Source of the DNA: Planctomycetota bacterium
Lineage (GTDB): Bacteria; Planctomycetota; UBA1135
Length of the DNA: 61,992 nucleotides
NCBI GenBank assembly: GCA_049609225.1
Contig: JBMYYH010000003.1
Coordinates: 1-61,992 of the forward strand
Reading direction: 5' to 3'
Every line of letters starts with the position of its first letter. Position 1 is the stretch's first letter. Both the position numbers and the translations under genes were made by a program. Below are positions 1 through 61,992 of this stretch, one piece after another. Under the pieces are notes generated by a model. It was not told the DNA's origin. It worked only from the letters and a program-made list of their open reading frames with translations, and ran no database searches.

Positions 1-673
1 TCAAGTTCGGTTCATCCTTCAGGAAGCCTTCCGCCTCTTCGACGATGCTCGGGCCCCAATCCGCGAAAACGGAACGCCGGCTGATCAGCTCCACTCGCGT
101 GCCCATGCGTGCGAGGAACTGCGCCAGCTCCAATCCAATCGCGCCACTGCCAATCACGGCAACGGACTCCGGACGCTCGGTCAGCGCCATGATGTCGTCA
201 CTGGTCCAAAGCGGAACCTCTTCGATCCCCGGGATCGGCGGCACCGCCACATTGGATCCGACTGCGATCACCGCACCCTTCTTGAAGCGATAAGTCTCGC
301 CCCCCGCTTCGACGGTATCCGGCCCCGTGAAACGTGCGCGCGCATCGATCACTTCATAACCACCGCTGTCGATGCCGGAGATCTTCGCGCGCTTGAAGCG
401 TTCGACCTTCACATCCTTGTTGCGCATCACTTCCTCGAAATCGGCAGCCAAGGTGCCTTGCGCAATGCCGGGAGTGCGATGGTGCTGCGCCTCATGGCGT
501 AGGTGCGCGGCGTGCAACAAGGTCTTCGTCGGCATGCATCCGCGGAGGATGCAGAGGCCGCCGAGTTCGCCATCGTTGAACATGGCGGTGCGGGCGCCGG
601 CTTGGGCTGCGGTTTTTGCTGCCGCAGTGCCTGCCGTGCCACCACCGAGAACCAGTACGTCGTATTCGTGCAT
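1..673 (-). CDS. Class I pyridine nucleotide-disulfide oxidoreductase (dihydrolipoamide dehydrogenase/mercuric reductase-like); N-terminal part, runs off the window edge
   Basis: Manual translation from ATG 673: MHEYDVLVLGGGTAG (FAD-binding GxGxxG), GGLCILRGCMPTK (redox CxxxxC), VAVIGSGAIGLE (NAD-binding). Absent from the ORF track because it has no stop in the window. Confidence 0.9.
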   Translation of the reverse strand, partial: MHEYDVLVLGGGTAGTAAAKTAAQAGARTAMFNDGELGGLCILRGCMPTKTLLHAAHLRHEAQHHRTPGIAQGTLAADFEEVMRNKDVKVERFKRAKISGIDSGGYEVIDARARFTGPDTVEAGGETYRFKKGAVIAVGSNVAVPPIPGIEEVPLWTSDDIMALTERPESVAVIGSGAIGLELAQFLARMGTRVELISRRSVFADWGPSIVEEAEGFLKDEPNL

Positions 674-723
674 GGGATGTGGGTTCGCGCATCAACGCGA
701 AACGTGACAAATCGTCCGGTCCC

Positions 724-924
724 TTAGTCCAGATCGAGGTCGAAAACGAAGTAGAGGAGGAATCCCCACACCACTCCGGCGGCGAGGATGATCAGACCGG
801 TCCACATCAGCCAACTCCAACCGAGCTTGATGCCAAGTGCAGCAATGCCCGCGCCGACGGCGATGAGGAGGAAGGGCGCCAGCAGACTGGCCAATCCCTT
901 CGCGAGGTAGTGGAGGAATGTCAC
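724..924 (-). CDS. Small membrane protein with two predicted TM helices, hypothetical
   Basis: 66 aa with two hydrophobic stretches; co-oriented with both neighbours. Confidence 0.65.
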   Translation of the reverse strand: MTFLHYLAKGLASLLAPFLLIAVGAGIAALGIKLGWSWLMWTGLIILAAGVVWGFLLYFVFDLDLD

Positions 925-947
925 AGGTGGATTTTACTTCCACCCCC

Positions 948-976
948 AAAAGCAAAACGCCCTGCACTGCAGGGCG
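948..976 (-). terminator. Intrinsic terminator
   Basis: Minus strand CGCCCTGC-AGT-GCAGGGCG followed by TTTTGCTTTT, downstream of 1024..1230. Confidence 0.7.
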
Positions 977-1023
977 CCGCTTCCTTGGGAAAAGGAGTCA
1001 GGAGTATTGAGGTTCGGGGATGG

Positions 1024-1230
1024 TCAACCGACCCACTTTTTCCCATCTCGACGCGCAGCCTTGGCCTGTTTGAGGTCTTCCAGGAAGGCGCGCTTGTCGG
1101 CTGCGCTGAACAGCCGGACCTTTCCACCACAGTCGATGCAGAAACTGGCATCCACGCTCTGTAGGTAACGAACGTAGTCGTGACAACGGGAACAGTACTT
1201 GGTGTCCTTAAAGAAGTCGCTTTGTGGCAT
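1024..1230 (-). CDS. Small zinc-ribbon protein, hypothetical
   Basis: 68 aa with two CxxC pairs (CSRC, CIDC) and a basic C-terminal helix; followed by a terminator. Confidence 0.7.
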   Translation of the reverse strand: MPQSDFFKDTKYCSRCHDYVRYLQSVDASFCIDCGGKVRLFSAADKRAFLEDLKQAKAARRDGKKWVG

Positions 1231-1407
1231 GACGCTGTGGAGGGGTGAAGGAAAGATCAGCCCGAGGGCTCATTCAAAACGTAGCTCCTCCTTTCGGGTC
1301 GTGACGTGGAATTCTCCTGAAAATCCCTGAAACCACGCGGAAATAAAGGAAGTCGCAAAACCACACACTTCTTCCGAACTCGACCTAAGGCCTTTCACCT
1401 AAGGGAG

Positions 1408-2523
1408 TTACCTGGAAATAGCGTATTCGAGCTCTTCACGCACAAAGGCGTCGCTCTCATCTGTTAAGACCTTGTGGAGAACCTTTCGTTCCCCAATTTC
1501 GCCCAAAGCCCAGGCCGCGTGACCCCGGACCAGAGGCTCCTCGTGGAATAGTGCCCGTTCCAGCTCTGGAACCCCCTTTTTCAGGTTCCCCAGCACGATA
1601 CAGACGTTGCGGAGGACGGCAGCCCACCCGGGACGTCGCAGGGGAGAACCTGTGAACAGCTTGTGGAAATCCTCCTCTGAAGTGTGGAGAAGCTGTTCAA
1701 GGCTGATTTGGGAGAACACCGGCAGGGCGGGCCAGGCGTCGGAGCGGTCGGGTTCTTGGGAGCCGAAGGGGCAGACTTCCTGGCAGACGTCACAGCCGAA
1801 GACCCATTCGCCGATCTTGGAGCGCCACTCACGCGGGATCGGACCCTTGGTTTCGATGGTCAGATAGGAGATGCACTTGCGTGGATCGAGGGCGTAGGCG
1901 GAAGTGAAGGCGTCGGTCGGGCAGGCATCGAGGCAGCGGGTGCAGGAGCCGCAAGTGGCCTCGCGGGCAGGGGGGGGCGCCCAAGCCGGCAGCCCCTGAT
2001 CGAGCACCAACTCACCCAACATCACCCAGGGACCATGCTTTGGATGTAACAAGAGAGTGTTCTTGCCGCGCCAACCCAGCCCGCCGCGGAAGGCCCATTC
2101 CCGCTCCAAAACCGGTGCCGCATCCACCGTCGCACGGAAGGACTGCGCTAAACCGGCTGCCCGTAAGCGTTTGCCGAGGCGTTCCAGGCGCTTGCCAAGC
2201 AGATTGTGGTAATCCCGACCGAGGGCATAACGCGCCACCCTTCCGCCGCCGACAAAGCTGCCGGGCGCCCGGTGATAAGGGAGTACAAACAAAGCGGCAC
2301 CCTTGGCCCAAGGCTTCCACTGGCGTAGATCGCCCCCGACCTCTTCCGCCTTGCGCAGATACTCCATCTCGCCGGCCCGGCCTTCCGCCAGCCAAGCCTG
2401 AAAACGCTCCATCACTTCCGGCTCCAGGGCGGTGGCCGGCAGGGTGGCCTGCAGTTCGAGGCCGACTTCCAGGGCCAACTCATGGAGCGGCAGGAGGTCT
2501 TCGGGAGGCAAGGCGTCGCCCAT
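1408..2523 (-). CDS. queG: tRNA epoxyqueuosine(34) reductase
   Basis: GRVARYALGRDYH, D-x-A-P-V-L-E-R, GKNTLL, 4Fe-4S motifs CGSCTRCLDACPT and GCDVCQEVCP, C-terminal HEAT-like RGHAAWALG. Confidence 0.95.
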   Translation of the reverse strand: MGDALPPEDLLPLHELALEVGLELQATLPATALEPEVMERFQAWLAEGRAGEMEYLRKAEEVGGDLRQWKPWAKGAALFVLPYHRAPGSFVGGGRVARYALGRDYHNLLGKRLERLGKRLRAAGLAQSFRATVDAAPVLEREWAFRGGLGWRGKNTLLLHPKHGPWVMLGELVLDQGLPAWAPPPAREATCGSCTRCLDACPTDAFTSAYALDPRKCISYLTIETKGPIPREWRSKIGEWVFGCDVCQEVCPFGSQEPDRSDAWPALPVFSQISLEQLLHTSEEDFHKLFTGSPLRRPGWAAVLRNVCIVLGNLKKGVPELERALFHEEPLVRGHAAWALGEIGERKVLHKVLTDESDAFVREELEYAISR

Positions 2524-2647
2524 GGCATCATTATTGCTCCGGGAAGGTGATGAGTCGCCGGAGATTTACCAATCCCACGGGCTCAGCATCGTTTCCAATA
2601 GGCGTAGCTGAACCGCAGCGCGCGTCTTTCCGTTGCCCTTTTGCACC

Positions 2648-5600
2648 ATGAAGAAGTCCTTCCTCCTTCTGCTCCTTACCAGTCTGCTCAGTTCCGTTCC
2701 CGTTTGGGGACAATCCGCCATTCAGGATGCACCGGCGATGCCGGAGGAACTGCGCCAACTTCTGCTCGATGGCGATCACGCCGAAGCCCTCAAGCAGATC
2801 CGCGGATTCCAACAGGGGGAGGAGGATCCAGAAGGCTTCTGGGATTTCCTCGAGGCGCGCACTTTGCAGCGATCGGGCCGCAGCGATCAAGCCCGCGAAG
2901 GTTTCTTGGCTTTCGAGGCCAACTTCCCTGAAAGCCCATGGTTGCCGAAGGTGCGTTATCACCATGCCGAGCTGTTGGCGCGGCAAGGTGCATGGGAGGA
3001 AGCGGAACGGATTTGGGCGGAGGAAGTCGCGCGGTTGCGTGGGCCCGAACGGCAGCGTGCCTTGGCGGATATCTATCTCGATCTCGCCAAGGAGTTGACG
3101 GCGCCTTTGACCGGTGCGGCGCAACGTCATCCGGATGATTTCCAGCGCGCGCGTGTGCTCTATCAAAAGGCGATGGATCTCGACCTGCCGACCGATCTGC
3201 AGGAACAGTTGCTTGAACGCATCGCTTGGTGCAGTGAGCAGCGCAAGGATTGGCGTACCGCGGTCATCGACTATGGCAACTACCTAGAGCGTTTCGATGA
3301 TGCAGAGGTTCGTTATGCCTACGGCGAAGCCCAGCGCAAAGCCGAGCAACTCAACGAAGCCCGTCGCACCTATGAAGACCTGGCCGACGCCCTGGCCGAC
3401 GGCGACTTCGAAATGGAAGATGTCGCGCGGGACCAACTCCACGGCATGGCGCTTTATTCCATCGCCTTCACCTATGACCAAGGCACCGAAGGACGCCTTG
3501 CCGCGATCAGCGCTTTCCGACGTTATCTCGAAGCGCACGCCGCACATCCGAAGACCAGTCGTGCGCGCTACGGATTGGCTTATCACCGTTATCGCTTGGG
3601 GCAATATGAAGATGCCCTGGCGGAGTTCGAAGATTTCCTGCAAAGTGTGCAGCCAGCCACCGACGATCAGACCGAGATCGAGAATGATGCACGGTTACGT
3701 CGGAGTGCGCAGATGCGCATCGCTGCTTCCTATTCCGAGCTCGGACGCTTCGAGGAAGCCGGCGCCGCTTATGGCAAGTATGTGCAGCTGCATCCCGATG
3801 GGCCGGAGTGGTCCGATGCGCAGACCGGCATGCTCCAGACCGAATACTGGCATGCACTGCAGCTCGGCGAAGAGCATCAATGGCAGCAGGCGCGGGAGGC
3901 ACACCTTGCCTTCCTGATGAATCATCCTCTGGATGAGCGCGTTCCATTTTCGCTGTTTGAGTTGGGGGATCTCTACCGTCAACAGGCGATGACGATGCAG
4001 GGTGAGGAAGACTCCGGTCCCCGCGAACAGCTCTACCGCCAAGCCATCCAGGAGTGGCAGGGTGTGATCCAACGTTTCCCGACTACGGATCAGGCCTCGC
4101 GCGCTTTGTATCTGACCGGTGTGTTGCAGGAGATGCAGCTCGACGAGTTGGAGAAGGCCGTCGCGAGTTATCGTGCCTGCAACTTCGGCTACTACCAGTC
4201 CTTGGCGCAGGAACAACTGATGGCGATGCTGGAGGAATCCCTTGCCATCCAGACGGAGCGCACGTGGCGCGTGGATGAACCGGCGCGTTTCCAGCTGGCG
4301 GTACGAAATGTGGAGCAAGTGCAAGTGGAGATCTATCGCCTCGACTTGGAGGCCTACTTCCGCAAGCATCTCACCCACGAAGGTATCGATCGCCTCGACC
4401 TCGATTTGATCGCCGCCGACCAAGAGTTCGAGCGCATCATCGAGGACTATGAGCAGTACCGCCCGTACGAACTGGATATCGACCTTCCCGTCGAAGGCGC
4501 TGGTGTTTGGGCAGTCGTGGTCTCATCGGATACTTACCGCGCTACCACCTTGGTTCTGCGCAGTGATCTCGACATGATCGTGCGCAGTTCCCGCGAAGAA
4601 GCACTCATCTTCGTCGAGGACATGGAGCGGTTGGAAGGCGCGGAAAATGTCCGCCTGATCCTGGCAGTGCCTTCTCAAGTGAGTGGTCAAGATGCACACT
4701 TGGTCGAACTCACCACCGACGCCGACGGCATCGCGCGGATCCAATTCGCGCAACACGGCATCGTGGAGCCTAAGGAGATGCACATCTTCGCCGCGGACGA
4801 TCGTGGTGTGGCTTCGACTGGGCAATGGTTGAAGCATCTCAATGCCGCGGGCAGCTTGGAACCGGCGGGCTTCGCCTATACCGATCGTTCCGCATATCTG
4901 CCGGGCTCTCTCGTTTCCTGGCGCGCCCTGATGCGCGACGTACATGCCGAGGCCTTCACCTACAAACCGGGTGAGATCTATCGCGTGTCGATGACCGATT
5001 CTCGCGGGCGCGTGGTGGTCAAGGAAGAACAAGCACTAAGTGCTTTCGGTTCGTTGCATGGCGCATGGCGTCTGGCGGAAGGCGCACCGCAAGGGGAGTA
5101 CCTGTTGCGTTGTATCAGTCCGCGTGGAAAAACCACTACGGCGCGCTTCCAGGTGGAAGAGTTCGAGTTGCAGAAACTTCAGGTCGTGCTTGAAGCCGAT
5201 CAGGACCTCTACTTCCGCAATGAGATGGTCGCCCTGCAGGGAACCGCATCCTGGTATTGGGGCGCGCCCTACGCCAATGGCAAGATTCGATTGACCACTC
5301 CGGATGGAAGGCATCATGAACTTATCACCGATGCCGACGGCGCATTCGAACTCGACTTCGATACGCACGAGATGCGCCCCGGTCGCAGTATGCGCTTTGT
5401 AGCGACCGCGATGGAGGAAGGTGTCAGTGGCGATCTTGCCCTTTATCTCGCCAAGACGGGTTTCCGCATCGGTATGCATGCGGCGAAGGACCTGCAGCAA
5501 GTCGGTAAGCCGACCAGCGTGCTCCTGACCACGACTGCCGCGAGTGGCGATCCCGTCGCCAAGACCTTGACCGTGCGTTTGAAGCACGAGACCAAGCTTG

Positions 5601-8600
5601 CCGATGGCAGTACCGAATTCATCACGGTCGAGACCCTGGAAGTCACGACGGATGAGGAAGGACAAGCCGTGGTGGTCTTCAATCCATCGGAAGGTGGTGA
5701 TTACTCGGTCTCGGCCGAGGGCGTGGATCGTTTCGGCAACCTGGTCGACGCCTATGCGCGCTTCTTCCTGTCCGGCGAGGACGATGAAGACAAGTTGCGT
5801 TTGTTGACCGACGCCAAGCGCTTGAATGTGGATGGTTCCATGCCGTTTACCTTGCTCAACCGCGCGGAGGAATCCTTGGCGCTGCTGACTTTCGAAGGCA
5901 GCGGCATCCTCGATTACCGTGTGGTGCGTCTGCAGGAAGGCGAAAACTCCTTCGACGAAGCCGTACCGCAGAACTTCTTCCCCGAAGTCACGGTGTCCGT
6001 CGCGATGATGAGCGGCAATGCTTTCCATGAAGCCGAGCATCGCTATCGCGTGCGTCGGAACCTCACGGTGAAGGTGACGCCGCGTACCGAGCAGGTGCGT
6101 CCTGGAGAAGAGATCCTGGTGGACCTTGAGGTGACCGATCAGAATGGTGCGCCCGTCACTGCGGAATTGAGTTTCGCGATGGTGGATGAGGCCCTGTTCG
6201 ATCTCTATCCGGATCGCAGTGGTGTCATCGGACAACCTTTCGAGCTGCGTTTGCGTCGGCCCTCGCCGATGATCAGCACGAGTAGTAATGCCTTCTCCTA
6301 TGCCGGCGTCACGCGTTCGATTGACGATGCTCTTTTGGAAGAAGGGCGGCGTCAACTGGCGGCGCAGACTTGGGATGCGAACCGCGATAAGGCGAAAGAA
6401 CGTCTTGGCAAATTGGGGCAGCGAGTTGCACCGGGGGAATACCAAGGGCCAGGCGATTCGGTGCCTCCGGGGGGTGGTGTCGCTCCCTCGACTCCTGGAG
6501 CCCCAGTGCTCTCGGTTGACTTCGATTCCGATGACCTCTCCTCCCTCGGTTACGCCATGGATGAGATGGCCTTAGAAGACGCGGAAGAGTGGAACAGTGA
6601 AGTCGGGCTAGGCGGTGGTGCCGGAGGCAAGATGGGTGGCCGTGGAGGCAAGAGCCTTGCCGCGCGTAAACGTGCTTCGCGTCCCGCGGATTGGGCCGAA
6701 GAGCAAGTGGGCCAGAATGACACGGAGCATCTCGACCGCATGACTGCGTATTGGAACCCATCCGTGGTGACCGATCGAGATGGCAAGGCCGTGGTGCGTT
6801 TCACCGCGCCTCAACAAAGTACTTCGTGGCGCTTGATGGCCCGAGGAAGCGATGCCGGCACCACCGTGGGTCAAGGTGTGAGCTCCATCATCACGCGCGC
6901 CGACTTCTTCGTCGAAGCACGTTGGCCATCAGTGTTGTTGGAAGGCGACCGCGGCAGCGTGATGGTGCGGGTGCATAACCTGACTGGCCTCACTGGCGAA
7001 GCCGATCTGAAGCTGACCTTGGACTACGCTGGTCAACTGCAGCAAGTGGTGCACAAGCTGGGCTACAGCGATGCAACCATGCAGGAAGTGTTGCTGACTC
7101 TGCCGGAAACCGTTCCTGCTGGTTTCGCTGGTCAAGCCAAACTGCAGATCATTGCCGAAGGTGGATTCGCCGAACCGGACGGACTCAGCCGCATCTCCGA
7201 ATTGACGGCATCCCTAACCCGCAATGTGGCAGTCGCTCCTTGGGGCTTGCCGGTTGCCGCGGCGAAGTCGGGCATCCTCAGCGATCAAGAGGTGTTGGAG
7301 TTGCACCTGCCGAAGGGTGGCAACTACAGCGCCGTGCGTTGGCAGCTGGAACTGGGCATGGGCATGGATCAGATGTTGGTGTCCGAGGCCTTGGGTGGTG
7401 TGCATTCGCAGTGGCTTGGATTCAACCATGAAGTGCGGATGCCGGATCGTCAGTCGGGCACGGCTAGCGAGTTGCTCGGTGCCTTGGCAGTGTTGAAGCA
7501 CCTGCAAGTCAGTGGTCAGGCGGATACCGAACCGCATGTCGCCCTGCGACGTCGCGCCGATGGTCTGCTCGCGAACCTGTTGAACCGTCAGCACCAGGAT
7601 GGTGGATGGGCATGGTCGGGCGCGGACCGCCAATCGCATGTCGATGTCTCGGCCATGGCGATGATCGCTTTGGAGCATGCGGATCGCGCGGGCCTCACGG
7701 TGGATGGAGGTCCATTGGGCCGCGGCCGCCAATACCTCACGAAGGCGTTGACCCAGGCGGATAAGCGTCAGACCGAACGTCGGGCGCGCTTGGTTTATGC
7801 GCTCAGTCTTTCAGAGAAGGCAGACTTCGCATTCGCCAACAGCCTGCATCGTCAACGATTGGATCTCTCGCCGGTGGCTTGCGCCTTCACCGCGCTTGCC
7901 TTGATGGAAATGAAGAGTGCACCGATGGCCGGCGAGGTTGCACAGGCGATGCTGAAGCGTCGCAGTGTGGGAGCCGGGCATTACGGACTACATTGCGCGC
8001 CGGTGGAAGGAACGGCTCTTGCGCTTTGGGCCACGCTCGAGGCATGGCCTGGTGCCTTGGCCGAGATCGCGGAGATGGAAGAAGAACTGATGGCGCAGCG
8101 TCCGTGGTATGGAGAGGATGCGCATGGCCTGGCCTTGACGGCTTTGGCGCGTCATCGCGGGAATCATGCACAGCGCGATCGCGACATCACCGTGTTGATG
8201 CAGGTCGGCAATGGCCAGGAGCGCGAGATTCCCATGAAGGGCCCGATGGCGGTGGCAGTCCTTGAGGAAGCCTTGCCGTCGAATCAGGAGGAGTTGCGGG
8301 TGCGTCTGCGCGTGCGCGGCAAGGGACAACCGCATTACGCCTTGGTCTTGGAAGGATTCGATACCGACCCGAAGGAATCGAACAATCGTGAGATGTCGGT
8401 TGCCCTGACCGAGTTCCACGCACCGCCGCCGATGTACGACGGCCGCGAGATGCCCGTCGGATTCAACCAGGTGCGCAACCATCGCAAGGAGTGGCGCAAC
8501 ACCGTCGAGCAGTTGGCTTATGGCGACATCGCTCCGATGCGGGTCGACTTCTACCGTCAATACAAGCGGGAAGACGTCGAGCATGAACTCGATTTCCTGA

Positions 8601-10618
8601 TGATCGAGATTCCGCTTCCCGCCGGTACGCGCCTGTTGGAAGACAGCTTGACCGGCAATGTCCGCGGCTGGCGCTTGGATCGTGGTGTGCTCAAGGTGGA
8701 CGTCGGCCAACACCGTGGTAGTGGACGCATCCACTTCCGCCTGCATGGTCTGCAGCCTGGAACCTATCGCACCTTGCCGGTGGTATTGCGCAGTGTCTAT
8801 CGCCCCGATCGATTCGCGGTCGGCAAGTCCGGTGTGTTGTCCGTGCTGGAGCGTGGACAAGCCACCGAAGATGCGTATCGCGCCACTCCGGATGAGCTTT
8901 ACGCTACCGGCATGGCTGCCTACGCCGCCAATGATGCGGAAGTCGCTTGGCAGAAGCTCAATCAACTCTTCGATGAGTTCGACGCCTTCCTCAACGCCGA
9001 GCCGCAAAAGCTTGCCGCACGCGCGATGCTGAGCCTGGCCGTGGACCGACGCGATTCCAACCGCATCGTGCAGTTCTTCGAGACCTTGAAGGAGAAGGAT
9101 CCCAACCTGTCGGTGCCGTTCGCGCGGCTGACCCACATCGCAGAGGCATATCGTCAACTCGGAGAATCCGAACGCGCCGCGCGCATCTACCGTGCCGTCG
9201 CCCAGGAAACTTTCGGCAAGGACCTGCAGTTGGTTGCCGTGTTGGAGCAACAACAGGATTTCCATGCCGCGAGTGAAGCCCTGCACCGATTCTGGCAGGA
9301 GTATCCGGACTTCCCCGCCGTGGTCGAAACCGGCGTGACCTTGGCGGACCGTCTGCTGTTGGCCGCCCCGGATGCCTACCGCGACGCCAGCCTGCGCGAT
9401 GCCAAACGCACCCGCGTGGTGTTGCTGTATGAGAGTGTCATCTACCTGCAACGCTTCCTCTCGATGTATCCCGAAGAAGCCGTCGCCGCGGATGCCGCAC
9501 TGAACCTCATCAATGCCTACCTCGATCTTGAGGACTACCCCAACGCTGCACGTCTCGCCGATGAGTTCAGTGGCCGCTTCACCGAACCGCGTTTCCTCGA
9601 CGCCTTCCTCTACACCCAAGCCGTTGCCCAGTGGTACCAAGGCGAGGATGCGAAGGCCGTCGCTCTGCTGACGCGGATTGCAGAAGCCAAATACCCCATC
9701 GAGGGTGGGGGCGTGCGCGCTTCCGATAACCGCGATCTCGCGCTCTACATCCTGGCGCAGATTCATCACGCCAAGCAAGACTTCACCGACGCCGCCCGTT
9801 ACTACGAGCAGGTCAGTACCGTCTTTGCCGATGCCCGCGAAGTCCTCGCCGACTTCCGACGCAAGGCACTCGGCCTGGATGAAGTCACCGAGGTCGCTCC
9901 AGACGAGAAGGCCAAGCTGACTCTGCATTACCGCAACCTCACCGAGACCGAGTTGTTGGTTTATCCCGTCGACTTGATGACCCTGTATCTGCGCGAGAAG
10001 AACCTCGCCGGTATTACCCAGGTCAACTTGGCGGGCATCGAACCGGTGATCCGTTCCACCGTGGAGCTGCCGGATGATGGATCTATGCGTGGCCAGGAAC
10101 ACGAGATCGAACTCGAGCTTCCAGGTCCTGGTGCCTATCTGCTCATCTGCCGCTCCGACGCCATCCACGCATCGGGCATGATCCTGGTGAGCGATTTCGA
10201 ACTCGTGGTCGAAACCGATCCGCAGAATGGTGGCGTCCGTGCGCAAGCCGTCTCGCGTACCGATGGCAAGTATCTGCGCGACGTCGACATTCGTGTCATC
10301 GGACGCCATGACCATGGATTCCAATCCGGGCATACCGATCCACGCGGTCTCTATGTCACTTCCGGAATTCGTGGGGCCGCAACCGTGATCGCGCGTCACG
10401 ACGGGCGTCATTACGCCTTCTATCGCGGACTTGGTGCTGCGCCGCAGCCGACGTTTGAAGGTGGCTTCCGCATCGAAAGCACCGAACGCCTGAACTCGGA
10501 ATCCTACTTCGACAATGTGCGTTCGCTGAATCGTAGCCAGCAGCAGCAGCGCGACAGCAAGCTCAAGAACAAGCAGGACCAGACCTACATGGGGCTGGAG
10601 CTGAATTCGTTACAGTAG
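2648..10618 (+). CDS. Giant secreted alpha-2-macroglobulin-family protein with N- and C-terminal TPR arrays
   Basis: Signal peptide MKKSFLLLLL (ATG 2648); TPR-like repeats; A2M/MG motifs YTDRSAYLPG, FQVEEF, MVDEALF, TAYWNP...TDRDGKA, QHQDGGWAW, EIPLPAG. Confidence 0.85.
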   Translation: MKKSFLLLLLTSLLSSVPVWGQSAIQDAPAMPEELRQLLLDGDHAEALKQIRGFQQGEEDPEGFWDFLEARTLQRSGRSDQAREGFLAFEANFPESPWLPKVRYHHAELLARQGAWEEAERIWAEEVARLRGPERQRALADIYLDLAKELTAPLTGAAQRHPDDFQRARVLYQKAMDLDLPTDLQEQLLERIAWCSEQRKDWRTAVIDYGNYLERFDDAEVRYAYGEAQRKAEQLNEARRTYEDLADALADGDFEMEDVARDQLHGMALYSIAFTYDQGTEGRLAAISAFRRYLEAHAAHPKTSRARYGLAYHRYRLGQYEDALAEFEDFLQSVQPATDDQTEIENDARLRRSAQMRIAASYSELGRFEEAGAAYGKYVQLHPDGPEWSDAQTGMLQTEYWHALQLGEEHQWQQAREAHLAFLMNHPLDERVPFSLFELGDLYRQQAMTMQGEEDSGPREQLYRQAIQEWQGVIQRFPTTDQASRALYLTGVLQEMQLDELEKAVASYRACNFGYYQSLAQEQLMAMLEESLAIQTERTWRVDEPARFQLAVRNVEQVQVEIYRLDLEAYFRKHLTHEGIDRLDLDLIAADQEFERIIEDYEQYRPYELDIDLPVEGAGVWAVVVSSDTYRATTLVLRSDLDMIVRSSREEALIFVEDMERLEGAENVRLILAVPSQVSGQDAHLVELTTDADGIARIQFAQHGIVEPKEMHIFAADDRGVASTGQWLKHLNAAGSLEPAGFAYTDRSAYLPGSLVSWRALMRDVHAEAFTYKPGEIYRVSMTDSRGRVVVKEEQALSAFGSLHGAWRLAEGAPQGEYLLRCISPRGKTTTARFQVEEFELQKLQVVLEADQDLYFRNEMVALQGTASWYWGAPYANGKIRLTTPDGRHHELITDADGAFELDFDTHEMRPGRSMRFVATAMEEGVSGDLALYLAKTGFRIGMHAAKDLQQVGKPTSVLLTTTAASGDPVAKTLTVRLKHETKLADGSTEFITVETLEVTTDEEGQAVVVFNPSEGGDYSVSAEGVDRFGNLVDAYARFFLSGEDDEDKLRLLTDAKRLNVDGSMPFTLLNRAEESLALLTFEGSGILDYRVVRLQEGENSFDEAVPQNFFPEVTVSVAMMSGNAFHEAEHRYRVRRNLTVKVTPRTEQVRPGEEILVDLEVTDQNGAPVTAELSFAMVDEALFDLYPDRSGVIGQPFELRLRRPSPMISTSSNAFSYAGVTRSIDDALLEEGRRQLAAQTWDANRDKAKERLGKLGQRVAPGEYQGPGDSVPPGGGVAPSTPGAPVLSVDFDSDDLSSLGYAMDEMALEDAEEWNSEVGLGGGAGGKMGGRGGKSLAARKRASRPADWAEEQVGQNDTEHLDRMTAYWNPSVVTDRDGKAVVRFTAPQQSTSWRLMARGSDAGTTVGQGVSSIITRADFFVEARWPSVLLEGDRGSVMVRVHNLTGLTGEADLKLTLDYAGQLQQVVHKLGYSDATMQEVLLTLPETVPAGFAGQAKLQIIAEGGFAEPDGLSRISELTASLTRNVAVAPWGLPVAAAKSGILSDQEVLELHLPKGGNYSAVRWQLELGMGMDQMLVSEALGGVHSQWLGFNHEVRMPDRQSGTASELLGALAVLKHLQVSGQADTEPHVALRRRADGLLANLLNRQHQDGGWAWSGADRQSHVDVSAMAMIALEHADRAGLTVDGGPLGRGRQYLTKALTQADKRQTERRARLVYALSLSEKADFAFANSLHRQRLDLSPVACAFTALALMEMKSAPMAGEVAQAMLKRRSVGAGHYGLHCAPVEGTALALWATLEAWPGALAEIAEMEEELMAQRPWYGEDAHGLALTALARHRGNHAQRDRDITVLMQVGNGQEREIPMKGPMAVAVLEEALPSNQEELRVRLRVRGKGQPHYALVLEGFDTDPKESNNREMSVALTEFHAPPPMYDGREMPVGFNQVRNHRKEWRNTVEQLAYGDIAPMRVDFYRQYKREDVEHELDFLMIEIPLPAGTRLLEDSLTGNVRGWRLDRGVLKVDVGQHRGSGRIHFRLHGLQPGTYRTLPVVLRSVYRPDRFAVGKSGVLSVLERGQATEDAYRATPDELYATGMAAYAANDAEVAWQKLNQLFDEFDAFLNAEPQKLAARAMLSLAVDRRDSNRIVQFFETLKEKDPNLSVPFARLTHIAEAYRQLGESERAARIYRAVAQETFGKDLQLVAVLEQQQDFHAASEALHRFWQEYPDFPAVVETGVTLADRLLLAAPDAYRDASLRDAKRTRVVLLYESVIYLQRFLSMYPEEAVAADAALNLINAYLDLEDYPNAARLADEFSGRFTEPRFLDAFLYTQAVAQWYQGEDAKAVALLTRIAEAKYPIEGGGVRASDNRDLALYILAQIHHAKQDFTDAARYYEQVSTVFADAREVLADFRRKALGLDEVTEVAPDEKAKLTLHYRNLTETELLVYPVDLMTLYLREKNLAGITQVNLAGIEPVIRSTVELPDDGSMRGQEHEIELELPGPGAYLLICRSDAIHASGMILVSDFELVVETDPQNGGVRAQAVSRTDGKYLRDVDIRVIGRHDHGFQSGHTDPRGLYVTSGIRGAATVIARHDGRHYAFYRGLGAAPQPTFEGGFRIESTERLNSESYFDNVRSLNRSQQQQRDSKLKNKQDQTYMGLELNSLQ

Positions 10619-10675
10619 GAAGGAATCCCCGGGAGCCCGCAACCGCATGGCTCCCGACGGGGTCTCATCCCTGTC

Positions 10676-12349
10676 ATGTTGATGCCGCTCCTTCTGGTCG
10701 GCCTGCTCACGCAGCAGCCCGATGCCTCCGACCCCACGCCCGCCCCAACTCCCGGGTTGTTGCGTCCATTGGCGGTGGTCAATCTTCCGGCACCAGGCCA
10801 AACTGCGCGCAAGTTGATCGACGGACCGTTGGTGAAGCGCCTGCTTGCCTCGAATGTGCTCGAACAGGTCCTGCAGGAACATGCGCCGGGTGCGCGTTCC
10901 GCCGTAGAGACTGGATGGTTGATGTTCTTCAAGCCGTTGGCGGGCGATGTCGCACTTTTCGTGGATAGCTTTGCCGGGGATGGCCTGCGCTTGTTGTTGC
11001 TGGAGGGCGTGGTCACGGATGGAGTGATCGGAGAACCACGTTGGGCAGTCATCGCCGATGGCTTCGATGCCGAGATCGCGATGGATTGCTTGAGCCCGGC
11101 TTTGCAGATGGCAGGCGTTGCGCGGCAATCGATGCGTGGGGATACCTGGACTGCAACCGTCGCTGAGCTGCATCTGATGCGTCAGGGGGATCGCTTCTTG
11201 CTGACGCAGGATCCCGCCTTGTTGCAGGCCCTGGCTGAAATCGATTCGAGTGCTTGGCATCCCGCGCCCGACACGCACGCCTTTGCCTCCACTCCCCACG
11301 CCGACCTGCAGGCATGGATGTCCGGCGAACTCCTGCGCGCGGATGGTTATCCAGAGCTACCGGAAGATGCCGGCGAGTCCTATCTCACCGGCGGCATGCA
11401 CGAAGTTTTGCGCACCGCTGATTGGATCGGCGCACGCTTCACGGTTGACGGCCAGGAACTCCGCTTGGATTTCGCCGCGCCTGCCGATCCGCAGATTCGC
11501 AAGACCCACGCACCCTTCTTCCCGGCAGTGGAGGAAGTTGCCATGCCGCAACTCGAACGGCGCATGATGCAAGGCGTCTTCACCCGCGATCTTGCGCATT
11601 GGTGGGCAGCCCGCAGTGAATACATGAACGAGCGTGGCTTGGCCGCGACCATCGAAGGCGACAGCAACCTCGCACTCCTGTTCGGGCGCGATGCCGGCTC
11701 CGAGGTCTTCCATCACCTCGAAAATCAGATCCTGCTGCTCGCCGCACCGTTGCCGCCCTCCGAATCCGCCAACCTGAGCGTGGAATATCCCGCCGGTGCC
11801 ATCGGTCTGCAGTTCAAGGAAAGTGCACCCGAGGATCTCGGCCAAGCCTTCTCCAATGCCTTCTTCGCCGCCATCACTTTCGCCAACTTCGAAGGTGGGG
11901 CGATGGATCAAGCCGCCTTGCAGATGGACATCCTGCCGGTCGATGGCGGGCGCATCTACACCGCCACTTACCCAACTCTGGAAGAAGGACGTAAGGCATC
12001 CGCGCGGTACAATTTCTCACCCGCCATGTTGGTCCGTGACGACGGCGCCTTGTGGGTCTCGAGTTCGCTCGGACTGCTGCAGGAAATCGCCGCCGCACCG
12101 ACTCGAGCGGTCACCGCCCAAGGCATGTGGATGCACTTCGAATTTCCAGAGATGCTCGCACTTGCCCAACGCGATCGCCCGCTCCTCGTAGCCAATCGCG
12201 TACTCGAGGAAGGCGGAGATGTCGAACGCGCCGAGCGCTTCATCGATGTCATCCTTGATGGCGCAGCCGCCCTCGGCCAAGCCTCTGTCCACAGTTTCCT
12301 CGACGAAGACGTCTTCCGCCTGAACCTCGCGCTCGACTTTCTTGATTGA
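10676..12349 (+). CDS. Secreted hypothetical protein
   Basis: 557-aa ORF with a signal-like N-terminus; overlaps the next gene, so probably operonic. Confidence 0.75.
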   Translation: MLMPLLLVGLLTQQPDASDPTPAPTPGLLRPLAVVNLPAPGQTARKLIDGPLVKRLLASNVLEQVLQEHAPGARSAVETGWLMFFKPLAGDVALFVDSFAGDGLRLLLLEGVVTDGVIGEPRWAVIADGFDAEIAMDCLSPALQMAGVARQSMRGDTWTATVAELHLMRQGDRFLLTQDPALLQALAEIDSSAWHPAPDTHAFASTPHADLQAWMSGELLRADGYPELPEDAGESYLTGGMHEVLRTADWIGARFTVDGQELRLDFAAPADPQIRKTHAPFFPAVEEVAMPQLERRMMQGVFTRDLAHWWAARSEYMNERGLAATIEGDSNLALLFGRDAGSEVFHHLENQILLLAAPLPPSESANLSVEYPAGAIGLQFKESAPEDLGQAFSNAFFAAITFANFEGGAMDQAALQMDILPVDGGRIYTATYPTLEEGRKASARYNFSPAMLVRDDGALWVSSSLGLLQEIAAAPTRAVTAQGMWMHFEFPEMLALAQRDRPLLVANRVLEEGGDVERAERFIDVILDGAAALGQASVHSFLDEDVFRLNLALDFLD

Positions 12350-13685
12350 TCCCATCAGTGCCCTCGAATCCTACGACCCGACCTTAGGTCACGGTCCGTG
12401 GGGTGCGCGTCAGGCGGCTCACTTGTTGAACCGCGCGGTGGGGGGCGCCAAGCCAGGGCAAGTTCAACAATTCGTCGAAGCTGGACCATTGCAGTCCCTC
12501 GACATCCTGTTCGAGCCGGATCAGGAAGTCCTCGAAGCCGCATGGATGGGCATCGGCGATCCGTTGGCGGCGGCGAATGATCGCGGCAAGCTCGCGGCCT
12601 GGTGGTTGATGAAGATGGTCCAAGACGATCGCGTCACCGGCAGCCGCTTGGCCTTGTTTTGGCATCATCATTTCGCCACGACTTGGAGCAAGGTGCAGTC
12701 GAGCGAGTTGATGTACGCGCAGCATCTGACCTTCCTCGAGAAGGGTTCTGGCTCCTTCGGCGAACTGCTGCAGGCGATGATGCGCGATCCCGCCATGCTG
12801 CGCTTCCTCGACAACGACAGTAACCGTCGTGGCTTGCCGAACGAAAACCTCGCGCGCGAGTTGATGGAGTTGTTCTCCCTCGGCGTCGGCAACTACAGCG
12901 AGGTCGATGTGCAGGAGGCCGCGCGCGCGCTCACCGGTCGGTCGGTGCGCAAGGAGCGGTATCGTTTCGTCGAGCTGCACCATGATCCGGATCCAAAGAC
13001 GGTGCTGGACGAAGCCGTGATGGATGGCGATGACCTGGTCAACGTCGTGTTGAAGCAGGAGGTGTGTCCGAAGTTCCTGGCGCGGAAGTTTTGGGAGTTC
13101 TACGTCGGACCGCAGGTCGAGGAAGAAGTGCTGGAACTGTTGGCATCGCGATGGCGCGAGCAGGATCTGGATATCACTTGGTTGTTGCGCACCATGCTCG
13201 GCAGCCGCGCCTTCCACGACACCATCATGGTCCGCGCCGTAGTGAAATCACCGGTCGATCTGGTGGTCGGCACCATGCGATCCTTGGGCGGGCGTCCTGA
13301 TCCACATTCCCTCGAATTGGCCTGCGAAAAGATGGGGCAAGTGCTGTTCGAGCCTCCCGGCGTGCAAGGCTGGGCTGGTGGAGAGGCTTGGATCCACACT
13401 GCGGCATGGATTGAACGCACGCGGTTTGCGGCAGACGTCGCAGCAGGGCGTCATGACTATCTGCGCAAAGCACCACTCCAACAGTTGTTCCCCACCGCCC
13501 GACGCGTGGTGTTGGAGCACGGCATGGATGACATGCTCCAAGCCCTCATCCCCGGAGGCATCGCACCTTCCCGACGTCGTGCTTTGCTTGCTACCCTGGA
13601 TACCTTAGGCCGCACCCCCGATGCACGACTCTTCGAGGAGATGGCCTATGCCATTCTCTGCTTGCCGGAGTACCACCTGTCATGA
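12342..13685 (+). CDS. DUF1800 family protein
   Basis: AAHLLNRA, LFWHHHFAT, DPAMLRFLDN, PNENLARELMELFSLG, ARALTG, PPGVQGW, C-terminal PEYHL. Confidence 0.9.
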   Translation: MIDPISALESYDPTLGHGPWGARQAAHLLNRAVGGAKPGQVQQFVEAGPLQSLDILFEPDQEVLEAAWMGIGDPLAAANDRGKLAAWWLMKMVQDDRVTGSRLALFWHHHFATTWSKVQSSELMYAQHLTFLEKGSGSFGELLQAMMRDPAMLRFLDNDSNRRGLPNENLARELMELFSLGVGNYSEVDVQEAARALTGRSVRKERYRFVELHHDPDPKTVLDEAVMDGDDLVNVVLKQEVCPKFLARKFWEFYVGPQVEEEVLELLASRWREQDLDITWLLRTMLGSRAFHDTIMVRAVVKSPVDLVVGTMRSLGGRPDPHSLELACEKMGQVLFEPPGVQGWAGGEAWIHTAAWIERTRFAADVAAGRHDYLRKAPLQQLFPTARRVVLEHGMDDMLQALIPGGIAPSRRRALLATLDTLGRTPDARLFEEMAYAILCLPEYHLS

Positions 13686-14872
13686 GCCTTAGCCGCCGCG
13701 ATTTCCTCCGCACTTCCGCCCTCGCCGGCGCCGGTGCTTTGGTCCTGCCGCAATTCGGTTGGAGCATGCCGCGTGATTCGCAGGACCGACGCCTGGTGCT
13801 CCTCTTCCTCGACGGCGGCAATGATGGACTCAACACCATCATCCCGCACGAGGATGATCTTTATCACAAAGCGCGGCCGAAACTCAGCTTCGCCAAGGAT
13901 CAAGTCGTGCGTCTGACCGACCAATTCGGTCTGCACCCTGAGTTGGCTGCTTGGCGCTTCCTACATCAAGGTGGCGCATTGTCGGTCATTCACGGTGTCG
14001 GTTATGACCGCCCCGATCTCTCCCACTTCACTTCGCGCGACATCTGGCATTACGGCATGCGCGGTCAGGTCACTCCAGACAGTCGCCTGCAAAGTGGATG
14101 GGTAGGCCGAGCCTTCCATGCCCAAGGCGGAAGCAGCCTGCCACCCGTCGCGATGGGCACTGCGGAAGCGCCCTTACTCCTGAAGCATCGTGATGGTGGC
14201 GGCCTGACGATGACCGATCTGTCGAGCCTGCAGATTGAACGCACGCCGCGCATTCCCATGGAAGGTGCGGTCGCAGGGCCTTTGGCCAAGATCGGGCAAG
14301 CCTCGCGCGACGCCTACGAGACTGCCGAGAAACTGCAGAAGGCTGCGTCCAAGATTCCGGCGGGAGAAGGTTATCCCGATTCCGGTTTGGGTGATCGCCT
14401 ACGCTTGGCGGCAAGACTGGTGCGTGCCGAAAACGGGCCGCCCGTGTGCTGGACCAAGCTCGGTGGATTCGACACCCATGCCCTGCAGGCCGGAACGCAT
14501 GCTTCCCTGCTGCACCAAGTGGGGGAAGCCACCGCAGCATTCCTCGCCGACCTCGCGCGGGATGGCACCGACCAACGCACCTTGCTGCTGATCTACTCCG
14601 AGTTCGGGCGCCGCGTGGCGGAAAACGGATCGGCCGGCACTGACCACGGCACTGCCGGCCCGGTCTTCGCTTTAGGTGGTGGCGTGCAAGGTGGACTGCA
14701 TGGCGTCGCCCCGAATCTTGCGGACCTTGATGCGGGCAACCTGCGCCATACCAGCGATTTCCGTGCGGTATTCAGCGAAGCCGTGCGCGATTGGATGGGC
14801 TGGTCCGCCCAAGGCCTGTTCGATGGCGATTTCGCCGACGGCAAGGCGAAGGTCGGATTCCTGGCTTCCTGA
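13682..14872 (+). CDS. DUF1501 family protein with Tat signal peptide
   Basis: SRRDFLR twin-arginine motif; GGNDGLN, SHF, GGFDTH, SEFGRR, GTDHG, DFRAV. Confidence 0.92.
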   Translation: MSLSRRDFLRTSALAGAGALVLPQFGWSMPRDSQDRRLVLLFLDGGNDGLNTIIPHEDDLYHKARPKLSFAKDQVVRLTDQFGLHPELAAWRFLHQGGALSVIHGVGYDRPDLSHFTSRDIWHYGMRGQVTPDSRLQSGWVGRAFHAQGGSSLPPVAMGTAEAPLLLKHRDGGGLTMTDLSSLQIERTPRIPMEGAVAGPLAKIGQASRDAYETAEKLQKAASKIPAGEGYPDSGLGDRLRLAARLVRAENGPPVCWTKLGGFDTHALQAGTHASLLHQVGEATAAFLADLARDGTDQRTLLLIYSEFGRRVAENGSAGTDHGTAGPVFALGGGVQGGLHGVAPNLADLDAGNLRHTSDFRAVFSEAVRDWMGWSAQGLFDGDFADGKAKVGFLAS

Positions 14873-14902
14873 AATCCTCCTTCACCTTGCCACAGACTTC
14901 GA

Positions 14903-17194
<2,292 letters not shown>

Positions 17195-17222
17195 CTAGAG
17201 GACGACGTCATCGTTCTGACTT

Positions 17223-17675
17223 ATGGCTTCACGAGACCAAAATCAACGCCTAGACGACCTGATGGGGGGGTACGCCGACACCGGTTTGCCTCTGACAGCC
17301 CAGCGTCGCGCACTTCTAGAGGTGTTGGCCTCTCGCGAGGATCACCCCACCGTGGATCTCATTTTCGAAGCTCTTGCACAGCGAATCCCTGAGGTATCGC
17401 GGACCACGGTGTACCGATCCTTGGAGACCATGGCGGGCCTCGGCCTCTTGAATCGGGTGGAGCACCCTGGATCTGCCGTCCGTTTTGACCCGAATACGGC
17501 ACCGCATCATCACTTCCTTTGTTCCCTTTGCGGAGCATTGAGGGATTTACCGGACTCTGCTCTCACAGGAGCGGCCGAGCTGGCTTTCCACCCCGATGGC
17601 CCTTACCTGGCTCAAGAAATCTCGATTTTGGTGCGCGGGCATTGTCAATCCTGCGCGACTCCGGCTGTGGAGTAG
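17223..17675 (+). CDS. Fur-family regulator (PerR/FurA-like), divergent from katG
   Basis: LTAQRRALL, DHPT, SRTTVYRSL, HHHFLCSLCG and CQSC zinc sites. Confidence 0.92.
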   Translation: MASRDQNQRLDDLMGGYADTGLPLTAQRRALLEVLASREDHPTVDLIFEALAQRIPEVSRTTVYRSLETMAGLGLLNRVEHPGSAVRFDPNTAPHHHFLCSLCGALRDLPDSALTGAAELAFHPDGPYLAQEISILVRGHCQSCATPAVE

Positions 17676-17711
17676 CGAGCGAGCCCATCAAGGCTGCAGG
17701 CAACCCGCTTG

Positions 17712-17780
17712 AAAAGAAAATAGCCCGCCCGAACCGTGTCGATATTTCCCCCATCGACGGAATCGGTTCGGAACAGGCTA
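17712..17780 (-). terminator. Long hairpin with U-tract
   Basis: Minus strand TAGCCTGTTCCGAACCG...CGGTTCGGGCGGGCTA followed by TTTTCTTTT. Confidence 0.65.
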
Positions 17781-17820
17781 AACTCCTTATCCCATGTGGG
17801 CTCCATGGAGCCCGATGTTG
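17712..17820 (-). ncRNA. Candidate small RNA of unknown family
   Basis: Lies between a sigma54-like promoter (17832-17847) and a long hairpin with a U-tract (17712-17780) on the minus strand, while both flanking genes are on the plus strand. Confidence 0.5.
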
Positions 17821-17831
17821 TCCTAAGGGTT

Positions 17832-17847
17832 ACAACTAGCGTGCCAA
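17832..17847 (-). promoter_or_regulatory. Sigma54 (-24/-12)-like promoter
   Basis: TTGGCACG-CTAG-TTGT against the consensus TGGCACG-N4-TTGC; one mismatch, at -12. Confidence 0.55.
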
Positions 17848-17952
17848 CTTCATGGTTCCTAGGGTTGGCGGCGTGATGCACCCGCGCCGCACGGCGAGTG
17901 CGAAACCGCACCGCAGCTTGTTTAGCGCACCTCTGGGGGGTAGCCTGCAGCG

Positions 17953-18984
17953 ATGAGCTCCACCCGCAAGCAGCGCTTGATCCCGGAGCTGGCCTTTGCC
18001 TATCTGCTGCCCATGCCCGCCCTATTGGCCGGATTGTGGTGGGCCTTGGTGTTCACAGCCATTTCGACGACCCTGGCTTGGGCCGGAGATGTCGTGATTC
18101 TCAAGACATTGGCCGACGGCACCACACGTCCGAGCACCTTGATGATCCTGATGGCGGTTTCCTCGCTCATGTTGGGAATGCTCCCAGCCATCATTCGGCT
18201 CTCGACCGCGGCTGAATTTTGGGAGTTCCACAGTCCGCGGCCACTGAAGGCACGGCTGCGCTGGCGCAAGGAAGTGGAAGGCATCCGCACTCAGGAAAGC
18301 GTGGCGAAAACCGGTCTGGCCAACATCCTGGGCATTGTGGGTGGCTGTGCCGTTAGCGGCCTGGTCCTCCTGGAAGGGGAGTGGCATTTGGCGCTGCATC
18401 CGACGCTGGCCTGGGCTTGCCTCCAGATGGTGGGGTTGTTTTTGCTTCTGTTTCGCGGGATCGCACTCAATCGTGAAGCTAGCCGCAAGCGTAAATATCA
18501 GGTTGAAGCCGCATCCACCGTGGATTTACTTGATCTGAGCCCGCAATACCGGGCCGCCCGCTTCGCCATGCGCGGCGGCATGACCTGGCTGGCCGGCGCA
18601 ACCCTCAGCTCCCTCTTCCTCCTCGTCGGCGGCATATGGCTGACGAATTCCATCCTCGTGGTCGTCACGATTCTGGCCTCGTTGAGTCTGCTGCCGCCGC
18701 TGCTCCATGTGCAAAGCCACATTCGTCGAGCCAAACGCGAGGAATTGGAGCGTTTGCGCGCGGAAGTTCTTCCGTTAAGGGACCGCGTCCTCGCTGGCGA
18801 AGAGCAACAAGGCGGACGTCTAGCTGACCTTCTTTCCTACCTTCATTACGTCGAGGCGCTGCCGGAAATGCCATTTGATAAGGGCAAGGTCGCGACTTGG
18901 TCGCTTTACTTCGCGGTGCCGCTGGGATCTTGGCTGTGGATAAGCGGAGTTCAGGCACTGCTTGGCGTCTTCGGGGGTGGATAG
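17953..18984 (+). CDS. Multi-pass membrane protein, hypothetical
   Basis: 343 aa with several hydrophobic helices. Confidence 0.75.
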   Translation: MSSTRKQRLIPELAFAYLLPMPALLAGLWWALVFTAISTTLAWAGDVVILKTLADGTTRPSTLMILMAVSSLMLGMLPAIIRLSTAAEFWEFHSPRPLKARLRWRKEVEGIRTQESVAKTGLANILGIVGGCAVSGLVLLEGEWHLALHPTLAWACLQMVGLFLLLFRGIALNREASRKRKYQVEAASTVDLLDLSPQYRAARFAMRGGMTWLAGATLSSLFLLVGGIWLTNSILVVVTILASLSLLPPLLHVQSHIRRAKREELERLRAEVLPLRDRVLAGEEQQGGRLADLLSYLHYVEALPEMPFDKGKVATWSLYFAVPLGSWLWISGVQALLGVFGGG

Positions 18985-19073
18985 GCCCCCAGAGTGTCGA
19001 TAAAGAGAGGTAGAATGTCCGGTTCCGAAGGGGTAGTTCGACCCTTTCGACCCCGGAAAACCGGGAAAATGGC

Positions 19074-22000
19074 ATGAGCATCGATTTCGAGGAGCAATTC
19101 GGCGTCAACGCCGGATACGTCGAGTCCCTTTACGAGCAATGGCTGCGTGAGCCGAGCTCGGTGGATGGGGAATGGGCCCAATGGTTCAAGGCGGTCGACC
19201 CGCAGGCTACCGGCATGGCGTCGAAGGCCCGGGCGGAGAGTGCGGCCACGGCTACGGCTACCGCGCCGACCGAACCTGAAAGGAAGGCGGCCTCGACTCC
19301 GGAGGTTTCCGAAGTCGACACCGAGCCTCTGCGTGGCATCGCGTCGAAGATCGCGGCCAACATGAACGCGAGCCTGAATGTGCCAACCGCAACGTCGGTG
19401 CGCACGATTCCAGTGAAGGTGCTGGATGAGAACCGGCGCATCATCAATGCGCACATGCGCGATCGCGCGCTGGGCAAGGCTTCGTACACGCACTTCATCG
19501 CTTATGCGATGGTCAAGGCCGTGGCCGAGATGCCGAACGTGCAGTCCTACTACCTGGAGCAGGATGGCAAGGGCTTCCGCATGACGCCGCAGAAAGTCAA
19601 CATCGGCATGGCGATCGATGTCGGCCAGGCGGGCAAGCGCAGTCTGGTGGTGCCGAGCATCAAGGATGCCGGCTCGATGAACTTCAAGGAGTTCTTCGAC
19701 GGTTATCAGGATGTCGTCCGCCGTGGTCGGGAAGGCAAACTGACGGCCGCGGATTTCTCGGGAACCACTTTCAGCCTTACCAACCCCGGTGGTTTCGGAA
19801 CCGAAGCCAGTGTGCCGCGGTTGATGGAAGGGCAAGGCTTGATCCTCGCTACGGGTTCGATTGGCGTGCCGGTGCAGGCGCGCAACATGAACCCGACCAT
19901 GCTCGCCGAGATCGCGATGGGTCCGGTGATGACGATCACCAGTACTTATGATCACCGTACGGTGCAGGGTGCTGAGTCCGGTCTGCTGCTGAAGCGGATC
20001 GAAGAGCTGCTTTCCGGCGGCGATGATTTCTGGGCCGACATCTTCCGCGTGTTGCGGGTGCCGTGGAAGCCAGCGCATATCGATGAGGACCATCATCAGG
20101 TCAATCACGATGACAGTGCTTCGCAGCAGGCCAAGGTGTGGCAGATGATGGGCGCCTACCGCACCCGCGGTTGCCAACTCGCCGACCTCGACCCGCTCGA
20201 GTACCGCCCCGACATGCTGCCGTCGCTCGATCCGAGTTGGTACGGCTTCACCATCTGGGACCTCGATCGCGAGTTCCTGACCGATGGCATGTGCGGCAAG
20301 AAGTCGATGACGCTGCGCGAGATCCTTGAGGTGCTGCGCGAGACCTACTGCCGTCGTTGGACTCTCGAGTACATGCACATCGCCAACCGCAAGCGTAAGC
20401 ATTGGCTGCGCGCGCGCGTGGAGGAGCGTCGCAACGAGGATGTCTTCGAAGTCGATCATCGCAAGCGCATTCTGCAGCGCTTGGTGAAGGCTGAGAACTT
20501 CGAACAGTTCCTGCACACGCGCTATCCCGGCAACAAGCGTTTCAGCCTGGAAGGAGCCGATACGCTCATCCCTGCACTCGGCGAGATCATCGACCGCGCT
20601 GCAGCTTCGGGTGTCGAGCGCGTGATCATCGGCATGGCGCACCGCGGTCGCCTGAACGTGCTGGCGAACATCCTCAATAAGTCGTATCGCAAGATCTTCG
20701 GCGAGTTCGAGGGCGTGTTGCTGCCTGGCGAGTCGGAAGGTTCCGGTGACGTGAAGTATCACCTCGGTCAGCGCGGCAAGTTCACCACTCCAGATGGCAA
20801 GGAAGTCGAAGTCATCCTCGCGGCGAACCCTTCGCATTTGGAAGCGGTGGACCCGGTGGTGTGTGGCGAAGTCCGTGCCTACCAGGACATGGAAGGAGAT
20901 GTCGAGCGCCGGAAGACCTTGGGCATTCTGGTTCACGGCGATGCTGCCTTTACCGGTCAAGGTGTGGTCGCCGAGACCTTGCAGATGTCGGAGCTACCGG
21001 CATTCCATACCGGCGGAACCATTCACTTGGTGGTGAACAACCAGGTCGGCTTTACCGCTGGCCCGCGCGATCTCTACAGCACCTACTACTGCACCGACAT
21101 CGCCAAGATGGTGCAGGCTCCGGTCCTGCACGCCAATGGCGATGCTCCGGAAGCGGTGATGCGCTCGACTCATGTCGCGGTCGATTATCAGCGCGAGTTT
21201 GGCGCCGATGTGGTCATCGACATGGTCTGCTACCGCCGACGCGGACACAACGAAGGGGATGAGCCGATGTACACGCAGCCGCTGCTGTACCAGCGCATCG
21301 CGGATCACGCTTCGGTGAGGCGTCACTACATCTCCCTGCTGATCCGTCGTGGGATGATGACGCGCGAAGAATGCGATGCAGTGGGTGAAGAATTCGATGC
21401 CGAACTGCGCGCTGCCTTGGAGGCCTCGCGTGAGGAAGCGCAGAACGCGAAGGCTGCTCCGGATTCCTCCGAGATCTCGGTCCCGGAAGAGGCATGGAGC
21501 GATGCGGACTATGAGTGTGGTCCACAGTTGCAGGTTCCCGCAGCCACCGCCGACGGCTTGCGCAGCTTGATCGAACGCACCAATGCCATGCCGGAAGGCC
21601 ATGTGGTGCACCCGAACCTCCTGCGTCAGCTCAAGCGTCGCGAGGAAATGGTTGGAGGCGACCGCGATCTTGATTGGGGTTGTGCCGAGACTTTGGCATG
21701 GGGTTGTTTGATTGAAGAAGGTGTGGGCGTGCGTCTGGAAGGACAAGATGCCGGCCGTGGAACCTTCAGTCATCGCCATGCCGTCATCCGCGACCAGACC
21801 ACCGCTACCGATCATGTGCCGCTCGCGCATCTGAAGGATGGCGTGCACGTGGAGTTCCGTGATTCCCTCTTGAGCGAGGAGGCAGCGCTCGGTTTCGAGT
21901 ATGGCTATGCCCTGGCGGACCAGAAGGACATGGTGGTTTGGGAAGCGCAGTTCGGCGATTTCGCCAACGGCGCGCAGATCCCGATCGACCAGTTCCTCTC

Positions 22001-22706
22001 CGCAGGTGCAGCGAAGTGGGGCCAACATGTCGGCCTGACCATGTTGTTGCCGCACGGTTACGACGGTCAGGGCCCGGAGCACTCCAATGCACGTCCGGAA
22101 CGCTTCCTGCAGTTGGCTGCGGAAGGCAACTTTACCTTGGCGAACTGCTCGACTGCGGCGCAGTACTTCCACTTGCTCCGACGTCAGGGCCACACCATCG
22201 CGGAAACCGATGGCTCCGATTCCTGGCGCCGCCCATTGGTGGTATTCACGCCGAAGTCGCTGTTGCGCGATCCACGTGCCGCTAGCCCGATCGAGGATTT
22301 CCTCACCGATGGCTTCGAACCTCTGTTGGTCGACGAGACTTCGGACAAGGTGGAGCGCATCATCTTCTGCAGCGGCAAGGTCGCGCATGATCTCGCCGAC
22401 TACCAGAAGGAGCATGGCATCGAAGGCGTGCTGTTGGCGCGCCTGGAGCAGCTCTACCCATTCCCGAAGGAGCGTGTCGCAGTCTTGCTCGCCGCGCATC
22501 CGGATGCGGAGTTGGTTTGGTGTCAGGAAGAGCCACGCAACATGGGGCCATGGGCCTCGATGCTGCAGCGCTTCCGGGATCTGCAGTGGAAGCTGCACTT
22601 CGTCGGACGTGCCTCTGCCGCCAGCCCGGCCACCGGAAGCTACAAGCGCCACCACGCCGAACAGGCGAAGCTGGTCGCTGAGGCTTTTGGCGAGCTGAAG
22701 GGCTAG
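19074..22706 (+). CDS. kgd: Multifunctional 2-oxoglutarate dehydrogenase with fused succinyltransferase (E2) and E1 domains (Kgd/OdhA type)
   Basis: N-terminal FGVNAGYV; E2 catalytic TYDHRTVQGAESG; E1 motifs KRFSLEG, GMAHRGRLN, GDVKYHLG, ThDP-binding HGDAAF...NNQ, WEAQFGDF, SPATG. Confidence 0.95.
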   Translation: MSIDFEEQFGVNAGYVESLYEQWLREPSSVDGEWAQWFKAVDPQATGMASKARAESAATATATAPTEPERKAASTPEVSEVDTEPLRGIASKIAANMNASLNVPTATSVRTIPVKVLDENRRIINAHMRDRALGKASYTHFIAYAMVKAVAEMPNVQSYYLEQDGKGFRMTPQKVNIGMAIDVGQAGKRSLVVPSIKDAGSMNFKEFFDGYQDVVRRGREGKLTAADFSGTTFSLTNPGGFGTEASVPRLMEGQGLILATGSIGVPVQARNMNPTMLAEIAMGPVMTITSTYDHRTVQGAESGLLLKRIEELLSGGDDFWADIFRVLRVPWKPAHIDEDHHQVNHDDSASQQAKVWQMMGAYRTRGCQLADLDPLEYRPDMLPSLDPSWYGFTIWDLDREFLTDGMCGKKSMTLREILEVLRETYCRRWTLEYMHIANRKRKHWLRARVEERRNEDVFEVDHRKRILQRLVKAENFEQFLHTRYPGNKRFSLEGADTLIPALGEIIDRAAASGVERVIIGMAHRGRLNVLANILNKSYRKIFGEFEGVLLPGESEGSGDVKYHLGQRGKFTTPDGKEVEVILAANPSHLEAVDPVVCGEVRAYQDMEGDVERRKTLGILVHGDAAFTGQGVVAETLQMSELPAFHTGGTIHLVVNNQVGFTAGPRDLYSTYYCTDIAKMVQAPVLHANGDAPEAVMRSTHVAVDYQREFGADVVIDMVCYRRRGHNEGDEPMYTQPLLYQRIADHASVRRHYISLLIRRGMMTREECDAVGEEFDAELRAALEASREEAQNAKAAPDSSEISVPEEAWSDADYECGPQLQVPAATADGLRSLIERTNAMPEGHVVHPNLLRQLKRREEMVGGDRDLDWGCAETLAWGCLIEEGVGVRLEGQDAGRGTFSHRHAVIRDQTTATDHVPLAHLKDGVHVEFRDSLLSEEAALGFEYGYALADQKDMVVWEAQFGDFANGAQIPIDQFLSAGAAKWGQHVGLTMLLPHGYDGQGPEHSNARPERFLQLAAEGNFTLANCSTAAQYFHLLRRQGHTIAETDGSDSWRRPLVVFTPKSLLRDPRAASPIEDFLTDGFEPLLVDETSDKVERIIFCSGKVAHDLADYQKEHGIEGVLLARLEQLYPFPKERVAVLLAAHPDAELVWCQEEPRNMGPWASMLQRFRDLQWKLHFVGRASAASPATGSYKRHHAEQAKLVAEAFGELKG

Positions 22707-22728
22707 GTCGGTCCAGACAAAAAAACGG

Positions 22729-22761
22729 AAGGGGTGTCGTCGTCCGCGGCAACACCCCTTT
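22729..22761 (+). terminator. Hairpin after kgd (probable terminator), abutting the next ATG
   Basis: AAGGGGTGT...ACACCCCTT inverted repeat followed by TTT, with an A-run upstream. Confidence 0.55.
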
Positions 22762-24393
22762 ATGTCTGCTCTCGCTTTCACACTCCTTCTTCTTCCTGCG
22801 TCGGCGCAAGAGGTTCATGCCCTGCCAAGGGGTGGAACCCTGGAATTCCGAGCCTCCTTTACCGGAGGAGCCGAAGCAGACCAGTATGGAATGGCTCTCG
22901 ACGGCGGGCGAGATATCAACGGTGACGGCGTTCCCGATTTCCTCGTCGGAGACCCGACGGCACAAACCGGCGGAATGGTCGATGCTCGATCCGGTACCGA
23001 CGGTTCCTTGATCCATCGCTTCTACGGGACCACAGCGAATGAGCGTTTTGGGGAATCCCTTGCCATCATTGGAGATGTCGATGGCGACGGCCTGAACGAT
23101 ATCGTGATCGGGTCGCCAGGCTGGGGGAGTGGGCTGTATACGAATTCAGGTGCACTCACTCTCTTCTCCGGGCTGACTGGGCACCAAATCCGTTTCCATG
23201 GAGGGGCTCCCTACAGTTGGTTGGGAACCTGTGTTAGTTATGCAGGAGATTCTGACGGGGATGGTATTGAGGACTATGCAGCAGGCGCCCCAGGTGCTGG
23301 GCGCGACGGAGAGGCGATCATCTTCTCTGGGGCGAATGGGATTCGCCTGGCCACGGGATCCGATTGGGCAAGTTACTCAGGTTCCGCATCCGGGAGTTCC
23401 CTTGCCTTTGCCGGCGATTTTTACGGTACGGGAACGCCACATGTGGTGTATGGGTCTCCGTGGTATGAACCTTATGAAGGCGCGTTCGGTGGAGCTGTGA
23501 GTGCTTTGTCGGCGGATGGAGGTTGGAATATCGCGTCTTTGGGTTATGCGGCTCCACATATGGGTACCGCGGTAGACGGCATTCCCGATATCGATGGAGA
23601 TGGGCGGGACGACATCTTGGTTTCTATCCCCGGATATGACGAAATCCGTGCTTACGGTGCCAGCCCCTGGCCTACGATGATTTACAGAGCAAGGGGGTTG
23701 GGTATAGGTGATTCGGTCGTCACGGTTGGAGACTTGGATCTCGATGGGATTGCAGATTTCGTGGCGGAAGGTTACTACGATGATCATGGTCAAAGGAGGG
23801 TCGGAGGTGTCATGGCGTACTCCGGCGTTGACGGAAGTGACTTGTTCACCATGCGAGGTTTCAGTCGTAGGGGCATCGATGGTGCGCAGTCTCCCCTCGG
23901 TGACCTCGATGGGGATGGACATCCGGAGTTCTTGTTGTCGGCTCCCAATGAAGGTCTTCCTGGTCGGGTGAAGAATGGGCTGGTCTATGTCTACACGTAT
24001 TACCCTGGTCTCGCGTTGGATGTGCAGGAGGTTTCAGCTTCGGTTGGTGGTGCCGTCCAGCTGCAGGTCGACTTCCCCGACTCCATGGCTGGTCAGAGTT
24101 ACCAAGGCCTGATGGCGCGGGAACCCGGCAAGCCTTTGTTCGGTTATCACGTGCCCTTGCAGGACGACGCGTTACTCGCCGATTTCATCCAAGGCAGTCT
24201 CCCGCCTGCGATCTATGTCGGGCTTCAAGGCACCTTGGATGCCCTAGGGGATGCGACCATCTCCATCACGGTGCCGGCAGGTGTCTACGATCAGCATGTC
24301 GGCAAGGACTTCTGGTTTTCGGTCGTCGCCTTGCCAAGCGGGAATCAGCCCGCTCGGAGCACTGTGGCGCGGAGTATTCAGCTGATCCCATAA
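22762..24393 (+). CDS. Secreted FG-GAP (integrin-alpha-like) beta-propeller protein
   Basis: Signal peptide ending ASA; repeated GD(V/L)DGDGxxD...GAP/GSP motifs. Confidence 0.9.
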   Translation: MSALAFTLLLLPASAQEVHALPRGGTLEFRASFTGGAEADQYGMALDGGRDINGDGVPDFLVGDPTAQTGGMVDARSGTDGSLIHRFYGTTANERFGESLAIIGDVDGDGLNDIVIGSPGWGSGLYTNSGALTLFSGLTGHQIRFHGGAPYSWLGTCVSYAGDSDGDGIEDYAAGAPGAGRDGEAIIFSGANGIRLATGSDWASYSGSASGSSLAFAGDFYGTGTPHVVYGSPWYEPYEGAFGGAVSALSADGGWNIASLGYAAPHMGTAVDGIPDIDGDGRDDILVSIPGYDEIRAYGASPWPTMIYRARGLGIGDSVVTVGDLDLDGIADFVAEGYYDDHGQRRVGGVMAYSGVDGSDLFTMRGFSRRGIDGAQSPLGDLDGDGHPEFLLSAPNEGLPGRVKNGLVYVYTYYPGLALDVQEVSASVGGAVQLQVDFPDSMAGQSYQGLMAREPGKPLFGYHVPLQDDALLADFIQGSLPPAIYVGLQGTLDALGDATISITVPAGVYDQHVGKDFWFSVVALPSGNQPARSTVARSIQLIP

Positions 24394-24447
24394 AGGGATG
24401 GGTCTGATTCCACCGCGACTTGCTAGGTTGGAGGAGGTGACACTCTC

Positions 24448-26058
24448 ATGTTCTCCTTCCTAGCTATCAGTCTCAGTTTGTTTCCGTTCCTCGCTGCACA
24501 GCAGTCAGGGGAACTCCTACCGAATCCTGGTTTCAAGGATGGGGGCAAAGATTGCGTCTTGAAGGGCGCAGAACTTTCGGAATACAAGGGTCCGAAGAAA
24601 GGCATGCAGACGGTGGCTTTGCATGGCGCCCCGGGTGCCGGTCAATGGACCAATGTGGGATTCCGGATCGCGGATCCGCCAACCGGTCGCAAGTTGAAGT
24701 TCCGGGTGGATCTGTTGGCCGAACATCGCGGCCACACTCTGACCATCAACACCTTCGCTTATGCCGATGGCCGCGAGAAGCTGAAGCAGTGGAGCGAGAA
24801 GTTCGACCTGAAGAAGGGCAAATGGGAAGAGGCCGAACAGACCTATGTCTTGCCGGATGGGGTGAAGCAACTTGAGATTTGGGTCATCAATCAGGAGACC
24901 CGAAGCGTCTTCGTGGCTGGCCCTTCCTTGATTGGCGGTGATCCAGCGCCAGAGCGCTTGAAGAACTTGACCAAGGCCGGGGTGCTTTTGGCAAGTGCCA
25001 ATGTGTCGGTGCGGCAGGGTGAGAAGCAGGAAGCTGGAGTCGTAACCTTCCCGATTCCACTTATCAATGAACATCAGGTCCCATTGACCTTCGATCTACT
25101 CGTCGAACCACCGGATGCCTTAGTGGGCTATCGTTGGGTGCAGCGCGAGGATGGTCTCAATTGGCTTTGTGAGGCTGAGATCCATCCGCCGAAGGAAGGC
25201 GCGCAGGTGCGTTGGGAATCGATGGTGGTGGTGCTTCCACGCAAAGACAAGCGCCTGCCTGCAGCTTCCAAAGAGCCGGCGCCGGAAGAGACGGCGGTTT
25301 GGTTGCAGTCGACCGCGTGTATCCAGAGTGCCGACGAAGACATCGTGGCCAAGGCGCAAGAGCTCGGTGCGGGGAAAAAGAGCACCGGTAAGTTCGTCGA
25401 GAATGTGTTGGCCTTCACTTCAAGCCATCAAGGGGACCCTGGCGCGGAGTTCAAGACCCTGGATGCGCGCGCAGCCTTGGATTGCGGCGGTTCCTGTACC
25501 AGCCGCGCGAACTTAGCCGCGGCATTGTTCCGAGCCGGCGGTATTCCTGCACGCACTTCGGCGCATCTGCCGACTTGGTCCGGCCCGTTGTATGAACATT
25601 GGCATGTGGAATACTGGCATCCTGGTGCCGGTTGGACTTGGGTCGAGCCAACCCTAGGAAAGCTACGTCCCCAGCCGATTTCGATGGTGGTCTTGAATGT
25701 GGCCAACCCCGGCGACGAGGATCAGGGTTTCGATCCGATCATCTCCCACAGCGGCGTGATGATCGGTGTGCCACGTTTTTCCGTGCATGAGCTCAGTGAA
25801 TCGATCGCCTATCGTCCGTTGCCGGGCATCGGCTTCGAGAAGAACTGGGCCAAGCCTTTGGCGCATCTGGATGGCTCCAAATCCTCCATAAAGAAGTTGG
25901 AGAACCTGGCGCGGGAATCCTGGGAGGTGTTGAAGGCCGAGAACCTCGTGGGCGAAGCCAATCGCAAACGTCGGGAAGAGCTTGAAGCCTGTTTTGAAGA
26001 TGCACTCATCCTCAAGAAGAAGGTGACATCCTCCCTGACCAAGGCACTCAAGCCTTAA
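24448..26058 (+). CDS. Secreted transglutaminase-like protein with an N-terminal carbohydrate-binding-like domain
   Basis: GSCTSRA...RAGGIPAR, HWHVEYWHPGAGWTWVEPT (Cys-His-acid triad); LLPNPGF at the start of the N-terminal domain; strong SD GGAGGAGG. Confidence 0.8.
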   Translation: MFSFLAISLSLFPFLAAQQSGELLPNPGFKDGGKDCVLKGAELSEYKGPKKGMQTVALHGAPGAGQWTNVGFRIADPPTGRKLKFRVDLLAEHRGHTLTINTFAYADGREKLKQWSEKFDLKKGKWEEAEQTYVLPDGVKQLEIWVINQETRSVFVAGPSLIGGDPAPERLKNLTKAGVLLASANVSVRQGEKQEAGVVTFPIPLINEHQVPLTFDLLVEPPDALVGYRWVQREDGLNWLCEAEIHPPKEGAQVRWESMVVVLPRKDKRLPAASKEPAPEETAVWLQSTACIQSADEDIVAKAQELGAGKKSTGKFVENVLAFTSSHQGDPGAEFKTLDARAALDCGGSCTSRANLAAALFRAGGIPARTSAHLPTWSGPLYEHWHVEYWHPGAGWTWVEPTLGKLRPQPISMVVLNVANPGDEDQGFDPIISHSGVMIGVPRFSVHELSESIAYRPLPGIGFEKNWAKPLAHLDGSKSSIKKLENLARESWEVLKAENLVGEANRKRREELEACFEDALILKKKVTSSLTKALKP

Positions 26059-27130
26059 GCGCGAAGGCAACCTCAGCCTTGGCCACACCATTCACCAGGA
26101 TGGTGAGCTGATGGCCTCCCGCATAGTGCTTGCGCGTACTGCGGTCGACGAAGGAATGACGTCGGGTGATGGAGCGGTTGGATTCGGAAGAATCGGATTC
26201 GCCGATCTGGAAGACCTTGCGGGCACCGCGGCCATGAGGGCGGGCGAAGTCGATGCGATACTCGACGCGGACCTTGCCGAGTGTGCCGGATGTCTGCAGT
26301 TGGAAATGGAATTGCAGTTCCCCACCTAAGGGGATTTCGGTCGCGTCGAGACGAAGATCGGTGAGCGCGATGTCGGACGGATCGCGGAAGCCGAACAAAC
26401 GCATCGCTCCGGGATTGCCTTCGCGCAAGAGGGTGCGGCAGGCATGTTTGACGACACGGTCCACGTCCTTGGATTCACCTTGCCAGCGTGTCGCCGTCTG
26501 CAGCGTGACATCGGGATGATCCTTGGCGATGTCATTGAGGTTGTTGGCCACGCTGCGTCGGACATACTCGGATGGGTCGGCATGCAGGGCTTCAAGGATC
26601 GGAAGCAGGGGAGTGGGGTCTTTTTGAAATGCCGGGAGGTTCATGGCCCACGGTAAACGTGGGCGGCAACCTTCACTGGCAAGGCGTCGGACATGTTCGT
26701 TGGGGTCGGAAGCCCACTCCAACATCGTGGCGATCATGCGCGATGCATCTGCCTTCACGAAAGGGCGCACTGCGAACTCGGAGGAACCGAAGCGGGTGAG
26801 GTGATGCAATGCATCCACCGATGGTTGCCAGTGCTCCATGCCGTAACGTTCGACAAAGTCCGGAAAGAACATGGAGAGGTAGCCGTCGAAAGAAGCAGCG
26901 GCTTCGCGGAGAATCGGCAGCGCTTCGAGGTAATCCTCAGGAAGTACCGCACGCATCGATTCGGTGATGCGCGCCATCCGACCTTTGAGTTCCAAGTCTT
27001 CCCAGCCGTCGGCAAAGGCGGCAGCAAGAAAAGCCGGTCGATCGATGCCCTGTGGTGCACAGCGATCGAGGGCATAGCAAAGGTTTTCGAGGTAAGCCCG
27101 GTCGTATTGATTCTTCAGAGGTTCGGCCAT
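26048..27130 (-). CDS. DNA alkylation repair protein (AlkC-like HEAT-repeat glycosylase with an Ig-like C-terminus)
   Basis: SSEFAVRPF, HVRRLASEGCRPRLPW, YVRRSVANNLNDIAKDHP, STRKHYAG. Confidence 0.85.
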   Translation of the reverse strand: MAEPLKNQYDRAYLENLCYALDRCAPQGIDRPAFLAAAFADGWEDLELKGRMARITESMRAVLPEDYLEALPILREAAASFDGYLSMFFPDFVERYGMEHWQPSVDALHHLTRFGSSEFAVRPFVKADASRMIATMLEWASDPNEHVRRLASEGCRPRLPWAMNLPAFQKDPTPLLPILEALHADPSEYVRRSVANNLNDIAKDHPDVTLQTATRWQGESKDVDRVVKHACRTLLREGNPGAMRLFGFRDPSDIALTDLRLDATEIPLGGELQFHFQLQTSGTLGKVRVEYRIDFARPHGRGARKVFQIGESDSSESNRSITRRHSFVDRSTRKHYAGGHQLTILVNGVAKAEVAFALKA

Positions 27131-27184
27131 CAGGTGGTGAGGTTATCGCAGCAAGTCCACCACGCCTACCGCTATCCTGGAGGC

Positions 27185-27976
27185 ATGGCCAAGTTGCTTG
27201 TGGTGCATTGGAGACCCGCCGAAGCGGAGGACGGCATCGCCCTTCTGCAGAAAGCCGGGCATGCGGTCGAGGTCTACTCTGAAGAAGGTGGGACCGGACT
27301 CGGCCGTTTCAAGGAGGAACTTCTGGATGCGGTGGTCATCAGCCTGGAACGATTGCCGTCGCATGGGCGCACGATGGGGCATTGGTTCCGCACCACCAAG
27401 GCCACCGCACATGTGCCGCTCGTTTTCGTCGGTGGGGCCGATGACAAGGTGGAAGTGGCCCGCGCCATGTTTGCCGACGCCATCTTCACCCCGTGGAGTA
27501 AGGTGCGAGGGTCCGTGAAGGATGCGATGCGAACTCCGCAGACCGCAATGCCCAATTCGGAATGCAGTACCAAAGAGGTGTGGCAGAAGCTGGAAGTGAA
27601 AGCCGGTGACCGCATCCTTCAACTCAACGGGCCGACGCGCCTGAAGCCGATCCTCGGTGCCTCCCTGCCCACAGACGTGAAACTTAGCCGCCGTGTCGGA
27701 GCCTCGGCGAAGGCACCCAAACAAGTGGACCTGGTCCTCCTGTTCGCGGAACGCCTGCAAGACATCAAGCATGGTTTCCCTATCGCGACGGCTGCCACCG
27801 CCGAACGCCGACCCCTGTGGATCTGCTGGCCCAAGAAGACTTCCAGTATCCAATCCGACGTCACCCAGGCCGCTGTCATGGCGTTCGCACGGGGGAGCGG
27901 TTGGACCGACACTAAGATTTGTCGCATCGATGAAGACTGGTCGGCACATATGTTCCGACGCAAACGAAACACGTGA
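27185..27976 (+). CDS. Receiver-like domain fused to a DUF3052-like domain
   Basis: GGAGG followed by ATG 27185; N-terminal KLLVVH...DAVVISL...VPLVFV; C-terminal KLEVK...LWICWPKK...DTKICRIDEDWSA. Confidence 0.7.
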   Translation: MAKLLVVHWRPAEAEDGIALLQKAGHAVEVYSEEGGTGLGRFKEELLDAVVISLERLPSHGRTMGHWFRTTKATAHVPLVFVGGADDKVEVARAMFADAIFTPWSKVRGSVKDAMRTPQTAMPNSECSTKEVWQKLEVKAGDRILQLNGPTRLKPILGASLPTDVKLSRRVGASAKAPKQVDLVLLFAERLQDIKHGFPIATAATAERRPLWICWPKKTSSIQSDVTQAAVMAFARGSGWTDTKICRIDEDWSAHMFRRKRNT

Positions 27977-28019
27977 AGCCCGCCCCCCTACAGGCCGGAC
28001 TTCACGCGATGGCAAGCAC

Positions 28020-29039
28020 CTAGAAGCTAGCCCGATAAATCCAGCCGTCGCCCGTTCCGTAGACGAAGCTGCGAGCACCTTCGATCATCTCAAAGGCTGC
28101 GACCTTGATGCCGGTGCCGAGATCCAGGGTGGTGATCTCGTTCGGTCCAAGAGCTTCCGAGACACGCATCGTGCCGCTGTAGTCCGAACTCAGCAACATG
28201 GTGTTGTTGTTCACGAACTGCAGACCGGTGATGGCTTCGGCGTGGTTGGTATGGGTGGTGATGAAAGCACCCGTGGTGTAATTGAAGACCTGGATGCTGT
28301 TGTCCTGCAGAGCATCTCCGCCACCACTGACGATGTGGAGGTTGTCGGGGTGGAAGACCAGTGCCGAGATTTCCGCAAGATGCGCGCCGATATTGCGCAC
28401 GAGCAGGCCTGTGGTGGCATCCCAAACCTGGATGCTGCCATCAAAGCCGCCGGTCGCGAAGTGCAACCCATCATGGCTGTAGGCGATGCTGCGAATCGGG
28501 GAGCCATGGTCTACCTCTAGAAGAAGCGCACCCGTGGCGGCATCCACCAAATCCGCCTTGCCTTCCATCGAGCTGGTCAGGATCTTTTGGGAATCCGGGG
28601 ACCAGGCCAAGCCAGTGACAAGATCGTCGTGGTCATTGGTCGTGAGGTTCGGAGCGGTGCTGCCGGGGCCGAAGGTTTCAGAACCGCCGAAGATGGCGAA
28701 AGTCCAACCCTGAATGCTCCAAGTCGCGCCAATGCTGGTGCCATTTGGCGCAAATTGAGTAGCGGCCATGCCCATATTGGCACTGCCACTTAGGGTCGTG
28801 ATGAGGCGGCCATCGGAGATCGCGCGGATCTTGATGTAGCGCGAGAACTCCGCACCATAGGCGACGAAATTACCGTTCGGCGAAACCGAAACGGTGTGAA
28901 TGGATCCGACCAGATCGGAATCCTGAAAGTTCCAATCGTTGCGCGGCGAGATCTGCGCGCTGGCGCTGGAGGCAAAGGTGACGACCCCAAGCACGACCGC
29001 AGTCGCGAGCTTGAGGAATGGAGGCTGTGTTCGATTCAT
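28020..29039 (-). CDS. Secreted WD40-repeat protein
   Basis: Signal peptide; YSHDGLHFATGGFDGSIQVWD and similar repeats. Confidence 0.9.
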   Translation of the reverse strand: MNRTQPPFLKLATAVVLGVVTFASSASAQISPRNDWNFQDSDLVGSIHTVSVSPNGNFVAYGAEFSRYIKIRAISDGRLITTLSGSANMGMAATQFAPNGTSIGATWSIQGWTFAIFGGSETFGPGSTAPNLTTNDHDDLVTGLAWSPDSQKILTSSMEGKADLVDAATGALLLEVDHGSPIRSIAYSHDGLHFATGGFDGSIQVWDATTGLLVRNIGAHLAEISALVFHPDNLHIVSGGGDALQDNSIQVFNYTTGAFITTHTNHAEAITGLQFVNNNTMLLSSDYSGTMRVSEALGPNEITTLDLGTGIKVAAFEMIEGARSFVYGTGDGWIYRASF

Positions 29040-29081
29040 GGAGCGTGTCTAGTACGTGACGCGGGGATGTGTTTCCTTTTT

Positions 29082-30101
29082 TTATCGACGGGCGACCGTG
29101 ATCCAGCCGCTGCCGGTGCCGTAGGCATAACGCCCCGTGGCTGCATCGACATCCAAGCTGGTGACGCGCGGACCACGGCCGAGATCAATGGTGCTGATCT
29201 CGAGAGGGCCGAAGGATTGGGAGATGCGCAAGGTCCCGCTGTAATCGGAACTCATGAGCAGGCTTCCGTTTGCGACGAAAGCGAGCCCAGTGACCTCTTC
29301 ATATTGAATGGTGTGACTGGTGATAAGGGAACCGCTGTAACTGTCATGGACATGGATGGCGGTATCCACTCCCGGGTCTCCACCGCCGGTCGCGAGGTGT
29401 TGGTTGTCGGAGTGAAACTCCATCTCCGAAACAATCGAGAGATGGGCGACGATGGTGCGCTTCAAGGCTCCGGTACTCGCGTCCCAAATCTTCACGTCGC
29501 CGTTAACTCCGCCGGTGGCGAAGTGCGTGCCATCGGGAGTCCAGGCGATGGAGCTCACGCCACTGCCATGATCCACCGTGCGCAGGATTGCACCGGTTGC
29601 AGGATTGGCAAGGGAGGCTTCCCCATCGGCAGCAGCCGTCAAGATGGAAGCGCCGGTGGGAGACCAAGCGATGCAGGTAACGAACGCATCGTGTGCCGTG
29701 GATGTCATGGCGGGGGCAGTATGCCCAGCGCGAAAACGCTCAGAACCGCCGAAAACCGCACCGGACCATCCAAGCAGATTCCAACTGCTCACGATTTCAC
29801 TGGTGACTGGGCTGAACTCCACGCCGGTTACGCCCATATTGGTTCCCACTTGCAGGTTCGTAACTAAGGCACCATCCGACATACGTCGGATCTTGATTTC
29901 ACTCGCAAACTCTGAACCATAAGCGACATAGCGTCCGTCGGGCGAGATATCCAAAGCCCGCACACCGCCGACCAAGCCGGGATCCATGGTGGTCCAATCG
30001 ACTTGTACCTGGGCTTGTGCGAAGAGCGTCGAACCAAGGCTTGTTGCGGCTATGCAAACCCCGCTAAGGAGGATGCGTTTCAGGTGCTGGGGACGTTCCA
30101 T
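29082..30101 (-). CDS. Secreted WD40-repeat protein, paralog of 28020..29039
   Basis: Signal peptide; WTPDGTHFATGGVNGDVKIWD; colinear with its neighbour. Confidence 0.9.
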   Translation of the reverse strand: MERPQHLKRILLSGVCIAATSLGSTLFAQAQVQVDWTTMDPGLVGGVRALDISPDGRYVAYGSEFASEIKIRRMSDGALVTNLQVGTNMGVTGVEFSPVTSEIVSSWNLLGWSGAVFGGSERFRAGHTAPAMTSTAHDAFVTCIAWSPTGASILTAAADGEASLANPATGAILRTVDHGSGVSSIAWTPDGTHFATGGVNGDVKIWDASTGALKRTIVAHLSIVSEMEFHSDNQHLATGGGDPGVDTAIHVHDSYSGSLITSHTIQYEEVTGLAFVANGSLLMSSDYSGTLRISQSFGPLEISTIDLGRGPRVTSLDVDAATGRYAYGTGSGWITVARR

Positions 30102-30141
30102 GCACGCCTCTACGCAAGTGCTATGCCGCGGTTAGCGCTTC

Positions 30142-31554
30142 CTAGAAACGAACCGTGATGCGTGCGCCTTCGCTCGTATTGGAGGCTTCCAACTCGGCGT
30201 TATGTGCACGTGCAATTTCCGCAACCAAGGCCAAACCCAGCCCAGCACCTTTCGCTTCCGGCTGCACGGAGTCGGCGCGATAGAAACGTTCGAAGACATG
30301 CGGCAAGGCGTCTTCTGGAAACCCTGGTCCATGGTCTTCCACAGTAAGAAGGATGCGTGCACCATCTTCCACCTTGATCGTCACGACGGTGCCCGCTTCG
30401 GAATAACGCAATGCATTGCTCAGCAGGTTGTCGACCAAGACGCGCAAGAGGGTGTCATCGCCATGAACAAACAGGGGCGCCTGCGCTTGGATCCGGAACC
30501 GCTCCACGCCACGGGGCATGTTGGATGCGGAATCCGTCACGATGGCGGCGAGGTCGACGGGTTGGAAGCGGGCACGCACGGTGCCGGCGTCGAGGCGAGC
30601 AAGGAGGAGCAAGGCTTCCATCACTTCGCCCATGCGTTTCGAGGTGTCGAGGACGTCACCGAATAGTTCGCGGTATTCCTCCGGACGTCGGTCGCGGTGC
30701 AGGGCGACCTCGGCGGCGTTGCGGATGACGGTAATCGGGTTGCGCAGTTCATGCGCGGCGTCGGAAGTGAAACGGGTTTGCTTCTGCAACGCATCTTCCA
30801 ACCGTTGGAAGGCGACAGACAAGTGTTCACTTAAGGCATCGACCTCATCATCGGCCCCACGATGTGGGATCGAGACACTGCGGCCGGCGCGGATCTCGTC
30901 GGCGGCATGGCCGAGGGCCTGAAGAGGTTGGACCACGCGCCGCGACAACAAGGTGGCGAAGCCGAGGATGAGCAGGATGCTGATGCCGATGGCGCCGGCG
31001 ACCGACCAGGCTAGGTCGGCGATTTCAGCATCCACTTCCGTCATGTCCTGCGCCACGCGTGCGAGTACGAGAAAGGCAGGCTTGGCTGGATCACCATCTT
31101 CCGCTGGGACGGGTGGCGTCTGCGCGATGACCGTGCAAAGGCGAAGGTGGCCTTCCTCGGTGTGCAGGTCCTCCCAGAAGTGGAGTGGGCCGGCGTCGAA
31201 ATCATGGCCGGCATGCACGGCTTCTTCTGGTAGAGGAGCTTCGATGGGGAGTCCTGTCTCATGCAATGCCGTCGCACTGGGCCAGGCATAGATTTGCTGA
31301 CGCACTTGCGGCAGGCTTGCACTGAGTTGTTGCGCAAGCTCCTCTGGAATCTCGAACTCCGGCGCCCACAGCTCTTCATCCCAATCCACCAATACCAACA
31401 ACCCGGCCGCAGCGGTTTCCAGTTTGGAATCAAGACCTTCCTCCAAGGCGGCGGCGAGATTCCAATAGAGGGTGGCGGAGAACACCACCAACAGGACGGT
31501 CGTGAGTCCGACGAACCAAGCCGTCAGGCTCGCGCGGATCGAAAGCGGTTTCAT
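30142..31554 (-). CDS. Sensor histidine kinase (two TM helices, HAMP, HisKA, HATPase)
   Basis: DAAHELRNP, NLLSNALRY, DHGPG, FERFYR, GAGLGLA. Confidence 0.95.
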   Translation of the reverse strand: MKPLSIRASLTAWFVGLTTVLLVVFSATLYWNLAAALEEGLDSKLETAAAGLLVLVDWDEELWAPEFEIPEELAQQLSASLPQVRQQIYAWPSATALHETGLPIEAPLPEEAVHAGHDFDAGPLHFWEDLHTEEGHLRLCTVIAQTPPVPAEDGDPAKPAFLVLARVAQDMTEVDAEIADLAWSVAGAIGISILLILGFATLLSRRVVQPLQALGHAADEIRAGRSVSIPHRGADDEVDALSEHLSVAFQRLEDALQKQTRFTSDAAHELRNPITVIRNAAEVALHRDRRPEEYRELFGDVLDTSKRMGEVMEALLLLARLDAGTVRARFQPVDLAAIVTDSASNMPRGVERFRIQAQAPLFVHGDDTLLRVLVDNLLSNALRYSEAGTVVTIKVEDGARILLTVEDHGPGFPEDALPHVFERFYRADSVQPEAKGAGLGLALVAEIARAHNAELEASNTSEGARITVRF

Positions 31555-32231
31555 GTGGCGTCTGCCGCCAGGTAATAACCGGCACCACGCCGGGTGTGCA
31601 GGAGAGCTGGGGTGCGATGACGATCGATCTTGCGCCGGAGGTTCGAAACCAATACTTCAAGCACATTGGATTCCGGTCCAAGTTCGTCTTGCCAAACCGC
31701 AGCGGAAATCCGCGCCTTGCTTTGGATGGAACCAGCATGACGCAGCAGGAATTCCAACACCCGAAACTCCAACACGCTCAAGGGGATCTCCTTTTCATCT
31801 CGCCATACCCGATGCGCAGCGACATCCATGCGCAAGTCCGCGATCTCAAGGCATTCACTGCGGTGCATGGAATCGCGCCGAAGCATGGCGCGTAGGCGCG
31901 CGAGCAGTTCTCCGAAATCGAAAGGCTTGGCAAGGTAGTCATCCGCCCCGACATCCAACCCCGCGACGATGTCATCTTGGGTATCGCATGCCGTCAGCAT
32001 GAGGATAGGCACCTTGGAGCCTTGCGCGCGGAGTCGTTTACAGACTTCCCAACCATCGATCTTCGGGATGCGCAGGTCGAGGATGATCAAATCATGATTG
32101 CCGGAAGTCGCCTGCCAAAGGGCTTCCTCGCCATCACTCGCATGGTCGACGACATAGTGCTCCTCACGCAATCCCATCACCAGGGAACGCGCCAGACCTT
32201 GTTCATCTTCGACGAGGAGGAGCCGAGTCAT
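31551..32231 (-). CDS. OmpR-family response regulator
   Basis: LLVEDE, DLIILD, GADDYLAKPF, winged-helix HTRRGAGY. Confidence 0.95.
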   Translation of the reverse strand: MTRLLLVEDEQGLARSLVMGLREEHYVVDHASDGEEALWQATSGNHDLIILDLRIPKIDGWEVCKRLRAQGSKVPILMLTACDTQDDIVAGLDVGADDYLAKPFDFGELLARLRAMLRRDSMHRSECLEIADLRMDVAAHRVWRDEKEIPLSVLEFRVLEFLLRHAGSIQSKARISAAVWQDELGPESNVLEVLVSNLRRKIDRHRTPALLHTRRGAGYYLAADAT

Positions 32232-32243
32232 CGTATGCCTGTT

Positions 32244-33191
32244 CTAGCGTACCTCAAGAAGCTCGAGTCGTTCGCCGTCGGTCAGGTCGATCTCCAAGAC
32301 CATGCCATAACCCGGTGCGTAATACTTCGCGACGACATCCTGTGGATCCAACGGCGTGTATTCCACGATCTCCACGCAATCCGTGAAGGTGCCTGCCGGG
32401 ACCGTCACCGTATTGCCGATCGACAGTACCTGCGCGAGATCCTCAGAAATCCCCAGTGCATATTCTTGGCGATAGGTATGGCCGACTTGGGGTACTGCCG
32501 TCATCAGCTTCCCGGGCCGCGCGCCTTTATGCCCCGAACGCCAAGAGCCATCGAGGTTCTCGAGGAAACCATCCAAGTAGTGAAGCACACTCTCCCCGAA
32601 GTACCAGACGGCGCCATGCTGATGCTGCGCGAACCAGTTGTAGGTGTCTTCCGTCAAGACGCCATCCAAGGTTTCATACTCCCGAACCACACGACAAGTC
32701 ACACCTTCCACCTCCAAGGTGCGCTGCAAGGTCGTGATCTCGACGCGCTCCACGCCTTCGCTCGAGTCACGTTCATAAACCATGGTGCGCCCCGGCACCA
32801 AGGGGAAGTAGGGGTTGGTGACGCTACTCTCGTAATCGTCCGCAAGAATGATGGGATCCCAAGTGGCCGCTTCCAAGAGCACGAAGGCATCCATCCGTGC
32901 GGTGAATTGTTCCTCGGCTAAGGCCAAGGCTTCTTCACGATGTAACCAAGCATTGTTGCTGCGCAATGCAGCCTGCGTCTGTTGGCGATTGCCGGAAGTC
33001 GCAAGCTTCAGGTGAAAGTCGGCGTGCGCCTGATGCCGTGCAGCTTCCCGCAGGTTCTTGGCGATGGCAGTCGCCTTGTCGCCTGGTTGGAACCAATCCA
33101 TGGTCCAAGCGCGCGTGTGAGGGTTGGCGAGCAGGATACCGGTCAGGCAGCCGACGGCCATGAGGGTCAATGGAGTGCGGCGTAACATCAT
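32244..33191 (-). CDS. Exported hypothetical protein, first gene of the two-component operon
   Basis: Hydrophobic N-terminus; TNPYFPL, WFAQ...VWYFGE, VTVPAGTF, KYYAPGYG. Confidence 0.8.
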   Translation of the reverse strand: MMLRRTPLTLMAVGCLTGILLANPHTRAWTMDWFQPGDKATAIAKNLREAARHQAHADFHLKLATSGNRQQTQAALRSNNAWLHREEALALAEEQFTARMDAFVLLEAATWDPIILADDYESSVTNPYFPLVPGRTMVYERDSSEGVERVEITTLQRTLEVEGVTCRVVREYETLDGVLTEDTYNWFAQHQHGAVWYFGESVLHYLDGFLENLDGSWRSGHKGARPGKLMTAVPQVGHTYRQEYALGISEDLAQVLSIGNTVTVPAGTFTDCVEIVEYTPLDPQDVVAKYYAPGYGMVLEIDLTDGERLELLEVR

Positions 33192-33211
33192 TTCGATGCT
33201 AGCAAGGGAGT

Positions 33212-33228
33212 CTTAAGGAAGGCTGAAT
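33212..33228 (-). promoter_or_regulatory. OmpR-family (PmrA/QseB-like) direct-repeat box
   Basis: Minus strand ATTCAG-N5-CTTAAG, then a TAGCAT -10 at 33201-33196 just before ATG 33191. Confidence 0.5.
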
Positions 33229-33247
33229 GGCCGGGACGTAGGATTAG

Positions 33248-33802
33248 GTGGTGTCTCGGGCATCCAAATCCTCCGAAATCATTGCAACCGAAGGCCCTGT
33301 GCCTCCGGTAGACGATGCCATGGAGGGCAAACTGCCCGAGGAGATCCCTTTCCTGCGCGCCTTCCTGCGCCGGCTCGTAGTCGGCTGCCCTGATCTCGAC
33401 CTCGACGACCTTCAGCAACAGACCATGGACCGCGCCCTCCGCTACCGCGAAACGTACGACGCAAAGAAGTCGTTGCGTCCGTGGTTGCAGACCATCGGAT
33501 TCCGGGTGTTCCTGGATGCACGCGATGCGTCGCAGCGGGGGCCCTTCATGATGAGGGAAGGGGAGGAGCCGGAAGTGATGGGGATCACTGCCGAAGCCTC
33601 AGCGCGGCAACAGGAGTTGCTTCGGGTCTTGAGGACCTTGCCGAAACCGCAGGGGGAAGTGCTGGAGCGCTTCTACCTGCGGGAGGAATCGGTGCAGGAG
33701 ATTGCAGAGGCTTTGGACATCGCCCAAGGCACCGTGAAATCCCATTTGCATCGCGGGCGTAAGCGTCTGGCGGAAGAGCAGCGGATGGAGGCTTGGTTAT
33801 GA
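33248..33802 (+). CDS. ECF RNA polymerase sigma factor
   Basis: DDLQQQT, LRPWLQTI, region 4 SVQEIAEALDIAQGTVKSHLHRGR; start codon uncertain. Confidence 0.9.
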   Translation: MVSRASKSSEIIATEGPVPPVDDAMEGKLPEEIPFLRAFLRRLVVGCPDLDLDDLQQQTMDRALRYRETYDAKKSLRPWLQTIGFRVFLDARDASQRGPFMMREGEEPEVMGITAEASARQQELLRVLRTLPKPQGEVLERFYLREESVQEIAEALDIAQGTVKSHLHRGRKRLAEEQRMEAWL

Positions 33803-34245
33803 ACCGGGCATCCTCCTTGATCGAGCGCGCGCAAGATCTGTTGGATCAACGTCTGGATCCATTTGAGGATGCCGCGTTGTGCGAGGCGTTGATGGAAGAC
33901 GTCGAAGCGTTGGAGCAGATCACGCATATGCGTGCGGTGCACCTGGAGCTGGCGGCGATGCGTCGGATGGAAAAGCCGCGGGGGAGGCAGCGTTGGGGTT
34001 GGATGGGATTGCCGGCAGCTGCGGCTTTGCTGCTATGGATGGCGTCGGATCGCGAATGGGGGGAGAAGGATATGCCCGTCACGCCGACAGCGATGCATGA
34101 AACGGAAAGGCAGGATGTCGCACCGGCGGCTCCAGCGATTTTGAAGGTGCGGGAGAAGGTCCGCACCACGGCGGTGCAGCAACGTCCGCAAGGGAACCTG
34201 CTGCGCGTCAAGATTACGACTACGGAACACGCAACACAGACTTGA
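33799..34245 (+). CDS. Putative membrane-anchored anti-sigma factor
   Basis: ATGA overlap with the sigma gene; single TM helix WMGLPAAAALLLW. Confidence 0.65.
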   Translation: MNRASSLIERAQDLLDQRLDPFEDAALCEALMEDVEALEQITHMRAVHLELAAMRRMEKPRGRQRWGWMGLPAAAALLLWMASDREWGEKDMPVTPTAMHETERQDVAPAAPAILKVREKVRTTAVQQRPQGNLLRVKITTTEHATQT

Positions 34246-34246
34246 A

Positions 34247-35374
34247 ATGATGATCCTCTCACTCCTTTGTCTCGCGCCGATGCTGCAGCAAGCCAGTGAC
34301 TCGGTGCAGCGACAGCTGAACCTGCACGAGATTGCGGATTTGGTCGATCCAGCGGCCGGCCTGCAGGATATGTGGGCGCGCGAGTTGCTCTACACCACTT
34401 CCTTGTTGGCATTGACCGATGCCAACACCGAAAACTTAGACCCCACCGAAGCTGCGGTCCTGAGTTGGGTCGCCATGGGGCTTCAGCCTGATGAGGATCA
34501 AGAACCAGCGCGAGTCTCGGAGGATCTGCTGCTCACTCACGCGCTTACTAATTCCGCGGTTGCCTTCCTCGGCGCCGAAGCGCAACGCACGGTCTATCCT
34601 TTTGATGATCACGATCAACTGATTCAGGTCATCACCACTTTCATGGATCCGCCTTTCGAGAACAGCGGCGCGAGCTTGAAGGTGGAAGACAAGGGCGATG
34701 GGCCTATCCTCATCTCCTATCTCACCAAAGAACAGCAAGCGTGGCTGGAGCGATTCCTCGAGTACCAACGTGGCGAGATGGCTTGGCAAGGATTGGTGAG
34801 GGTCGAGGTCCTGCAGGGTGATTTGGATCGCCTGACCAGTATCGATCCAGAGATGCGTCTTTCCTTGATGGCGGATCCTGCGTTGCTGGAAGAACGTCGC
34901 GCCGCGCTCAAGAAGAGTGACTTCCAAATCCTCAACGATGCCAAGTTGTTGTTGAATCCATACCACGATGGGGAACTCCGCATTGCCGAGCAGATCAGCT
35001 ATGTCAGTGACTGGAGTCTTTACACCGTGCAACCGGGGGGCATGGAAGTTGCGGATCCCACCGTCGAGATGATGGAGGAGGGCCTGGAATTGGAATGCCG
35101 CATTTGGCAGGCCGAAGAGGGGAGTTATGGCATCCACCTCGACCTGAGTTATTCGGAGATCCAACAGCCCATCCCGACCCACGATCTCGCGGTCGAAGGC
35201 GCGCATGGCCTCAAGGAGTTCACCATCAGTGCTCCAGAACTTCGCTCCACCGATGTGGAAGCCGATGTCCGCGTGATGGATGGCACCGGCCTGCAACTCG
35301 TCGCCCAATCGCCAGATTCGAACCAAGACATCGTCCTGCTGATCAGCTTCCGCGCGATCTCCACCGAGGAGTGA
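34247..35374 (+). CDS. Secreted protein with a partial secretin-like C-terminal domain
   Basis: Signal peptide; EQISYVSDW...DPTVEMMEEGLELECR...IHLDL resembles the secretin beta-sheet pattern. Confidence 0.55.
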   Translation: MMILSLLCLAPMLQQASDSVQRQLNLHEIADLVDPAAGLQDMWARELLYTTSLLALTDANTENLDPTEAAVLSWVAMGLQPDEDQEPARVSEDLLLTHALTNSAVAFLGAEAQRTVYPFDDHDQLIQVITTFMDPPFENSGASLKVEDKGDGPILISYLTKEQQAWLERFLEYQRGEMAWQGLVRVEVLQGDLDRLTSIDPEMRLSLMADPALLEERRAALKKSDFQILNDAKLLLNPYHDGELRIAEQISYVSDWSLYTVQPGGMEVADPTVEMMEEGLELECRIWQAEEGSYGIHLDLSYSEIQQPIPTHDLAVEGAHGLKEFTISAPELRSTDVEADVRVMDGTGLQLVAQSPDSNQDIVLLISFRAISTEE

Positions 35375-35423
35375 GTCGATAACTCCCGTGCGAGGGTCGG
35401 CATGGTCGGAGTAGAATCTCCAT

Positions 35424-36545
35424 ATGCCGACCCTCCTGCATGATGCCGACGTCTTCGCCCCCGAAGCTCTCGGGCGCCGCGATCTCCTTCTTGGCGGAGG
35501 ACGCATCTTGGGCATTGGCGCGGTCGGGGCTCTCGACCAGAGCCTTCCCGCCGATGCGCCACTGGAGGTGGTGGATCTACAAGGCGCGCGTTTGATTCCC
35601 GGGCTGGTGGATATCCACGCCCACATCACCGGAGGTGGTGGTGAGGATGGCGCATCGACCAAAGTGCCGGCGCCGCTGTTCCAGTCGTATATGGATGCCG
35701 GCGTGACTTCGGTCGTCGGCCTCCTCGGCACCGATGATGTCACCCGGTCGACTGCCGAACTACTCGCCGGAGTGCGCAGTCTGCGCGAACAAGGAATGTC
35801 CGCCTGGTGTTGGACCGGCGGTTACCACCTGCCCGCAACCACTCTCACCGGCAGTGTGCGCGGCGACATCGTGCATTTGGATGCTGTCCTCGGCGCTGGA
35901 GAGATCGCCATTTCCGATCACCGTTCCAGTCAGCCAACGCTCGATGAGTTCCTGCGCGTGGCAAGTGATTGTCATGTCGGCGGCCTCATCGCACGCAAAG
36001 CGGGTGTCTTGCACTTGCACCTTGGCGACGGCTCCCGCGGCCTCGACTTGATCCGCCAAGCTCTCGATCAGAGCGAAGTCCCAGCACGCGTCTTCCAACC
36101 CACCCACGTCAATCGCCGCACCGCCCTGTTCGACGAAGCCATGGAGTTGACTCAACGCGGTTGTCACATCGACCTCACCGCCTTTCCGGTCGAGGATGGC
36201 GAAGATGCCCTCACCGCAGCCGATGGCTTCCGACGTTACTTCTCCGCCGGCCTGCCGCTCAACCAGATCAGCATCTCCAGTGATGGTGGCGGTTGTCTTC
36301 CGGTGTTCAATGAGAAGGGCGAGATGACTTCCTTCGACATCGGCACCAGCATTGCACTGTCGGAAACCCTCGCCGAGCTCGTTGCTGGCGGGATTCCGTT
36401 GGAACAGGCCCTGCCGGCCTTCACTTCCAACCCTGCGGATCACCTGCGCCTCCATGGCAAGGGCCACATCGCCGTAGGCGCCGACGCGGACCTCGTGCAG
36501 CTGGATGCGGAAGGTAAAGTGGCCAGAGTTTGGACTTGTCATTAG
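35424..36545 (+). CDS. iadA: Beta-aspartyl peptidase (isoaspartyl dipeptidase)
   Basis: PGLVDIHAHITGGGGE, GLLGTD, TGGY, GEIAISDHRSSQP, HLHLGD, PTHVNR, SSDGGG. Confidence 0.93.
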   Translation: MPTLLHDADVFAPEALGRRDLLLGGGRILGIGAVGALDQSLPADAPLEVVDLQGARLIPGLVDIHAHITGGGGEDGASTKVPAPLFQSYMDAGVTSVVGLLGTDDVTRSTAELLAGVRSLREQGMSAWCWTGGYHLPATTLTGSVRGDIVHLDAVLGAGEIAISDHRSSQPTLDEFLRVASDCHVGGLIARKAGVLHLHLGDGSRGLDLIRQALDQSEVPARVFQPTHVNRRTALFDEAMELTQRGCHIDLTAFPVEDGEDALTAADGFRRYFSAGLPLNQISISSDGGGCLPVFNEKGEMTSFDIGTSIALSETLAELVAGGIPLEQALPAFTSNPADHLRLHGKGHIAVGADADLVQLDAEGKVARVWTCH

Positions 36546-36585
36546 ATTCACTCGCCCAAGACGGCTGGTCCATTAAAGAGAAAAT

Positions 36586-37413
36586 ATGAAAAACCGAGGC
36601 TATAACCCTACCCGTCGAAATCGAAACATCGGTACTTCGAAGTCAGGGCATGGGCGTAACAATAAGATGAATATCCCTGACCCGTGGGTCGAGGAAGATC
36701 GGTACTACGAGCGATTGAAGAAAGCGATTTCACTCTCGCTGAAGGTGCATGGCAGGGAGGTACCGTTCTTAGTCGAGCCGCCAGCCGAAGACTTCTATTA
36801 CGCGGTGACCCCGGAAGAGATGGAAGTCGTCCTGAATCTCCTGCCGCCTAGGCACGTCGTGGATTTGGAGTACTTTGTCTTGCGTCAACAGAAGGCAAAG
36901 GAGCTTCTTTTTGAATCGAAGTGGGGATGTTTCCGCGTCTTCTCGACGACCGGGAAATATATGGGCCGGTCCATCCATCTCTGTTCTCAAAGAAAGGTTG
37001 ACGTGATCCCGTGGGCCAAGTCCTTGAGCAAGTGTAATGCGGAGGAGTTGAAGCGGCTTGAGGGCGATGGCCATAGGATTACGTCTGACGCAAGGAAATA
37101 TTACATTCATACTTCTCTAGACTCCAATCGGAATACACAGCTATTCAGGACTTTGCCCCATGAGGTGGGGCATCATGTCGATGCCATGGAGCAATATGAA
37201 TGGCCGGGGGAGGATGAGCACGAAGCTTGGGAACTTCTTTTCGACCGGTATTACTCCAGACCATCACGAGAAAGGGAAGACTACGCCCATCGTTATGCTG
37301 ATGAGTTCTTCAGGAGGCAAGTAGAGCTCAAGAACCTGCCGTTTCCTCGTATTATGAATCTAGAAAGATTCGAGGGTTTCGGTATTCGTCCGGAATGGTT
37401 TCAGACCTCATGA
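36586..37413 (+). CDS. Hypothetical protein with an HExxH motif (zincin-like)
   Basis: TLPHEVGHH followed by EDYA; visibly more AT-rich than the flanks. Confidence 0.75.
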   Translation: MKNRGYNPTRRNRNIGTSKSGHGRNNKMNIPDPWVEEDRYYERLKKAISLSLKVHGREVPFLVEPPAEDFYYAVTPEEMEVVLNLLPPRHVVDLEYFVLRQQKAKELLFESKWGCFRVFSTTGKYMGRSIHLCSQRKVDVIPWAKSLSKCNAEELKRLEGDGHRITSDARKYYIHTSLDSNRNTQLFRTLPHEVGHHVDAMEQYEWPGEDEHEAWELLFDRYYSRPSREREDYAHRYADEFFRRQVELKNLPFPRIMNLERFEGFGIRPEWFQTS

Positions 37414-38330
37414 GAAAAACCACCTTTATCGTCTTGGGGGCATGCCTCCTGCTGGGGTTTGGATGCGCTAAACCCAAACTTGAAATTGAATTTGCCGATG
37501 TCACGCTGCTAGAGCAATCTCTACCCGTGAACTTGAATGCTGAGGAGAACTTGGACCAAGATATAGCGAGGCTATTCAGCCTTCTTCATGATGAGTTTTT
37601 CGGTTATCTCGGACCAGATCCATGGCTTCATAACCATTACGTGGAAGGCACCGAGGCGGTGGATGAAGATTCGGATTACACGTGGATTGACGGGAAGCAA
37701 TGGCAAGACCTTTCTCCTGCTGTGCATTCCGCCTGGGAAGCAACCCTTCAATGGCACCAAAATTACAAGGTGACTCCAGAGCGAAGGATGATTGGTGGGT
37801 TCGAAGCCTTTGCATCAGCGTTAAGTTGGACCCATGAAGAAATAGAGTTGTTCCTGCAGGTGGCTGAGGACAAAGAGGAAGTGCTGATGGTCTTTGCGCA
37901 CTTCAACCAAGTCCAATGGGAGGAATGGAGTTTCCTGGGGGCCGATAGAGTGGTGTCAAATTTTTGGAAGTACCTTGATGATTCCCCATATTTCACAGAC
38001 GCCCAGCGAGACGCAGCCCGTTTGGCCTACCCGCTTGATAGAGAGGTCAGTCTGTTTCGAACTCGGCTGGCTCTCATCGAAGTCATCCGGTCCATTGAGA
38101 ATGGTGACCATGAAGACAATCCAGATGGCCTGTCCCGTCTCGAGCAGAAGCGAATCTCCGCAGAATCCAAACGGATCGTTGAGATTCTCGGAGGAGAGTA
38201 CCCCTTCTCGGATGCGGAGGTCCTTTATCTGCAATCCTCATTCCTCTTCCGCCGCGTTAATAATCACAGCTATTTCTTGCTGGAAGAAACCAATCTCCCC
38301 TGGGCCACCTCATCCGTATTTGAGGAATAG
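37410..38330 (+). CDS. Putative lipoprotein
   Basis: MRKTTFIVLGACLLLGFG-C lipobox; ATGA overlap with the previous gene. Confidence 0.75.
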   Translation: MRKTTFIVLGACLLLGFGCAKPKLEIEFADVTLLEQSLPVNLNAEENLDQDIARLFSLLHDEFFGYLGPDPWLHNHYVEGTEAVDEDSDYTWIDGKQWQDLSPAVHSAWEATLQWHQNYKVTPERRMIGGFEAFASALSWTHEEIELFLQVAEDKEEVLMVFAHFNQVQWEEWSFLGADRVVSNFWKYLDDSPYFTDAQRDAARLAYPLDREVSLFRTRLALIEVIRSIENGDHEDNPDGLSRLEQKRISAESKRIVEILGGEYPFSDAEVLYLQSSFLFRRVNNHSYFLLEETNLPWATSSVFEE

Positions 38331-38332
38331 CC

Positions 38333-38986
38333 ATGTCGATTCACTCCAGCCACGCCCTTCCGCTGCTGCTCCTCGCAGCCTGCCAGGCGCCAGAATCTCA
38401 AAGCGAGCAAGACACCCTTCACTATGCCCAATGGGAGTCCACCACCGATTACTTCGCACCCTTCCGCGCCAAGGTTTGGGAGCAGGGGCAGTGGGCGACG
38501 GGTACGGGATACCTTGGTGTCGATGAAGAAGGCGTCGGGCATCTCATTTTCCATCCGCGGGAGCTCCGGCTCGACGATTCCCTGTTGGAGATCGACAGTG
38601 AAATGGTGCGGATGGAGATCCAGTGGGAAGCCGATCGAGTCCTTCTGGGCCTGACCAACCAGCCAAACGGTAGCGGCATGACCTTGAGCTCCCTTTACTC
38701 CTCGGAAATGCCTGAGATAGAGGAAGGCGCTCACCCGATGTGGCCATGGAGGGTCTGGCCGTCTGATTTGGATGCGCTCCTGAGTTTCGACGCCACCAAT
38801 ACCGAGTGGCGCCTGACCCTTCCTCATGACGAGGGCGAGGAGATCCTCATTTTCGAGCAAGGTGGTCCCTGGGCCGAGCGTCCCGATGGGTCGATTCCGA
38901 TCTTCGCCGAACCGGAACCCGGCCGCTTCACGCGCGACGGCGTGGAACTTGTCGCACCCTACTGGAATATCCAGGTCAAGCACTAG
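38333..38986 (+). CDS. Putative lipoprotein
   Basis: LLLLAA-C lipobox; GAGG upstream. Confidence 0.7.
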   Translation: MSIHSSHALPLLLLAACQAPESQSEQDTLHYAQWESTTDYFAPFRAKVWEQGQWATGTGYLGVDEEGVGHLIFHPRELRLDDSLLEIDSEMVRMEIQWEADRVLLGLTNQPNGSGMTLSSLYSSEMPEIEEGAHPMWPWRVWPSDLDALLSFDATNTEWRLTLPHDEGEEILIFEQGGPWAERPDGSIPIFAEPEPGRFTRDGVELVAPYWNIQVKH

Positions 38987-39021
38987 CATTCCCAGGACCC
39001 TGGTAGAATCTCCACGAACCC

Positions 39022-39846
39022 ATGAGTCGTGGCTACCTCATCCCCATCGGTGGCGCGGAAGAGAAATTCCGTGATCCCGCCATCCTGAAACGATTTGCTG
39101 ACGTCTGCGGTGGCAGCGAAGCACGAATCGTCATCATTCCAACCGCCTCCCGTCTGGAGGAGACCGGCCCGCGTTATGTGGAGCTGTTCAAGGACTTCGG
39201 CGTCGCGCATGCGGTGAGCCTTCCGTTCGAGGAGCGCAGTGATTGCGCTCGCGAGGATTGGCTGAAGGAGCTGCAGGAAGCAACCGGTGTGTTCATCACC
39301 GGCGGCAATCAGTTGCGCTTGTCGACCACCATCGGCGGCACCGCCGTTGCGGACTTGTTGCGGCATCGCAACAACCATGAAGGCTTGACCGTCGGCGGCA
39401 CTTCCGCGGGCGCGTCGATCCTGAGTGAGCACATGATTGCTTATGGCGATGAAGGCGCTACTCCGCGTTGCGACATGGTGTCCCTCGCACCGGGCTTTGG
39501 ACTCACGCACGAGTTCATCGTCGACCAGCATTTCCAGCAGCGCGACCGCCTCGGACGTCTGCTCACTTCGCTGGCCTTCAATCCACGTCCGATCGGCATC
39601 GGCTTGGATGAAGACACCGCCGCATTCATCTCGCCGGAAGACGAACTGGAAGTCGTCGGCAGTGGTGCGATCACGGTGATTGACCCTTCGCAGATGGATT
39701 TCAGTTCCATGGATTCCGCCCGACGCCATGAACCGGTGAGCGTCATCGGGATTCGTCTGCACATTCTGACGGACGGCTGTACCTTCGACATTCCCTCGCG
39801 CGAAGCACGCCACCCTGCCGCCCAGCCTGCACAGCCCACCCCCTGA
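39022..39846 (+). CDS. cphB: Cyanophycinase
   Basis: IGGAEEK, IPTAS, TGGNQLRL, GTSAGA nucleophile, DQHFQQRDRLGRL, GLDEDT. Confidence 0.95.
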   Translation: MSRGYLIPIGGAEEKFRDPAILKRFADVCGGSEARIVIIPTASRLEETGPRYVELFKDFGVAHAVSLPFEERSDCAREDWLKELQEATGVFITGGNQLRLSTTIGGTAVADLLRHRNNHEGLTVGGTSAGASILSEHMIAYGDEGATPRCDMVSLAPGFGLTHEFIVDQHFQQRDRLGRLLTSLAFNPRPIGIGLDEDTAAFISPEDELEVVGSGAITVIDPSQMDFSSMDSARRHEPVSVIGIRLHILTDGCTFDIPSREARHPAAQPAQPTP

Positions 39847-39849
39847 CCG

Positions 39850-42648
39850 ATGAAGATCCTCGACCGCTCCGTTTACCTCGGGCCTAGCCTCTACGCCCAT
39901 TTCCCGGTCATTCGCATGACCATGGACCTCGAGGAGCTCGAGGATTGGCCGACCGCCAAGCTCGGGGATGGTTTCATCGACGCCCTGCTCGACGCCCTTC
40001 CTGGTCTAGCGGAACACGGTTGTAGTTATCGCGAAGCCGGCGGATTCGTCCGACGCATGCGCGAAGACGAAGGCACTTGGATGGGGCATGTGTTCGAGCA
40101 TGTCGCGATCGAACTGCAGAGCATGGCTGGCAGTCCGGTGTCCTTCGGCAAGACCCGCAGTAATGGCGAGTACGGTCAATACGATGTGGTCTTCCAGTAC
40201 GAGTCGGAAGAGGTCGGGCTTGAAGCCGCGTCCTTGAGCATGCGTCTGCTGCAGCATCTCCTTCCGGAGAACCTGCAGCCGGAGTCGATCCGCAACGAGG
40301 AGTTCGATTGGGAAGACGAGCGTGATTCCTTCATCCGCTTCGCCCAACGGCGCGCCCTCGGCCCGTCGACCGCATCCTTGGTGCGCGCCGCGGAAGAGCG
40401 CAACATCCCCTGGATTCGCCTCAACAAGTACAGCCTGGTGCAACTCGGGCATGCTTGTTATGGCAAACGCATCCAGGCGACGATCACTTCGGAGACGCGT
40501 CACATCGGCGTGGAAATAGCTTCCGATAAGGAGGAGACCAACAAGCTGCTCGCTGACCTCGGCCTGCCGGTCGCGAAGCAGGGGCTGGTCTATTCCGAAC
40601 GTTCGGCGGTGCGCACCGCCAAGCGCATCGGCTTCCCAGTCGTGATCAAACCGCTCAACGCCAATCATGGCCGCGGTGTTTCGATCAATCTGAAGACGGA
40701 TGAGGAAGTGCAGACTGCTTTCGAGAACGCGCGCCTGCATAGCCGTGCGGTCATCGTCGAGAGTTTCCTCAGCGGTTTCGATCACCGCCTATTGGTGGTG
40801 AATGGAACTTTGGTCGCCGCATCGAAGCGCGTGCCGGGTCACGTGGTCGGCGATGGCAAGAAGACCATCGAGGAGTTGATCGAAGTCGTGAACCAGGATC
40901 CACGTCGTGGTATCGGTCACGAGAAGGTCCTCACCAAGTTGGAGCTCGACTATCAGGCCAATCGCCTGCTCGAGCTCAAGGGCTTCACCAAGGATGACGT
41001 CCCGGAAGAGGGCAAGGTGGTTTACCTGCGCAGCACCGGCAACTTGTCCACCGGTGGTACCGCCGTCGATGTCACCGACCTGCTCCACCCCGACAACCGC
41101 TCCATGGCGGAACGCGCCGCGCGCGCCATCGGCCTGGATGTCTGCGGTGTCGACTTCCTCACCGACGACATCTCCGTCAGCTACAAGGTTGGTGGCGGTG
41201 GCATCTGCGAGGTCAATGCCGCACCTGGATTCCGCATGCACGTCGCGCCTTCCGAAGGCACGCCGCGTGATGTGGCTGGTCCGGTGATGGACATGCTGTT
41301 CCCGGAAGGGTCGCCGTCGCGCATTCCGATCTGCAGCATCACCGGTACCAACGGCAAGACCACCACCGCACGGATGGTGTCGCACATCTTCAAGATGACC
41401 GGCAAGGTGACCGGCCTCACCACCACGGATGGCGTCTACATCGATGGTCACCTCACGGTGAACGGCGACATGACCGGACCCGCGTCGGCGCGCATCGTCT
41501 TGCGCGACCCGAAAGTGGAAGTGGCAGTGCTGGAAACCGCACGTGGCGGTATGTTGCGTCGCGGTTTGGCTTATCGCAGCTGTGATGTCGGCGCGGTCTT
41601 GAATGTGCAGGCCGACCACCTCGGCTTGAAGGGAGTGGATACTCTCGAAGACCTGGCCAAGGTCAAGCGCATCGTCGCGGAGATCGCGAAGGATACGGCG
41701 GTCCTCAACGCGGATGATCCGCTGTGCTTGCAGATGGCCGACCACACGCGGTCGGAGCATCTTTGCTACGTGACCATGAACAGCTCGCACCCCTTGGTGC
41801 GCGATCACATCCGCGCTGGCGGACGTGCCATCGTGCTGGAGCAGGGTATGGGCGGCATGATGATCACCATCTACGACAAGGAGCAGCACATTCCTTTGTT
41901 GTGGGCGCACATGATTCCCGCCACCCTCGACGGACGCGCCTTGCACAACGTGCAGAATGCGATGTTCGCTGCAGGTATCGCCTTCAGCATGGGTGTGGAT
42001 CTTGAAGAGATCCGCCACGGCTTGCGCACCTTCGACACCAGCTTCTTCCAGGCGCCGGGCCGCATGAACATCTGCGATGACCACCCCTTCAAGGTCATCA
42101 TGGACTATGGCCACAACCCTGCCGCGGTGAAGGCCATGGTGGAGTTGAGCGTGCGTTTGGAGCCTAAGGGCAAGCGCATCTTGGTGCTGGCAGCGCCGGG
42201 CGATCGTCGGGATGAGGATGTGCGAGAGATCGCAAGCCTCTGCGCTGGCAAGTTCGATCACTACATCTGTCGTCGCGATGATGGATTGCGCGGGCGTGAG
42301 TCGGATGAGATTCCGATGATGCTGCGCGAACAGTTGATGGCCGATGGAGTGCCGTCGGATGCCATCGAGATGATTCCTGATGAAGAGGCAGCCGTCGACC
42401 ATGCCCTCAACATGGCGCGGAAGGATGACCAGGTGCTGATCTTCGTCGATGCGATCGGACGCAGTTGGCGTCAGATCCAGGAGTTTCAGTCGGATGAAGC
42501 CGATGCTTCCACCGAGGATGCGCATGCTCCACATACGGTGGATCTCGGCGCCTTCGGCAGCTTTCAGGACCTAGGTCTCGACAACGAAGTCGAACTGATC
42601 CGTGACGAACGTGGAGTCCGTATCGCCGCCAGCGAGGAAGCTGACTAG
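39850..42648 (+). CDS. cphA: Cyanophycin synthetase (CphA1 architecture: N, G and M domains)
   Basis: N domain HGCS...GGF...HVFEH; LGPST; ATP-grasp KPLNANHGRGV, NLSTGG, EVNAAPG; Mur-like TGTNGKTT, ETARGG, DHLG, PGR, DYGHN. Confidence 0.97.
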   Translation: MKILDRSVYLGPSLYAHFPVIRMTMDLEELEDWPTAKLGDGFIDALLDALPGLAEHGCSYREAGGFVRRMREDEGTWMGHVFEHVAIELQSMAGSPVSFGKTRSNGEYGQYDVVFQYESEEVGLEAASLSMRLLQHLLPENLQPESIRNEEFDWEDERDSFIRFAQRRALGPSTASLVRAAEERNIPWIRLNKYSLVQLGHACYGKRIQATITSETRHIGVEIASDKEETNKLLADLGLPVAKQGLVYSERSAVRTAKRIGFPVVIKPLNANHGRGVSINLKTDEEVQTAFENARLHSRAVIVESFLSGFDHRLLVVNGTLVAASKRVPGHVVGDGKKTIEELIEVVNQDPRRGIGHEKVLTKLELDYQANRLLELKGFTKDDVPEEGKVVYLRSTGNLSTGGTAVDVTDLLHPDNRSMAERAARAIGLDVCGVDFLTDDISVSYKVGGGGICEVNAAPGFRMHVAPSEGTPRDVAGPVMDMLFPEGSPSRIPICSITGTNGKTTTARMVSHIFKMTGKVTGLTTTDGVYIDGHLTVNGDMTGPASARIVLRDPKVEVAVLETARGGMLRRGLAYRSCDVGAVLNVQADHLGLKGVDTLEDLAKVKRIVAEIAKDTAVLNADDPLCLQMADHTRSEHLCYVTMNSSHPLVRDHIRAGGRAIVLEQGMGGMMITIYDKEQHIPLLWAHMIPATLDGRALHNVQNAMFAAGIAFSMGVDLEEIRHGLRTFDTSFFQAPGRMNICDDHPFKVIMDYGHNPAAVKAMVELSVRLEPKGKRILVLAAPGDRRDEDVREIASLCAGKFDHYICRRDDGLRGRESDEIPMMLREQLMADGVPSDAIEMIPDEEAAVDHALNMARKDDQVLIFVDAIGRSWRQIQEFQSDEADASTEDAHAPHTVDLGAFGSFQDLGLDNEVELIRDERGVRIAASEEAD

Positions 42649-42680
42649 TCCCCCGACCGGTCCGAGAGGAATCTAGCGAC

Positions 42681-44429
42681 ATGGAGCAGCCGACCCCAAA
42701 GCGTGAGATGCGCGATTCACGCCGTCTCACTGGACCGAACGTGATTTGGCATCAGCCAGGTCCAGTCATCGACATCGCCCTGGCAGAGGATGAGGCGGAA
42801 GCCGCACGTCTGGCATGGGAGGAGGCGGTGACTGCTTTGATGGAAGGCGTCGGATGGGGAGAGGAGAGTACGGCCTATCGCAAATTCCCCGGTGGTTTGA
42901 GCCTGGCATTTAGCGCACCCATGGATGCACTTTATGCAGCTTGTGAAATGAATGAATGGGCTTGGGCTGCAGCTGAGGCAAAGCTGGATGGCCAGCCAGC
43001 ACCGGATCTGACGGAAGCGATCGATCGCTTCAAGATGGAGATCCGCAAGGAATCAAACCGTCCGTTGTTGCGCCTCCAGAAGGCAGCGATGAAGCGTGGC
43101 GTCTTGTTCCTGACCGACGACGACGATGTCTCCGTCGGTGCTGGGCGTTACTCCGAATCCTGGCCGGTCAAGCGCCTGCCGGAAGCGGGGGAAGTGGATT
43201 GGGCTGCACGTCAGCGCATTCCAATCGCCATGATCACGGGCACCAACGGCAAGACCACCACGGTGCGCTTGTTGAAGGCCATGGTCGAGGCGCAGGGCAA
43301 GGTCCCCGGTCTCAGCTCCACCGATTGGTTGATGGTCGGCGACAAGATCCTCGACCGCGGCGATTGGGCGGGCCCGGGTGGCGCACGCAATATCCTGCGC
43401 AATCCTCATGTCGACATCGCTTTGCTCGAGACGGCACGCGGCGGCATGTTGCGGCGCGGACTTGGCCTTGCTGCAGGGGAGGCAGATGTCGCGCTGGTCA
43501 CCAACATCGCCGAGGATCATCTCGGAGAGTGGGGCATTCAGGATCTCGACATGTTGGCGGACACGAAGTTCATCATCCGCCACGCCGGCAAGCGCCTGGT
43601 GCTCAATGCCGACGACCCCAAGTCGGTCGAACGCAAGCACCTGGTCACCGTTCCGATCACTTGGTTCGGGCTCAATGCCCAAGACCCACTGATGCAGGAA
43701 CACCTCAACGCCGGTGGCCATGCCGCCATGCTCGATGATGATGCTCTGTGGTGGAGTGCCGAATGCCAAGCGCACAAGCTCCTTGCCGTCGACGAGATCC
43801 CCATCACCTTGGGTGGCGCGGCGCGTCACAACATCTCCAATTGCCTCGCTGCCATCTGCGTGGCCAAGTCGCTCGGTCTAGCCGAATCCTCGATTCGCGA
43901 CGGCCTGCGTAACTTCCAGAGCAATTCCGCCGACAACCCCGGCCGCCTGAACCTGTTCGACTTCGCCGGCCTGAAGGTACTGGTCGACTTCGCGCATAAT
44001 CCGCATGGCCTCGAAGCCCTGTTCGAAATGGCGCGTGCGATGCAGCCGAAGCGCAAGTTGGTTACCGTCGGACATGCCGGTGACCGCAGCGATGCATCCA
44101 TTCGCGAGGTGGCCATCACCGCGTGGGAGAGTGGGGTTGATCGCCTCATCATCAAGGAGCAGGATCAGCATCTGCGCGGCCGCGAAGCCGGCGTCATTCC
44201 GCAGATCATGCACGAAGCCTTGATCAATCACGGTACTCCCGAAGATGCCATCGGTCGTGCCGATAGCGAGCTGGAGGCCACCGTGCAGGCCCTGGAATGG
44301 GCCGAGCCTGGCGATCTCCTGCTGCTACTCACCTTGCAACAACGCAACGAAGTCCTGCAGTTGTTGGATGGCCTGCATGCCCGCGGCTGGCAATCAGGCC
44401 AAGCATTGCCGGACATCACCGTCCGCTAA
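42681..44429 (+). CDS. CphA-related Mur-ligase-domain protein lacking the ATP-grasp domain
   Basis: N-terminus resembles the CphA N domain; TGTNGKTT, ETARGGMLRRGL, EDHLG, LNADD, NPGR, DFAHN, GDR; no ATP-grasp motifs. Confidence 0.85.
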   Translation: MEQPTPKREMRDSRRLTGPNVIWHQPGPVIDIALAEDEAEAARLAWEEAVTALMEGVGWGEESTAYRKFPGGLSLAFSAPMDALYAACEMNEWAWAAAEAKLDGQPAPDLTEAIDRFKMEIRKESNRPLLRLQKAAMKRGVLFLTDDDDVSVGAGRYSESWPVKRLPEAGEVDWAARQRIPIAMITGTNGKTTTVRLLKAMVEAQGKVPGLSSTDWLMVGDKILDRGDWAGPGGARNILRNPHVDIALLETARGGMLRRGLGLAAGEADVALVTNIAEDHLGEWGIQDLDMLADTKFIIRHAGKRLVLNADDPKSVERKHLVTVPITWFGLNAQDPLMQEHLNAGGHAAMLDDDALWWSAECQAHKLLAVDEIPITLGGAARHNISNCLAAICVAKSLGLAESSIRDGLRNFQSNSADNPGRLNLFDFAGLKVLVDFAHNPHGLEALFEMARAMQPKRKLVTVGHAGDRSDASIREVAITAWESGVDRLIIKEQDQHLRGREAGVIPQIMHEALINHGTPEDAIGRADSELEATVQALEWAEPGDLLLLLTLQQRNEVLQLLDGLHARGWQSGQALPDITVR

Positions 44430-45961
44430 GGCGACTTCTCCAGGTCCCCCGGAATGCGAATCTGCTGATTCCATTGCTGCAGTGGCTGCGGAGTGACCCG
44501 ATATTCCTTCGGTTCAAACCCGCGTAGACTCAGGCGCACGACCAACTCCGTCATCGGAGTCTCGGCGGCATAGCGAAACGAATTCGTTTCCTCGTCGATG
44601 CGCGCGCGCGCACGACGGATGGGGTTGCGCCGGACATCTTCGGGCAAGGCCTGGCCTTCCGCCTGCGAGATTTCGATGCGCACTTCCTTGGCATGATGGC
44701 CGGCGGCCAACCATGCCGCATCGCACATTAAGGTGCCGCGAATCTCAAACGGCCGACTCTCCTCGACCACCGAAGTTCCGACATCCACCTGTGGCCCTTC
44801 GCGGTGGAGATCCACCTCAAGATCCGGCACCCACATCGCAGGATGCCCTTCTCCCAAGGCTTGTCCTGGCTTGAAGCGGGAGGTCAACGAGACTCTCACC
44901 GCCATCAACTCCAAACCCGACAAGCTGTAATAGCCCTCGCCATCCGTCCGCGTCGTGGCCAAGACGGAGTTGAAGTCATGGCCTTGAAGCCCTTCGCCCA
45001 CCGGCTCATTGGAATATGCCAGGATCAGCAACCCCGGGAATCCACGCCCGTCTTGATCGACGATGCGCCCATCGATCCTTCCGATTCCAGCGCCGACGAC
45101 CAGTTGCCCGAGATCATGCGGCTGCCCGCCCAGGACCAGCACATCCACTGGAGGGGGAGGATTCCACGACTTCCCTTTCGGCGTTTGATCCGTAGTCACC
45201 AAGACAGCAATCCGATAGTTGCCCGGGAAGACATCCCGAAACAAGAACTTCCCCTGTCCATCGGTGACCACGCGATCATCGATCTCGCCACCGTAGGAAT
45301 CCAAGCGCACCGCCTGCACGAATACTCCCGGTACGGATGCACCCAATGCATCCACCACCTGCCCTGAAAGCTGGGTGGCCATGCCCACCACGAGATCCAC
45401 CGTCTGTTCCTGATCCGGAATCACTTTGACGTAGTGAGGCGCCGGCAAGAAAACCCCAGTGCGATCGGACGGACCACTGTTCTCATGCACACCGCGCTGC
45501 TCCAACAACGGCGGCGCATATCCCTGCGGCAAGGATTCCGGATCCACCGCCAATCCGTATTGCCTGGGAGCCTCTAGTTCGAAGCGGAAGGTGCGGTCAT
45601 CGCCATGAAGGTCTTGCGCTTCCAGTTGCTGACCTTTGCGAGACACCAGCACCCGGCCATCCAAGACCTGTCGTCCATACGAATCGACGATACGCCCTTG
45701 AATCGTGCCGAACTGCGGTTCCTTCGATCCCTGCGGCGCAATCACTTCGGCCTCCATCGTTTCCGCCGGCTCTGCAACGACCTCCCGTTGCGCAACGACA
45801 TTCCTTGCTTCCAAGCCTGGCGCTGCCTGCACCGATGGTTCGGAAACGTGCACAGCGACGGAGGAATCCTCCGTCGCTGCATCTTCTTGACTCGAGAGTA
45901 GCCACCCGATTGCCAGCATTGCGAGCAGACCAAGGAAGAGGAAGGTGATTTTCGAGTTCAT
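44426..45961 (-). CDS. Membrane-anchored protein with carboxypeptidase-regulatory-like (beta-sandwich) repeats
   Basis: N-terminal TM helix; repeats IQGRIVD, LSGQVVD...TDGQGKF, IDGRIVD...TDGEGYY. Confidence 0.8.
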   Translation of the reverse strand: MNSKITFLFLGLLAMLAIGWLLSSQEDAATEDSSVAVHVSEPSVQAAPGLEARNVVAQREVVAEPAETMEAEVIAPQGSKEPQFGTIQGRIVDSYGRQVLDGRVLVSRKGQQLEAQDLHGDDRTFRFELEAPRQYGLAVDPESLPQGYAPPLLEQRGVHENSGPSDRTGVFLPAPHYVKVIPDQEQTVDLVVGMATQLSGQVVDALGASVPGVFVQAVRLDSYGGEIDDRVVTDGQGKFLFRDVFPGNYRIAVLVTTDQTPKGKSWNPPPPVDVLVLGGQPHDLGQLVVGAGIGRIDGRIVDQDGRGFPGLLILAYSNEPVGEGLQGHDFNSVLATTRTDGEGYYSLSGLELMAVRVSLTSRFKPGQALGEGHPAMWVPDLEVDLHREGPQVDVGTSVVEESRPFEIRGTLMCDAAWLAAGHHAKEVRIEISQAEGQALPEDVRRNPIRRARARIDEETNSFRYAAETPMTELVVRLSLRGFEPKEYRVTPQPLQQWNQQIRIPGDLEKSP

Positions 45962-45966
45962 AGTCT

Positions 45967-46611
45967 CTAGGCCAGGATCGCGAAGGCTGCGGTAAAGGCT
46001 TCTAGCAACGGGACGATCGATTCGATGCCATCCAATAGATGCGAGGCACCGTCTTCGCCATCCGAGCCATCTTCACCATCTGGGCCCCCTGGCATCCTAC
46101 CGCCATCGCCGCCCTTGCCTCCATCGCCACCATCTAGGAGGCCACTGCCGCCATCGCCGCCATCTCCACCGTGGCCGCCGCCTTCGACGCCATCACCACC
46201 ATCGCCTCCATCTCCGCCTTCATCGCCGAACATGAGATCATCATCGCCGGCACCGCCGTTGCCGCCATCACCACCGAAGCCGCCATTGGGGCCACTGTTG
46301 CCGCCGCGCCCCCCTTGGCCGCCATCTTCATCGCCGCCATCACCACCATCGCAGCCATCGCCGCCGCGGCCACCGTTGCCGTTGCCCCAACCATCTCCAC
46401 CGGGACCACCATTGGGAGGTGTACCCATGGGGGCGCCGGGAGTGCCGGGTGGGGTATCACCGGGCCAGCCGTCGTAGCCATCGGGGTGGAAGGGGTTGCC
46501 AGATGCGCCGAAGGGATAACCCGGCGGGTACTGGTCATAGGATTGGGCGGAAAGGCTCCCGCCTAAAAGGAGAAGCGCAACGAGCGCAAAAAGTAGAGGT
46601 TTCATCTGCAT
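45967..46611 (-). CDS. Secreted Gly/Asp-rich repeat protein
   Basis: SD AAGGA; signal peptide ending LSA-Q; many GGDGGxG repeats; hydrophobic C-terminal tail. Confidence 0.75.
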   Translation of the reverse strand: MQMKPLLFALVALLLLGGSLSAQSYDQYPPGYPFGASGNPFHPDGYDGWPGDTPPGTPGAPMGTPPNGGPGGDGWGNGNGGRGGDGCDGGDGGDEDGGQGGRGGNSGPNGGFGGDGGNGGAGDDDLMFGDEGGDGGDGGDGVEGGGHGGDGGDGGSGLLDGGDGGKGGDGGRMPGGPDGEDGSDGEDGASHLLDGIESIVPLLEAFTAAFAILA

Positions 46612-46682
46612 GTGTTTCCTTGGCTGTGGGCAGGTCGCCCATTCCCTCCGAAGACGGAGAGGCTCAGGAAAGACACGCGGTT

Positions 46683-48338
46683 TCAGGGCACCAGATGCAC
46701 CGACACCTTATTGGTGAAGGCCGGCGCCGGGTCAAAACGTAATCCCTGGAAATGCAAAGCCTGATCCGCAAGGCCGGCTTTGGTTGGCACAAGTAAAGGT
46801 AGTGCCAGCCCACCCGCAGGAATCGTATGCAGCAAAGTGGTGGTGAGGCGTTCATCCAAGTCCACCAGGGTCGGCCCATAAGGGGAGCTGGAAACACCCA
46901 AGGCCTTGGAGATGGTGAAGATCGCGGTCTGCGCATCGTCGCCGGTGGAGAGGGTGATCATGCCGCCGAGCTGAGGAAAGCCAGTGATGTGCAGCTTCTG
47001 CTCCACGGCATCCAAACACAGGATCGAGCCGCCACCACCGCCTTGGTTTTCATGCTGATCCATCGAGCCCACTACCACCGTGCCGCCATCAGGATCCATT
47101 CCCACACTCAAAGCCGAGCCAGGGAGGTCCATGGAGGACGTCATCGTGCCGAATTCATCGTAAACGAACACTTCCGGCGTGAGGTTGAAGCTGTCGCCCC
47201 AAGAGATGCCGCCTAGGACCTTGCCGCGATCATCGAGCTGCAGGCCGGAGGCGACGAGTTGCGTCGTGGTGCCGGGCGCATCATGGCTATCCACGAACAG
47301 ATCGACATCATTCTCTACATCCCATAACCCGACTTCGAAATGATCGAAGCCTGGGAAGAAGCGTTGGTCGATGAATCCGCAACGGCTGCCGTCGGCGCTG
47401 AGGTCGAGGGGGCCGGGGAAGTGGAACAAGTTACCTGGACGGAAGGCGAGCAAGCTCCAGACTCCGGGGGTCGATTCGCGCACGACCGTAATGCCAAGGA
47501 AGTTGCCATAATGCTTGAAGATTGCAGCATAATACCAATCTAAGACCAAGCTCGTGAGGAGGGTGCCGCTCTGCAGATCCCAAAGCTCGGAAGTTCCATT
47601 GAACATGCCGAGATAAAGGCGGTCGCCCGCAGCATCGATGGCACCGAAGCGGATATTCGACGAAGCTGGCAGATCATAGGTATGCAATTCCACACCATCG
47701 ACATCGAGCACGCGGACATGGGTGGTGCCGTTGGTGTTGCTGACCGCGGCCACCGTGCGCGAACCATCCTCACTGATGCCAAGGAAACCCGCCATGACAT
47801 TGCCCGTATTCGGCAGGTCATAAGTCCAGGCCGGCACACCACTGACATCGAGCTCCCAGGAGTAGATCGTCGACTCGAAACTGAAGAAGCCGGTGTTGAA
47901 GGTTGCCATGGTGGCAAGGCGTCCGGCGCGGGCGGCAACGGCGGGGCGCACGGCCAAGGCGTCGGTCAGGTCATGGTCGAACAAAGCGATGGGGTCGCCG
48001 GTGGGATAGGCCACCACGCCTTCACTCTCGAATCCCTTGCCTCCAAGCATCCACGCCCCCGAATCACCGATGGCGACGGCATCCCCACGCCAGAGTTGCC
48101 CGAGGTCATCTACCTGCCAGCGCGGGCTCAAAACTGCGGCGGCGAGTTTCGCGGTGGCAGCGACCCCATGATTTCCGCCCGGACGCACCCGCTTCCAATC
48201 CTTCGGGGCGTGGTCCACGAGGAATGCGCCCTCTTGACGCACCTCCATCCACTGGCGACGCGCGTCAGGTGCCTGAGGGGAGGAGGAGGGGAGGTAACCC
48301 TGCTGGCCCAAGCAAAGGAGGATGCAGGTGAGGACCAC
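46683..48338 (-). CDS. Secreted beta-propeller-like hypothetical protein
   Basis: Repeated S-x-DG-S-R type blades (ISEDGSR, LSADGSR, MDPDGGT); short hydrophobic N-terminus. Confidence 0.75.
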   Translation of the reverse strand: MVLTCILLCLGQQGYLPSSSPQAPDARRQWMEVRQEGAFLVDHAPKDWKRVRPGGNHGVAATAKLAAAVLSPRWQVDDLGQLWRGDAVAIGDSGAWMLGGKGFESEGVVAYPTGDPIALFDHDLTDALAVRPAVAARAGRLATMATFNTGFFSFESTIYSWELDVSGVPAWTYDLPNTGNVMAGFLGISEDGSRTVAAVSNTNGTTHVRVLDVDGVELHTYDLPASSNIRFGAIDAAGDRLYLGMFNGTSELWDLQSGTLLTSLVLDWYYAAIFKHYGNFLGITVVRESTPGVWSLLAFRPGNLFHFPGPLDLSADGSRCGFIDQRFFPGFDHFEVGLWDVENDVDLFVDSHDAPGTTTQLVASGLQLDDRGKVLGGISWGDSFNLTPEVFVYDEFGTMTSSMDLPGSALSVGMDPDGGTVVVGSMDQHENQGGGGGSILCLDAVEQKLHITGFPQLGGMITLSTGDDAQTAIFTISKALGVSSSPYGPTLVDLDERLTTTLLHTIPAGGLALPLLVPTKAGLADQALHFQGLRFDPAPAFTNKVSVHLVP

Positions 48339-48501
48339 AACCCAAGGATAGTCGAGAAATCCGTATTTGCGGCCATTGCCGTTGTCACAGCTTCCCTTGG
48401 AGAGGGGAAAACAGGCCTTTGATAGGTGTATGGCCTATTTCCTCATTTTTTTTACCCCAGATTTCTTCAGGAATTCACTCTTGGGCGGCAACACCTAGTA
48501 G

Positions 48502-49467
48502 ATGGTTCTATTTGCTCACAGGTTCGAGAAGGCACTCAGTGGCTTTCCGCCGCAGATCCAGGCGGAGCTGCATGAGTTGGTCTATCGAAAGAAGGTGGTG
48601 CCATCCAATCGAGCTGCCGCTTGGTTGGACATGATGGGCGTGGAGATTGCATCGCTATTGGTGCAGTTGCTTCCCGTTGCCGCAGAGTTTGCGCGCACCT
48701 CTTCCCAGCAATCGGCACATGGTGCGGTGGCTTTAGGCAATCCTCCTTCCTCGGACCAGGGCCCTGGAAATATCTATCTAGGTGCCGACCTCGAGATTTC
48801 AGGGCAGGCCACTCCTGTGAATGTGCACAGTGAACAGGCAGCGATCCTACATGCCTGGATGCACGGTGAGTCGAGTATCCGCACGCTCGCTGTTCAAGAC
48901 TCACCCTGCGGTGTTTGTCGCCAATTCCTGCATGAGTCTTCGACACGCTCGCAGCCGATGCGCATCTTGGTGCAATCCACGCAGGAAGAGAAACGCGGTG
49001 CACATACCTCGCATTCCTTGGACGACTTCCTGCCCGCCGCCGCGCCGAAGAAGGGTGCTCCTGCCGCAGGGTGGATGGAGGCCAGCTCCACCCGCATCGA
49101 CCTTGGTGATGTAGCAGGCGATTCCCTGGTCCAGCATGCCTTGACTGCAGCGAGTGCCAGCTCCGCACCTCAGTCTGGAGGTTATGGCGGACTCGCACTC
49201 TTACGCAGTGATGGCAAGGTCTTTTCCGGGCGTCGCATCGAGCATGTCAACTTGCCGAACGGTTTATCACCGCTGGCCAGTGCTTTAGCCAGTCTCAATA
49301 TGCAGCTTCCGCCGATGGAATCCTTCGACATCCGCCGCGCAGCAATGGTGGAGTGTCCATCCAGCTCCAGTCAGCGGGAACTCGTGCGCTTTGGATTGGC
49401 GGTGGTGGCACCCGGGGTTTCCCTCGAATACCACCCCACTGAATCTTCAGTCGAACCAGGCCTGTAG
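48502..49467 (+). CDS. cdd: Cytidine deaminase-like protein (two-domain, homodimeric type)
   Basis: VHSEQ and PCGVCRQFL zinc motifs; degenerate second deaminase domain. Confidence 0.8.
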   Translation: MVLFAHRFEKALSGFPPQIQAELHELVYRKKVVPSNRAAAWLDMMGVEIASLLVQLLPVAAEFARTSSQQSAHGAVALGNPPSSDQGPGNIYLGADLEISGQATPVNVHSEQAAILHAWMHGESSIRTLAVQDSPCGVCRQFLHESSTRSQPMRILVQSTQEEKRGAHTSHSLDDFLPAAAPKKGAPAAGWMEASSTRIDLGDVAGDSLVQHALTAASASSAPQSGGYGGLALLRSDGKVFSGRRIEHVNLPNGLSPLASALASLNMQLPPMESFDIRRAAMVECPSSSSQRELVRFGLAVVAPGVSLEYHPTESSVEPGL

Positions 49468-49469
49468 AC

Positions 49470-52400
49470 CTAGTGCGCTTTCTCCCAGGCGTCGAGGATC
49501 TTGCGCAGTTCCGAGTACGTCGGCACGCCGACATTCAACGCCAGGATGTTGCCATCGGCATCGGCGAGGATGTAACCAGGCGTCAGGTCACTGGGCTTCT
49601 CTTCTTCGCCACGGTGCATGATCGTCCCGATCAACAGGTCCTGTAGCTTCTTGTACTCTTCGATGTCCGCGTCGGTGCGATCGAGCAACATCTTGAATGG
49701 TGGCGCATAGGTTTCGGCATAGCGCAGCATGTCCTTCTTGGAATCACCGTCGTTGTTGTTGAAGCCGAGGATCTCGAGTTCACTGGACGGGAAGTTGCGC
49801 TTGATGCTGGCCAAGACTGGGGCCGAGCGCTTGCATGCCATGCAGCTCGTGAACCAGGTCGTGAACAAGCGATACTTCGCTTCGGTCTGATCCGCGCCGA
49901 GACGCTTCAACAAGGGGCTCTGTGCAAGCGCCTTGGGAGCAGGCTTGGACTGATTGCGGGTGTAGGCATTGGTGCGCAACGGCTCCAACACTTCCACCTC
50001 AAACCCCAAACCATTCTTCGACTCCGACGGGTTCTCGAACACGGTAACGACTTGACCTTGGCGAACCTCACCGATTTCGGTGATGGAGCCGTTGGGCCAA
50101 AGCACCTGCACGTTCTCGGCCACGGAGTTCGCACCGATGCCGATGGAAAGCGTGCTGCTGTTCTGTGCACCGAGGCCTTCGCCGCAGCGGTACTCACGCA
50201 GGATGTTCATTGCGCCTGCGGTCAAACGGACTTTGGCGCCGAGGCCGTCGCGCGAACCCCAGGTGTCCGAAGGTTGGGCCGATTGGTTACCACCCTGGAA
50301 ACGGAACATGACCGGCATCTGACGCTCTCCTTCCGGAGTCATGTCACCCATCTTGTTGCGATAGATCTGCGTCAGAGGACGGTTCGCACCCATGAGAATG
50401 AAGTCCTGGTAGCCGTCGTGATCGTAGTCGAACAAGGCCATGGAGCGACTGTCGCCCTTATGGTCGGCACCGGAGATCGCAGTATGCACGGCGAAGTCCT
50501 TGCCTTCCTTGTTCATGAAGAGGTGGTTGATTTCCTTGCCGGAGAAGGATGCGCCGGAGTCCAGGTCGGCCGTTTCGATGCTGACGTCGAGGCTTGCACC
50601 GGACTTGATGTCTTTCGAGTTCTTGCGCACAACTGTGCGCCAGAAGTTACTTCACAAGTCGACATCGCGCTTCTCTTCTTGCGGCGCGGTGTAGTAACCC
50701 GCGGGCGCGTAGATGTCGAGCCAACCATCGTTGTTGAAGTCGGCGAACTGCGCACCCCAACACCAACCGGCCTTCTCCACCACGTGCATGGGGCTGCCGA
50801 CTTCCGAGACCTTCTCCCAGGCATAACCCGGGCCTTCGTTGCGGAACAAGGAGTTGCCGCGACCGAGCTGTTCGATCAACGGATCCACGCCTTCGCCCTG
50901 CAGCAGCGCGGCATCGTAGTTGGCGCGTCCGACCGTGAAGAAGGAAGTCACACGACGCGCCGCCTTGGAGAACATGTTGGCGACATAGAGGTCTTGGAAA
51001 CCGTCGTTGTCGTAGTCACCGAAACTCACGGCCATGCCGAAGCCGATGTCCTCGACCTGCGAGGCGTCCGTGATGTCGACGAAGGTGCCGTCGCCCTGGT
51101 TCTGGAACATGAAGTTCGGAGCGAAGTCGTTGGCGACGTACATGTCGGGGTCGCCATCATTGTCGAAGTCGGACCAGGTGGTCTGATACGAGTTGTAGAA
51201 CAGGCGCAGGTTTTCCGCTTCCGGAGCCGGCGCGAACTTTCCGTTGCCGAGGTTGCGTAACAGAATGTTAGGCGGGCCCGGGCGGTTGGTGTGCAAGCCT
51301 TGGTTCGCAGCTTCATAGGCAACCAGGGATTCGAGCTCTTCCCAATCCGGTTGCGCGAGATACTTGCGCAGTGCAGTGATGGCACCCTTACCCTTCCGCT
51401 CGCTCTTGCTCTTGCCACCCAAGGCGGCGAATGCGCGGTTCACGAAGAACGCGGCATAAGTGGAACAGTAGATGTCGTTTAGACCATCGCCGTCGTAGTC
51501 GACGATCGAGATCGAAGAGGTGTGATAGGGGAGATCTGCAGCAGCGATCCAATCTCCCGTGCGATCGACGAAACGTCCATCGACATTCTCCATCACCATG
51601 CTGCGACGCAGGGCGCCACCGAGGAAGAGGTCGAGGTCGCCGTCGTTATCGAAGTCGGCGAAGGCTGCGGAGGACGTCTTGCCGTCGATGTCGAGGCCAA
51701 GGTCAGCGCCGATCTCCTCGAAGGTGCCGTCACCGCGGTTATGGAAGAACAGGTTCTTGCCCTGGCGCTCCATGATGTAGAAGTCATCCCAGCCATCCTG
51801 ATCGTGATCGACCACGCTGACGCTTGGATGACGTTCGGCCGACACCAACTGCCAGCCGTCGTAAGGTGCTTCGAACTTGTTGCCTTCACGTGTGGCCTGC
51901 AAGGATTCCGTCACCATGTCCTCGTGCAAGGACCGACGTGCGAGTTCACGCACATTTCCATCCGGAATGACCTGATCGAGCACTTCCTCGAACAGCCAAT
52001 CTTCGGTCTCATTGATCGACAAGGAGGTGACTTTCCAGCTGGAGCAACGCCAGTTCTGGTCATCGGGGTTCTCTTCGTCGTAGTCGGCCGGATCGAGATC
52101 CCAAATGGTTTCGTTCCAACCACTGATGGCCGCCAGCTTGCCGTTCTTCATCTTGGCCTTCGCGACGAACATCAGGCTCGCCTTCCACTGACGCATGGTG
52201 TTGGGATCAACCCACTCGGGCACCGGCAGGTGGATCTTGAACTTGGCTTTCTTGAAGTAATCGACCTGCGCAAGCAGATCCTCGAAGGACCGGAACTCCT
52301 GGTAATCGACGCCGCCGTCACCGCCATCCAACTTCACCAGGATGGGTTGGGTCGGAGACTCGTCGGTAACCAGCTCCTGGAAGACGAAATCGTCGGTAAA

Positions 52401-52625
52401 CAGCTCGGCGCAGAGTGGGCCGGGCCATTCCATGCCCTCCATGGCGCGCCCAAGATCCTTGAGCTTGCCGGTCTTATTCCAGGACAGGAGCAGCGCCTCT
52501 GAACGCAGCATCCGTTCGGTCTGGATCTCGAGGGGTGTGGCGGGGGCCGATGGACCTTCGGAGCATCCCATGAGGACACTCAGGCCGAGGGGCAGTGAAA
52601 TTGCGAGAAAATGGCGGAAAGCCAT
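49470..52625 (-). CDS. FG-GAP/ASPIC-UnbV (CRTAC1-like) lipoprotein with a C-terminal thioredoxin-like domain; interrupted by an in-frame TGA at 50652-50654 (candidate Sec658). The ORF track splits it into 50652..52625 and 49470..50630
   Basis: Lipobox LMG-C; DxDxDGxxD repeats on both sides of the TGA; ASPIC-like RDGLGAKV...GEGLGAQNS...IGIG...WPNG; WFTSCMAC; both halves are in the same frame. Confidence 0.75.
50620..50645 (-). promoter_or_regulatory. Candidate bacterial SECIS element
   Basis: UGA-AGUAAC-UUCU-G-GCGCAC-[AGUU]-GUGCGC-A-AGAA; the loop starts 17 nt after the UGA and has G at its second position. Confidence 0.7.
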
Positions 52626-52878
52626 GGTTTTGGTCGTGGTTTTGAGAGTGGGGGTTTAAGCCACATATCCATCGACAAATAGTCGAAAATCCTGTGGCTA
52701 TTAGAAGTTGGCAATCTCAGTGCGGGGCCACGGTCTTTTCATAAAAGGTGGGGGTGGAGCACTGGATGCACTCGACGAAATGGTTGCCCAAGGGTCGAGT
52801 CGAACCACCTATTTTAATCGATTCTGAGGTATATGGTTCCTCGTTCGCAGGAATATCACGCCAAATGGCCAAGAGAAA

Positions 52879-52899
52879 GGCGCACCCGGCAGGACTCGA
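52879..52899 (-). repeat. 21-bp duplication of the tRNA-Arg 3' end
   Basis: GGCGCACCCGGCAGGACTCGA occurs at 52879-52899 and at 53000-53020. Confidence 0.9.
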
Positions 52900-52998
52900 C
52901 CCGGAGGGGGGCTTGCTTCGCGAGCCCAACCTGCCTCCTAAGAGGCCAGCCTGGTGCTGAACGATCGCGCTTCGCGCTTGCGCGAAAAGCGCAGAGAG

Positions 52999-53075
52999 TG
53001 GCGCACCCGGCAGGACTCGAACCTGCGACCTTTGGTTTCGGAAACCAACACTCTATCCAGCTGAGCTACGGGTGC
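52999..53075 (-). tRNA. tRNA-Arg (anticodon CCG)
   Basis: GCACCCGTAGCTCAGCTGGATAGAGTGTTGGT-TTCCGAA-ACCAAAGGTCGCAGGTTCGAGTCCTGCCGGGTGCGCCA; 77-nt cloverleaf with encoded CCA. Confidence 0.97.
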
Positions 53076-53333
53076 ACTCCATAGAGGGCGCAACAGGATA
53101 GCGGGGCCCATATGACCCGTCTATGACTACCCCTAACTCCAGCGAATACAAAGACCTACGCAACTACTTTCGAGCCCCAGAATTCACTTTCCTGCAAAGA
53201 TTCACGAACCGAAAAGGGGTTACAAGGGTTGCACCTGTATCTAGAGCAAGCAAGCAAAAGCACGGAAATGGCGATTCCAAGCTCCCAAAGCTTGCTACCC
53301 TGAGAAACGCCGACAACTCCCCGTGTCGTCCTC

Positions 53334-54236
53334 ATGAAGTCCCCTCTTCCAAGTTTCGTTGTACCTGCCGCCTTCCTGGGTGTTTTAGCCTGGGCTGTGG
53401 ATGGCCTACCAGAGGCTCAGTTGGAGGCATCCATGGTGTCTGCAGCCGTCATGGTCGACACCGACATGGATGGGCTCGATGATGTCCTGGAGCAACGCTT
53501 CAACACGCTGGCCGACAACGATGACACCGATGGGGATACCCTGCGCGACTTCGATGAGCTCCTCATGGGGCTGAATCCAGTCGTCGCAGATGACCTGAAC
53601 AACCTGCCGGCAGTGCACCCAGGGCTGCGAATTGAGGCCTACTCCTCAGGAAACGAGCTGGTCCTGCAGATTGCTGCTGTGCGCGAGCACAACGTCCGCC
53701 ACATGCGTCTGTTCTGGGCAACGCCCAACAACTTCCATGAGGTCCGCCCGACCTCCTTGGCGCAAATGCCGCACGATCACCGTGTCTTGAGCTCTTCCAT
53801 GCCTGGTTATGAGCTCGAGGTTTACCGTGTCACCCTGCCGCTCGGAGTCTTCCTGAACCAGCCCACCCTGGCGATTGCCGCCAAGGGGCGCTTGGATGGC
53901 CAGTACTTCGCCGATCAGATCCAGCTCACCAACATGAATGGAACTCTGATGGAATGGCGTCCGGATGGCATTGGCGCGCAGTCCTCTTCGCAGGGCAGCG
54001 GCGGCGGCCTGTTCCCGACCGACCCCAGTGGCCAAGTGCCTGGTGAGCTTCGTGCTGGCGAAGTTTGCCTGCAGACTTTGGCTCAAATCGGTGCGCTCGG
54101 TGGCGGCCAGGTCCTTTACCAGGTGTCTGATAGCTACTGCGGGTTCATGCCCAATGCTGTCTGCTTCTCGAGCTGCTCCGCGGCCGTAGGCGATAGTTTG
54201 GTCGGCGTCGACATCATTGGCCTCTTGGCTAACTAG
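53334..54236 (+). CDS. Exported protein with acidic calcium-binding-type (DxDxDG) repeats and a Cys-rich C-terminus
   Basis: DTDMDGLDD, DTDGDTLRD; four Cys near the C-terminus. Confidence 0.75.
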   Translation: MKSPLPSFVVPAAFLGVLAWAVDGLPEAQLEASMVSAAVMVDTDMDGLDDVLEQRFNTLADNDDTDGDTLRDFDELLMGLNPVVADDLNNLPAVHPGLRIEAYSSGNELVLQIAAVREHNVRHMRLFWATPNNFHEVRPTSLAQMPHDHRVLSSSMPGYELEVYRVTLPLGVFLNQPTLAIAAKGRLDGQYFADQIQLTNMNGTLMEWRPDGIGAQSSSQGSGGGLFPTDPSGQVPGELRAGEVCLQTLAQIGALGGGQVLYQVSDSYCGFMPNAVCFSSCSAAVGDSLVGVDIIGLLAN

Positions 54237-54382
54237 GAATCCTGGTTTCTTGGGCATGCGGCCATCGACGGCCCGGCGAGGAAACCCCTTGGAAGAACTA
54301 AGCCTTTCTATTATAAAGGCTTACGGCCTAGAGTTGCGCAGCACCCCGCCCTGGGGAATGCCCCGGAAATCGATTGTTTTAC

Positions 54383-54412
54383 GGAACCAGGCCGCCCTTC
54401 ACCCTGTCCTAA
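54383..54412 (+). promoter_or_regulatory. ECF (sigmaE-like) promoter, probably autoregulatory
   Basis: GGAACC-N17-GTCCTAA, 15 nt upstream of the ECF sigma start. Confidence 0.6.
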
Positions 54413-54427
54413 CTCTGGTGCTAGACC

Positions 54428-55042
54428 TTGCCTGATCCCGACCAAGCGCTCGTCGAAGCGTGCCAAAAGGCCGATGGACAGGATTTCGAAGAGGCCTATC
54501 GCCAGCTTTTCGTTCTTTACCAAGACAGGGTCTACACGATCTGCCTCCGTGTCGCTGGCAACCAAGAGGATGCCCTAGATGCGGCTCAGGAGACGATGGT
54601 GACCCTTGCACGCAGGATCAAGGATTTTGCTTTTCGCAGTCGCTTCTCTTCTTGGGTCTACCGCATTGCCGTCAACGCGGCGATCGACTCCCGCAGACGC
54701 AGACTCGATGCACCTCGCGCTGGGGTCCAGACCACCGTCGGCAATGCCGAAGGGGACCGTCAGCTGCAACAGGTAGCTGCGGAAGAAAAGCATGCGGATC
54801 CTGTGCAAGAACTCGCCCGTACCGAGAACCAAGAGCTCATTCAGGATGCTCTTGGGCGTATGAATCCCAAGTTCGCCGCGTTGCTCGTCCTTCGATACAT
54901 CGAGGGCCTTAGCTACGAGGAGATTGCCGAGGTTCAAGAATGCAGTCTCGGCACCGTGAAATCCCGTCTAAGTCGAGCTCATGGCTCGTTGAAGGAGTTC
55001 CTTCAACACCGTGGCTTCGATCCCTCTGAACTGTCCCCCTGA
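54428..55042 (+). CDS. ECF sigma factor (RpoE-like)
   Basis: DAAQET, FSSWVYRIAVN, GLSYEEIAE...GTVKSRLSRA; TTG start. Confidence 0.93.
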   Translation: MPDPDQALVEACQKADGQDFEEAYRQLFVLYQDRVYTICLRVAGNQEDALDAAQETMVTLARRIKDFAFRSRFSSWVYRIAVNAAIDSRRRRLDAPRAGVQTTVGNAEGDRQLQQVAAEEKHADPVQELARTENQELIQDALGRMNPKFAALLVLRYIEGLSYEEIAEVQECSLGTVKSRLSRAHGSLKEFLQHRGFDPSELSP

Positions 55043-55050
55043 TTTCTCTC

Positions 55051-55551
55051 ATGAACTCTCAACCCGAAAACCACGAGCCGTCGCGCCAGACCATCCAGGA
55101 TCTGCGTGCGCTTGGTGGTGTCCAAGCTCCAGAAGAGCTGTGGCAGCGGGTGCAGGATGAGCGGAATCTACGGGCTTTGGGCGCCGTTTCAGCCCCAAAG
55201 GAGCTTTGGAGCCAGGTTCAGAATGAGCTTGGTGCCCCCCAAGAGGCACCCGTTACCGCCGATCCAGCCCCTGCGGGCAAAGTCCTGCGTCCAAGCTTCC
55301 TCAGCCGCCGTTGGGCCGCTGCAGCAGCTGTCGTGGTCCTGAGCGGTATTGCCCTCCTCAGCGAAAGCCCGAAATCGGGCGTCAGCAGCGTCGACACGGA
55401 TCTGGTCCTGGCTCAAGCCACCCCAGAATCGGAGCGTCGTGCCTATCAGGCCAAGCTGAATTTCGTCGATGGAGATCCATCCGAGATGTCCCTGGTCGCA
55501 AAAGGCCTGGCCGCATCCCTCGGAGGCCTTATGGTGGAGGACGACGCCTGA
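55051..55551 (+). CDS. Putative anti-sigma factor (RseA/MucA position)
   Basis: Single TM helix; tandem internal repeat LRALGGVQAPEELWQRVQ / LRALGAVSAPKELWSQVQ. Confidence 0.7.
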   Translation: MNSQPENHEPSRQTIQDLRALGGVQAPEELWQRVQDERNLRALGAVSAPKELWSQVQNELGAPQEAPVTADPAPAGKVLRPSFLSRRWAAAAAVVVLSGIALLSESPKSGVSSVDTDLVLAQATPESERRAYQAKLNFVDGDPSEMSLVAKGLAASLGGLMVEDDA

Positions 55552-56594
55552 TGCGTTTCTTCCCCCTTCTTTCCCCCGCGATCGTGGCACTTTTCATACT
55601 GGCGTGTCAGCCAGCTGCGGATGGGGGTGCAGAGAGCAGTTCGCTCGCCCTGACTCAAGGAGCGGGTGGAGCCGGAACGAAGGTGGGGCAAAACCCCCAG
55701 GCTTACACCATTCGGGAGTTCGTCTATCCCGAAGAGCAAGATCTGGAGATCACTTGGGTGGTCGAGTCACTCCTGCCGAATGGCTTGTACGAGCGTTATG
55801 AAGAACGTCTTCATGCTGATGGTACCGGTCAAACACGTTTGGACTTGCTGAGCTATGCCCCGGACCTTGTCCAGGCCATGGTGGCACCCACCAGCCAGCA
55901 GGTGATGGACTACGAAAACCGCATGCGATTCCTGGTCAAGTACCGCAATCCGCATGTCCGTTCCTTCCGTGCCGCCGGCATGAACTTCCAGTGGATCGAG
56001 GACCCGAACCTGGTGCAGGTTGCTGGAATCGATTGCATTCGGACCACCGCGAAGTCGCGCCATGGCCATGGCGATATCGAGTTCCTGTCCGATGCCCAAA
56101 CCGACATGGTCCTTGGCTGGACCAAGTTCGCACCGAATGGCAGCGTCCTCATGAAGCTGGAAACCACTTCGGTGAACACCGTGTCGCCGAACCACACGGG
56201 CGTGACTTGGTCGTCCGCCATCGTGGGGGAACAGCATTTCCTTCCAGGCGATGCGCACCTGCTGGCCTTTGAGCCATCGGTGCCGGGGTATCTCCCGACG
56301 GGTTTCTTCGCGGAAGAGAACTGGATTCGTTTCAGCGCCGGCTTGTTCCCTGGCATGTCCGACATGCTGGTGAACCTTTACTCCGATGGTGTGCACCTCA
56401 TCTTCGTGGCGCAGCACAACCAGAAGATCTTCGGCACTCAGATGCAGATTGCCAATAAGGTGGTCGACGTCCAGCAGTACGACCTCGGTGGCATCCGCGT
56501 GGCAGAAGGCACGCTGGGCAAACGGAAATACTACGTCGCGAGCATGTTATCGCTCGACGAGATCCGCACCGTTTTCGGCTCTCTCCTCGAGTAG
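55551..56594 (+). CDS. MucB/RseB-like periplasmic lipoprotein
   Basis: TGATG coupling; lipobox ILA-C; VAGIDC, D-x-Q-T-x-MVL, PGYLPTGF, YSDG motifs as in RseB/LolA-fold proteins. Confidence 0.65.
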   Translation: MRFFPLLSPAIVALFILACQPAADGGAESSSLALTQGAGGAGTKVGQNPQAYTIREFVYPEEQDLEITWVVESLLPNGLYERYEERLHADGTGQTRLDLLSYAPDLVQAMVAPTSQQVMDYENRMRFLVKYRNPHVRSFRAAGMNFQWIEDPNLVQVAGIDCIRTTAKSRHGHGDIEFLSDAQTDMVLGWTKFAPNGSVLMKLETTSVNTVSPNHTGVTWSSAIVGEQHFLPGDAHLLAFEPSVPGYLPTGFFAEENWIRFSAGLFPGMSDMLVNLYSDGVHLIFVAQHNQKIFGTQMQIANKVVDVQQYDLGGIRVAEGTLGKRKYYVASMLSLDEIRTVFGSLLE

Positions 56595-56618
56595 AAAGAA
56601 GCCCTCGCCCCCTCCAGG

Positions 56619-56640
56619 AACCGCCTTTTGGCGGTTTTTT
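56619..56640 (+). terminator. Intrinsic terminator
   Basis: CCGCC-TTTT-GGCGG followed by TTTTTT. Confidence 0.8.
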
Positions 56641-56706
56641 GCGTTTTAGGGTTAGGTGACGCCAGCCTGGGCCGCAAATGGGTCACCCAAATTCCATTGG
56701 CCCATC

Positions 56707-58443
56707 ATGCTTGCCACCCTTCCTGCAATTCTCCTTCTAGCGGCTCTTCAGGAGCCGTCCTCGGTTCCCGGTGCCTATCGTGGCCCCGAAGACGAGACTC
56801 TATTGGAGTTCGTTTCCCACGGCAGTACCGCCGGGGGAACCGGCTCTCCAGGTCAGATCATGCATCCCTTTACAGGCGGTTGGGACCGCTGGGAGTTCTG
56901 GTTTGAACACGAGCGCGACGTCCTTTTCCGTGGTGAACCCGATTTCCCTGCCCGCGCGGTCAATGACCGAGGTACCTATGGCACCGAAGATTGGGCCGTC
57001 GAGCGCCAGGACCTGCTCCTGACCTCGATCCCACTGCTTATCGACGCCCTGGATTCCGATCTCCCCGCCGTGCGTGAGGCTGCTGCCCTGTCGCTCGGAC
57101 GCATCGGCTACTCCTCCGCAGACTTCTTCCTGCAGCGCGCGACGCAGGACAAGGTGGAATCGGTCCGTCAAGCTGCGTACATGGGCCTCGGACTCATCTC
57201 CTCCGAGCCTGGTGTCAGCTTCCTGGTGGAGGTCTTTGAGGAGGATCACGATGCCTCCACCCGCGCCTTTGCCGCTCTCGGCTTGGGCCTCTCCGGCCGT
57301 GTCGAAGCTGGCTCCGCCCTGAAGGTCTACCTCAACAGTGTGCTCTACGGTGAGAGTTGGAACTCCGACGAGGACCTCACTTTGGCAGCCATGGTCGCTG
57401 CCGGTGTGCACGGTTCGCACGACTTCACGCCGCTGTTGATGAGCTTGCTGGAGGCGACTTCCAAGAAGAAGGGCAACCACCGCTTGGTTTCGGCCGCGAT
57501 CCAGAGCCTTGGCGCTTTGCAGGATTCGCGCGCCCGTCCGATGCTCGAGGAGATGCTCCAGAGCAAGGGCGATCGTATCCCAGAAGCTGCTGCCCAAGCA
57601 CTCGGACGTCTCGGTGACCGCGCCGCCGTCCTCGCCTTGGCCGACATCTACCAGGAATCGCACGACACCCGTCTGCGTTCCTACAGCCTCCTGGCGATGG
57701 GACGTCTGGGTGGACGCCAGGCCGAGGTGAAGCTGAAGGAGCTGCGTCCGGAGAAGAAGGAAGAGGAGAGCATCCACGCTTCCTGGGCTTTGGCCGCCGG
57801 CATGTGCCGCCTGGATGGTGCTTACCCACAGCTGGTTTCGACTCTGCTTTACGGCACCGATGACCGTGAGCATGAAGAGGACCGCGCGCCGCGTCGGGAT
57901 GAAGAGGTGCTGCGTGGTGCTGCCGCGATGGCGCTCGGACTCTACGGTGCCCCTGGTGCCAAGTCGCAGATCTCCTTGTGCCTCGATGCCGACGGTGTCG
58001 ACCCTTCCTTCCGCGGTTATCTGGCCATGGGCCTTGGCATGCTCGCCACCCACCCGGCGGATGAGCTGCTGCTGGAGCTGGCTAAGGATCGTGAAGCACC
58101 GATTCAGACCCGTCGCGGTATCGCTGCCGGTCTGGGACGCAGTAACTCGGAGCGCACCAGCGTCGCATTGGTCGACATGCTGATTCGCGACCAGGACGAC
58201 AGCGTCCGCTGGGCTGCATCCCGCGCCCTTGCGACCTCCCGTTCGACCGCCGCACTGCGTCGCCTGGCGCAGCAGTTGCGCACCGAACTGGACCGCAAGG
58301 AGCACGATCCGCAGACTGCGCACTTGGTCCTCGGGTTGGGCTTCCTGGGCGACGCCCACGATGGAGCCACCATCTCTAGTATGTTGGCTGGTATGGACTT
58401 CCGTCAAGAGAGCCGCCTTCTGGTGGCCCTGCGAAAGTACTAA
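56707..58443 (+). CDS. Secreted HEAT-repeat protein
   Basis: Repeats VREAAALSLG, VRQAAYMGLG, AAQALGRLG, VRWAASRALA; signal-like start MLATLPAILLL. Confidence 0.88.
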   Translation: MLATLPAILLLAALQEPSSVPGAYRGPEDETLLEFVSHGSTAGGTGSPGQIMHPFTGGWDRWEFWFEHERDVLFRGEPDFPARAVNDRGTYGTEDWAVERQDLLLTSIPLLIDALDSDLPAVREAAALSLGRIGYSSADFFLQRATQDKVESVRQAAYMGLGLISSEPGVSFLVEVFEEDHDASTRAFAALGLGLSGRVEAGSALKVYLNSVLYGESWNSDEDLTLAAMVAAGVHGSHDFTPLLMSLLEATSKKKGNHRLVSAAIQSLGALQDSRARPMLEEMLQSKGDRIPEAAAQALGRLGDRAAVLALADIYQESHDTRLRSYSLLAMGRLGGRQAEVKLKELRPEKKEEESIHASWALAAGMCRLDGAYPQLVSTLLYGTDDREHEEDRAPRRDEEVLRGAAAMALGLYGAPGAKSQISLCLDADGVDPSFRGYLAMGLGMLATHPADELLLELAKDREAPIQTRRGIAAGLGRSNSERTSVALVDMLIRDQDDSVRWAASRALATSRSTAALRRLAQQLRTELDRKEHDPQTAHLVLGLGFLGDAHDGATISSMLAGMDFRQESRLLVALRKY

Positions 58444-58501
58444 GATTCCTGCGGGAATGTCATTCTGGGGGTAGGATTCGTTGAACCCGATCCCCCGGAA
58501 C

Positions 58502-58816
58502 ATGACAAACCCTTTTCATCCAGACTCCCACCAGCAACTGACCGACCCCAGCTATCGGGCGGCCATGCTGGTCAAGATCGAAGCACTGATTTCGGTCCTT
58601 CAGGTTGCGCGCACCAAAGTGGTGCGCAACCTTGATACCCCCGGTGCCGATGCCGCTCGACTTGCTCGGGTGAAGCTTCAAGTGGAGAACACATTGAAGG
58701 TATGTCGCAAGGCGCAGACAGCCCTGCGCGGTTCCGAGCCGATCTCCGATGAAGAGATCCTCAACACCGACATCGATGCGCTCTGCTCCCAACTGAGCGC
58801 GATGCCGATGGAGTAA
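58502..58816 (+). CDS. Small helical hypothetical protein
   Basis: About 104 aa, amphipathic helices, codon usage like the neighbours. Confidence 0.65.
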   Translation: MTNPFHPDSHQQLTDPSYRAAMLVKIEALISVLQVARTKVVRNLDTPGADAARLARVKLQVENTLKVCRKAQTALRGSEPISDEEILNTDIDALCSQLSAMPME

Positions 58817-58817
58817 G

Positions 58818-59213
58818 TCAGGGGCCGAGAGCGATAAGCTTCATTGTCAGTCCCATGATGGTTGCCCAGGTGAGATTGACTAGGGTTCCACCGAGAAAGA
58901 ATCCAGGGTTCTCCTGAATCTGTTCCTTTCGCACGAGGGATTTGCCGGCGATGATGAGTGCGATTCCCGTGGTTGCCCCAGCAAGAATGAACATCAGGGT
59001 CAGCAGGTTTTCCATTTTCCCGATAACGACACTCGCAGGGAAGCGCCCCTCATAGGCAACTGCTTCGGGCTTATCCTGAGGAGAGTCATCTTTCTCTTCC
59101 GGTGGCGCGAAGAAAAAGCGGAGTATTGGTCCACTCAATAAAAGCGTGACGATAGTTCCAATCGCGATGACTAGCGCCTTAGCCTCTAAGGAATGAGCAA
59201 GTGGTAGTTCCAT
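58818..59213 (-). CDS. Membrane protein resembling the C-terminal half of DUF3307 proteins (usual SatD partner)
   Basis: IGKMENLL...AGKSLVR...FLGGTLVN pattern; three TM helices. Confidence 0.65.
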   Translation of the reverse strand: MELPLAHSLEAKALVIAIGTIVTLLLSGPILRFFFAPPEEKDDSPQDKPEAVAYEGRFPASVVIGKMENLLTLMFILAGATTGIALIIAGKSLVRKEQIQENPGFFLGGTLVNLTWATIMGLTMKLIALGP

Positions 59214-59215
59214 AG

Positions 59216-59866
59216 TTAGTGCCTATCCTGGAGATGAGTGAGGTATTCACGGATGGAATCTTCCATCGCGAAAAGGTGTTTCGCATGGGCGGCTTTGAGT
59301 GCTTCGGAGATGGATTGTTGACGAATACCCAAGGCCTCGGCCGCAGCTTGCTGGGTGTGCACCCGGCGAATGGCATGCGTAGCCTGGGCTCGTGACGGTT
59401 TCCAGTCTTCCATGATGTCTGCGTGGAGCCTGGCGGCCGCTTCGATGAGAGTTGTCATGGGGGTTGGGATCCAATCGATTTGCATCCCAAACAACAGACC
59501 CTGATTCTCCGTTCGCTGAAGTGTCTGCGCAGCCAAGTGGAAGGCGGATCCATCCATGTCAGGCGCATAGTTGGAACTTTGGCCAACATCGATTTCACCG
59601 GAGGCAATTGCGACGCGGAATTTCGCCGGCCAAATCTTTAAATTCAGGATGGCCACGAAGTCAAAGGCGTGGTCGAGGCGAAGGAGGAGGCCAGAGACTT
59701 CGTCCATTCCCTTGGTCGTTACTGGGTTGGCTGCCCAATGGTCAGGCCAGCGATTCGCAAGTTCTTGAAGGACTTCCTCAATCACCTCTGCAAGGTGGGT
59801 GCGGTTCTGTTGCTTTCGCGAGCCCACAAGGTCCGCGACTAATGCGAATCGTTCTCCGGTATCCAC
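59216..59866 (-). CDS. SatD-family protein (nucleotide-cyclase-like fold with a C-terminal HTH)
   Basis: ALVADLVGSR, TKGMDEVSG, DGSAFHLA, TQQAAAEALGIRQQSIS; start placed at GTG 59866 (ORF track gives 59902). Confidence 0.8.
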   Translation of the reverse strand: MDTGERFALVADLVGSRKQQNRTHLAEVIEEVLQELANRWPDHWAANPVTTKGMDEVSGLLLRLDHAFDFVAILNLKIWPAKFRVAIASGEIDVGQSSNYAPDMDGSAFHLAAQTLQRTENQGLLFGMQIDWIPTPMTTLIEAAARLHADIMEDWKPSRAQATHAIRRVHTQQAAAEALGIRQQSISEALKAAHAKHLFAMEDSIREYLTHLQDRH

Positions 59867-59923
59867 CAATGCATAATACAGGCGTTTTCGCCTGAAAACC
59901 AAAAAAACAGACTAAAAAACCTG

Positions 59924-60778
59924 TCAAGTGCCCCAATCCCGCGCGTAGCGGTAATCCAGGTTCACGGTACGACTGGCGACCTTGGCGATCAGCGGCGGGC
60001 GTCGCTTGTACTGGTTGAGGCGGACGCGGCGGGCGATGGCGTCGATGAACTTGGGATCGAAGCCTTCCTGCTCGAGCACTTCTGGGGCATGACGTCGGTC
60101 GATCATGCGGAAGAGGAGGGCGTCGATGGCATCGTAGGAATAGCCGAGTTCCTCTTCGTCGGTCTGGCCATCCCAAAGGTCTGCGGAGGGTGGGCGATTG
60201 ATGATGCCAATCGGAACACCGAGATGCCGCGACAATGCGACCACCTGTGATTTGTACAGATCGCCGATTGGATTGATGCCCGACGCCATGTCGCCATGTT
60301 GCGTGCCATAACCCAACATCAACTCGGTCTTGTTGGAGGTACCGAAGACCAGTCCGCCATCCCGCGCCGAACGATCGTAGAGCGTGATCATGCGTAGGCG
60401 CGAGAACACATTGCCCCGACGCAACCGCACCGCGTTGATGGATGTGTCATCCAAGTCCGGGTGCATCTTGAGATACGCATCGGCCATCGGCGAGATATCC
60501 ACCGTCTCCAGCGCGACGCCCGCATGTTCCGCCGACTCAATCGCAAGGGCCAGGGAATCCGGATGACTCTCGCGATAAGGCATGGCCACGGCGAGGACAT
60601 GCTCGGGTCCGAGCGCCCGCGCCGCGAGTTCCACCACCAAGGCACTGTCGATGCCACCGCTCAATCCCAACACCGCCTTCTTCATGCCGACGCGATGCGT
60701 CTCTTCACGCAGGAAGCGCACCAACACCCGCTCGGTCAGAGCGACGTTGCAGCCAGGCGGGGGAGGCATGTCGGACAT
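59924..60778 (-). CDS. nadE: NAD+ synthetase, synthetase domain only
   Basis: GLSGGIDS, GN-x-x-SRLRM, GTSNKTE, GYGTQHGD, DLYKSQV, PSADLWDGQTDE. Confidence 0.95.
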   Translation of the reverse strand: MSDMPPPPGCNVALTERVLVRFLREETHRVGMKKAVLGLSGGIDSALVVELAARALGPEHVLAVAMPYRESHPDSLALAIESAEHAGVALETVDISPMADAYLKMHPDLDDTSINAVRLRRGNVFSRLRMITLYDRSARDGGLVFGTSNKTELMLGYGTQHGDMASGINPIGDLYKSQVVALSRHLGVPIGIINRPPSADLWDGQTDEEELGYSYDAIDALLFRMIDRRHAPEVLEQEGFDPKFIDAIARRVRLNQYKRRPPLIAKVASRTVNLDYRYARDWGT

Positions 60779-60787
60779 GGCGATTCT

Positions 60788-61687
60788 CTAGGAATCCTCC
60801 GCAGGTGCGGTTGGATCCGGGCGTTCCAAGGCCAAAGCATCGGGGTCATCCAACAGACGTGCAAGATGCAGGCGCACGAGTTCGGGGCGGGCGTCGCGCA
60901 GCAGTGGAGTCTGCATCCGCGCGCGCTTCAAGGATTCACTGTCGATGCGATGCACCAACAGTTCCTCTTCCTCCGCATCCGCCTCGGCGACGCTGAAGCC
61001 GAAAGGATTCAACACGCTCGATCCACCCCAGAACATGGTGCCATCCTCAAAGCCGACGCGATTACAGCGCATCACCCAAGTCTGGAAGAACAAGGACTGC
61101 GCCGAAGCCAAGGTGCGCCAGGCCTGATGCGAACTCAGTTCCGGTTCGGCCGTATCGATGCCGCGCGCAGGTGATGCCACCGGCACGATCAAGCCGTCGA
61201 CGCCCTGCAGGAAATGCAGCCATGCCGCCGACAAGTGCCATGCATCTTCACAGATGAGAATGCCGAACCGTCCGTGCTTGGAATCAATCGCGTGGAAGTG
61301 TTCGCCGGCCGCGAAGTAACGCCCTTCCTCGAAGATGCCGTAGTCCGGCAAGTGCACCTTGCGATGCACGCCCCGGATCTGACCATCTTCCGCGAACACC
61401 GCGGTGTTGTAGAAGCGATGATCGCGGCTCTGCTCGACCAAGCCGAAGACGATGCTGCAGTCCTTCGAGCGCGCGACCAACTCGGTCACACGTGGGTCCT
61501 CCAAGGTCATCGCGACTTCCTGGGTGAGATCCCGTAGGAAGTAACCGGTGACCGACAACTCGGGGAATACCGCGAGTTGGGAATCCTGTTCCAGGCAACG
61601 GTCGAGCCACTGGTGATGGGCTTCGAGGTTGTCTTGGAGCACGCCCAACTTGGGGCGCATTTGGCAGAGGGCGACGCGGCAATCCAT
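60788..61687 (-). CDS. Nitrilase-family amidohydrolase, probable glutaminase subunit for NadE
   Basis: Glu-Lys-Cys triad FPELSVTGY / RKVHLPDYGIFEEGRYF / ICEDAW. Confidence 0.88.
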   Translation of the reverse strand: MDCRVALCQMRPKLGVLQDNLEAHHQWLDRCLEQDSQLAVFPELSVTGYFLRDLTQEVAMTLEDPRVTELVARSKDCSIVFGLVEQSRDHRFYNTAVFAEDGQIRGVHRKVHLPDYGIFEEGRYFAAGEHFHAIDSKHGRFGILICEDAWHLSAAWLHFLQGVDGLIVPVASPARGIDTAEPELSSHQAWRTLASAQSLFFQTWVMRCNRVGFEDGTMFWGGSSVLNPFGFSVAEADAEEEELLVHRIDSESLKRARMQTPLLRDARPELVRLHLARLLDDPDALALERPDPTAPAEDS

Positions 61688-61689
61688 GG

Positions 61690-61992
61690 TCAGCGCAACG
61701 GGTGCTCTTCGAGCACCGTGCGCACGATGGTATCGCCGTCGAGCTCTTCAGCCTGAGCTTCATAGCGCAGGAGCACGCGATGACGCAGGGCGGGGAACAG
61801 GGCATCGCGGAGGTCTTCCGGTGCGACGTGGCCGCGACCACGCAACAGGGCCAGACCACGGGCACCGGCGAGGGTGGCCAGACCACCGCGCGGACTGGCG
61901 CCCCAAGTGACCGATTCGCGCACCAAGGTCGGTGCAGAAGGATCCTGTGGGTCGGTGGCGCGCAGGATCGCAGCGAGTTGCTCGAGGAAAGC
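61690..61992 (-). CDS. MoxR-family AAA+ ATPase, C-terminal part (start lies outside the window)
   Basis: WGASPRG, ALLRGRGHVAPED, ALRHRV. Confidence 0.88.
   Translation of the reverse strand, partial: AFLEQLAAILRATDPQDPSAPTLVRESVTWGASPRGGLATLAGARGLALLRGRGHVAPEDLRDALFPALRHRVLLRYEAQAEELDGDTIVRTVLEEHPLR

Follow-up and report, generated by a model that had tools for sequence, protein, structure and literature searches.

A G-domain-less CphA1 paralog encoded directly behind cphA1 in a Planctomycetota bacterium is a candidate side-chain ligase acting in trans

The analysed window is a stretch of 61,992 nucleotides from a Planctomycetota bacterium (assembly GCA_049609225.1, contig JBMYYH010000003.1) and contains a cyanophycin gene cluster, which opens with iadA (35424..36545, +). 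The open reading frame at 42681-44429 (+) is open throughout, encodes a protein of 582 aa, here called P0002, and begins 32 nt past the stop codon of the 932-aa CphA1. P0002 is the final gene of the iadA ... cphB-cphA1 operon and is probably co-transcribed with it. Among the data sets listed with a match to the locus were three of DNA, all from one seawater-metagenome study and one of them perhaps the source sample, and none of RNA. A terminator scan of positions 35000-46200 gave five terminator-like sites, none of them between cphA and the paralog, and a promoter scan of the same region gave no promoter-like sites, both counts being below those of shuffled sequence. The product of cphA1 matched the Pfam models Cyanophycin_syn, ATP-grasp and Mur_ligase_M/C. 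The genes and features of the cluster are as follows:

35424..36545, + strand: iadA, isoaspartyl (beta-aspartyl) dipeptidase (TIGR01975, 359.7 bits, cut-off 331; Amidohydro Pfam matches)
39022..39846, + strand: cphB-type cyanophycinase (TIGR02069, 254 bits, cut-off 126.6)
39850..42648, + strand: cphA1, full-length cyanophycin synthetase 1 with N, G and M domains, 932 aa (TIGR02068, 1158 bits)
42592..42645, + strand: conserved C-terminal motif of CphA1, ELIRDERGVRIAASEEAD-COOH, which follows a variable linker and ends in Asp
42681..44429, + strand: G-less CphA paralog P0002, 582 aa (Pfam, TIGRFAM, BLASTP, AlphaFold model, structure comparison)
42681..43058, + strand: diverged CphA-type N domain, about residues 1-126, without Cx19HxxEH (invariant columns, superposition, hhalign)
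43059..43166, + strand: probable G-core remnant (first helix and strands), about residues 127-162, boundary approximate (weak HMMER stretches)
43209..43925, + strand: M core, the Mur ligase middle domain, about residues 177-415 (Pfam PF08245; alignment to SuCphA1 486-855)
43926..44381, + strand: M lid, the Mur ligase C-terminal domain, about residues 416-567 (Pfam PF02875; column comparison)

Analysis of the domain composition of P0002 revealed a CphA1-type Mur-ligase (M) domain at residues 177-562. Its only Pfam matches were Mur_ligase_M (PF08245, residues 185-395, 65.7 bits, cut-off 24) and Mur_ligase_C (PF02875, residues 421-549, 52.5 bits, cut-off 28.4), both of which were matched in 28/28 family members, while the ATP-grasp Pfam model matched neither P0002 nor any of these 28. 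BLASTP aligned residues 140-576 with residues 433-879 of the neighbouring CphA at 37% identity (E 2e-74), in line with the original prediction of a CphA paralog without ATP-grasp adjoining cphA. P0002 scored 365.2 bits on the CphA1 model TIGR02068, covering model positions 476-858 only and lying below the cut-off of 850 bits; on the murE model TIGR01085 it scored 92.8 bits, under the cut-off of 257.3 bits. The Mur-ligase motifs had been judged intact, and the detailed comparison agrees. The motif RIPIAMITGTNGKTTT is found in P0002, and the M core holds a P-loop (G187-T193) and the pair D279-H280, which aligns with D585/H586 of SuCphA1, residues whose mutation renders the M domain inactive (PMC9262961). 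Comparison of 21 window-type, 2 Nannocystaceae and 10 actinobacterial/Chloroflexota paralogs with 74 CphA1s revealed that the GTNGKTT P-loop, E250, ETARGG, N275, D279-H280, K296, N309, N387, PGR, D436-H439-N440, GDR and RGR are invariant in paralogs and CphA1 together. These motifs predict an intact and catalytically competent M domain in P0002.

The positions changed relative to CphA1 lie mostly in the lid. Ser546 of CphA1 (S546, 70/74) is replaced by Gly in 21/21 window-type, 10/10 actinobacterial/Chloroflexota and 1/2 Nannocystaceae paralogs, and T/A735 by Asn in 33/33 paralogs. R787 (69/74), D790 (70/74) and F802 (69/74) of CphA1 are variable among the paralogs, which also carry an insertion of 1-2 residues ahead of LRGR. 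These alterations are in keeping with a change of substrate; because the lid has changed at positions conserved in CphA1, either the acceptor or the amino acid being added probably differs from that of the CphA1 M domain, an argument made from aligned columns and by analogy with Mur ligases.

Colinearity with CphA had also been proposed for the N-terminus, and it is seen in the predicted fold and not in the sequence. Searches with BLASTP, phmmer and hmmsearch gave no significant match between the N domains of P0002 and CphA, and PF18921 (CphA N domain) matched 0/28 paralog family members at E<=1. Profile-profile alignment with hhalign placed CphA1 1-67 on paralog 8-74 in the register first proposed, weakly (E 0.0027, probability 11%), and the third match in the ESM Atlas was a PF18921 cluster at 0.80, which is a lead only. 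The AlphaFold2 model of P0002 (pLDDT 93.1, pTM 0.91) superposed on CphA1 7lgq_A in VIA with a Z of 35.6 and an rmsd of 3.5, covering 548 residues of the 868-residue CphA1 chain (8-568 on chain 1-872). The best Mur ligase for the model was MurE 2wtz_D (VIA Z 27.2), and the top Foldseek matches were all CphA1 (TM 0.80, query-normalised). The N domain of P0002 is so diverged that only its predicted fold reveals kinship with CphA. Its family-invariant residues are R14, R15, L16, G18, P19, N20, W46, W59, R67, G72, P80, D82, L84, Y85, A87, N91, E92, A94 and E124. As anticipated, the C...HxxEH motif is absent: residues 1-176 contain one His (H24), so that no HxxEH is possible in this domain. The N domain of the neighbouring CphA1 carries C58...H80xxE83H84, invariant in 23/23 aligned CphA1 N domains, and the Cx19HxxEH primer-cutting site occurs in 83% of CphA1s (PMC9262961).

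Between the N and M domains, weak HMMER stretches place a remnant on CphA1 152-201, with helix H127-138 and strands E143-145, E149-152 and E159-162 in the AlphaFold2 model. The first beta-alpha-beta unit of the G core seems to be kept here. A second match proposed earlier (AAMKRGVLFL...VGAGRYS against AAEERNIPWI...LGHACYG) corresponds to this unit and stands as far as these weak stretches carry it. Since the unit seems retained, the segment missing from P0002 is estimated at about 265-290 residues, close to the skip of roughly 280 first suggested.

P0002 belongs to a large family. Its best 120 full-length relatives are 49-100% identical and 385-617 aa long, and a query with its N-terminal 175 aa retrieved 584 representatives of clusters formed at 50% identity with E<=1e-3, of which 339 reach E<=1e-10. 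All of the 150 N-region matches listed are at most 620 aa, and a search for longer proteins with the paralog N region found none, which is weak evidence. In the order sample described below, four unusually long open frames were considered as fusions but proved to be stop-free stretches upstream of the gene. The G-less family is defined here by a length of about 550-620 aa, a gene position directly downstream of a long CphA1, the N-terminal motifs D-S-R-R-L-T-G-P-N and P-x-D-x-L-Y-x-A-x-x-x-N-E and the M-domain motifs G-P-G-G-A-R and N-P-G-R, all of which P0002 shows. Phylogenetic analysis of the M domains placed those of CphA1 in a single clade (SH-aLRT 96) that excludes the G-less proteins; a constraint uniting all 33 G-less rows was not rejected (p-AU 0.614). 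The G-less family is much nearer to CphA1 than to MurE in the tree, and the CphA1 partners of paralogs form clades of their own (SH-aLRT 100 and 99). By both the tree and the PDB matches, P0002 groups with CphA and not with MurC-F or FolC, as the original prediction had it. Among cultured organisms, the window type occurs in Luteimonas lutimaris JCM 16916 and Plesiocystis pacifica SIR-1, while Kribbella and Terrabacter carry members of a second clade. In the literature searched, PMC10206079 included, we found neither a G-less CphA paralog nor the tail motif of its partner (see below) described; subscription surveys and reviews and supplementary tables may list such genes. The family is apparently unstudied and unnamed.

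The predicted linkage of the homologs to cph genes proved tight in the loci analysed here and in phylum and order samples, linkage among related genomes not being independent evidence. Among eight window-type loci, five have the paralog adjacent, one has it 2 kb downstream and one beside a fragmentary cphA, and in one the contig is too short. The phylum sample of 401 genomes contained the paralog in 24, all of which (24/24) have CphA1; it lies directly downstream on the same strand in 23/24, and about three quarters of the CphA1-bearing genomes have the paralog directly behind cphA1. In the Lysobacterales-type sample of 151 genomes, counted by eye, about 70 (nearly half) carry the paralog; in 61 of them it lies directly downstream of cphA1, in 6 the two genes are on different contigs, and 3 gave no CphA1 match at E<=1e-30. 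In-frame stops were found in 2/24 paralog matches in the phylum sample and in 6 of the roughly 70 in the order sample; given these and the three genomes without a CphA1 match, the paralog may be dispensable. Divergent copies, 35-36% identical, were found in two genomes without CphA1 (G018 and G053). In G053 the copy has a DDE transposase as its neighbour and keeps only a weak P-loop match; it is probably decaying and uninformative.

Comparison of the paralog with CphA1 (TIGR02068; solved structures 7LG5, 7LGQ, 7LGJ, 7TXV, 7WAC/7WAE, 7LGM and 7LGN) indicated that the two share the M domain, at 37% identity with all catalytic motifs kept, and the operon, and that in the predicted fold, though not by sequence, P0002 also has a CphA1-like N domain packed on the M core. 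Unlike CphA1, the paralog lacks the ATP-grasp G domain save for a short remnant, its N domain is unrecognisable by sequence and has no Cx19HxxEH, residues at S546G, T/A735N, R787, D790 and F802 are changed, and it scores 365 bits where the family cut-off is 850. According to PMC9427784, CphA2 has kept an active G domain and lost the P-loop and lid of the M domain as the latter became inactive. The paralog, predicted to keep one of the two ligase activities, is likewise a cut-down CphA, but unlike CphA2 as described there it has kept the P-loop and lid and lost G. The view of P0002 as the reverse of CphA2 therefore stands as regards a competent M domain kept and G lost; it does not as regards an M-only protein, the make-up being N plus M with a G-core remnant. 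The middle and C-terminal fold, the P-loop and the DH motifs are shared with the Mur ligases MurC, MurD, MurE, MurF and FolC (VIA Z 22.6-27.2 for the P0002 model). Unlike MurE, the paralog has no UDP-precursor-binding N-terminal domain and stays far from the cut-off of that model (92.8 against 257 bits). The tandem cphA/cphA' pairs of Betaproteobacteria also place a second cphA-like gene beside cphA; unlike the paralog, both ORFs in ten such loci (634-778 aa and 856-872 aa) have a G domain.

Analysis of the C-termini of the partner CphA1s revealed an association between their tail and the paralog that is new here. The tail core D-x-R/K-G-V/I/L with a terminal Asp was found in 44/44 CphA1s with a window-type paralog in the genome, and the motif in 1/12 CphA1s without one; among 55 other CphA1-like ORFs in the loci, two end in Asp and one has the motif. 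In the source genome, the motif occurs in 1 of 6807 open frames of at least 150 aa, namely CphA1, and 296 of the 6807 end in D. The linker of the tail is hypervariable, whereas D35, R37, G38 and V39 are invariant. Partners of the second paralog clade have a DPD[FLYIV] tail (7/8, versus 0/55 others), and in the actinobacterial/Chloroflexota partners 0/8 tails end in Asp. Two of three related CphA1s in paralog-free genomes have decayed tails. G401, a genome consisting of a single 4.3-Mb chromosome, has a CphA1 with the full tail and terminal Asp; no paralog was found in it at E<=1e-10 and no remnant downstream of CphA1, so the tail is not dependent on the paralog. Judged from these alignments, the conserved tail is compatible with a physical coupling of CphA1 and the paralog.

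We propose, with a probability of roughly 0.55, that P0002 is a competent stand-alone 'N-M' relative of CphA1, a side-chain ligase that works in trans with the neighbouring CphA1. ATP-Mg would be bound at the P-loop, as in the CphA1 M domain, and the paralog would phosphorylate an Asp carboxylate in a cyanophycin-type acceptor, the likeliest target being a C-terminal Asp's side-chain carboxylate. The amino group of an amino acid would then be joined to this carboxylate via an isopeptide bond, with the diverged N domain holding the acceptor. Since the paralog is without ATP-grasp, it cannot lengthen the backbone and must act in trans with the adjacent CphA1. Its domains, predicted fold, catalytic motifs, family size and gene linkage and the tail on its partner are observed, whereas we infer its activity, its ligated substrate and its action on cyanophycin. 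The need for a second M-type ligase is not obvious, because the M domain of the window CphA1 itself looks intact, and the signs of dispensability noted above also speak against the proposal.

The tail could instead be the substrate, although we consider this unlikely: the paralog would be a priming or regulatory ligase on CphA1 itself, arginylating the terminal tail Asp. The flexible tail, with its alternation of Arg and acidic residues, would mimic a tethered cyanophycin chain end, the paralog would dock on the D-E-R-G-V-R motif, and the outcome would be either a protein-bound primer for the CphA1 G domain or the switching of an autoinhibitory pseudo-substrate. The constancy of the motif and terminal Asp in partner tails over a low background, the invariant core behind a hypervariable linker, the different motif paired with the second clade and the decay in paralog-free genomes all argue for this reading, as does the requirement of the CphA1 M domain for a C-terminal Asp without Arg, stated in PMC9427784. 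It is weakened by the tail of G401, by the actinobacterial/Chloroflexota partners, by the possible co-inheritance of tail and paralog in one CphA1 subfamily, and by the small number of independent contrasts. RimK adds residues to the C-terminus of ribosomal protein S6, and in glycogenin-type self-priming a polymer is primed on a protein; both resemble the tail reading by analogy only, with no argument from homology. A full glycogenin-like cycle of non-ribosomal polyamide synthesis, in which the paralog would arginylate the tail Asp, CphA1 would extend the bound chain and the N-domain peptidase would later free it, is unlikely.

We also regard it as quite unlikely that the paralog makes small products, namely short oligomers or beta-Asp-Xaa dipeptides built from free Asp or from the dipeptides that cyanophycinase releases, which would serve as primers or a recycling intermediate and not as polymer modification. 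The catalytic machinery is intact, dipeptides would be at hand because the operon also encodes a cyanophycinase and an isoaspartyl dipeptidase, and the residues by which CphA1 binds polymer at its N site (C59/H79/E82/H83, with S603 and E607 of the M domain; PMC9262961) are not kept in the paralog, S603 and E607 aligning with F297 and H301 by hand count on the alignment. However, the large conserved N domain in a CphA1-like position suggests a polymeric or peptide acceptor, and an extra primer seems unnecessary where partner CphA1s keep the primer-cutting site (23/23). It is just as improbable that the paralog is a non-catalytic regulatory or scaffolding subunit joining CphA1 oligomers or granules. 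Such a role would suit the tight linkage and a tail acting as a docking peptide, but three G-less groups all keep the motifs for ATP, Mg and catalysis without variation, which is unexpected for a pseudo-enzyme, CphA2 having lost its P-loop and lid together with M-domain activity (PMC9427784), and W672, needed for tetramers in SuCphA1 (PMC9262961), aligns by hand count with a non-conserved Gln in the paralog. Public annotation names the family 'Mur ligase family protein' or 'UDP-N-acetylmuramyl tripeptide synthase', which would fit an unrelated Mur-type ligase (cell wall, folate, poly-gamma-glutamate) merely lying beside cphA. This is very improbable and is already contradicted by scores, fold and linkage: P0002 scores 365 bits on the cyanophycin synthetase model and 92.8 bits on murE, PDB matches reach E 8.5e-65 for CphA1 and no better than E 7.7e-19 for the best Mur-type chain (8w9z, a plastid MurE-like protein), the genome has its own MurE (384.6 bits), the N domain is CphA-like and not UDP-binding in predicted fold, and the linkage to cphA is kept across phyla.

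As a nitrogen store cyanophycin is widespread, and as a biopolymer it is in demand; its synthesis is ascribed to a single enzyme that has three active sites. A conserved, apparently active second ligase behind cphA1 points to an unrecognised step, in which the polymer might be finished or given a different side chain, or its synthesis primed or regulated. Should the paralog attach a different amino acid, it would lend itself readily to the making of variant polymers; should its target be the CphA1 tail, initiation would have to be understood differently. The cultured carriers make the paralog directly testable.

The plus strand of the window holds a complete cyanophycin cluster, in which the gene for P0002, a CphA paralog without the G domain (G-less), directly follows that for CphA1:

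35424–36545, plus strand: iadA (TIGR01975, 359.7 bits)
39022–39846, plus strand: cyanophycinase gene, cphB (TIGR02069, 254 bits)
39850–42648, plus strand: cphA1, 932 aa (TIGR02068, 1158 bits)
42681–44429, plus strand: P0002, 582 aa, the G-less CphA paralog, starting 32 nt past cphA1
44426–45961, minus strand: convergent ORF, 511 aa, with a CarboxypepD_reg domain, overlapping the P0002 stop codon by 4 nt

The feature proved real, with the P0002 gene intact and conserved. A GAGAGG box lies ~11 nt upstream of its ATG, and a consensus scan between cphA1 and P0002 detected no promoter-like or terminator-like site. Since the next gene is convergent, P0002 is the last gene of the operon. The genome assembly comprises 3.1 Mb in 182 contigs with a completeness of 89.8%, and the closest named relatives of P0002 come from MAGs labelled Planctomycetota. 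Between iadA and cphB, the stretch 36586–38986 has a lower G+C content (0.528 vs ~0.60) and contains three ORFs that match nothing in Pfam or NCBIfam, the first of which (275 aa) bears an HExxH-like motif (HEVGHH), while the second and third (311 and 217 aa) start with lipoprotein-like signals (LGFGC and LLAAC). In the related loci L005, L006, L019, and L042, iadA lies immediately 5' of cphB, and the stretch in the window therefore looks like an insertion.

CphA1 consists of an N domain (PF18921), an ATP-grasp G domain adding backbone Asp, and an M domain (Mur-ligase-like core and lid) adding side-chain Arg. Domain analysis confirmed that a G-less paralog stands beside cphA: P0002 matches Mur_ligase_M (185–395), Mur_ligase_C (421–549), and no other Pfam model, and the neighbouring CphA1 has, in addition to both Mur domains, matches to Cyanophycin_syn and several ATP-grasp models. 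The M domains of the two proteins are 37% identical (BLASTP, E = 2e-74), with no significant BLASTP alignment N-terminal to them. TIGR02068 aligns to P0002 from model position 476 onward with 365 bits, under the cut-off of 850, and the murE model scores 92.8 bits. Among solved structures, P0002 matched five CphA1 sequences (E = 8.5e-65 to 1.4e-57), and the best Mur-type chain was 8w9z, a plastid MurE-like protein (E = 7.7e-19), placing the protein with CphA rather than with MurE. Residues 1–176 contain a single His, so that the Cx19HxxEH site is absent, as the original prediction had it. PF18921 matched none of 28 members of the G-less family at E ≤ 1, and hhalign placed CphA1 residues 1–67 on paralog residues 8–74 weakly (probability 11%, E = 0.0027), in the register proposed earlier. 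The AlphaFold2 model of P0002 (pLDDT 93.1, pTM 0.91) had CphA1 structures as all of its top Foldseek matches (TM 0.80, query-normalised); VIA-align superposed 548 of its residues (within 8–568) on residues 1–872 of the solved CphA1 chain 7lgq_A (Z 35.6, rmsd 3.5), vs a Z of at most 27.2 for Mur ligases. These results settle, as far as a model can, that the N and M domains superpose jointly on CphA1, the G domain being cut out. The N-terminal colinearity first proposed is thus not demonstrable by sequence statistics and stands in the predicted fold. Approximately 265–290 residues are missing relative to CphA1, close to the predicted ~280, and the stretch LLRLQKAAMKRGVLFLTDDDDVSVGAG of P0002 showed a weak alignment to the opening helix and strands of the G core in two solved CphA1s; a short piece of G apparently remains. 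The description of P0002 as a mirror image of CphA2, which has an active G and an inactive M domain, therefore holds for the loss of G and the retention of M, but 'M-only' does not, since the predicted N-domain fold and the putative short remnant persist.

Column comparison of 74 CphA1 M domains with those of 33 paralogs (21 of the window type, that is P0002-like, 2 from Nannocystaceae, and 10 from the actinobacterial/Chloroflexota group) revealed that GTNGKTT, E250, ETARGG, N275, D279-H280, K296, N309, N387, PGR, D436/H439/N440, GDR, and RGR are the same in every group. These include all motifs tied to ATP, Mg, and catalysis, in agreement with the Mur-ligase motifs having been judged intact. 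D279-H280 align with D585-H586 of SuCphA1, which were mutated to inactivate its M domain (available text of PMC9262961), and the P-loop Lys and Mg ligands of TeCphA1 (K499, T500, T522, and E558; available text of PMC9427784) lie at positions within the conserved motifs. Among the paralogs, S546 of CphA1 is replaced by G (GPGGAR) in 21/21 window-type, 10/10 actinobacterial/Chloroflexota, and 1/2 Nannocystaceae sequences, and T/A735 by N (NPGR) in all 33; the window-type paralogs also carry H512 to A and L593 to E. In the paralog lid, the CphA1-conserved R787, D790, and F802 are variable, and one or two extra residues are inserted N-terminal to LRGR. The C-terminal domain of Mur ligases holds the incoming amino acid; by analogy, the lid and GPGGAR/NPGR changes would fit an altered substrate. 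According to the available text of PMC9262961, SuCphA1 holds the polymer at its N site through C59, H79, E82, and H83 together with S603 and E607 of the M domain; these are not retained in P0002, where S603 and E607 become F297 and H301 by hand count on the alignment. Invariant residues of the paralog N domain are R14, R15, L16, G18, P19, N20, W46, W59, R67, G72, P80, D82, L84, Y85, A87, N91, E92, A94, and E124, and on such conservation the domain is constrained for a putative binding task other than that of CphA1.

We surveyed the linkage of the paralog to cphA1 in loci (L) and sampled genomes (G). Among 80 loci listed from species-representative genomes, eight match P0002 from residue ≤12. 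The paralog is directly 3' of cphA1 in five of these (L004, L006, L009, L010, and L012) and follows it at a distance of ~2 kb, in the same orientation, in L005; in L007, a Thermoanaerobaculia MAG, it is convergent (11750–13561, minus strand) with a fragmentary cphA, and the contig of L008 is too short to show linkage. The L007 cphA, a 603-aa ORF with fragmentary G-domain matches, may be a broken gene or an assembly problem. An even draw of 401 genomes from the phylum gave 40 with a match at E ≤ 1e-20: 24 with the window-type paralog, 8 with CphA1 only, 2 with a divergent paralog copy and no CphA1, and 6 with weak Mur-ligase matches only. The order of Luteimonas lutimaris (151 genomes, 81 with a match at E ≤ 1e-30, categories counted by eye) gave ~70 genomes with the paralog and 11 with CphA1 only, the latter mostly as shorter open frames of ~820–860 aa. 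Linkage to cph genes was borne out in both samples by counts that are descriptive and no statistical test, because related genomes are not independent: CphA1 occurs in all 24 paralog genomes of the phylum sample, with the paralog immediately 3' of it in the same orientation in 23 and on a separate contig in G365, and in the order sample the paralog is directly downstream of cphA1 in 61 genomes, on another contig in 6, and without a CphA1 match in 3. One in-frame stop interrupts the paralog match in 2 of the 24 (G324 and G023) and 6 of the ~70 genomes (G438, G506, G485, G517, G541, and G409); pseudogene formation, sequencing errors, or recoding could account for these eight. The divergent copies (L135, 5866–7398, minus strand, in G053; G018:C361:4333-5688) are 35–36% identical over residues 9–480, and neither genome has a CphA1 match. 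The G053 copy (510 aa) adjoins a DDE transposase, matches Mur_ligase_M weakly at the P-loop, and is probably decaying.

Among the matches listed by a word-indexed search, 120 proteins of 385–617 aa are 49–100% identical to P0002, and all except two span 90–100% of it. Labels among them are 'Mur ligase family protein', 'UDP-N-acetylmuramyl tripeptide synthase', and 'cyanophycin synthetase', and the named ones come from MAGs of Planctomycetota, Myxococcota, Gemmatimonadota, and Acidobacteriota. The N-terminal 175 residues of P0002 retrieved 584, 339, and 29 cluster representatives at E ≤ 1e-3, 1e-10, and 1e-30; the 150 matches listed, all ≤620 aa, therefore include no full-length CphA1. In an M-domain tree (108 rows from a quick search with IQ-TREE; the root is the MurE of the window's genome, on a very long branch), the 72 CphA1 rows with a G domain group in a single clade (SH-aLRT 96), which also takes in L015 (truncated at the end of its contig) and L082 (broken ORF). 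Outside it fall the window-type paralogs (21 rows, support 90), the Nannocystaceae pair (99), and the Actinomycetota/Chloroflexota group (10 rows, 96), in no resolved branching order. Constraining the 33 G-less rows together gave a likelihood slightly above the free search and was not rejected (p-AU 0.614), so that a single old G loss for all G-less paralogs is possible. The Plesiocystis paralog matches P0002 over its whole length, N motifs included, and BLASTP similarity of a Chloroflexota paralog is confined to the M domain. The CphA1s encoded alongside the paralogs (partner CphA1s) group apart in their own clades, with SH-aLRT 100 for window-type and 99 for actinobacterial/Chloroflexota partners.

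Window-type partner CphA1s are long (~930–1000 aa), with a hypervariable linker of ~35–90 residues after the M lid and a conserved end behind it, for example ELIRDERGVRIAASEEAD (window 42592–42645). A core D-x-R/K-G-V/I/L and a terminal Asp are found in all 44 of these partners: the window CphA1 and 6/6 partner loci, 22/22 assessable partners of the phylum sample (23 fetched, G365 being cut by a contig end; the core variant of G146 is DEKGVR), and 15/15 fetched from the order sample. In the 22-sequence alignment, only four core positions (D, R, G, and V) are invariant and the linker is unalignable. The motif is absent from 8/8 tails (7 genomes) of phylum-sample CphA1s without a paralog in the genome and from the CphA1s of G414 and L030, also paralog-free, and it is degenerate in L015, another such genome. 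Such endings are rare elsewhere: of 55 further CphA1-like ORFs from the loci, two end in Asp and one has the motif; across the window's genome, 1 of 6807 open frames of at least 150 aa has it and 296 end in D. Partners of the actinobacterial/Chloroflexota clade (L017, L020, L024, L046, L056, L079, L080, and L083) carry DPD[FLYIV] instead in 7/8 cases and a terminal Asp in 0/8, and DPD[FLYIV] occurs in 0/55 other CphA1-like ORFs and 0/7 window-type partners. Each paralog clade thus has its own conserved CphA1 peptide, and this pattern points to physical or functional coupling with the paralog.

We favour, at a probability of about 0.55, P0002 being an active CphA1 M-type ligase that works in trans with CphA1. 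Its P-loop would bind ATP-Mg, the enzyme would phosphorylate an Asp carboxylate of a cyanophycin-type acceptor held between N domain and M core, and attack by an amino group would form the isopeptide; backbone building lies beyond P0002. With the lid altered, as well as the surroundings of the GPGGAR and NPGR motifs near the P-loop, P0002 likely differs from CphA1's own M domain in its nucleophile or its acceptor. Alternatively, the CphA1 tail could mimic a primer while tethered to the enzyme, or serve as a pseudo-substrate, and be modified by the paralog, because its end, with many alternating Arg and acidic residues and a free terminal Asp, resembles the chain end that the M domain needs (available text of PMC9427784). 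However, the CphA1 of L042/G401, a complete genome of one 4.3-Mb chromosome, keeps the full DERGVR...D tail with no paralog at E ≤ 1e-10 and no remnant downstream of cphA1; the tail is therefore not strictly paralog-dependent, and much of the association could stem from common descent. We consider this role of the tail unlikely, and its boldest form, enzyme-bound priming on CphA1, slightly more so. Three further rivals were weighed against the in-trans ligase: ligation of small molecules, a partner role without catalysis, and an unrelated Mur-type ligase.

Compared with known systems, P0002 belongs to the Mur ligase superfamily and is predicted to work like the M half of CphA1, yet membership tests place it outside CphA1, CphA2, and MurE. 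It also differs from the betaproteobacterial tandem cphA pairs (L016, L022, L026, L034, L036, L041, L043, L044, L050, and L052), in which both ORFs retain the G domain. Those pairs, with an upstream ORF of ~634–778 aa and a downstream one of 856–872 aa, are another kind of cphA duplication. A search of the open full-text literature yielded no description of a G-less CphA paralog or the tail motif, and the available text of PMC9427784, PMC9262961, and PMC10206079 mentions neither; the family may possibly have been catalogued before. L042/G401 would offer a natural control for the function of the tail.

Follow-up and report, generated by a model that had tools for sequence, protein, structure and literature searches.

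In a Planctomycetota bacterium (NCBI GenBank assembly GCA_049609225.1, contig JBMYYH010000003.1), a UGA codon at position 658 of a long reading frame is, on well-supported grounds, highly likely to be decoded as selenocysteine (Sec) via the standard bacterial SelB route. With slightly less assurance, though still as a strong expectation from sequence analysis, the gene is predicted to encode an exported, probably lipid-anchored selenoprotein of 1051 residues and of the CRTAC1/ASPIC-UnbV type. The gene lies within a stretch of 61,992 nucleotides that was analysed as a whole and is referred to here as the window; its features are collected in Table 1.

The probably recoded reading frame and the conservation of its UGA

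The open reading frames 50652..52625 and 49470..50630, both on the reverse strand, share a common frame interrupted by a single TGA, as had been described from the letters of the sequence with coordinates that hold, and a genome search of the locus likewise returned a single open frame with one TGA counted. The codon falls in the context ...KRDVDL-U-SNFWRTVVRKNS. Contigs from three public runs, those of one run representing a relative at ∼94% identity, span the TGA and show no difference there, so that the comparison with independent sequence data proposed in the original prediction, as a guard against sequencing error, also returns TGA. The N-terminal segment is a probable lipoprotein export signal, as predicted from the translation, and the Cys21 column is occupied by Cys in 16 of the 26 TGA forms in the alignment. 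The host genome carries four TGA-bearing paralogs, the window copy among them. Neighbouring genes in the window encode a cytidine deaminase, an ECF sigma factor, HEAT-repeat proteins and cyanophycin-synthetase-like products, and are uninformative.

Table 1. Features of the candidate selenoprotein gene, from the 5' to the 3' end of the gene, with positions in the window
Feature	Position	Strand	Basis
Whole gene	49470..52625	(-)	1051 codons and a TAG stop; one in-frame TGA read through
Signal peptide with lipobox-like L-M-G-C (Cys21), predicted	52563..52625	(-)	Translation and Cys column
FG-GAP beta-propeller (~residues 265-760), spanning the Sec codon	50346..51833	(-)	Pfam, AF2 strands, Foldseek
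In-frame TGA, proposed Sec658	50652..50654	(-)	TGA column kept in homologues
SECIS-like hairpin	50620..50645	(-)	Fold and covariation
UnbV_ASPIC domain (residues 794-860)	50046..50246	(-)	PF07593, E 1.8e-11, 44.2 bits, cut-off 23.4
ResA/TlpA-like thioredoxin-fold domain (residues 895-1051)	49473..49943	(-)	PDB and Foldseek matches
CxxC (C928-M-A-C931)	49833..49844	(-)	Cys columns in TGA versus non-TGA forms

The machinery for Sec incorporation, which the original prediction had proposed looking for, is present: selA, selB, selD and tRNA-Sec are all encoded by the host genome, and SelA is found in 146 of the 151 genomes of the order. The selD gene of the host has one in-frame TGA of its own, followed by an apical hairpin, GCGCA-GGUCU-UGCGU, whose GC-rich stem and GGUC-type loop resemble those of the window hairpin. 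A general reassignment of TGA was ruled out, selA and other genes being without internal stops and the window gene itself terminating in TAG.

At the identical alignment column, TGA occurs in 86 distinct homologous 60-mers among the fetched stretches. A further 80 loci were taken from other groups, and TGA fills the column at 18 of them, which belong to Verrucomicrobiota, Acidobacteriota, other Planctomycetota and a Gemmatimonadetes MAG; 55 of the 80 did not enter this count of the column, a relaxed pattern having yielded spurious matches alone in 13 and none in 42. The break codon in the fetched sequences is always TGA and never TAA or TAG, either of which had been named beforehand as evidence against Sec. 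An order-wide search gave a match in 105 of 151 genomes; among the 150 matches listed, beyond which there were 87 more, 130 carry TGA and 20 have no stop, and the 130 TGA matches among those listed comprise 128 with exactly one TGA, one with two, and one with a TGA and a TAG. In an alignment of 29 relatives, all 22 close protein clusters end directly before the Sec column; 32 of 119 among the relatives listed (P0003-P0121) are truncated at it, and the called starts of the downstream halves vary from 7 to 30 residues past it. NCBI names for the truncated forms include ‘VCBS repeat-containing protein’ (625-717 aa).

Residues S659, F661, W662 and R663, the S-x-F-W-R motif that follows the TGA, are invariant in 31/31 aligned sequences, Sec and non-Sec forms alike. 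Homologues without TGA usually have Glu, Asn, Ala or Ser at the column, with Asp, His and Gly also occurring, and Cys is limited to two cases: L204, among the 99 non-Sec forms with a complete C-terminus, and P0166, among 71 representatives. Such a near-absence of Cys counterparts is atypical of selenoproteins; the expectation that aligned homologues would carry TGA or Cys was borne out for TGA, at the 86 stretches and 18 loci, but hardly at all for Cys.

The hairpin 3' of the UGA and other readings of the stop

In the proposed mechanism, SelB with Sec-tRNA(Sec) would recognise a GC-rich hairpin 3' of the UGA, leading to decoding of the codon as Sec. The upper stem, GCGCAC/GUGCGC, pairs 50640-50635 with 50630-50625 (6 bp) and closes a 4-nt loop, AGUU (50634-50631), that starts 17 nt past the UGA and has G at its second position; the lower stem, UUCU/AGAA, pairs 50645-50642 with 50623-50620, and the GTG start of the downstream open reading frame (50630) lies inside the 3' arm of the stem. 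The geometry, spacing, loop G and buried GTG of the original prediction were all recovered. With a folding energy of -9.4 kcal/mol, the window hairpin agrees with all four bacterial SECIS (bSECIS) criteria given in PMC13188914: a loop of 3-9 nt, a G at loop position 1 or 2, a spacing of 16-37 nt, and a minimum free energy (MFE) of -7.5 kcal/mol or lower. By the same four criteria, 69/86 TGA stretches qualify, compared with 4/16 non-TGA stretches. A search of the stretch against Rfam produced a chance-level match alone (IS1222_FSE, E 1.5, 14.5 bits versus a gathering score of 45).

Fold energy fails to discriminate, and the hairpin was judged instead by its register, covariation and non-TGA controls: the single-sequence energy of the 71-nt stretch is unremarkable (z-score -0.96, with 30 of 200 shuffles folding equally well), and TGA stretches (mean -12.5 kcal/mol) cannot be told from non-TGA stretches (mean -13.9 kcal/mol) by their raw 45-nt MFE. 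The 86 TGA stretches fall into three pairing registers, 64 in the first, 15, including the window, in the second and seven in the third (a 3-nt shift). Within the first register, 383/384 cells of the 6-bp core are paired, a percentage that is partly circular since the classes were set by the pairing itself; the evidence independent of it lies in the compensatory changes and in the comparison with non-TGA stretches. In the first register, one pair alternates between GC (36 sequences) and AU (27), and a different pair takes four forms, GU (32), AU (23), CG (7) and GC (2), while the second register has both-sided changes at four pairs; among non-TGA paralogs the full stem occurs in 1/16 for the first register and 0/16 for the second. 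In the larger pairing class most of the lower stem fails to pair, and in the smaller it is kept only in part, such that the conservation anticipated for the whole hairpin holds for the upper 6-bp stem, with its compensatory changes, but not for the lower stem in most relatives.

With a lone internal stop and a draft MAG of 182 contigs, the TGA might mark a pseudogene or stem from faulty sequencing or assembly; the probability of this is negligible and the reading was rejected, given that the TGA column recurs in the 86 stretches from many genomes and in the 18 loci of other phyla, that the independent contigs of the three public runs concur, and that the protein sequence is conserved on both sides of the stop. 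Also highly improbable is a reading of the UGA as a conserved, programmed stop yielding an N-terminal lipoprotein of 657 residues, with the remainder produced by rare read-through or separate initiation and the hairpin acting as a pause or regulatory element. Gene callers and NCBI do annotate the truncated form, and Sec insertion in bacteria is inefficient, for which reason a truncated product is probably made too, a point that counts for a programmed stop. However, the stop interrupts the propeller region, the break is invariably TGA, and the residues right after it are invariant; the downstream starts are scattered rather than fixed, and the hairpin matches the SECIS-like selD hairpin of a genome that possesses the Sec machinery, all of which argues against a programmed stop.

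Domain architecture and the pairing of Sec with CxxC

The read-through product is predicted to consist, in order, of an N-terminal domain, an FG-GAP propeller, a UnbV_ASPIC domain and a ResA/TlpA-like thioredoxin-fold domain. The propeller is matched by Pfam FG-GAP_3 (E 4.4e-41, 139.7 bits against a cut-off of 26.9, in five stretches) and FG-GAP (E 7.7e-25). An AF2 model of the read-through protein (mean pLDDT 86.5, pTM 0.83) has residue 658 at the N-terminus of a helix, 657-667, with moderate confidence near the site, where mean pLDDT falls from 80 (residues 651-660) through 68 (661-670) to 46 (671-680), and with the linker at residues 886-895 scoring below 50. Murine CRTAC1 (9etn_A) is the best match both by Foldseek (E 4.9e-23, TMt 0.73) and by sequence within the PDB (E 3.4e-8). 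The window protein thus resembles CRTAC1/ASPIC-UnbV proteins in having FG-GAP repeats and UnbV_ASPIC above the Pfam cut-offs and a fold like that of 9etn, and departs from them in its recoded UGA, its extra N-terminal domain and its C-terminal CxxC thioredoxin-like domain. A homologue search with residues 640-900 at E 1e-10 gave no match.

The C-terminal domain matches ResA in the PDB (E 6e-4 over residues 895-987) and by Foldseek (1su9_B, TMt 0.64), and the WFTSCMAC motif reported earlier is present, its cysteines being C928 and C931. Shared with ResA/TlpA-type reductases are the thioredoxin fold with W-x-x-x-C-x-x-C and the presence in the host genome, which encodes a DsbD_TM protein, of a CcdA/DsbD-type membrane protein as a potential electron supplier. 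Unlike those reductases, the domain is fused within a protein of 1051 residues, its Pfam scores for AhpC-TSA (21.9 bits) and Redoxin (19.2 bits) are both below the curated cut-offs, and its motif is degenerate in non-Sec homologues (SxxC, AxxC, DxxS).

Possession of CxxC in this domain follows Sec closely: the motif occurs in 38/38 complete TGA forms versus 3/99 non-TGA forms, in 36/37 database fragments starting right after the Sec column, and in 7/71 full-length non-Sec representatives, one of the seven being a Cys form. An unbiased scan of 26 Sec and 52 non-Sec full-length sequences found only seven discriminating columns, U658, C928 and C931 among them. Exceptions are a Glu form that retains CxxC (L123) and a Cys form that is without it (L204). 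Sec requires four or more changes on the tree, and four independent contrasts, ∼3 in the same direction and none opposite, give a sign test p of at least 0.25; the association of Sec with CxxC thus rests on few independent events.

This co-occurrence suggests a redox relay from Sec to CxxC to a CcdA/DsbD-type carrier, a proposal whose chances of being correct are about even. Placed at the N-terminus of a propeller helix, the selenol may form the reactive centre of a redox enzyme working outside the cytoplasm; the CxxC of the fused thioredoxin-like domain could recycle it and might in turn be re-reduced by the membrane electron carrier. A selenol/thiol enzyme able to re-reduce itself had been envisaged from the outset, and the distribution of CxxC between TGA and non-TGA forms lends that idea indirect support, although the relay as such is something we infer. 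In mammalian thioredoxin reductase and in fused reductase-thioredoxin proteins, the reactive centre is recycled by a dithiol of the same protein, and the logic proposed for the Sec centre here is alike; in contrast, the window protein has no relation to these enzymes in sequence or fold, and its relay is deduced from co-occurrence alone.

Genuine Sec could instead act as a ligand for soft metals or metalloids rather than as a redox catalyst, and might join the two CxxC thiols in binding Hg, Cu, As or Se species on the surface of the cell. This reading is unlikely, although Sec and CxxC together would offer three soft ligands, the Glu, Asp, Asn, Ser and His found at the column typically serve as metal ligands, here on an FG-GAP scaffold that binds Ca, and several selenoproteins listed in Table 1 of PMC13188914 bind metals. 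Against it, the C-terminal domain is like ResA-type thiol-disulfide reductases and unlike metallochaperones, no metal-resistance genes adjoin the gene in the window, and the column also admits Ala and Gly.

A probable propeller selenoprotein family and its relation to known selenoproteins

With fdhF/selD-type selenoprotein genes, the window gene has in common an in-frame UGA, an intragenic hairpin and a genome with selA, selB, selD and tRNA-Sec, whereas its Sec lies outside UxxC, CxxU and other catalogued motifs, is carried on an FG-GAP propeller rather than a thioredoxin fold, and has almost no Cys homologues. Membership across Planctomycetota, Verrucomicrobiota, Acidobacteriota and a Gemmatimonadetes MAG would be consistent with an old, multi-phylum family of exported propeller selenoenzymes in which Sec has essentially no Cys ancestry and is paired with the CxxC of a fused domain, an evolutionary reading put forward tentatively, with odds slightly short of even.

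The original prediction did not recognise this architecture among the classical selenoprotein families. A 2026 catalogue of prokaryotic selenoproteins comprises 119 families in its Table 1, where no FG-GAP, UnbV or CRTAC1 entry appears, and its accessible text contains zero mentions of FG-GAP, ASPIC, UnbV, propeller, VCBS or Planctomycet (PMC13188914). A search of NCBIfam matched no families, and the weak PF00578/PF08534 match of the protein concerns its C-terminal domain, not the Sec-bearing part. A literature search returned no paper tying selenocysteine to FG-GAP, ASPIC, UnbV, VCBS or CRTAC1 in the text available to it, with the caveat that the list in Table S9 of PMC4807772 may contain such genes; term searches of PMC12013277, PMC2398784 and PMC9312934 gave no occurrences in any of the three. 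Very probably, the propeller selenoproteins constitute a large bacterial family missing from recent catalogues. Discovery through Cys/Sec pairs is the strategy described in PMC13188914, and dependence of discovery pipelines on such pairs could be the reason that the family was overlooked.

If correct, the assignment would expose a blind spot of Cys/Sec-pair discovery, with Sec here aligning to Glu, Asn, Ala or Ser, and would mean that the members of a large selenoprotein family are being split or cut short in genome annotation. It would bring a non-thioredoxin beta-propeller scaffold new to selenoprotein biology, give a first chemical handle on bacterial CRTAC1/ASPIC-UnbV proteins, and, should the Sec site and the CxxC of the fused ResA/TlpA-like domain work as a pair, define a new catalytic architecture; their strict co-occurrence across domains offers a directly testable hypothesis of an extracytoplasmic selenol-thiol relay. 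As many as five matches were scored in a single genome, and the family may rank among the most abundant selenoprotein families of these phyla; for marine Planctomycetota and Verrucomicrobiota, selenoproteome sizes, and with them estimates of selenium demand, would have to be revised.

Reading frame and domain architecture

The original prediction, that two minus-strand open reading frames form one gene interrupted by a UGA, is borne out: both lie in a single frame, and decoding the TGA as selenocysteine (U658) gives 1051 residues with one recoded codon, in the context KRDVDL-U-SNFWRTVVRKNS, the gene's own stop being TAG. The product contains five FG-GAP_3 stretches (Pfam, E 4.4e-41), FG-GAP and UnbV_ASPIC, with AhpC-TSA and Redoxin at the C-terminus under the Pfam cut-offs; an NCBIfam search of the protein found no family. 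Its best solved sequence relatives are murine CRTAC1 for the propeller (9etn_A, E 3.4e-8) and ResA for residues 895–987 (E 6e-4). An AlphaFold2 model from a 31-row alignment (mean pLDDT 86.5, pTM 0.83) retrieved 9etn_A first in Foldseek (E 4.9e-23, TMt 0.73), its C-terminal domain matching ResA 1su9_B (TMt 0.64). Residue 658 is placed at the N-terminal end of helix 657–667, with moderate confidence there (pLDDT block means 80, 68 and 46 across residues 651–680). The N-terminal segment closes with L-M-G-C, and similar lipobox-like ends are common among relatives, so the protein is a predicted lipoprotein.

Coordinates of features of the U658 gene and of selD from the same genome
Feature	Position	Strand	Details
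Upstream ORF	50652..52625	minus	657 aa, ATG start
Downstream ORF	49470..50630	minus	386 aa, GTG start
In-frame TGA	50654-50652	minus	codon of U658
SECIS-like hairpin	50645-50620	minus	lower stem UUCU/AGAA, G/A mismatch, upper stem GCGCAC/GUGCGC, loop AGUU
UnbV_ASPIC	residues 794-860		Pfam 44.2 bits, cut-off 23.4
selD	contig 108 (locus L003), about 4.4-4.6 kb		one in-frame TGA, context ...YAASSG-TGA-AAKLPQ

Elsewhere in the window lie a cyanophycin-synthetase-like gene (39850–44429, plus strand; 932 aa, with Cyanophycin_syn, ATP-grasp and Mur ligase domains), with a second gene for a Mur-ligase-domain protein (582 aa) after it, and, a few kb upstream of the U658 gene on the opposite strand, genes for an ECF-type sigma factor (54428–55042, plus strand) and a HEAT-repeat protein (56656–58443, plus strand), with no link seen.

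Conservation of the TGA and its hairpin

A protein search with residues 560–800 found 921 relatives; among the best 120, 32 of 119 (P0003–P0121) stop precisely after D-x-D-[LV], one lacks the motif, and the other 86 are full-length, the alignment position of U658 (hereafter the column) being occupied by a sense residue (N 78, A 3, E 2, S 2, Q 1). Six-frame searches of 151 genomes from the same order gave matches in 105, and the 150 matches listed, beyond which there were 87 more, comprise 128 with exactly one TGA, one with two, one with TGA and TAG, and 20 without a stop. In DNA fetched for the best 30 loci, 60 other TGA matches and the 20 stop-free matches, the column holds TGA in 87 and a sense codon in 16 (E 8, A 4, D, H, S and N 1 each), besides one spurious match; with N-containing stretches left out, the TGA is kept in 86 distinct 60-mers. 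Phylum-wide, 49 of 201 genomes match, with TGA in 73 of 84 matches listed. A scan of 80 named-genome loci, in 55 of which the column was not located by pattern, gave a sense codon in 7 and TGA in 18, labelled Akkermansiaceae, Verrucomicrobiales, Roseibacillus, Gemmatimonadetes MAG, Bryobacterales, Vicinamibacteria, Pyrinomonadaceae, Acidobacteria MAG, Phycisphaerae, Mariniblastus, Pirellulaceae, Candidatus Multivorans, Planctomycetota MAGs and one unnamed bacterium. The aligned codon in homologs and the public sequencing runs both favour the original prediction over a sequencing error: contigs from runs X1 (which may be the source sample) and X2 cover the site with no differences, and all 17 differences of the X4 contig fall outside the TGA and the hairpin.

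The window's genome encodes four TGA-bearing copies: the gene itself, a tandem pair on contig 35 (locus L116, 1181–4228 and 4486–7704, minus strand) and one on contig 1 (locus L117, 1092–4190); a tandem pair of the contig 35 type also occurs in sister genomes G052, G062, G048, G028 and G071. Some distant members (G123:C30, G206:C129, G238:C126, G259:C53, G236:C57) have a second in-frame TGA, possibly a second Sec site or a sign of a pseudogene.

Searched by profile, a set of 1.84 billion representatives yielded 153,768 proteins at E ≤1e-3 (11,082 at ≤1e-30), the best 150 comprising 71 full-length proteins whose column holds a sense residue (E 31, A 11, S 11, D 6, N 4, Q 3, C, M, R, T and G 1 each), 37 downstream fragments, and others without the column. 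In the counts from the other searches Sec is replaced by N, E, A, S, D, H, Q or G. Cys almost never takes its place and was seen twice in all (locus L204, as TGC, and protein P0166).

The hairpin is present as originally drawn, the GTG of the downstream ORF sitting within the 3' arm of its stem; the loop starts 17 nt past the UGA with G at position 2, and the folding energy is −9.4 kcal/mol. Among the 86 TGA stretches, 64 pair around a 5-nt loop centre, 15, including the window's, around a 4-nt one, and 7 are shifted by 3 nt. In the first class 383 of 384 cells of the 6-bp core pair, a share that is partly circular because the classes are defined by pairing. Three of its pairs vary on both sides (GC 36/AU 27; GU 32/AU 23/CG 7/GC 2; CG 61/GC 3), accompanied by differing residues (R-R-V-T, R-Q-V-V, R-H-V-V, R-E-V-V), and its covariation score of 0.227, against 0.126 for shuffles, was reached by none of 500 shuffles (slid partners, 0.016–0.142); the second class has both-sided change in four pairs. 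Covariation holds for the 6-bp upper core; in the first class most of the lower stem does not pair. Among 16 non-TGA paralogs with the same protein motif, all six pairs form in one in the first register and in none in the second. The bSECIS model described in a review (PMC13188914) calls for a loop of 3–9 nt on a stem of 4 bp or more, with G within the first two positions of the loop, a spacing of 16–37 nt and an MFE of −7.5 kcal/mol or lower; all four bSECIS criteria hold in 69 of 86 TGA stretches and in 4 of the 16 without TGA. The commonest loops in the family are CGUGA, GGUCG and GGUC, on GC stems like that of selD. One paralog (L045/L206; genome G148, contig 19) has GAG (Glu) at the column, a complete 6-bp hairpin in register and DxxS in place of CxxC, and may represent a recent TGA-to-sense change.

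Association of the probable selenocysteine with the C-terminal CxxC

Among all sequences with a complete C-terminus, aligned from the column onward, both cysteines of W-x-x-x-C-x-x-C (C928, C931) occur in 38 of 38 TGA forms versus 3 of 99 sense forms, a group in which SxxC, AxxC, DxxS and other variants are found. Within the best 150 of the 153,768 proteins, the 37 downstream fragments were treated as TGA forms, and 36 of them have CxxC; by a cruder pattern, so do 7 of 71 full-length sense representatives, one being the Cys form P0166. A scan of all columns in 26 TGA and 52 sense forms (one residue in at least 88% of the former and at most 25% of the latter) was passed only by K130, L311, P648, U658, S695, C928 and C931. 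On a FastTree of 137 tails with the trait columns removed, Sec changes at least four times and CxxC at least five, gain and loss being inseparable because the tree is unrooted. Across four independent contrasts CxxC shifts the same way in about three and oppositely in none, a number that puts significance out of reach (p 0.25 or more). DsbD_TM proteins usually supply the electrons for ResA/TlpA-type domains, and the window's genome encodes one.

Decoding, alternatives and possible function

The selenocysteine machinery is likewise encoded in this genome: SelA (E 6.3e-123), SelD, a 644-aa frame with the C-terminal wing domain of SelB, and, among 40 tRNAs, a single tRNA-SeC. With SelA present in 146 of the order's 151 genomes, its occurrence is consistent but does not separate carriers from non-carriers. 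SelD itself probably contains Sec, because its in-frame TGA is followed about 32 nt downstream by an apical hairpin (GCGCA-GGUCU-UGCGU).

The 119 prokaryotic selenoprotein families tabulated in the 2026 review PMC13188914 include no FG-GAP, UnbV or CRTAC1 protein, and these terms are absent from its text and from those of PMC12013277, PMC2398784 and PMC9312934. Full-text literature searches found no link between selenocysteine and such proteins, although Table S9 of PMC4807772 and, separately, a groundwater-MAG study may list genes of this type. According to PMC13188914, discovery has relied on Cys/Sec pairs, which could explain the family's omission.

S659, F661, W662, R663 and V665 are invariant in the 31-row alignment (26 TGA and five sense forms), and a Ser codon adjoins the TGA on its 3' side, leaving no room for a start codon between; downstream-half database fragments start variably, 7 to 30 residues past the column, frequently with a GTG or ATG that lies in the hairpin. 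Translation is predicted to run on through the TGA, and the readings of this codon as a programmed stop, or of the gene as a pseudogene, are poorly supported. The database gene call P0016 (1076 aa) joins the post-TGA half of one paralog to the pre-TGA half of the next in tandem, with no stop at the junction and a C-terminal ...DVDL, and represents a natural fusion of adjacent paralogs or else an artefact of gene calling.

The recoding evidence matches what is usually taken as sufficient for predicting a selenoprotein with high confidence, and the U658 protein is classed as a very probable bacterial SECIS-decoded selenoprotein with unusual features. As to function, the main rival to a redox role is that Sec and CxxC bind a metal. 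In the redox role, which is favoured, the modelled position of U658 suggests that a propeller selenolate at the N-terminal end of a helix would react with an extracytoplasmic oxidant or substrate; the co-occurrence of Sec and CxxC suggests that the oxidised selenium may be resolved by the fused CxxC domain, which, by analogy with ResA/TlpA proteins, a CcdA/DsbD-type protein would re-reduce.
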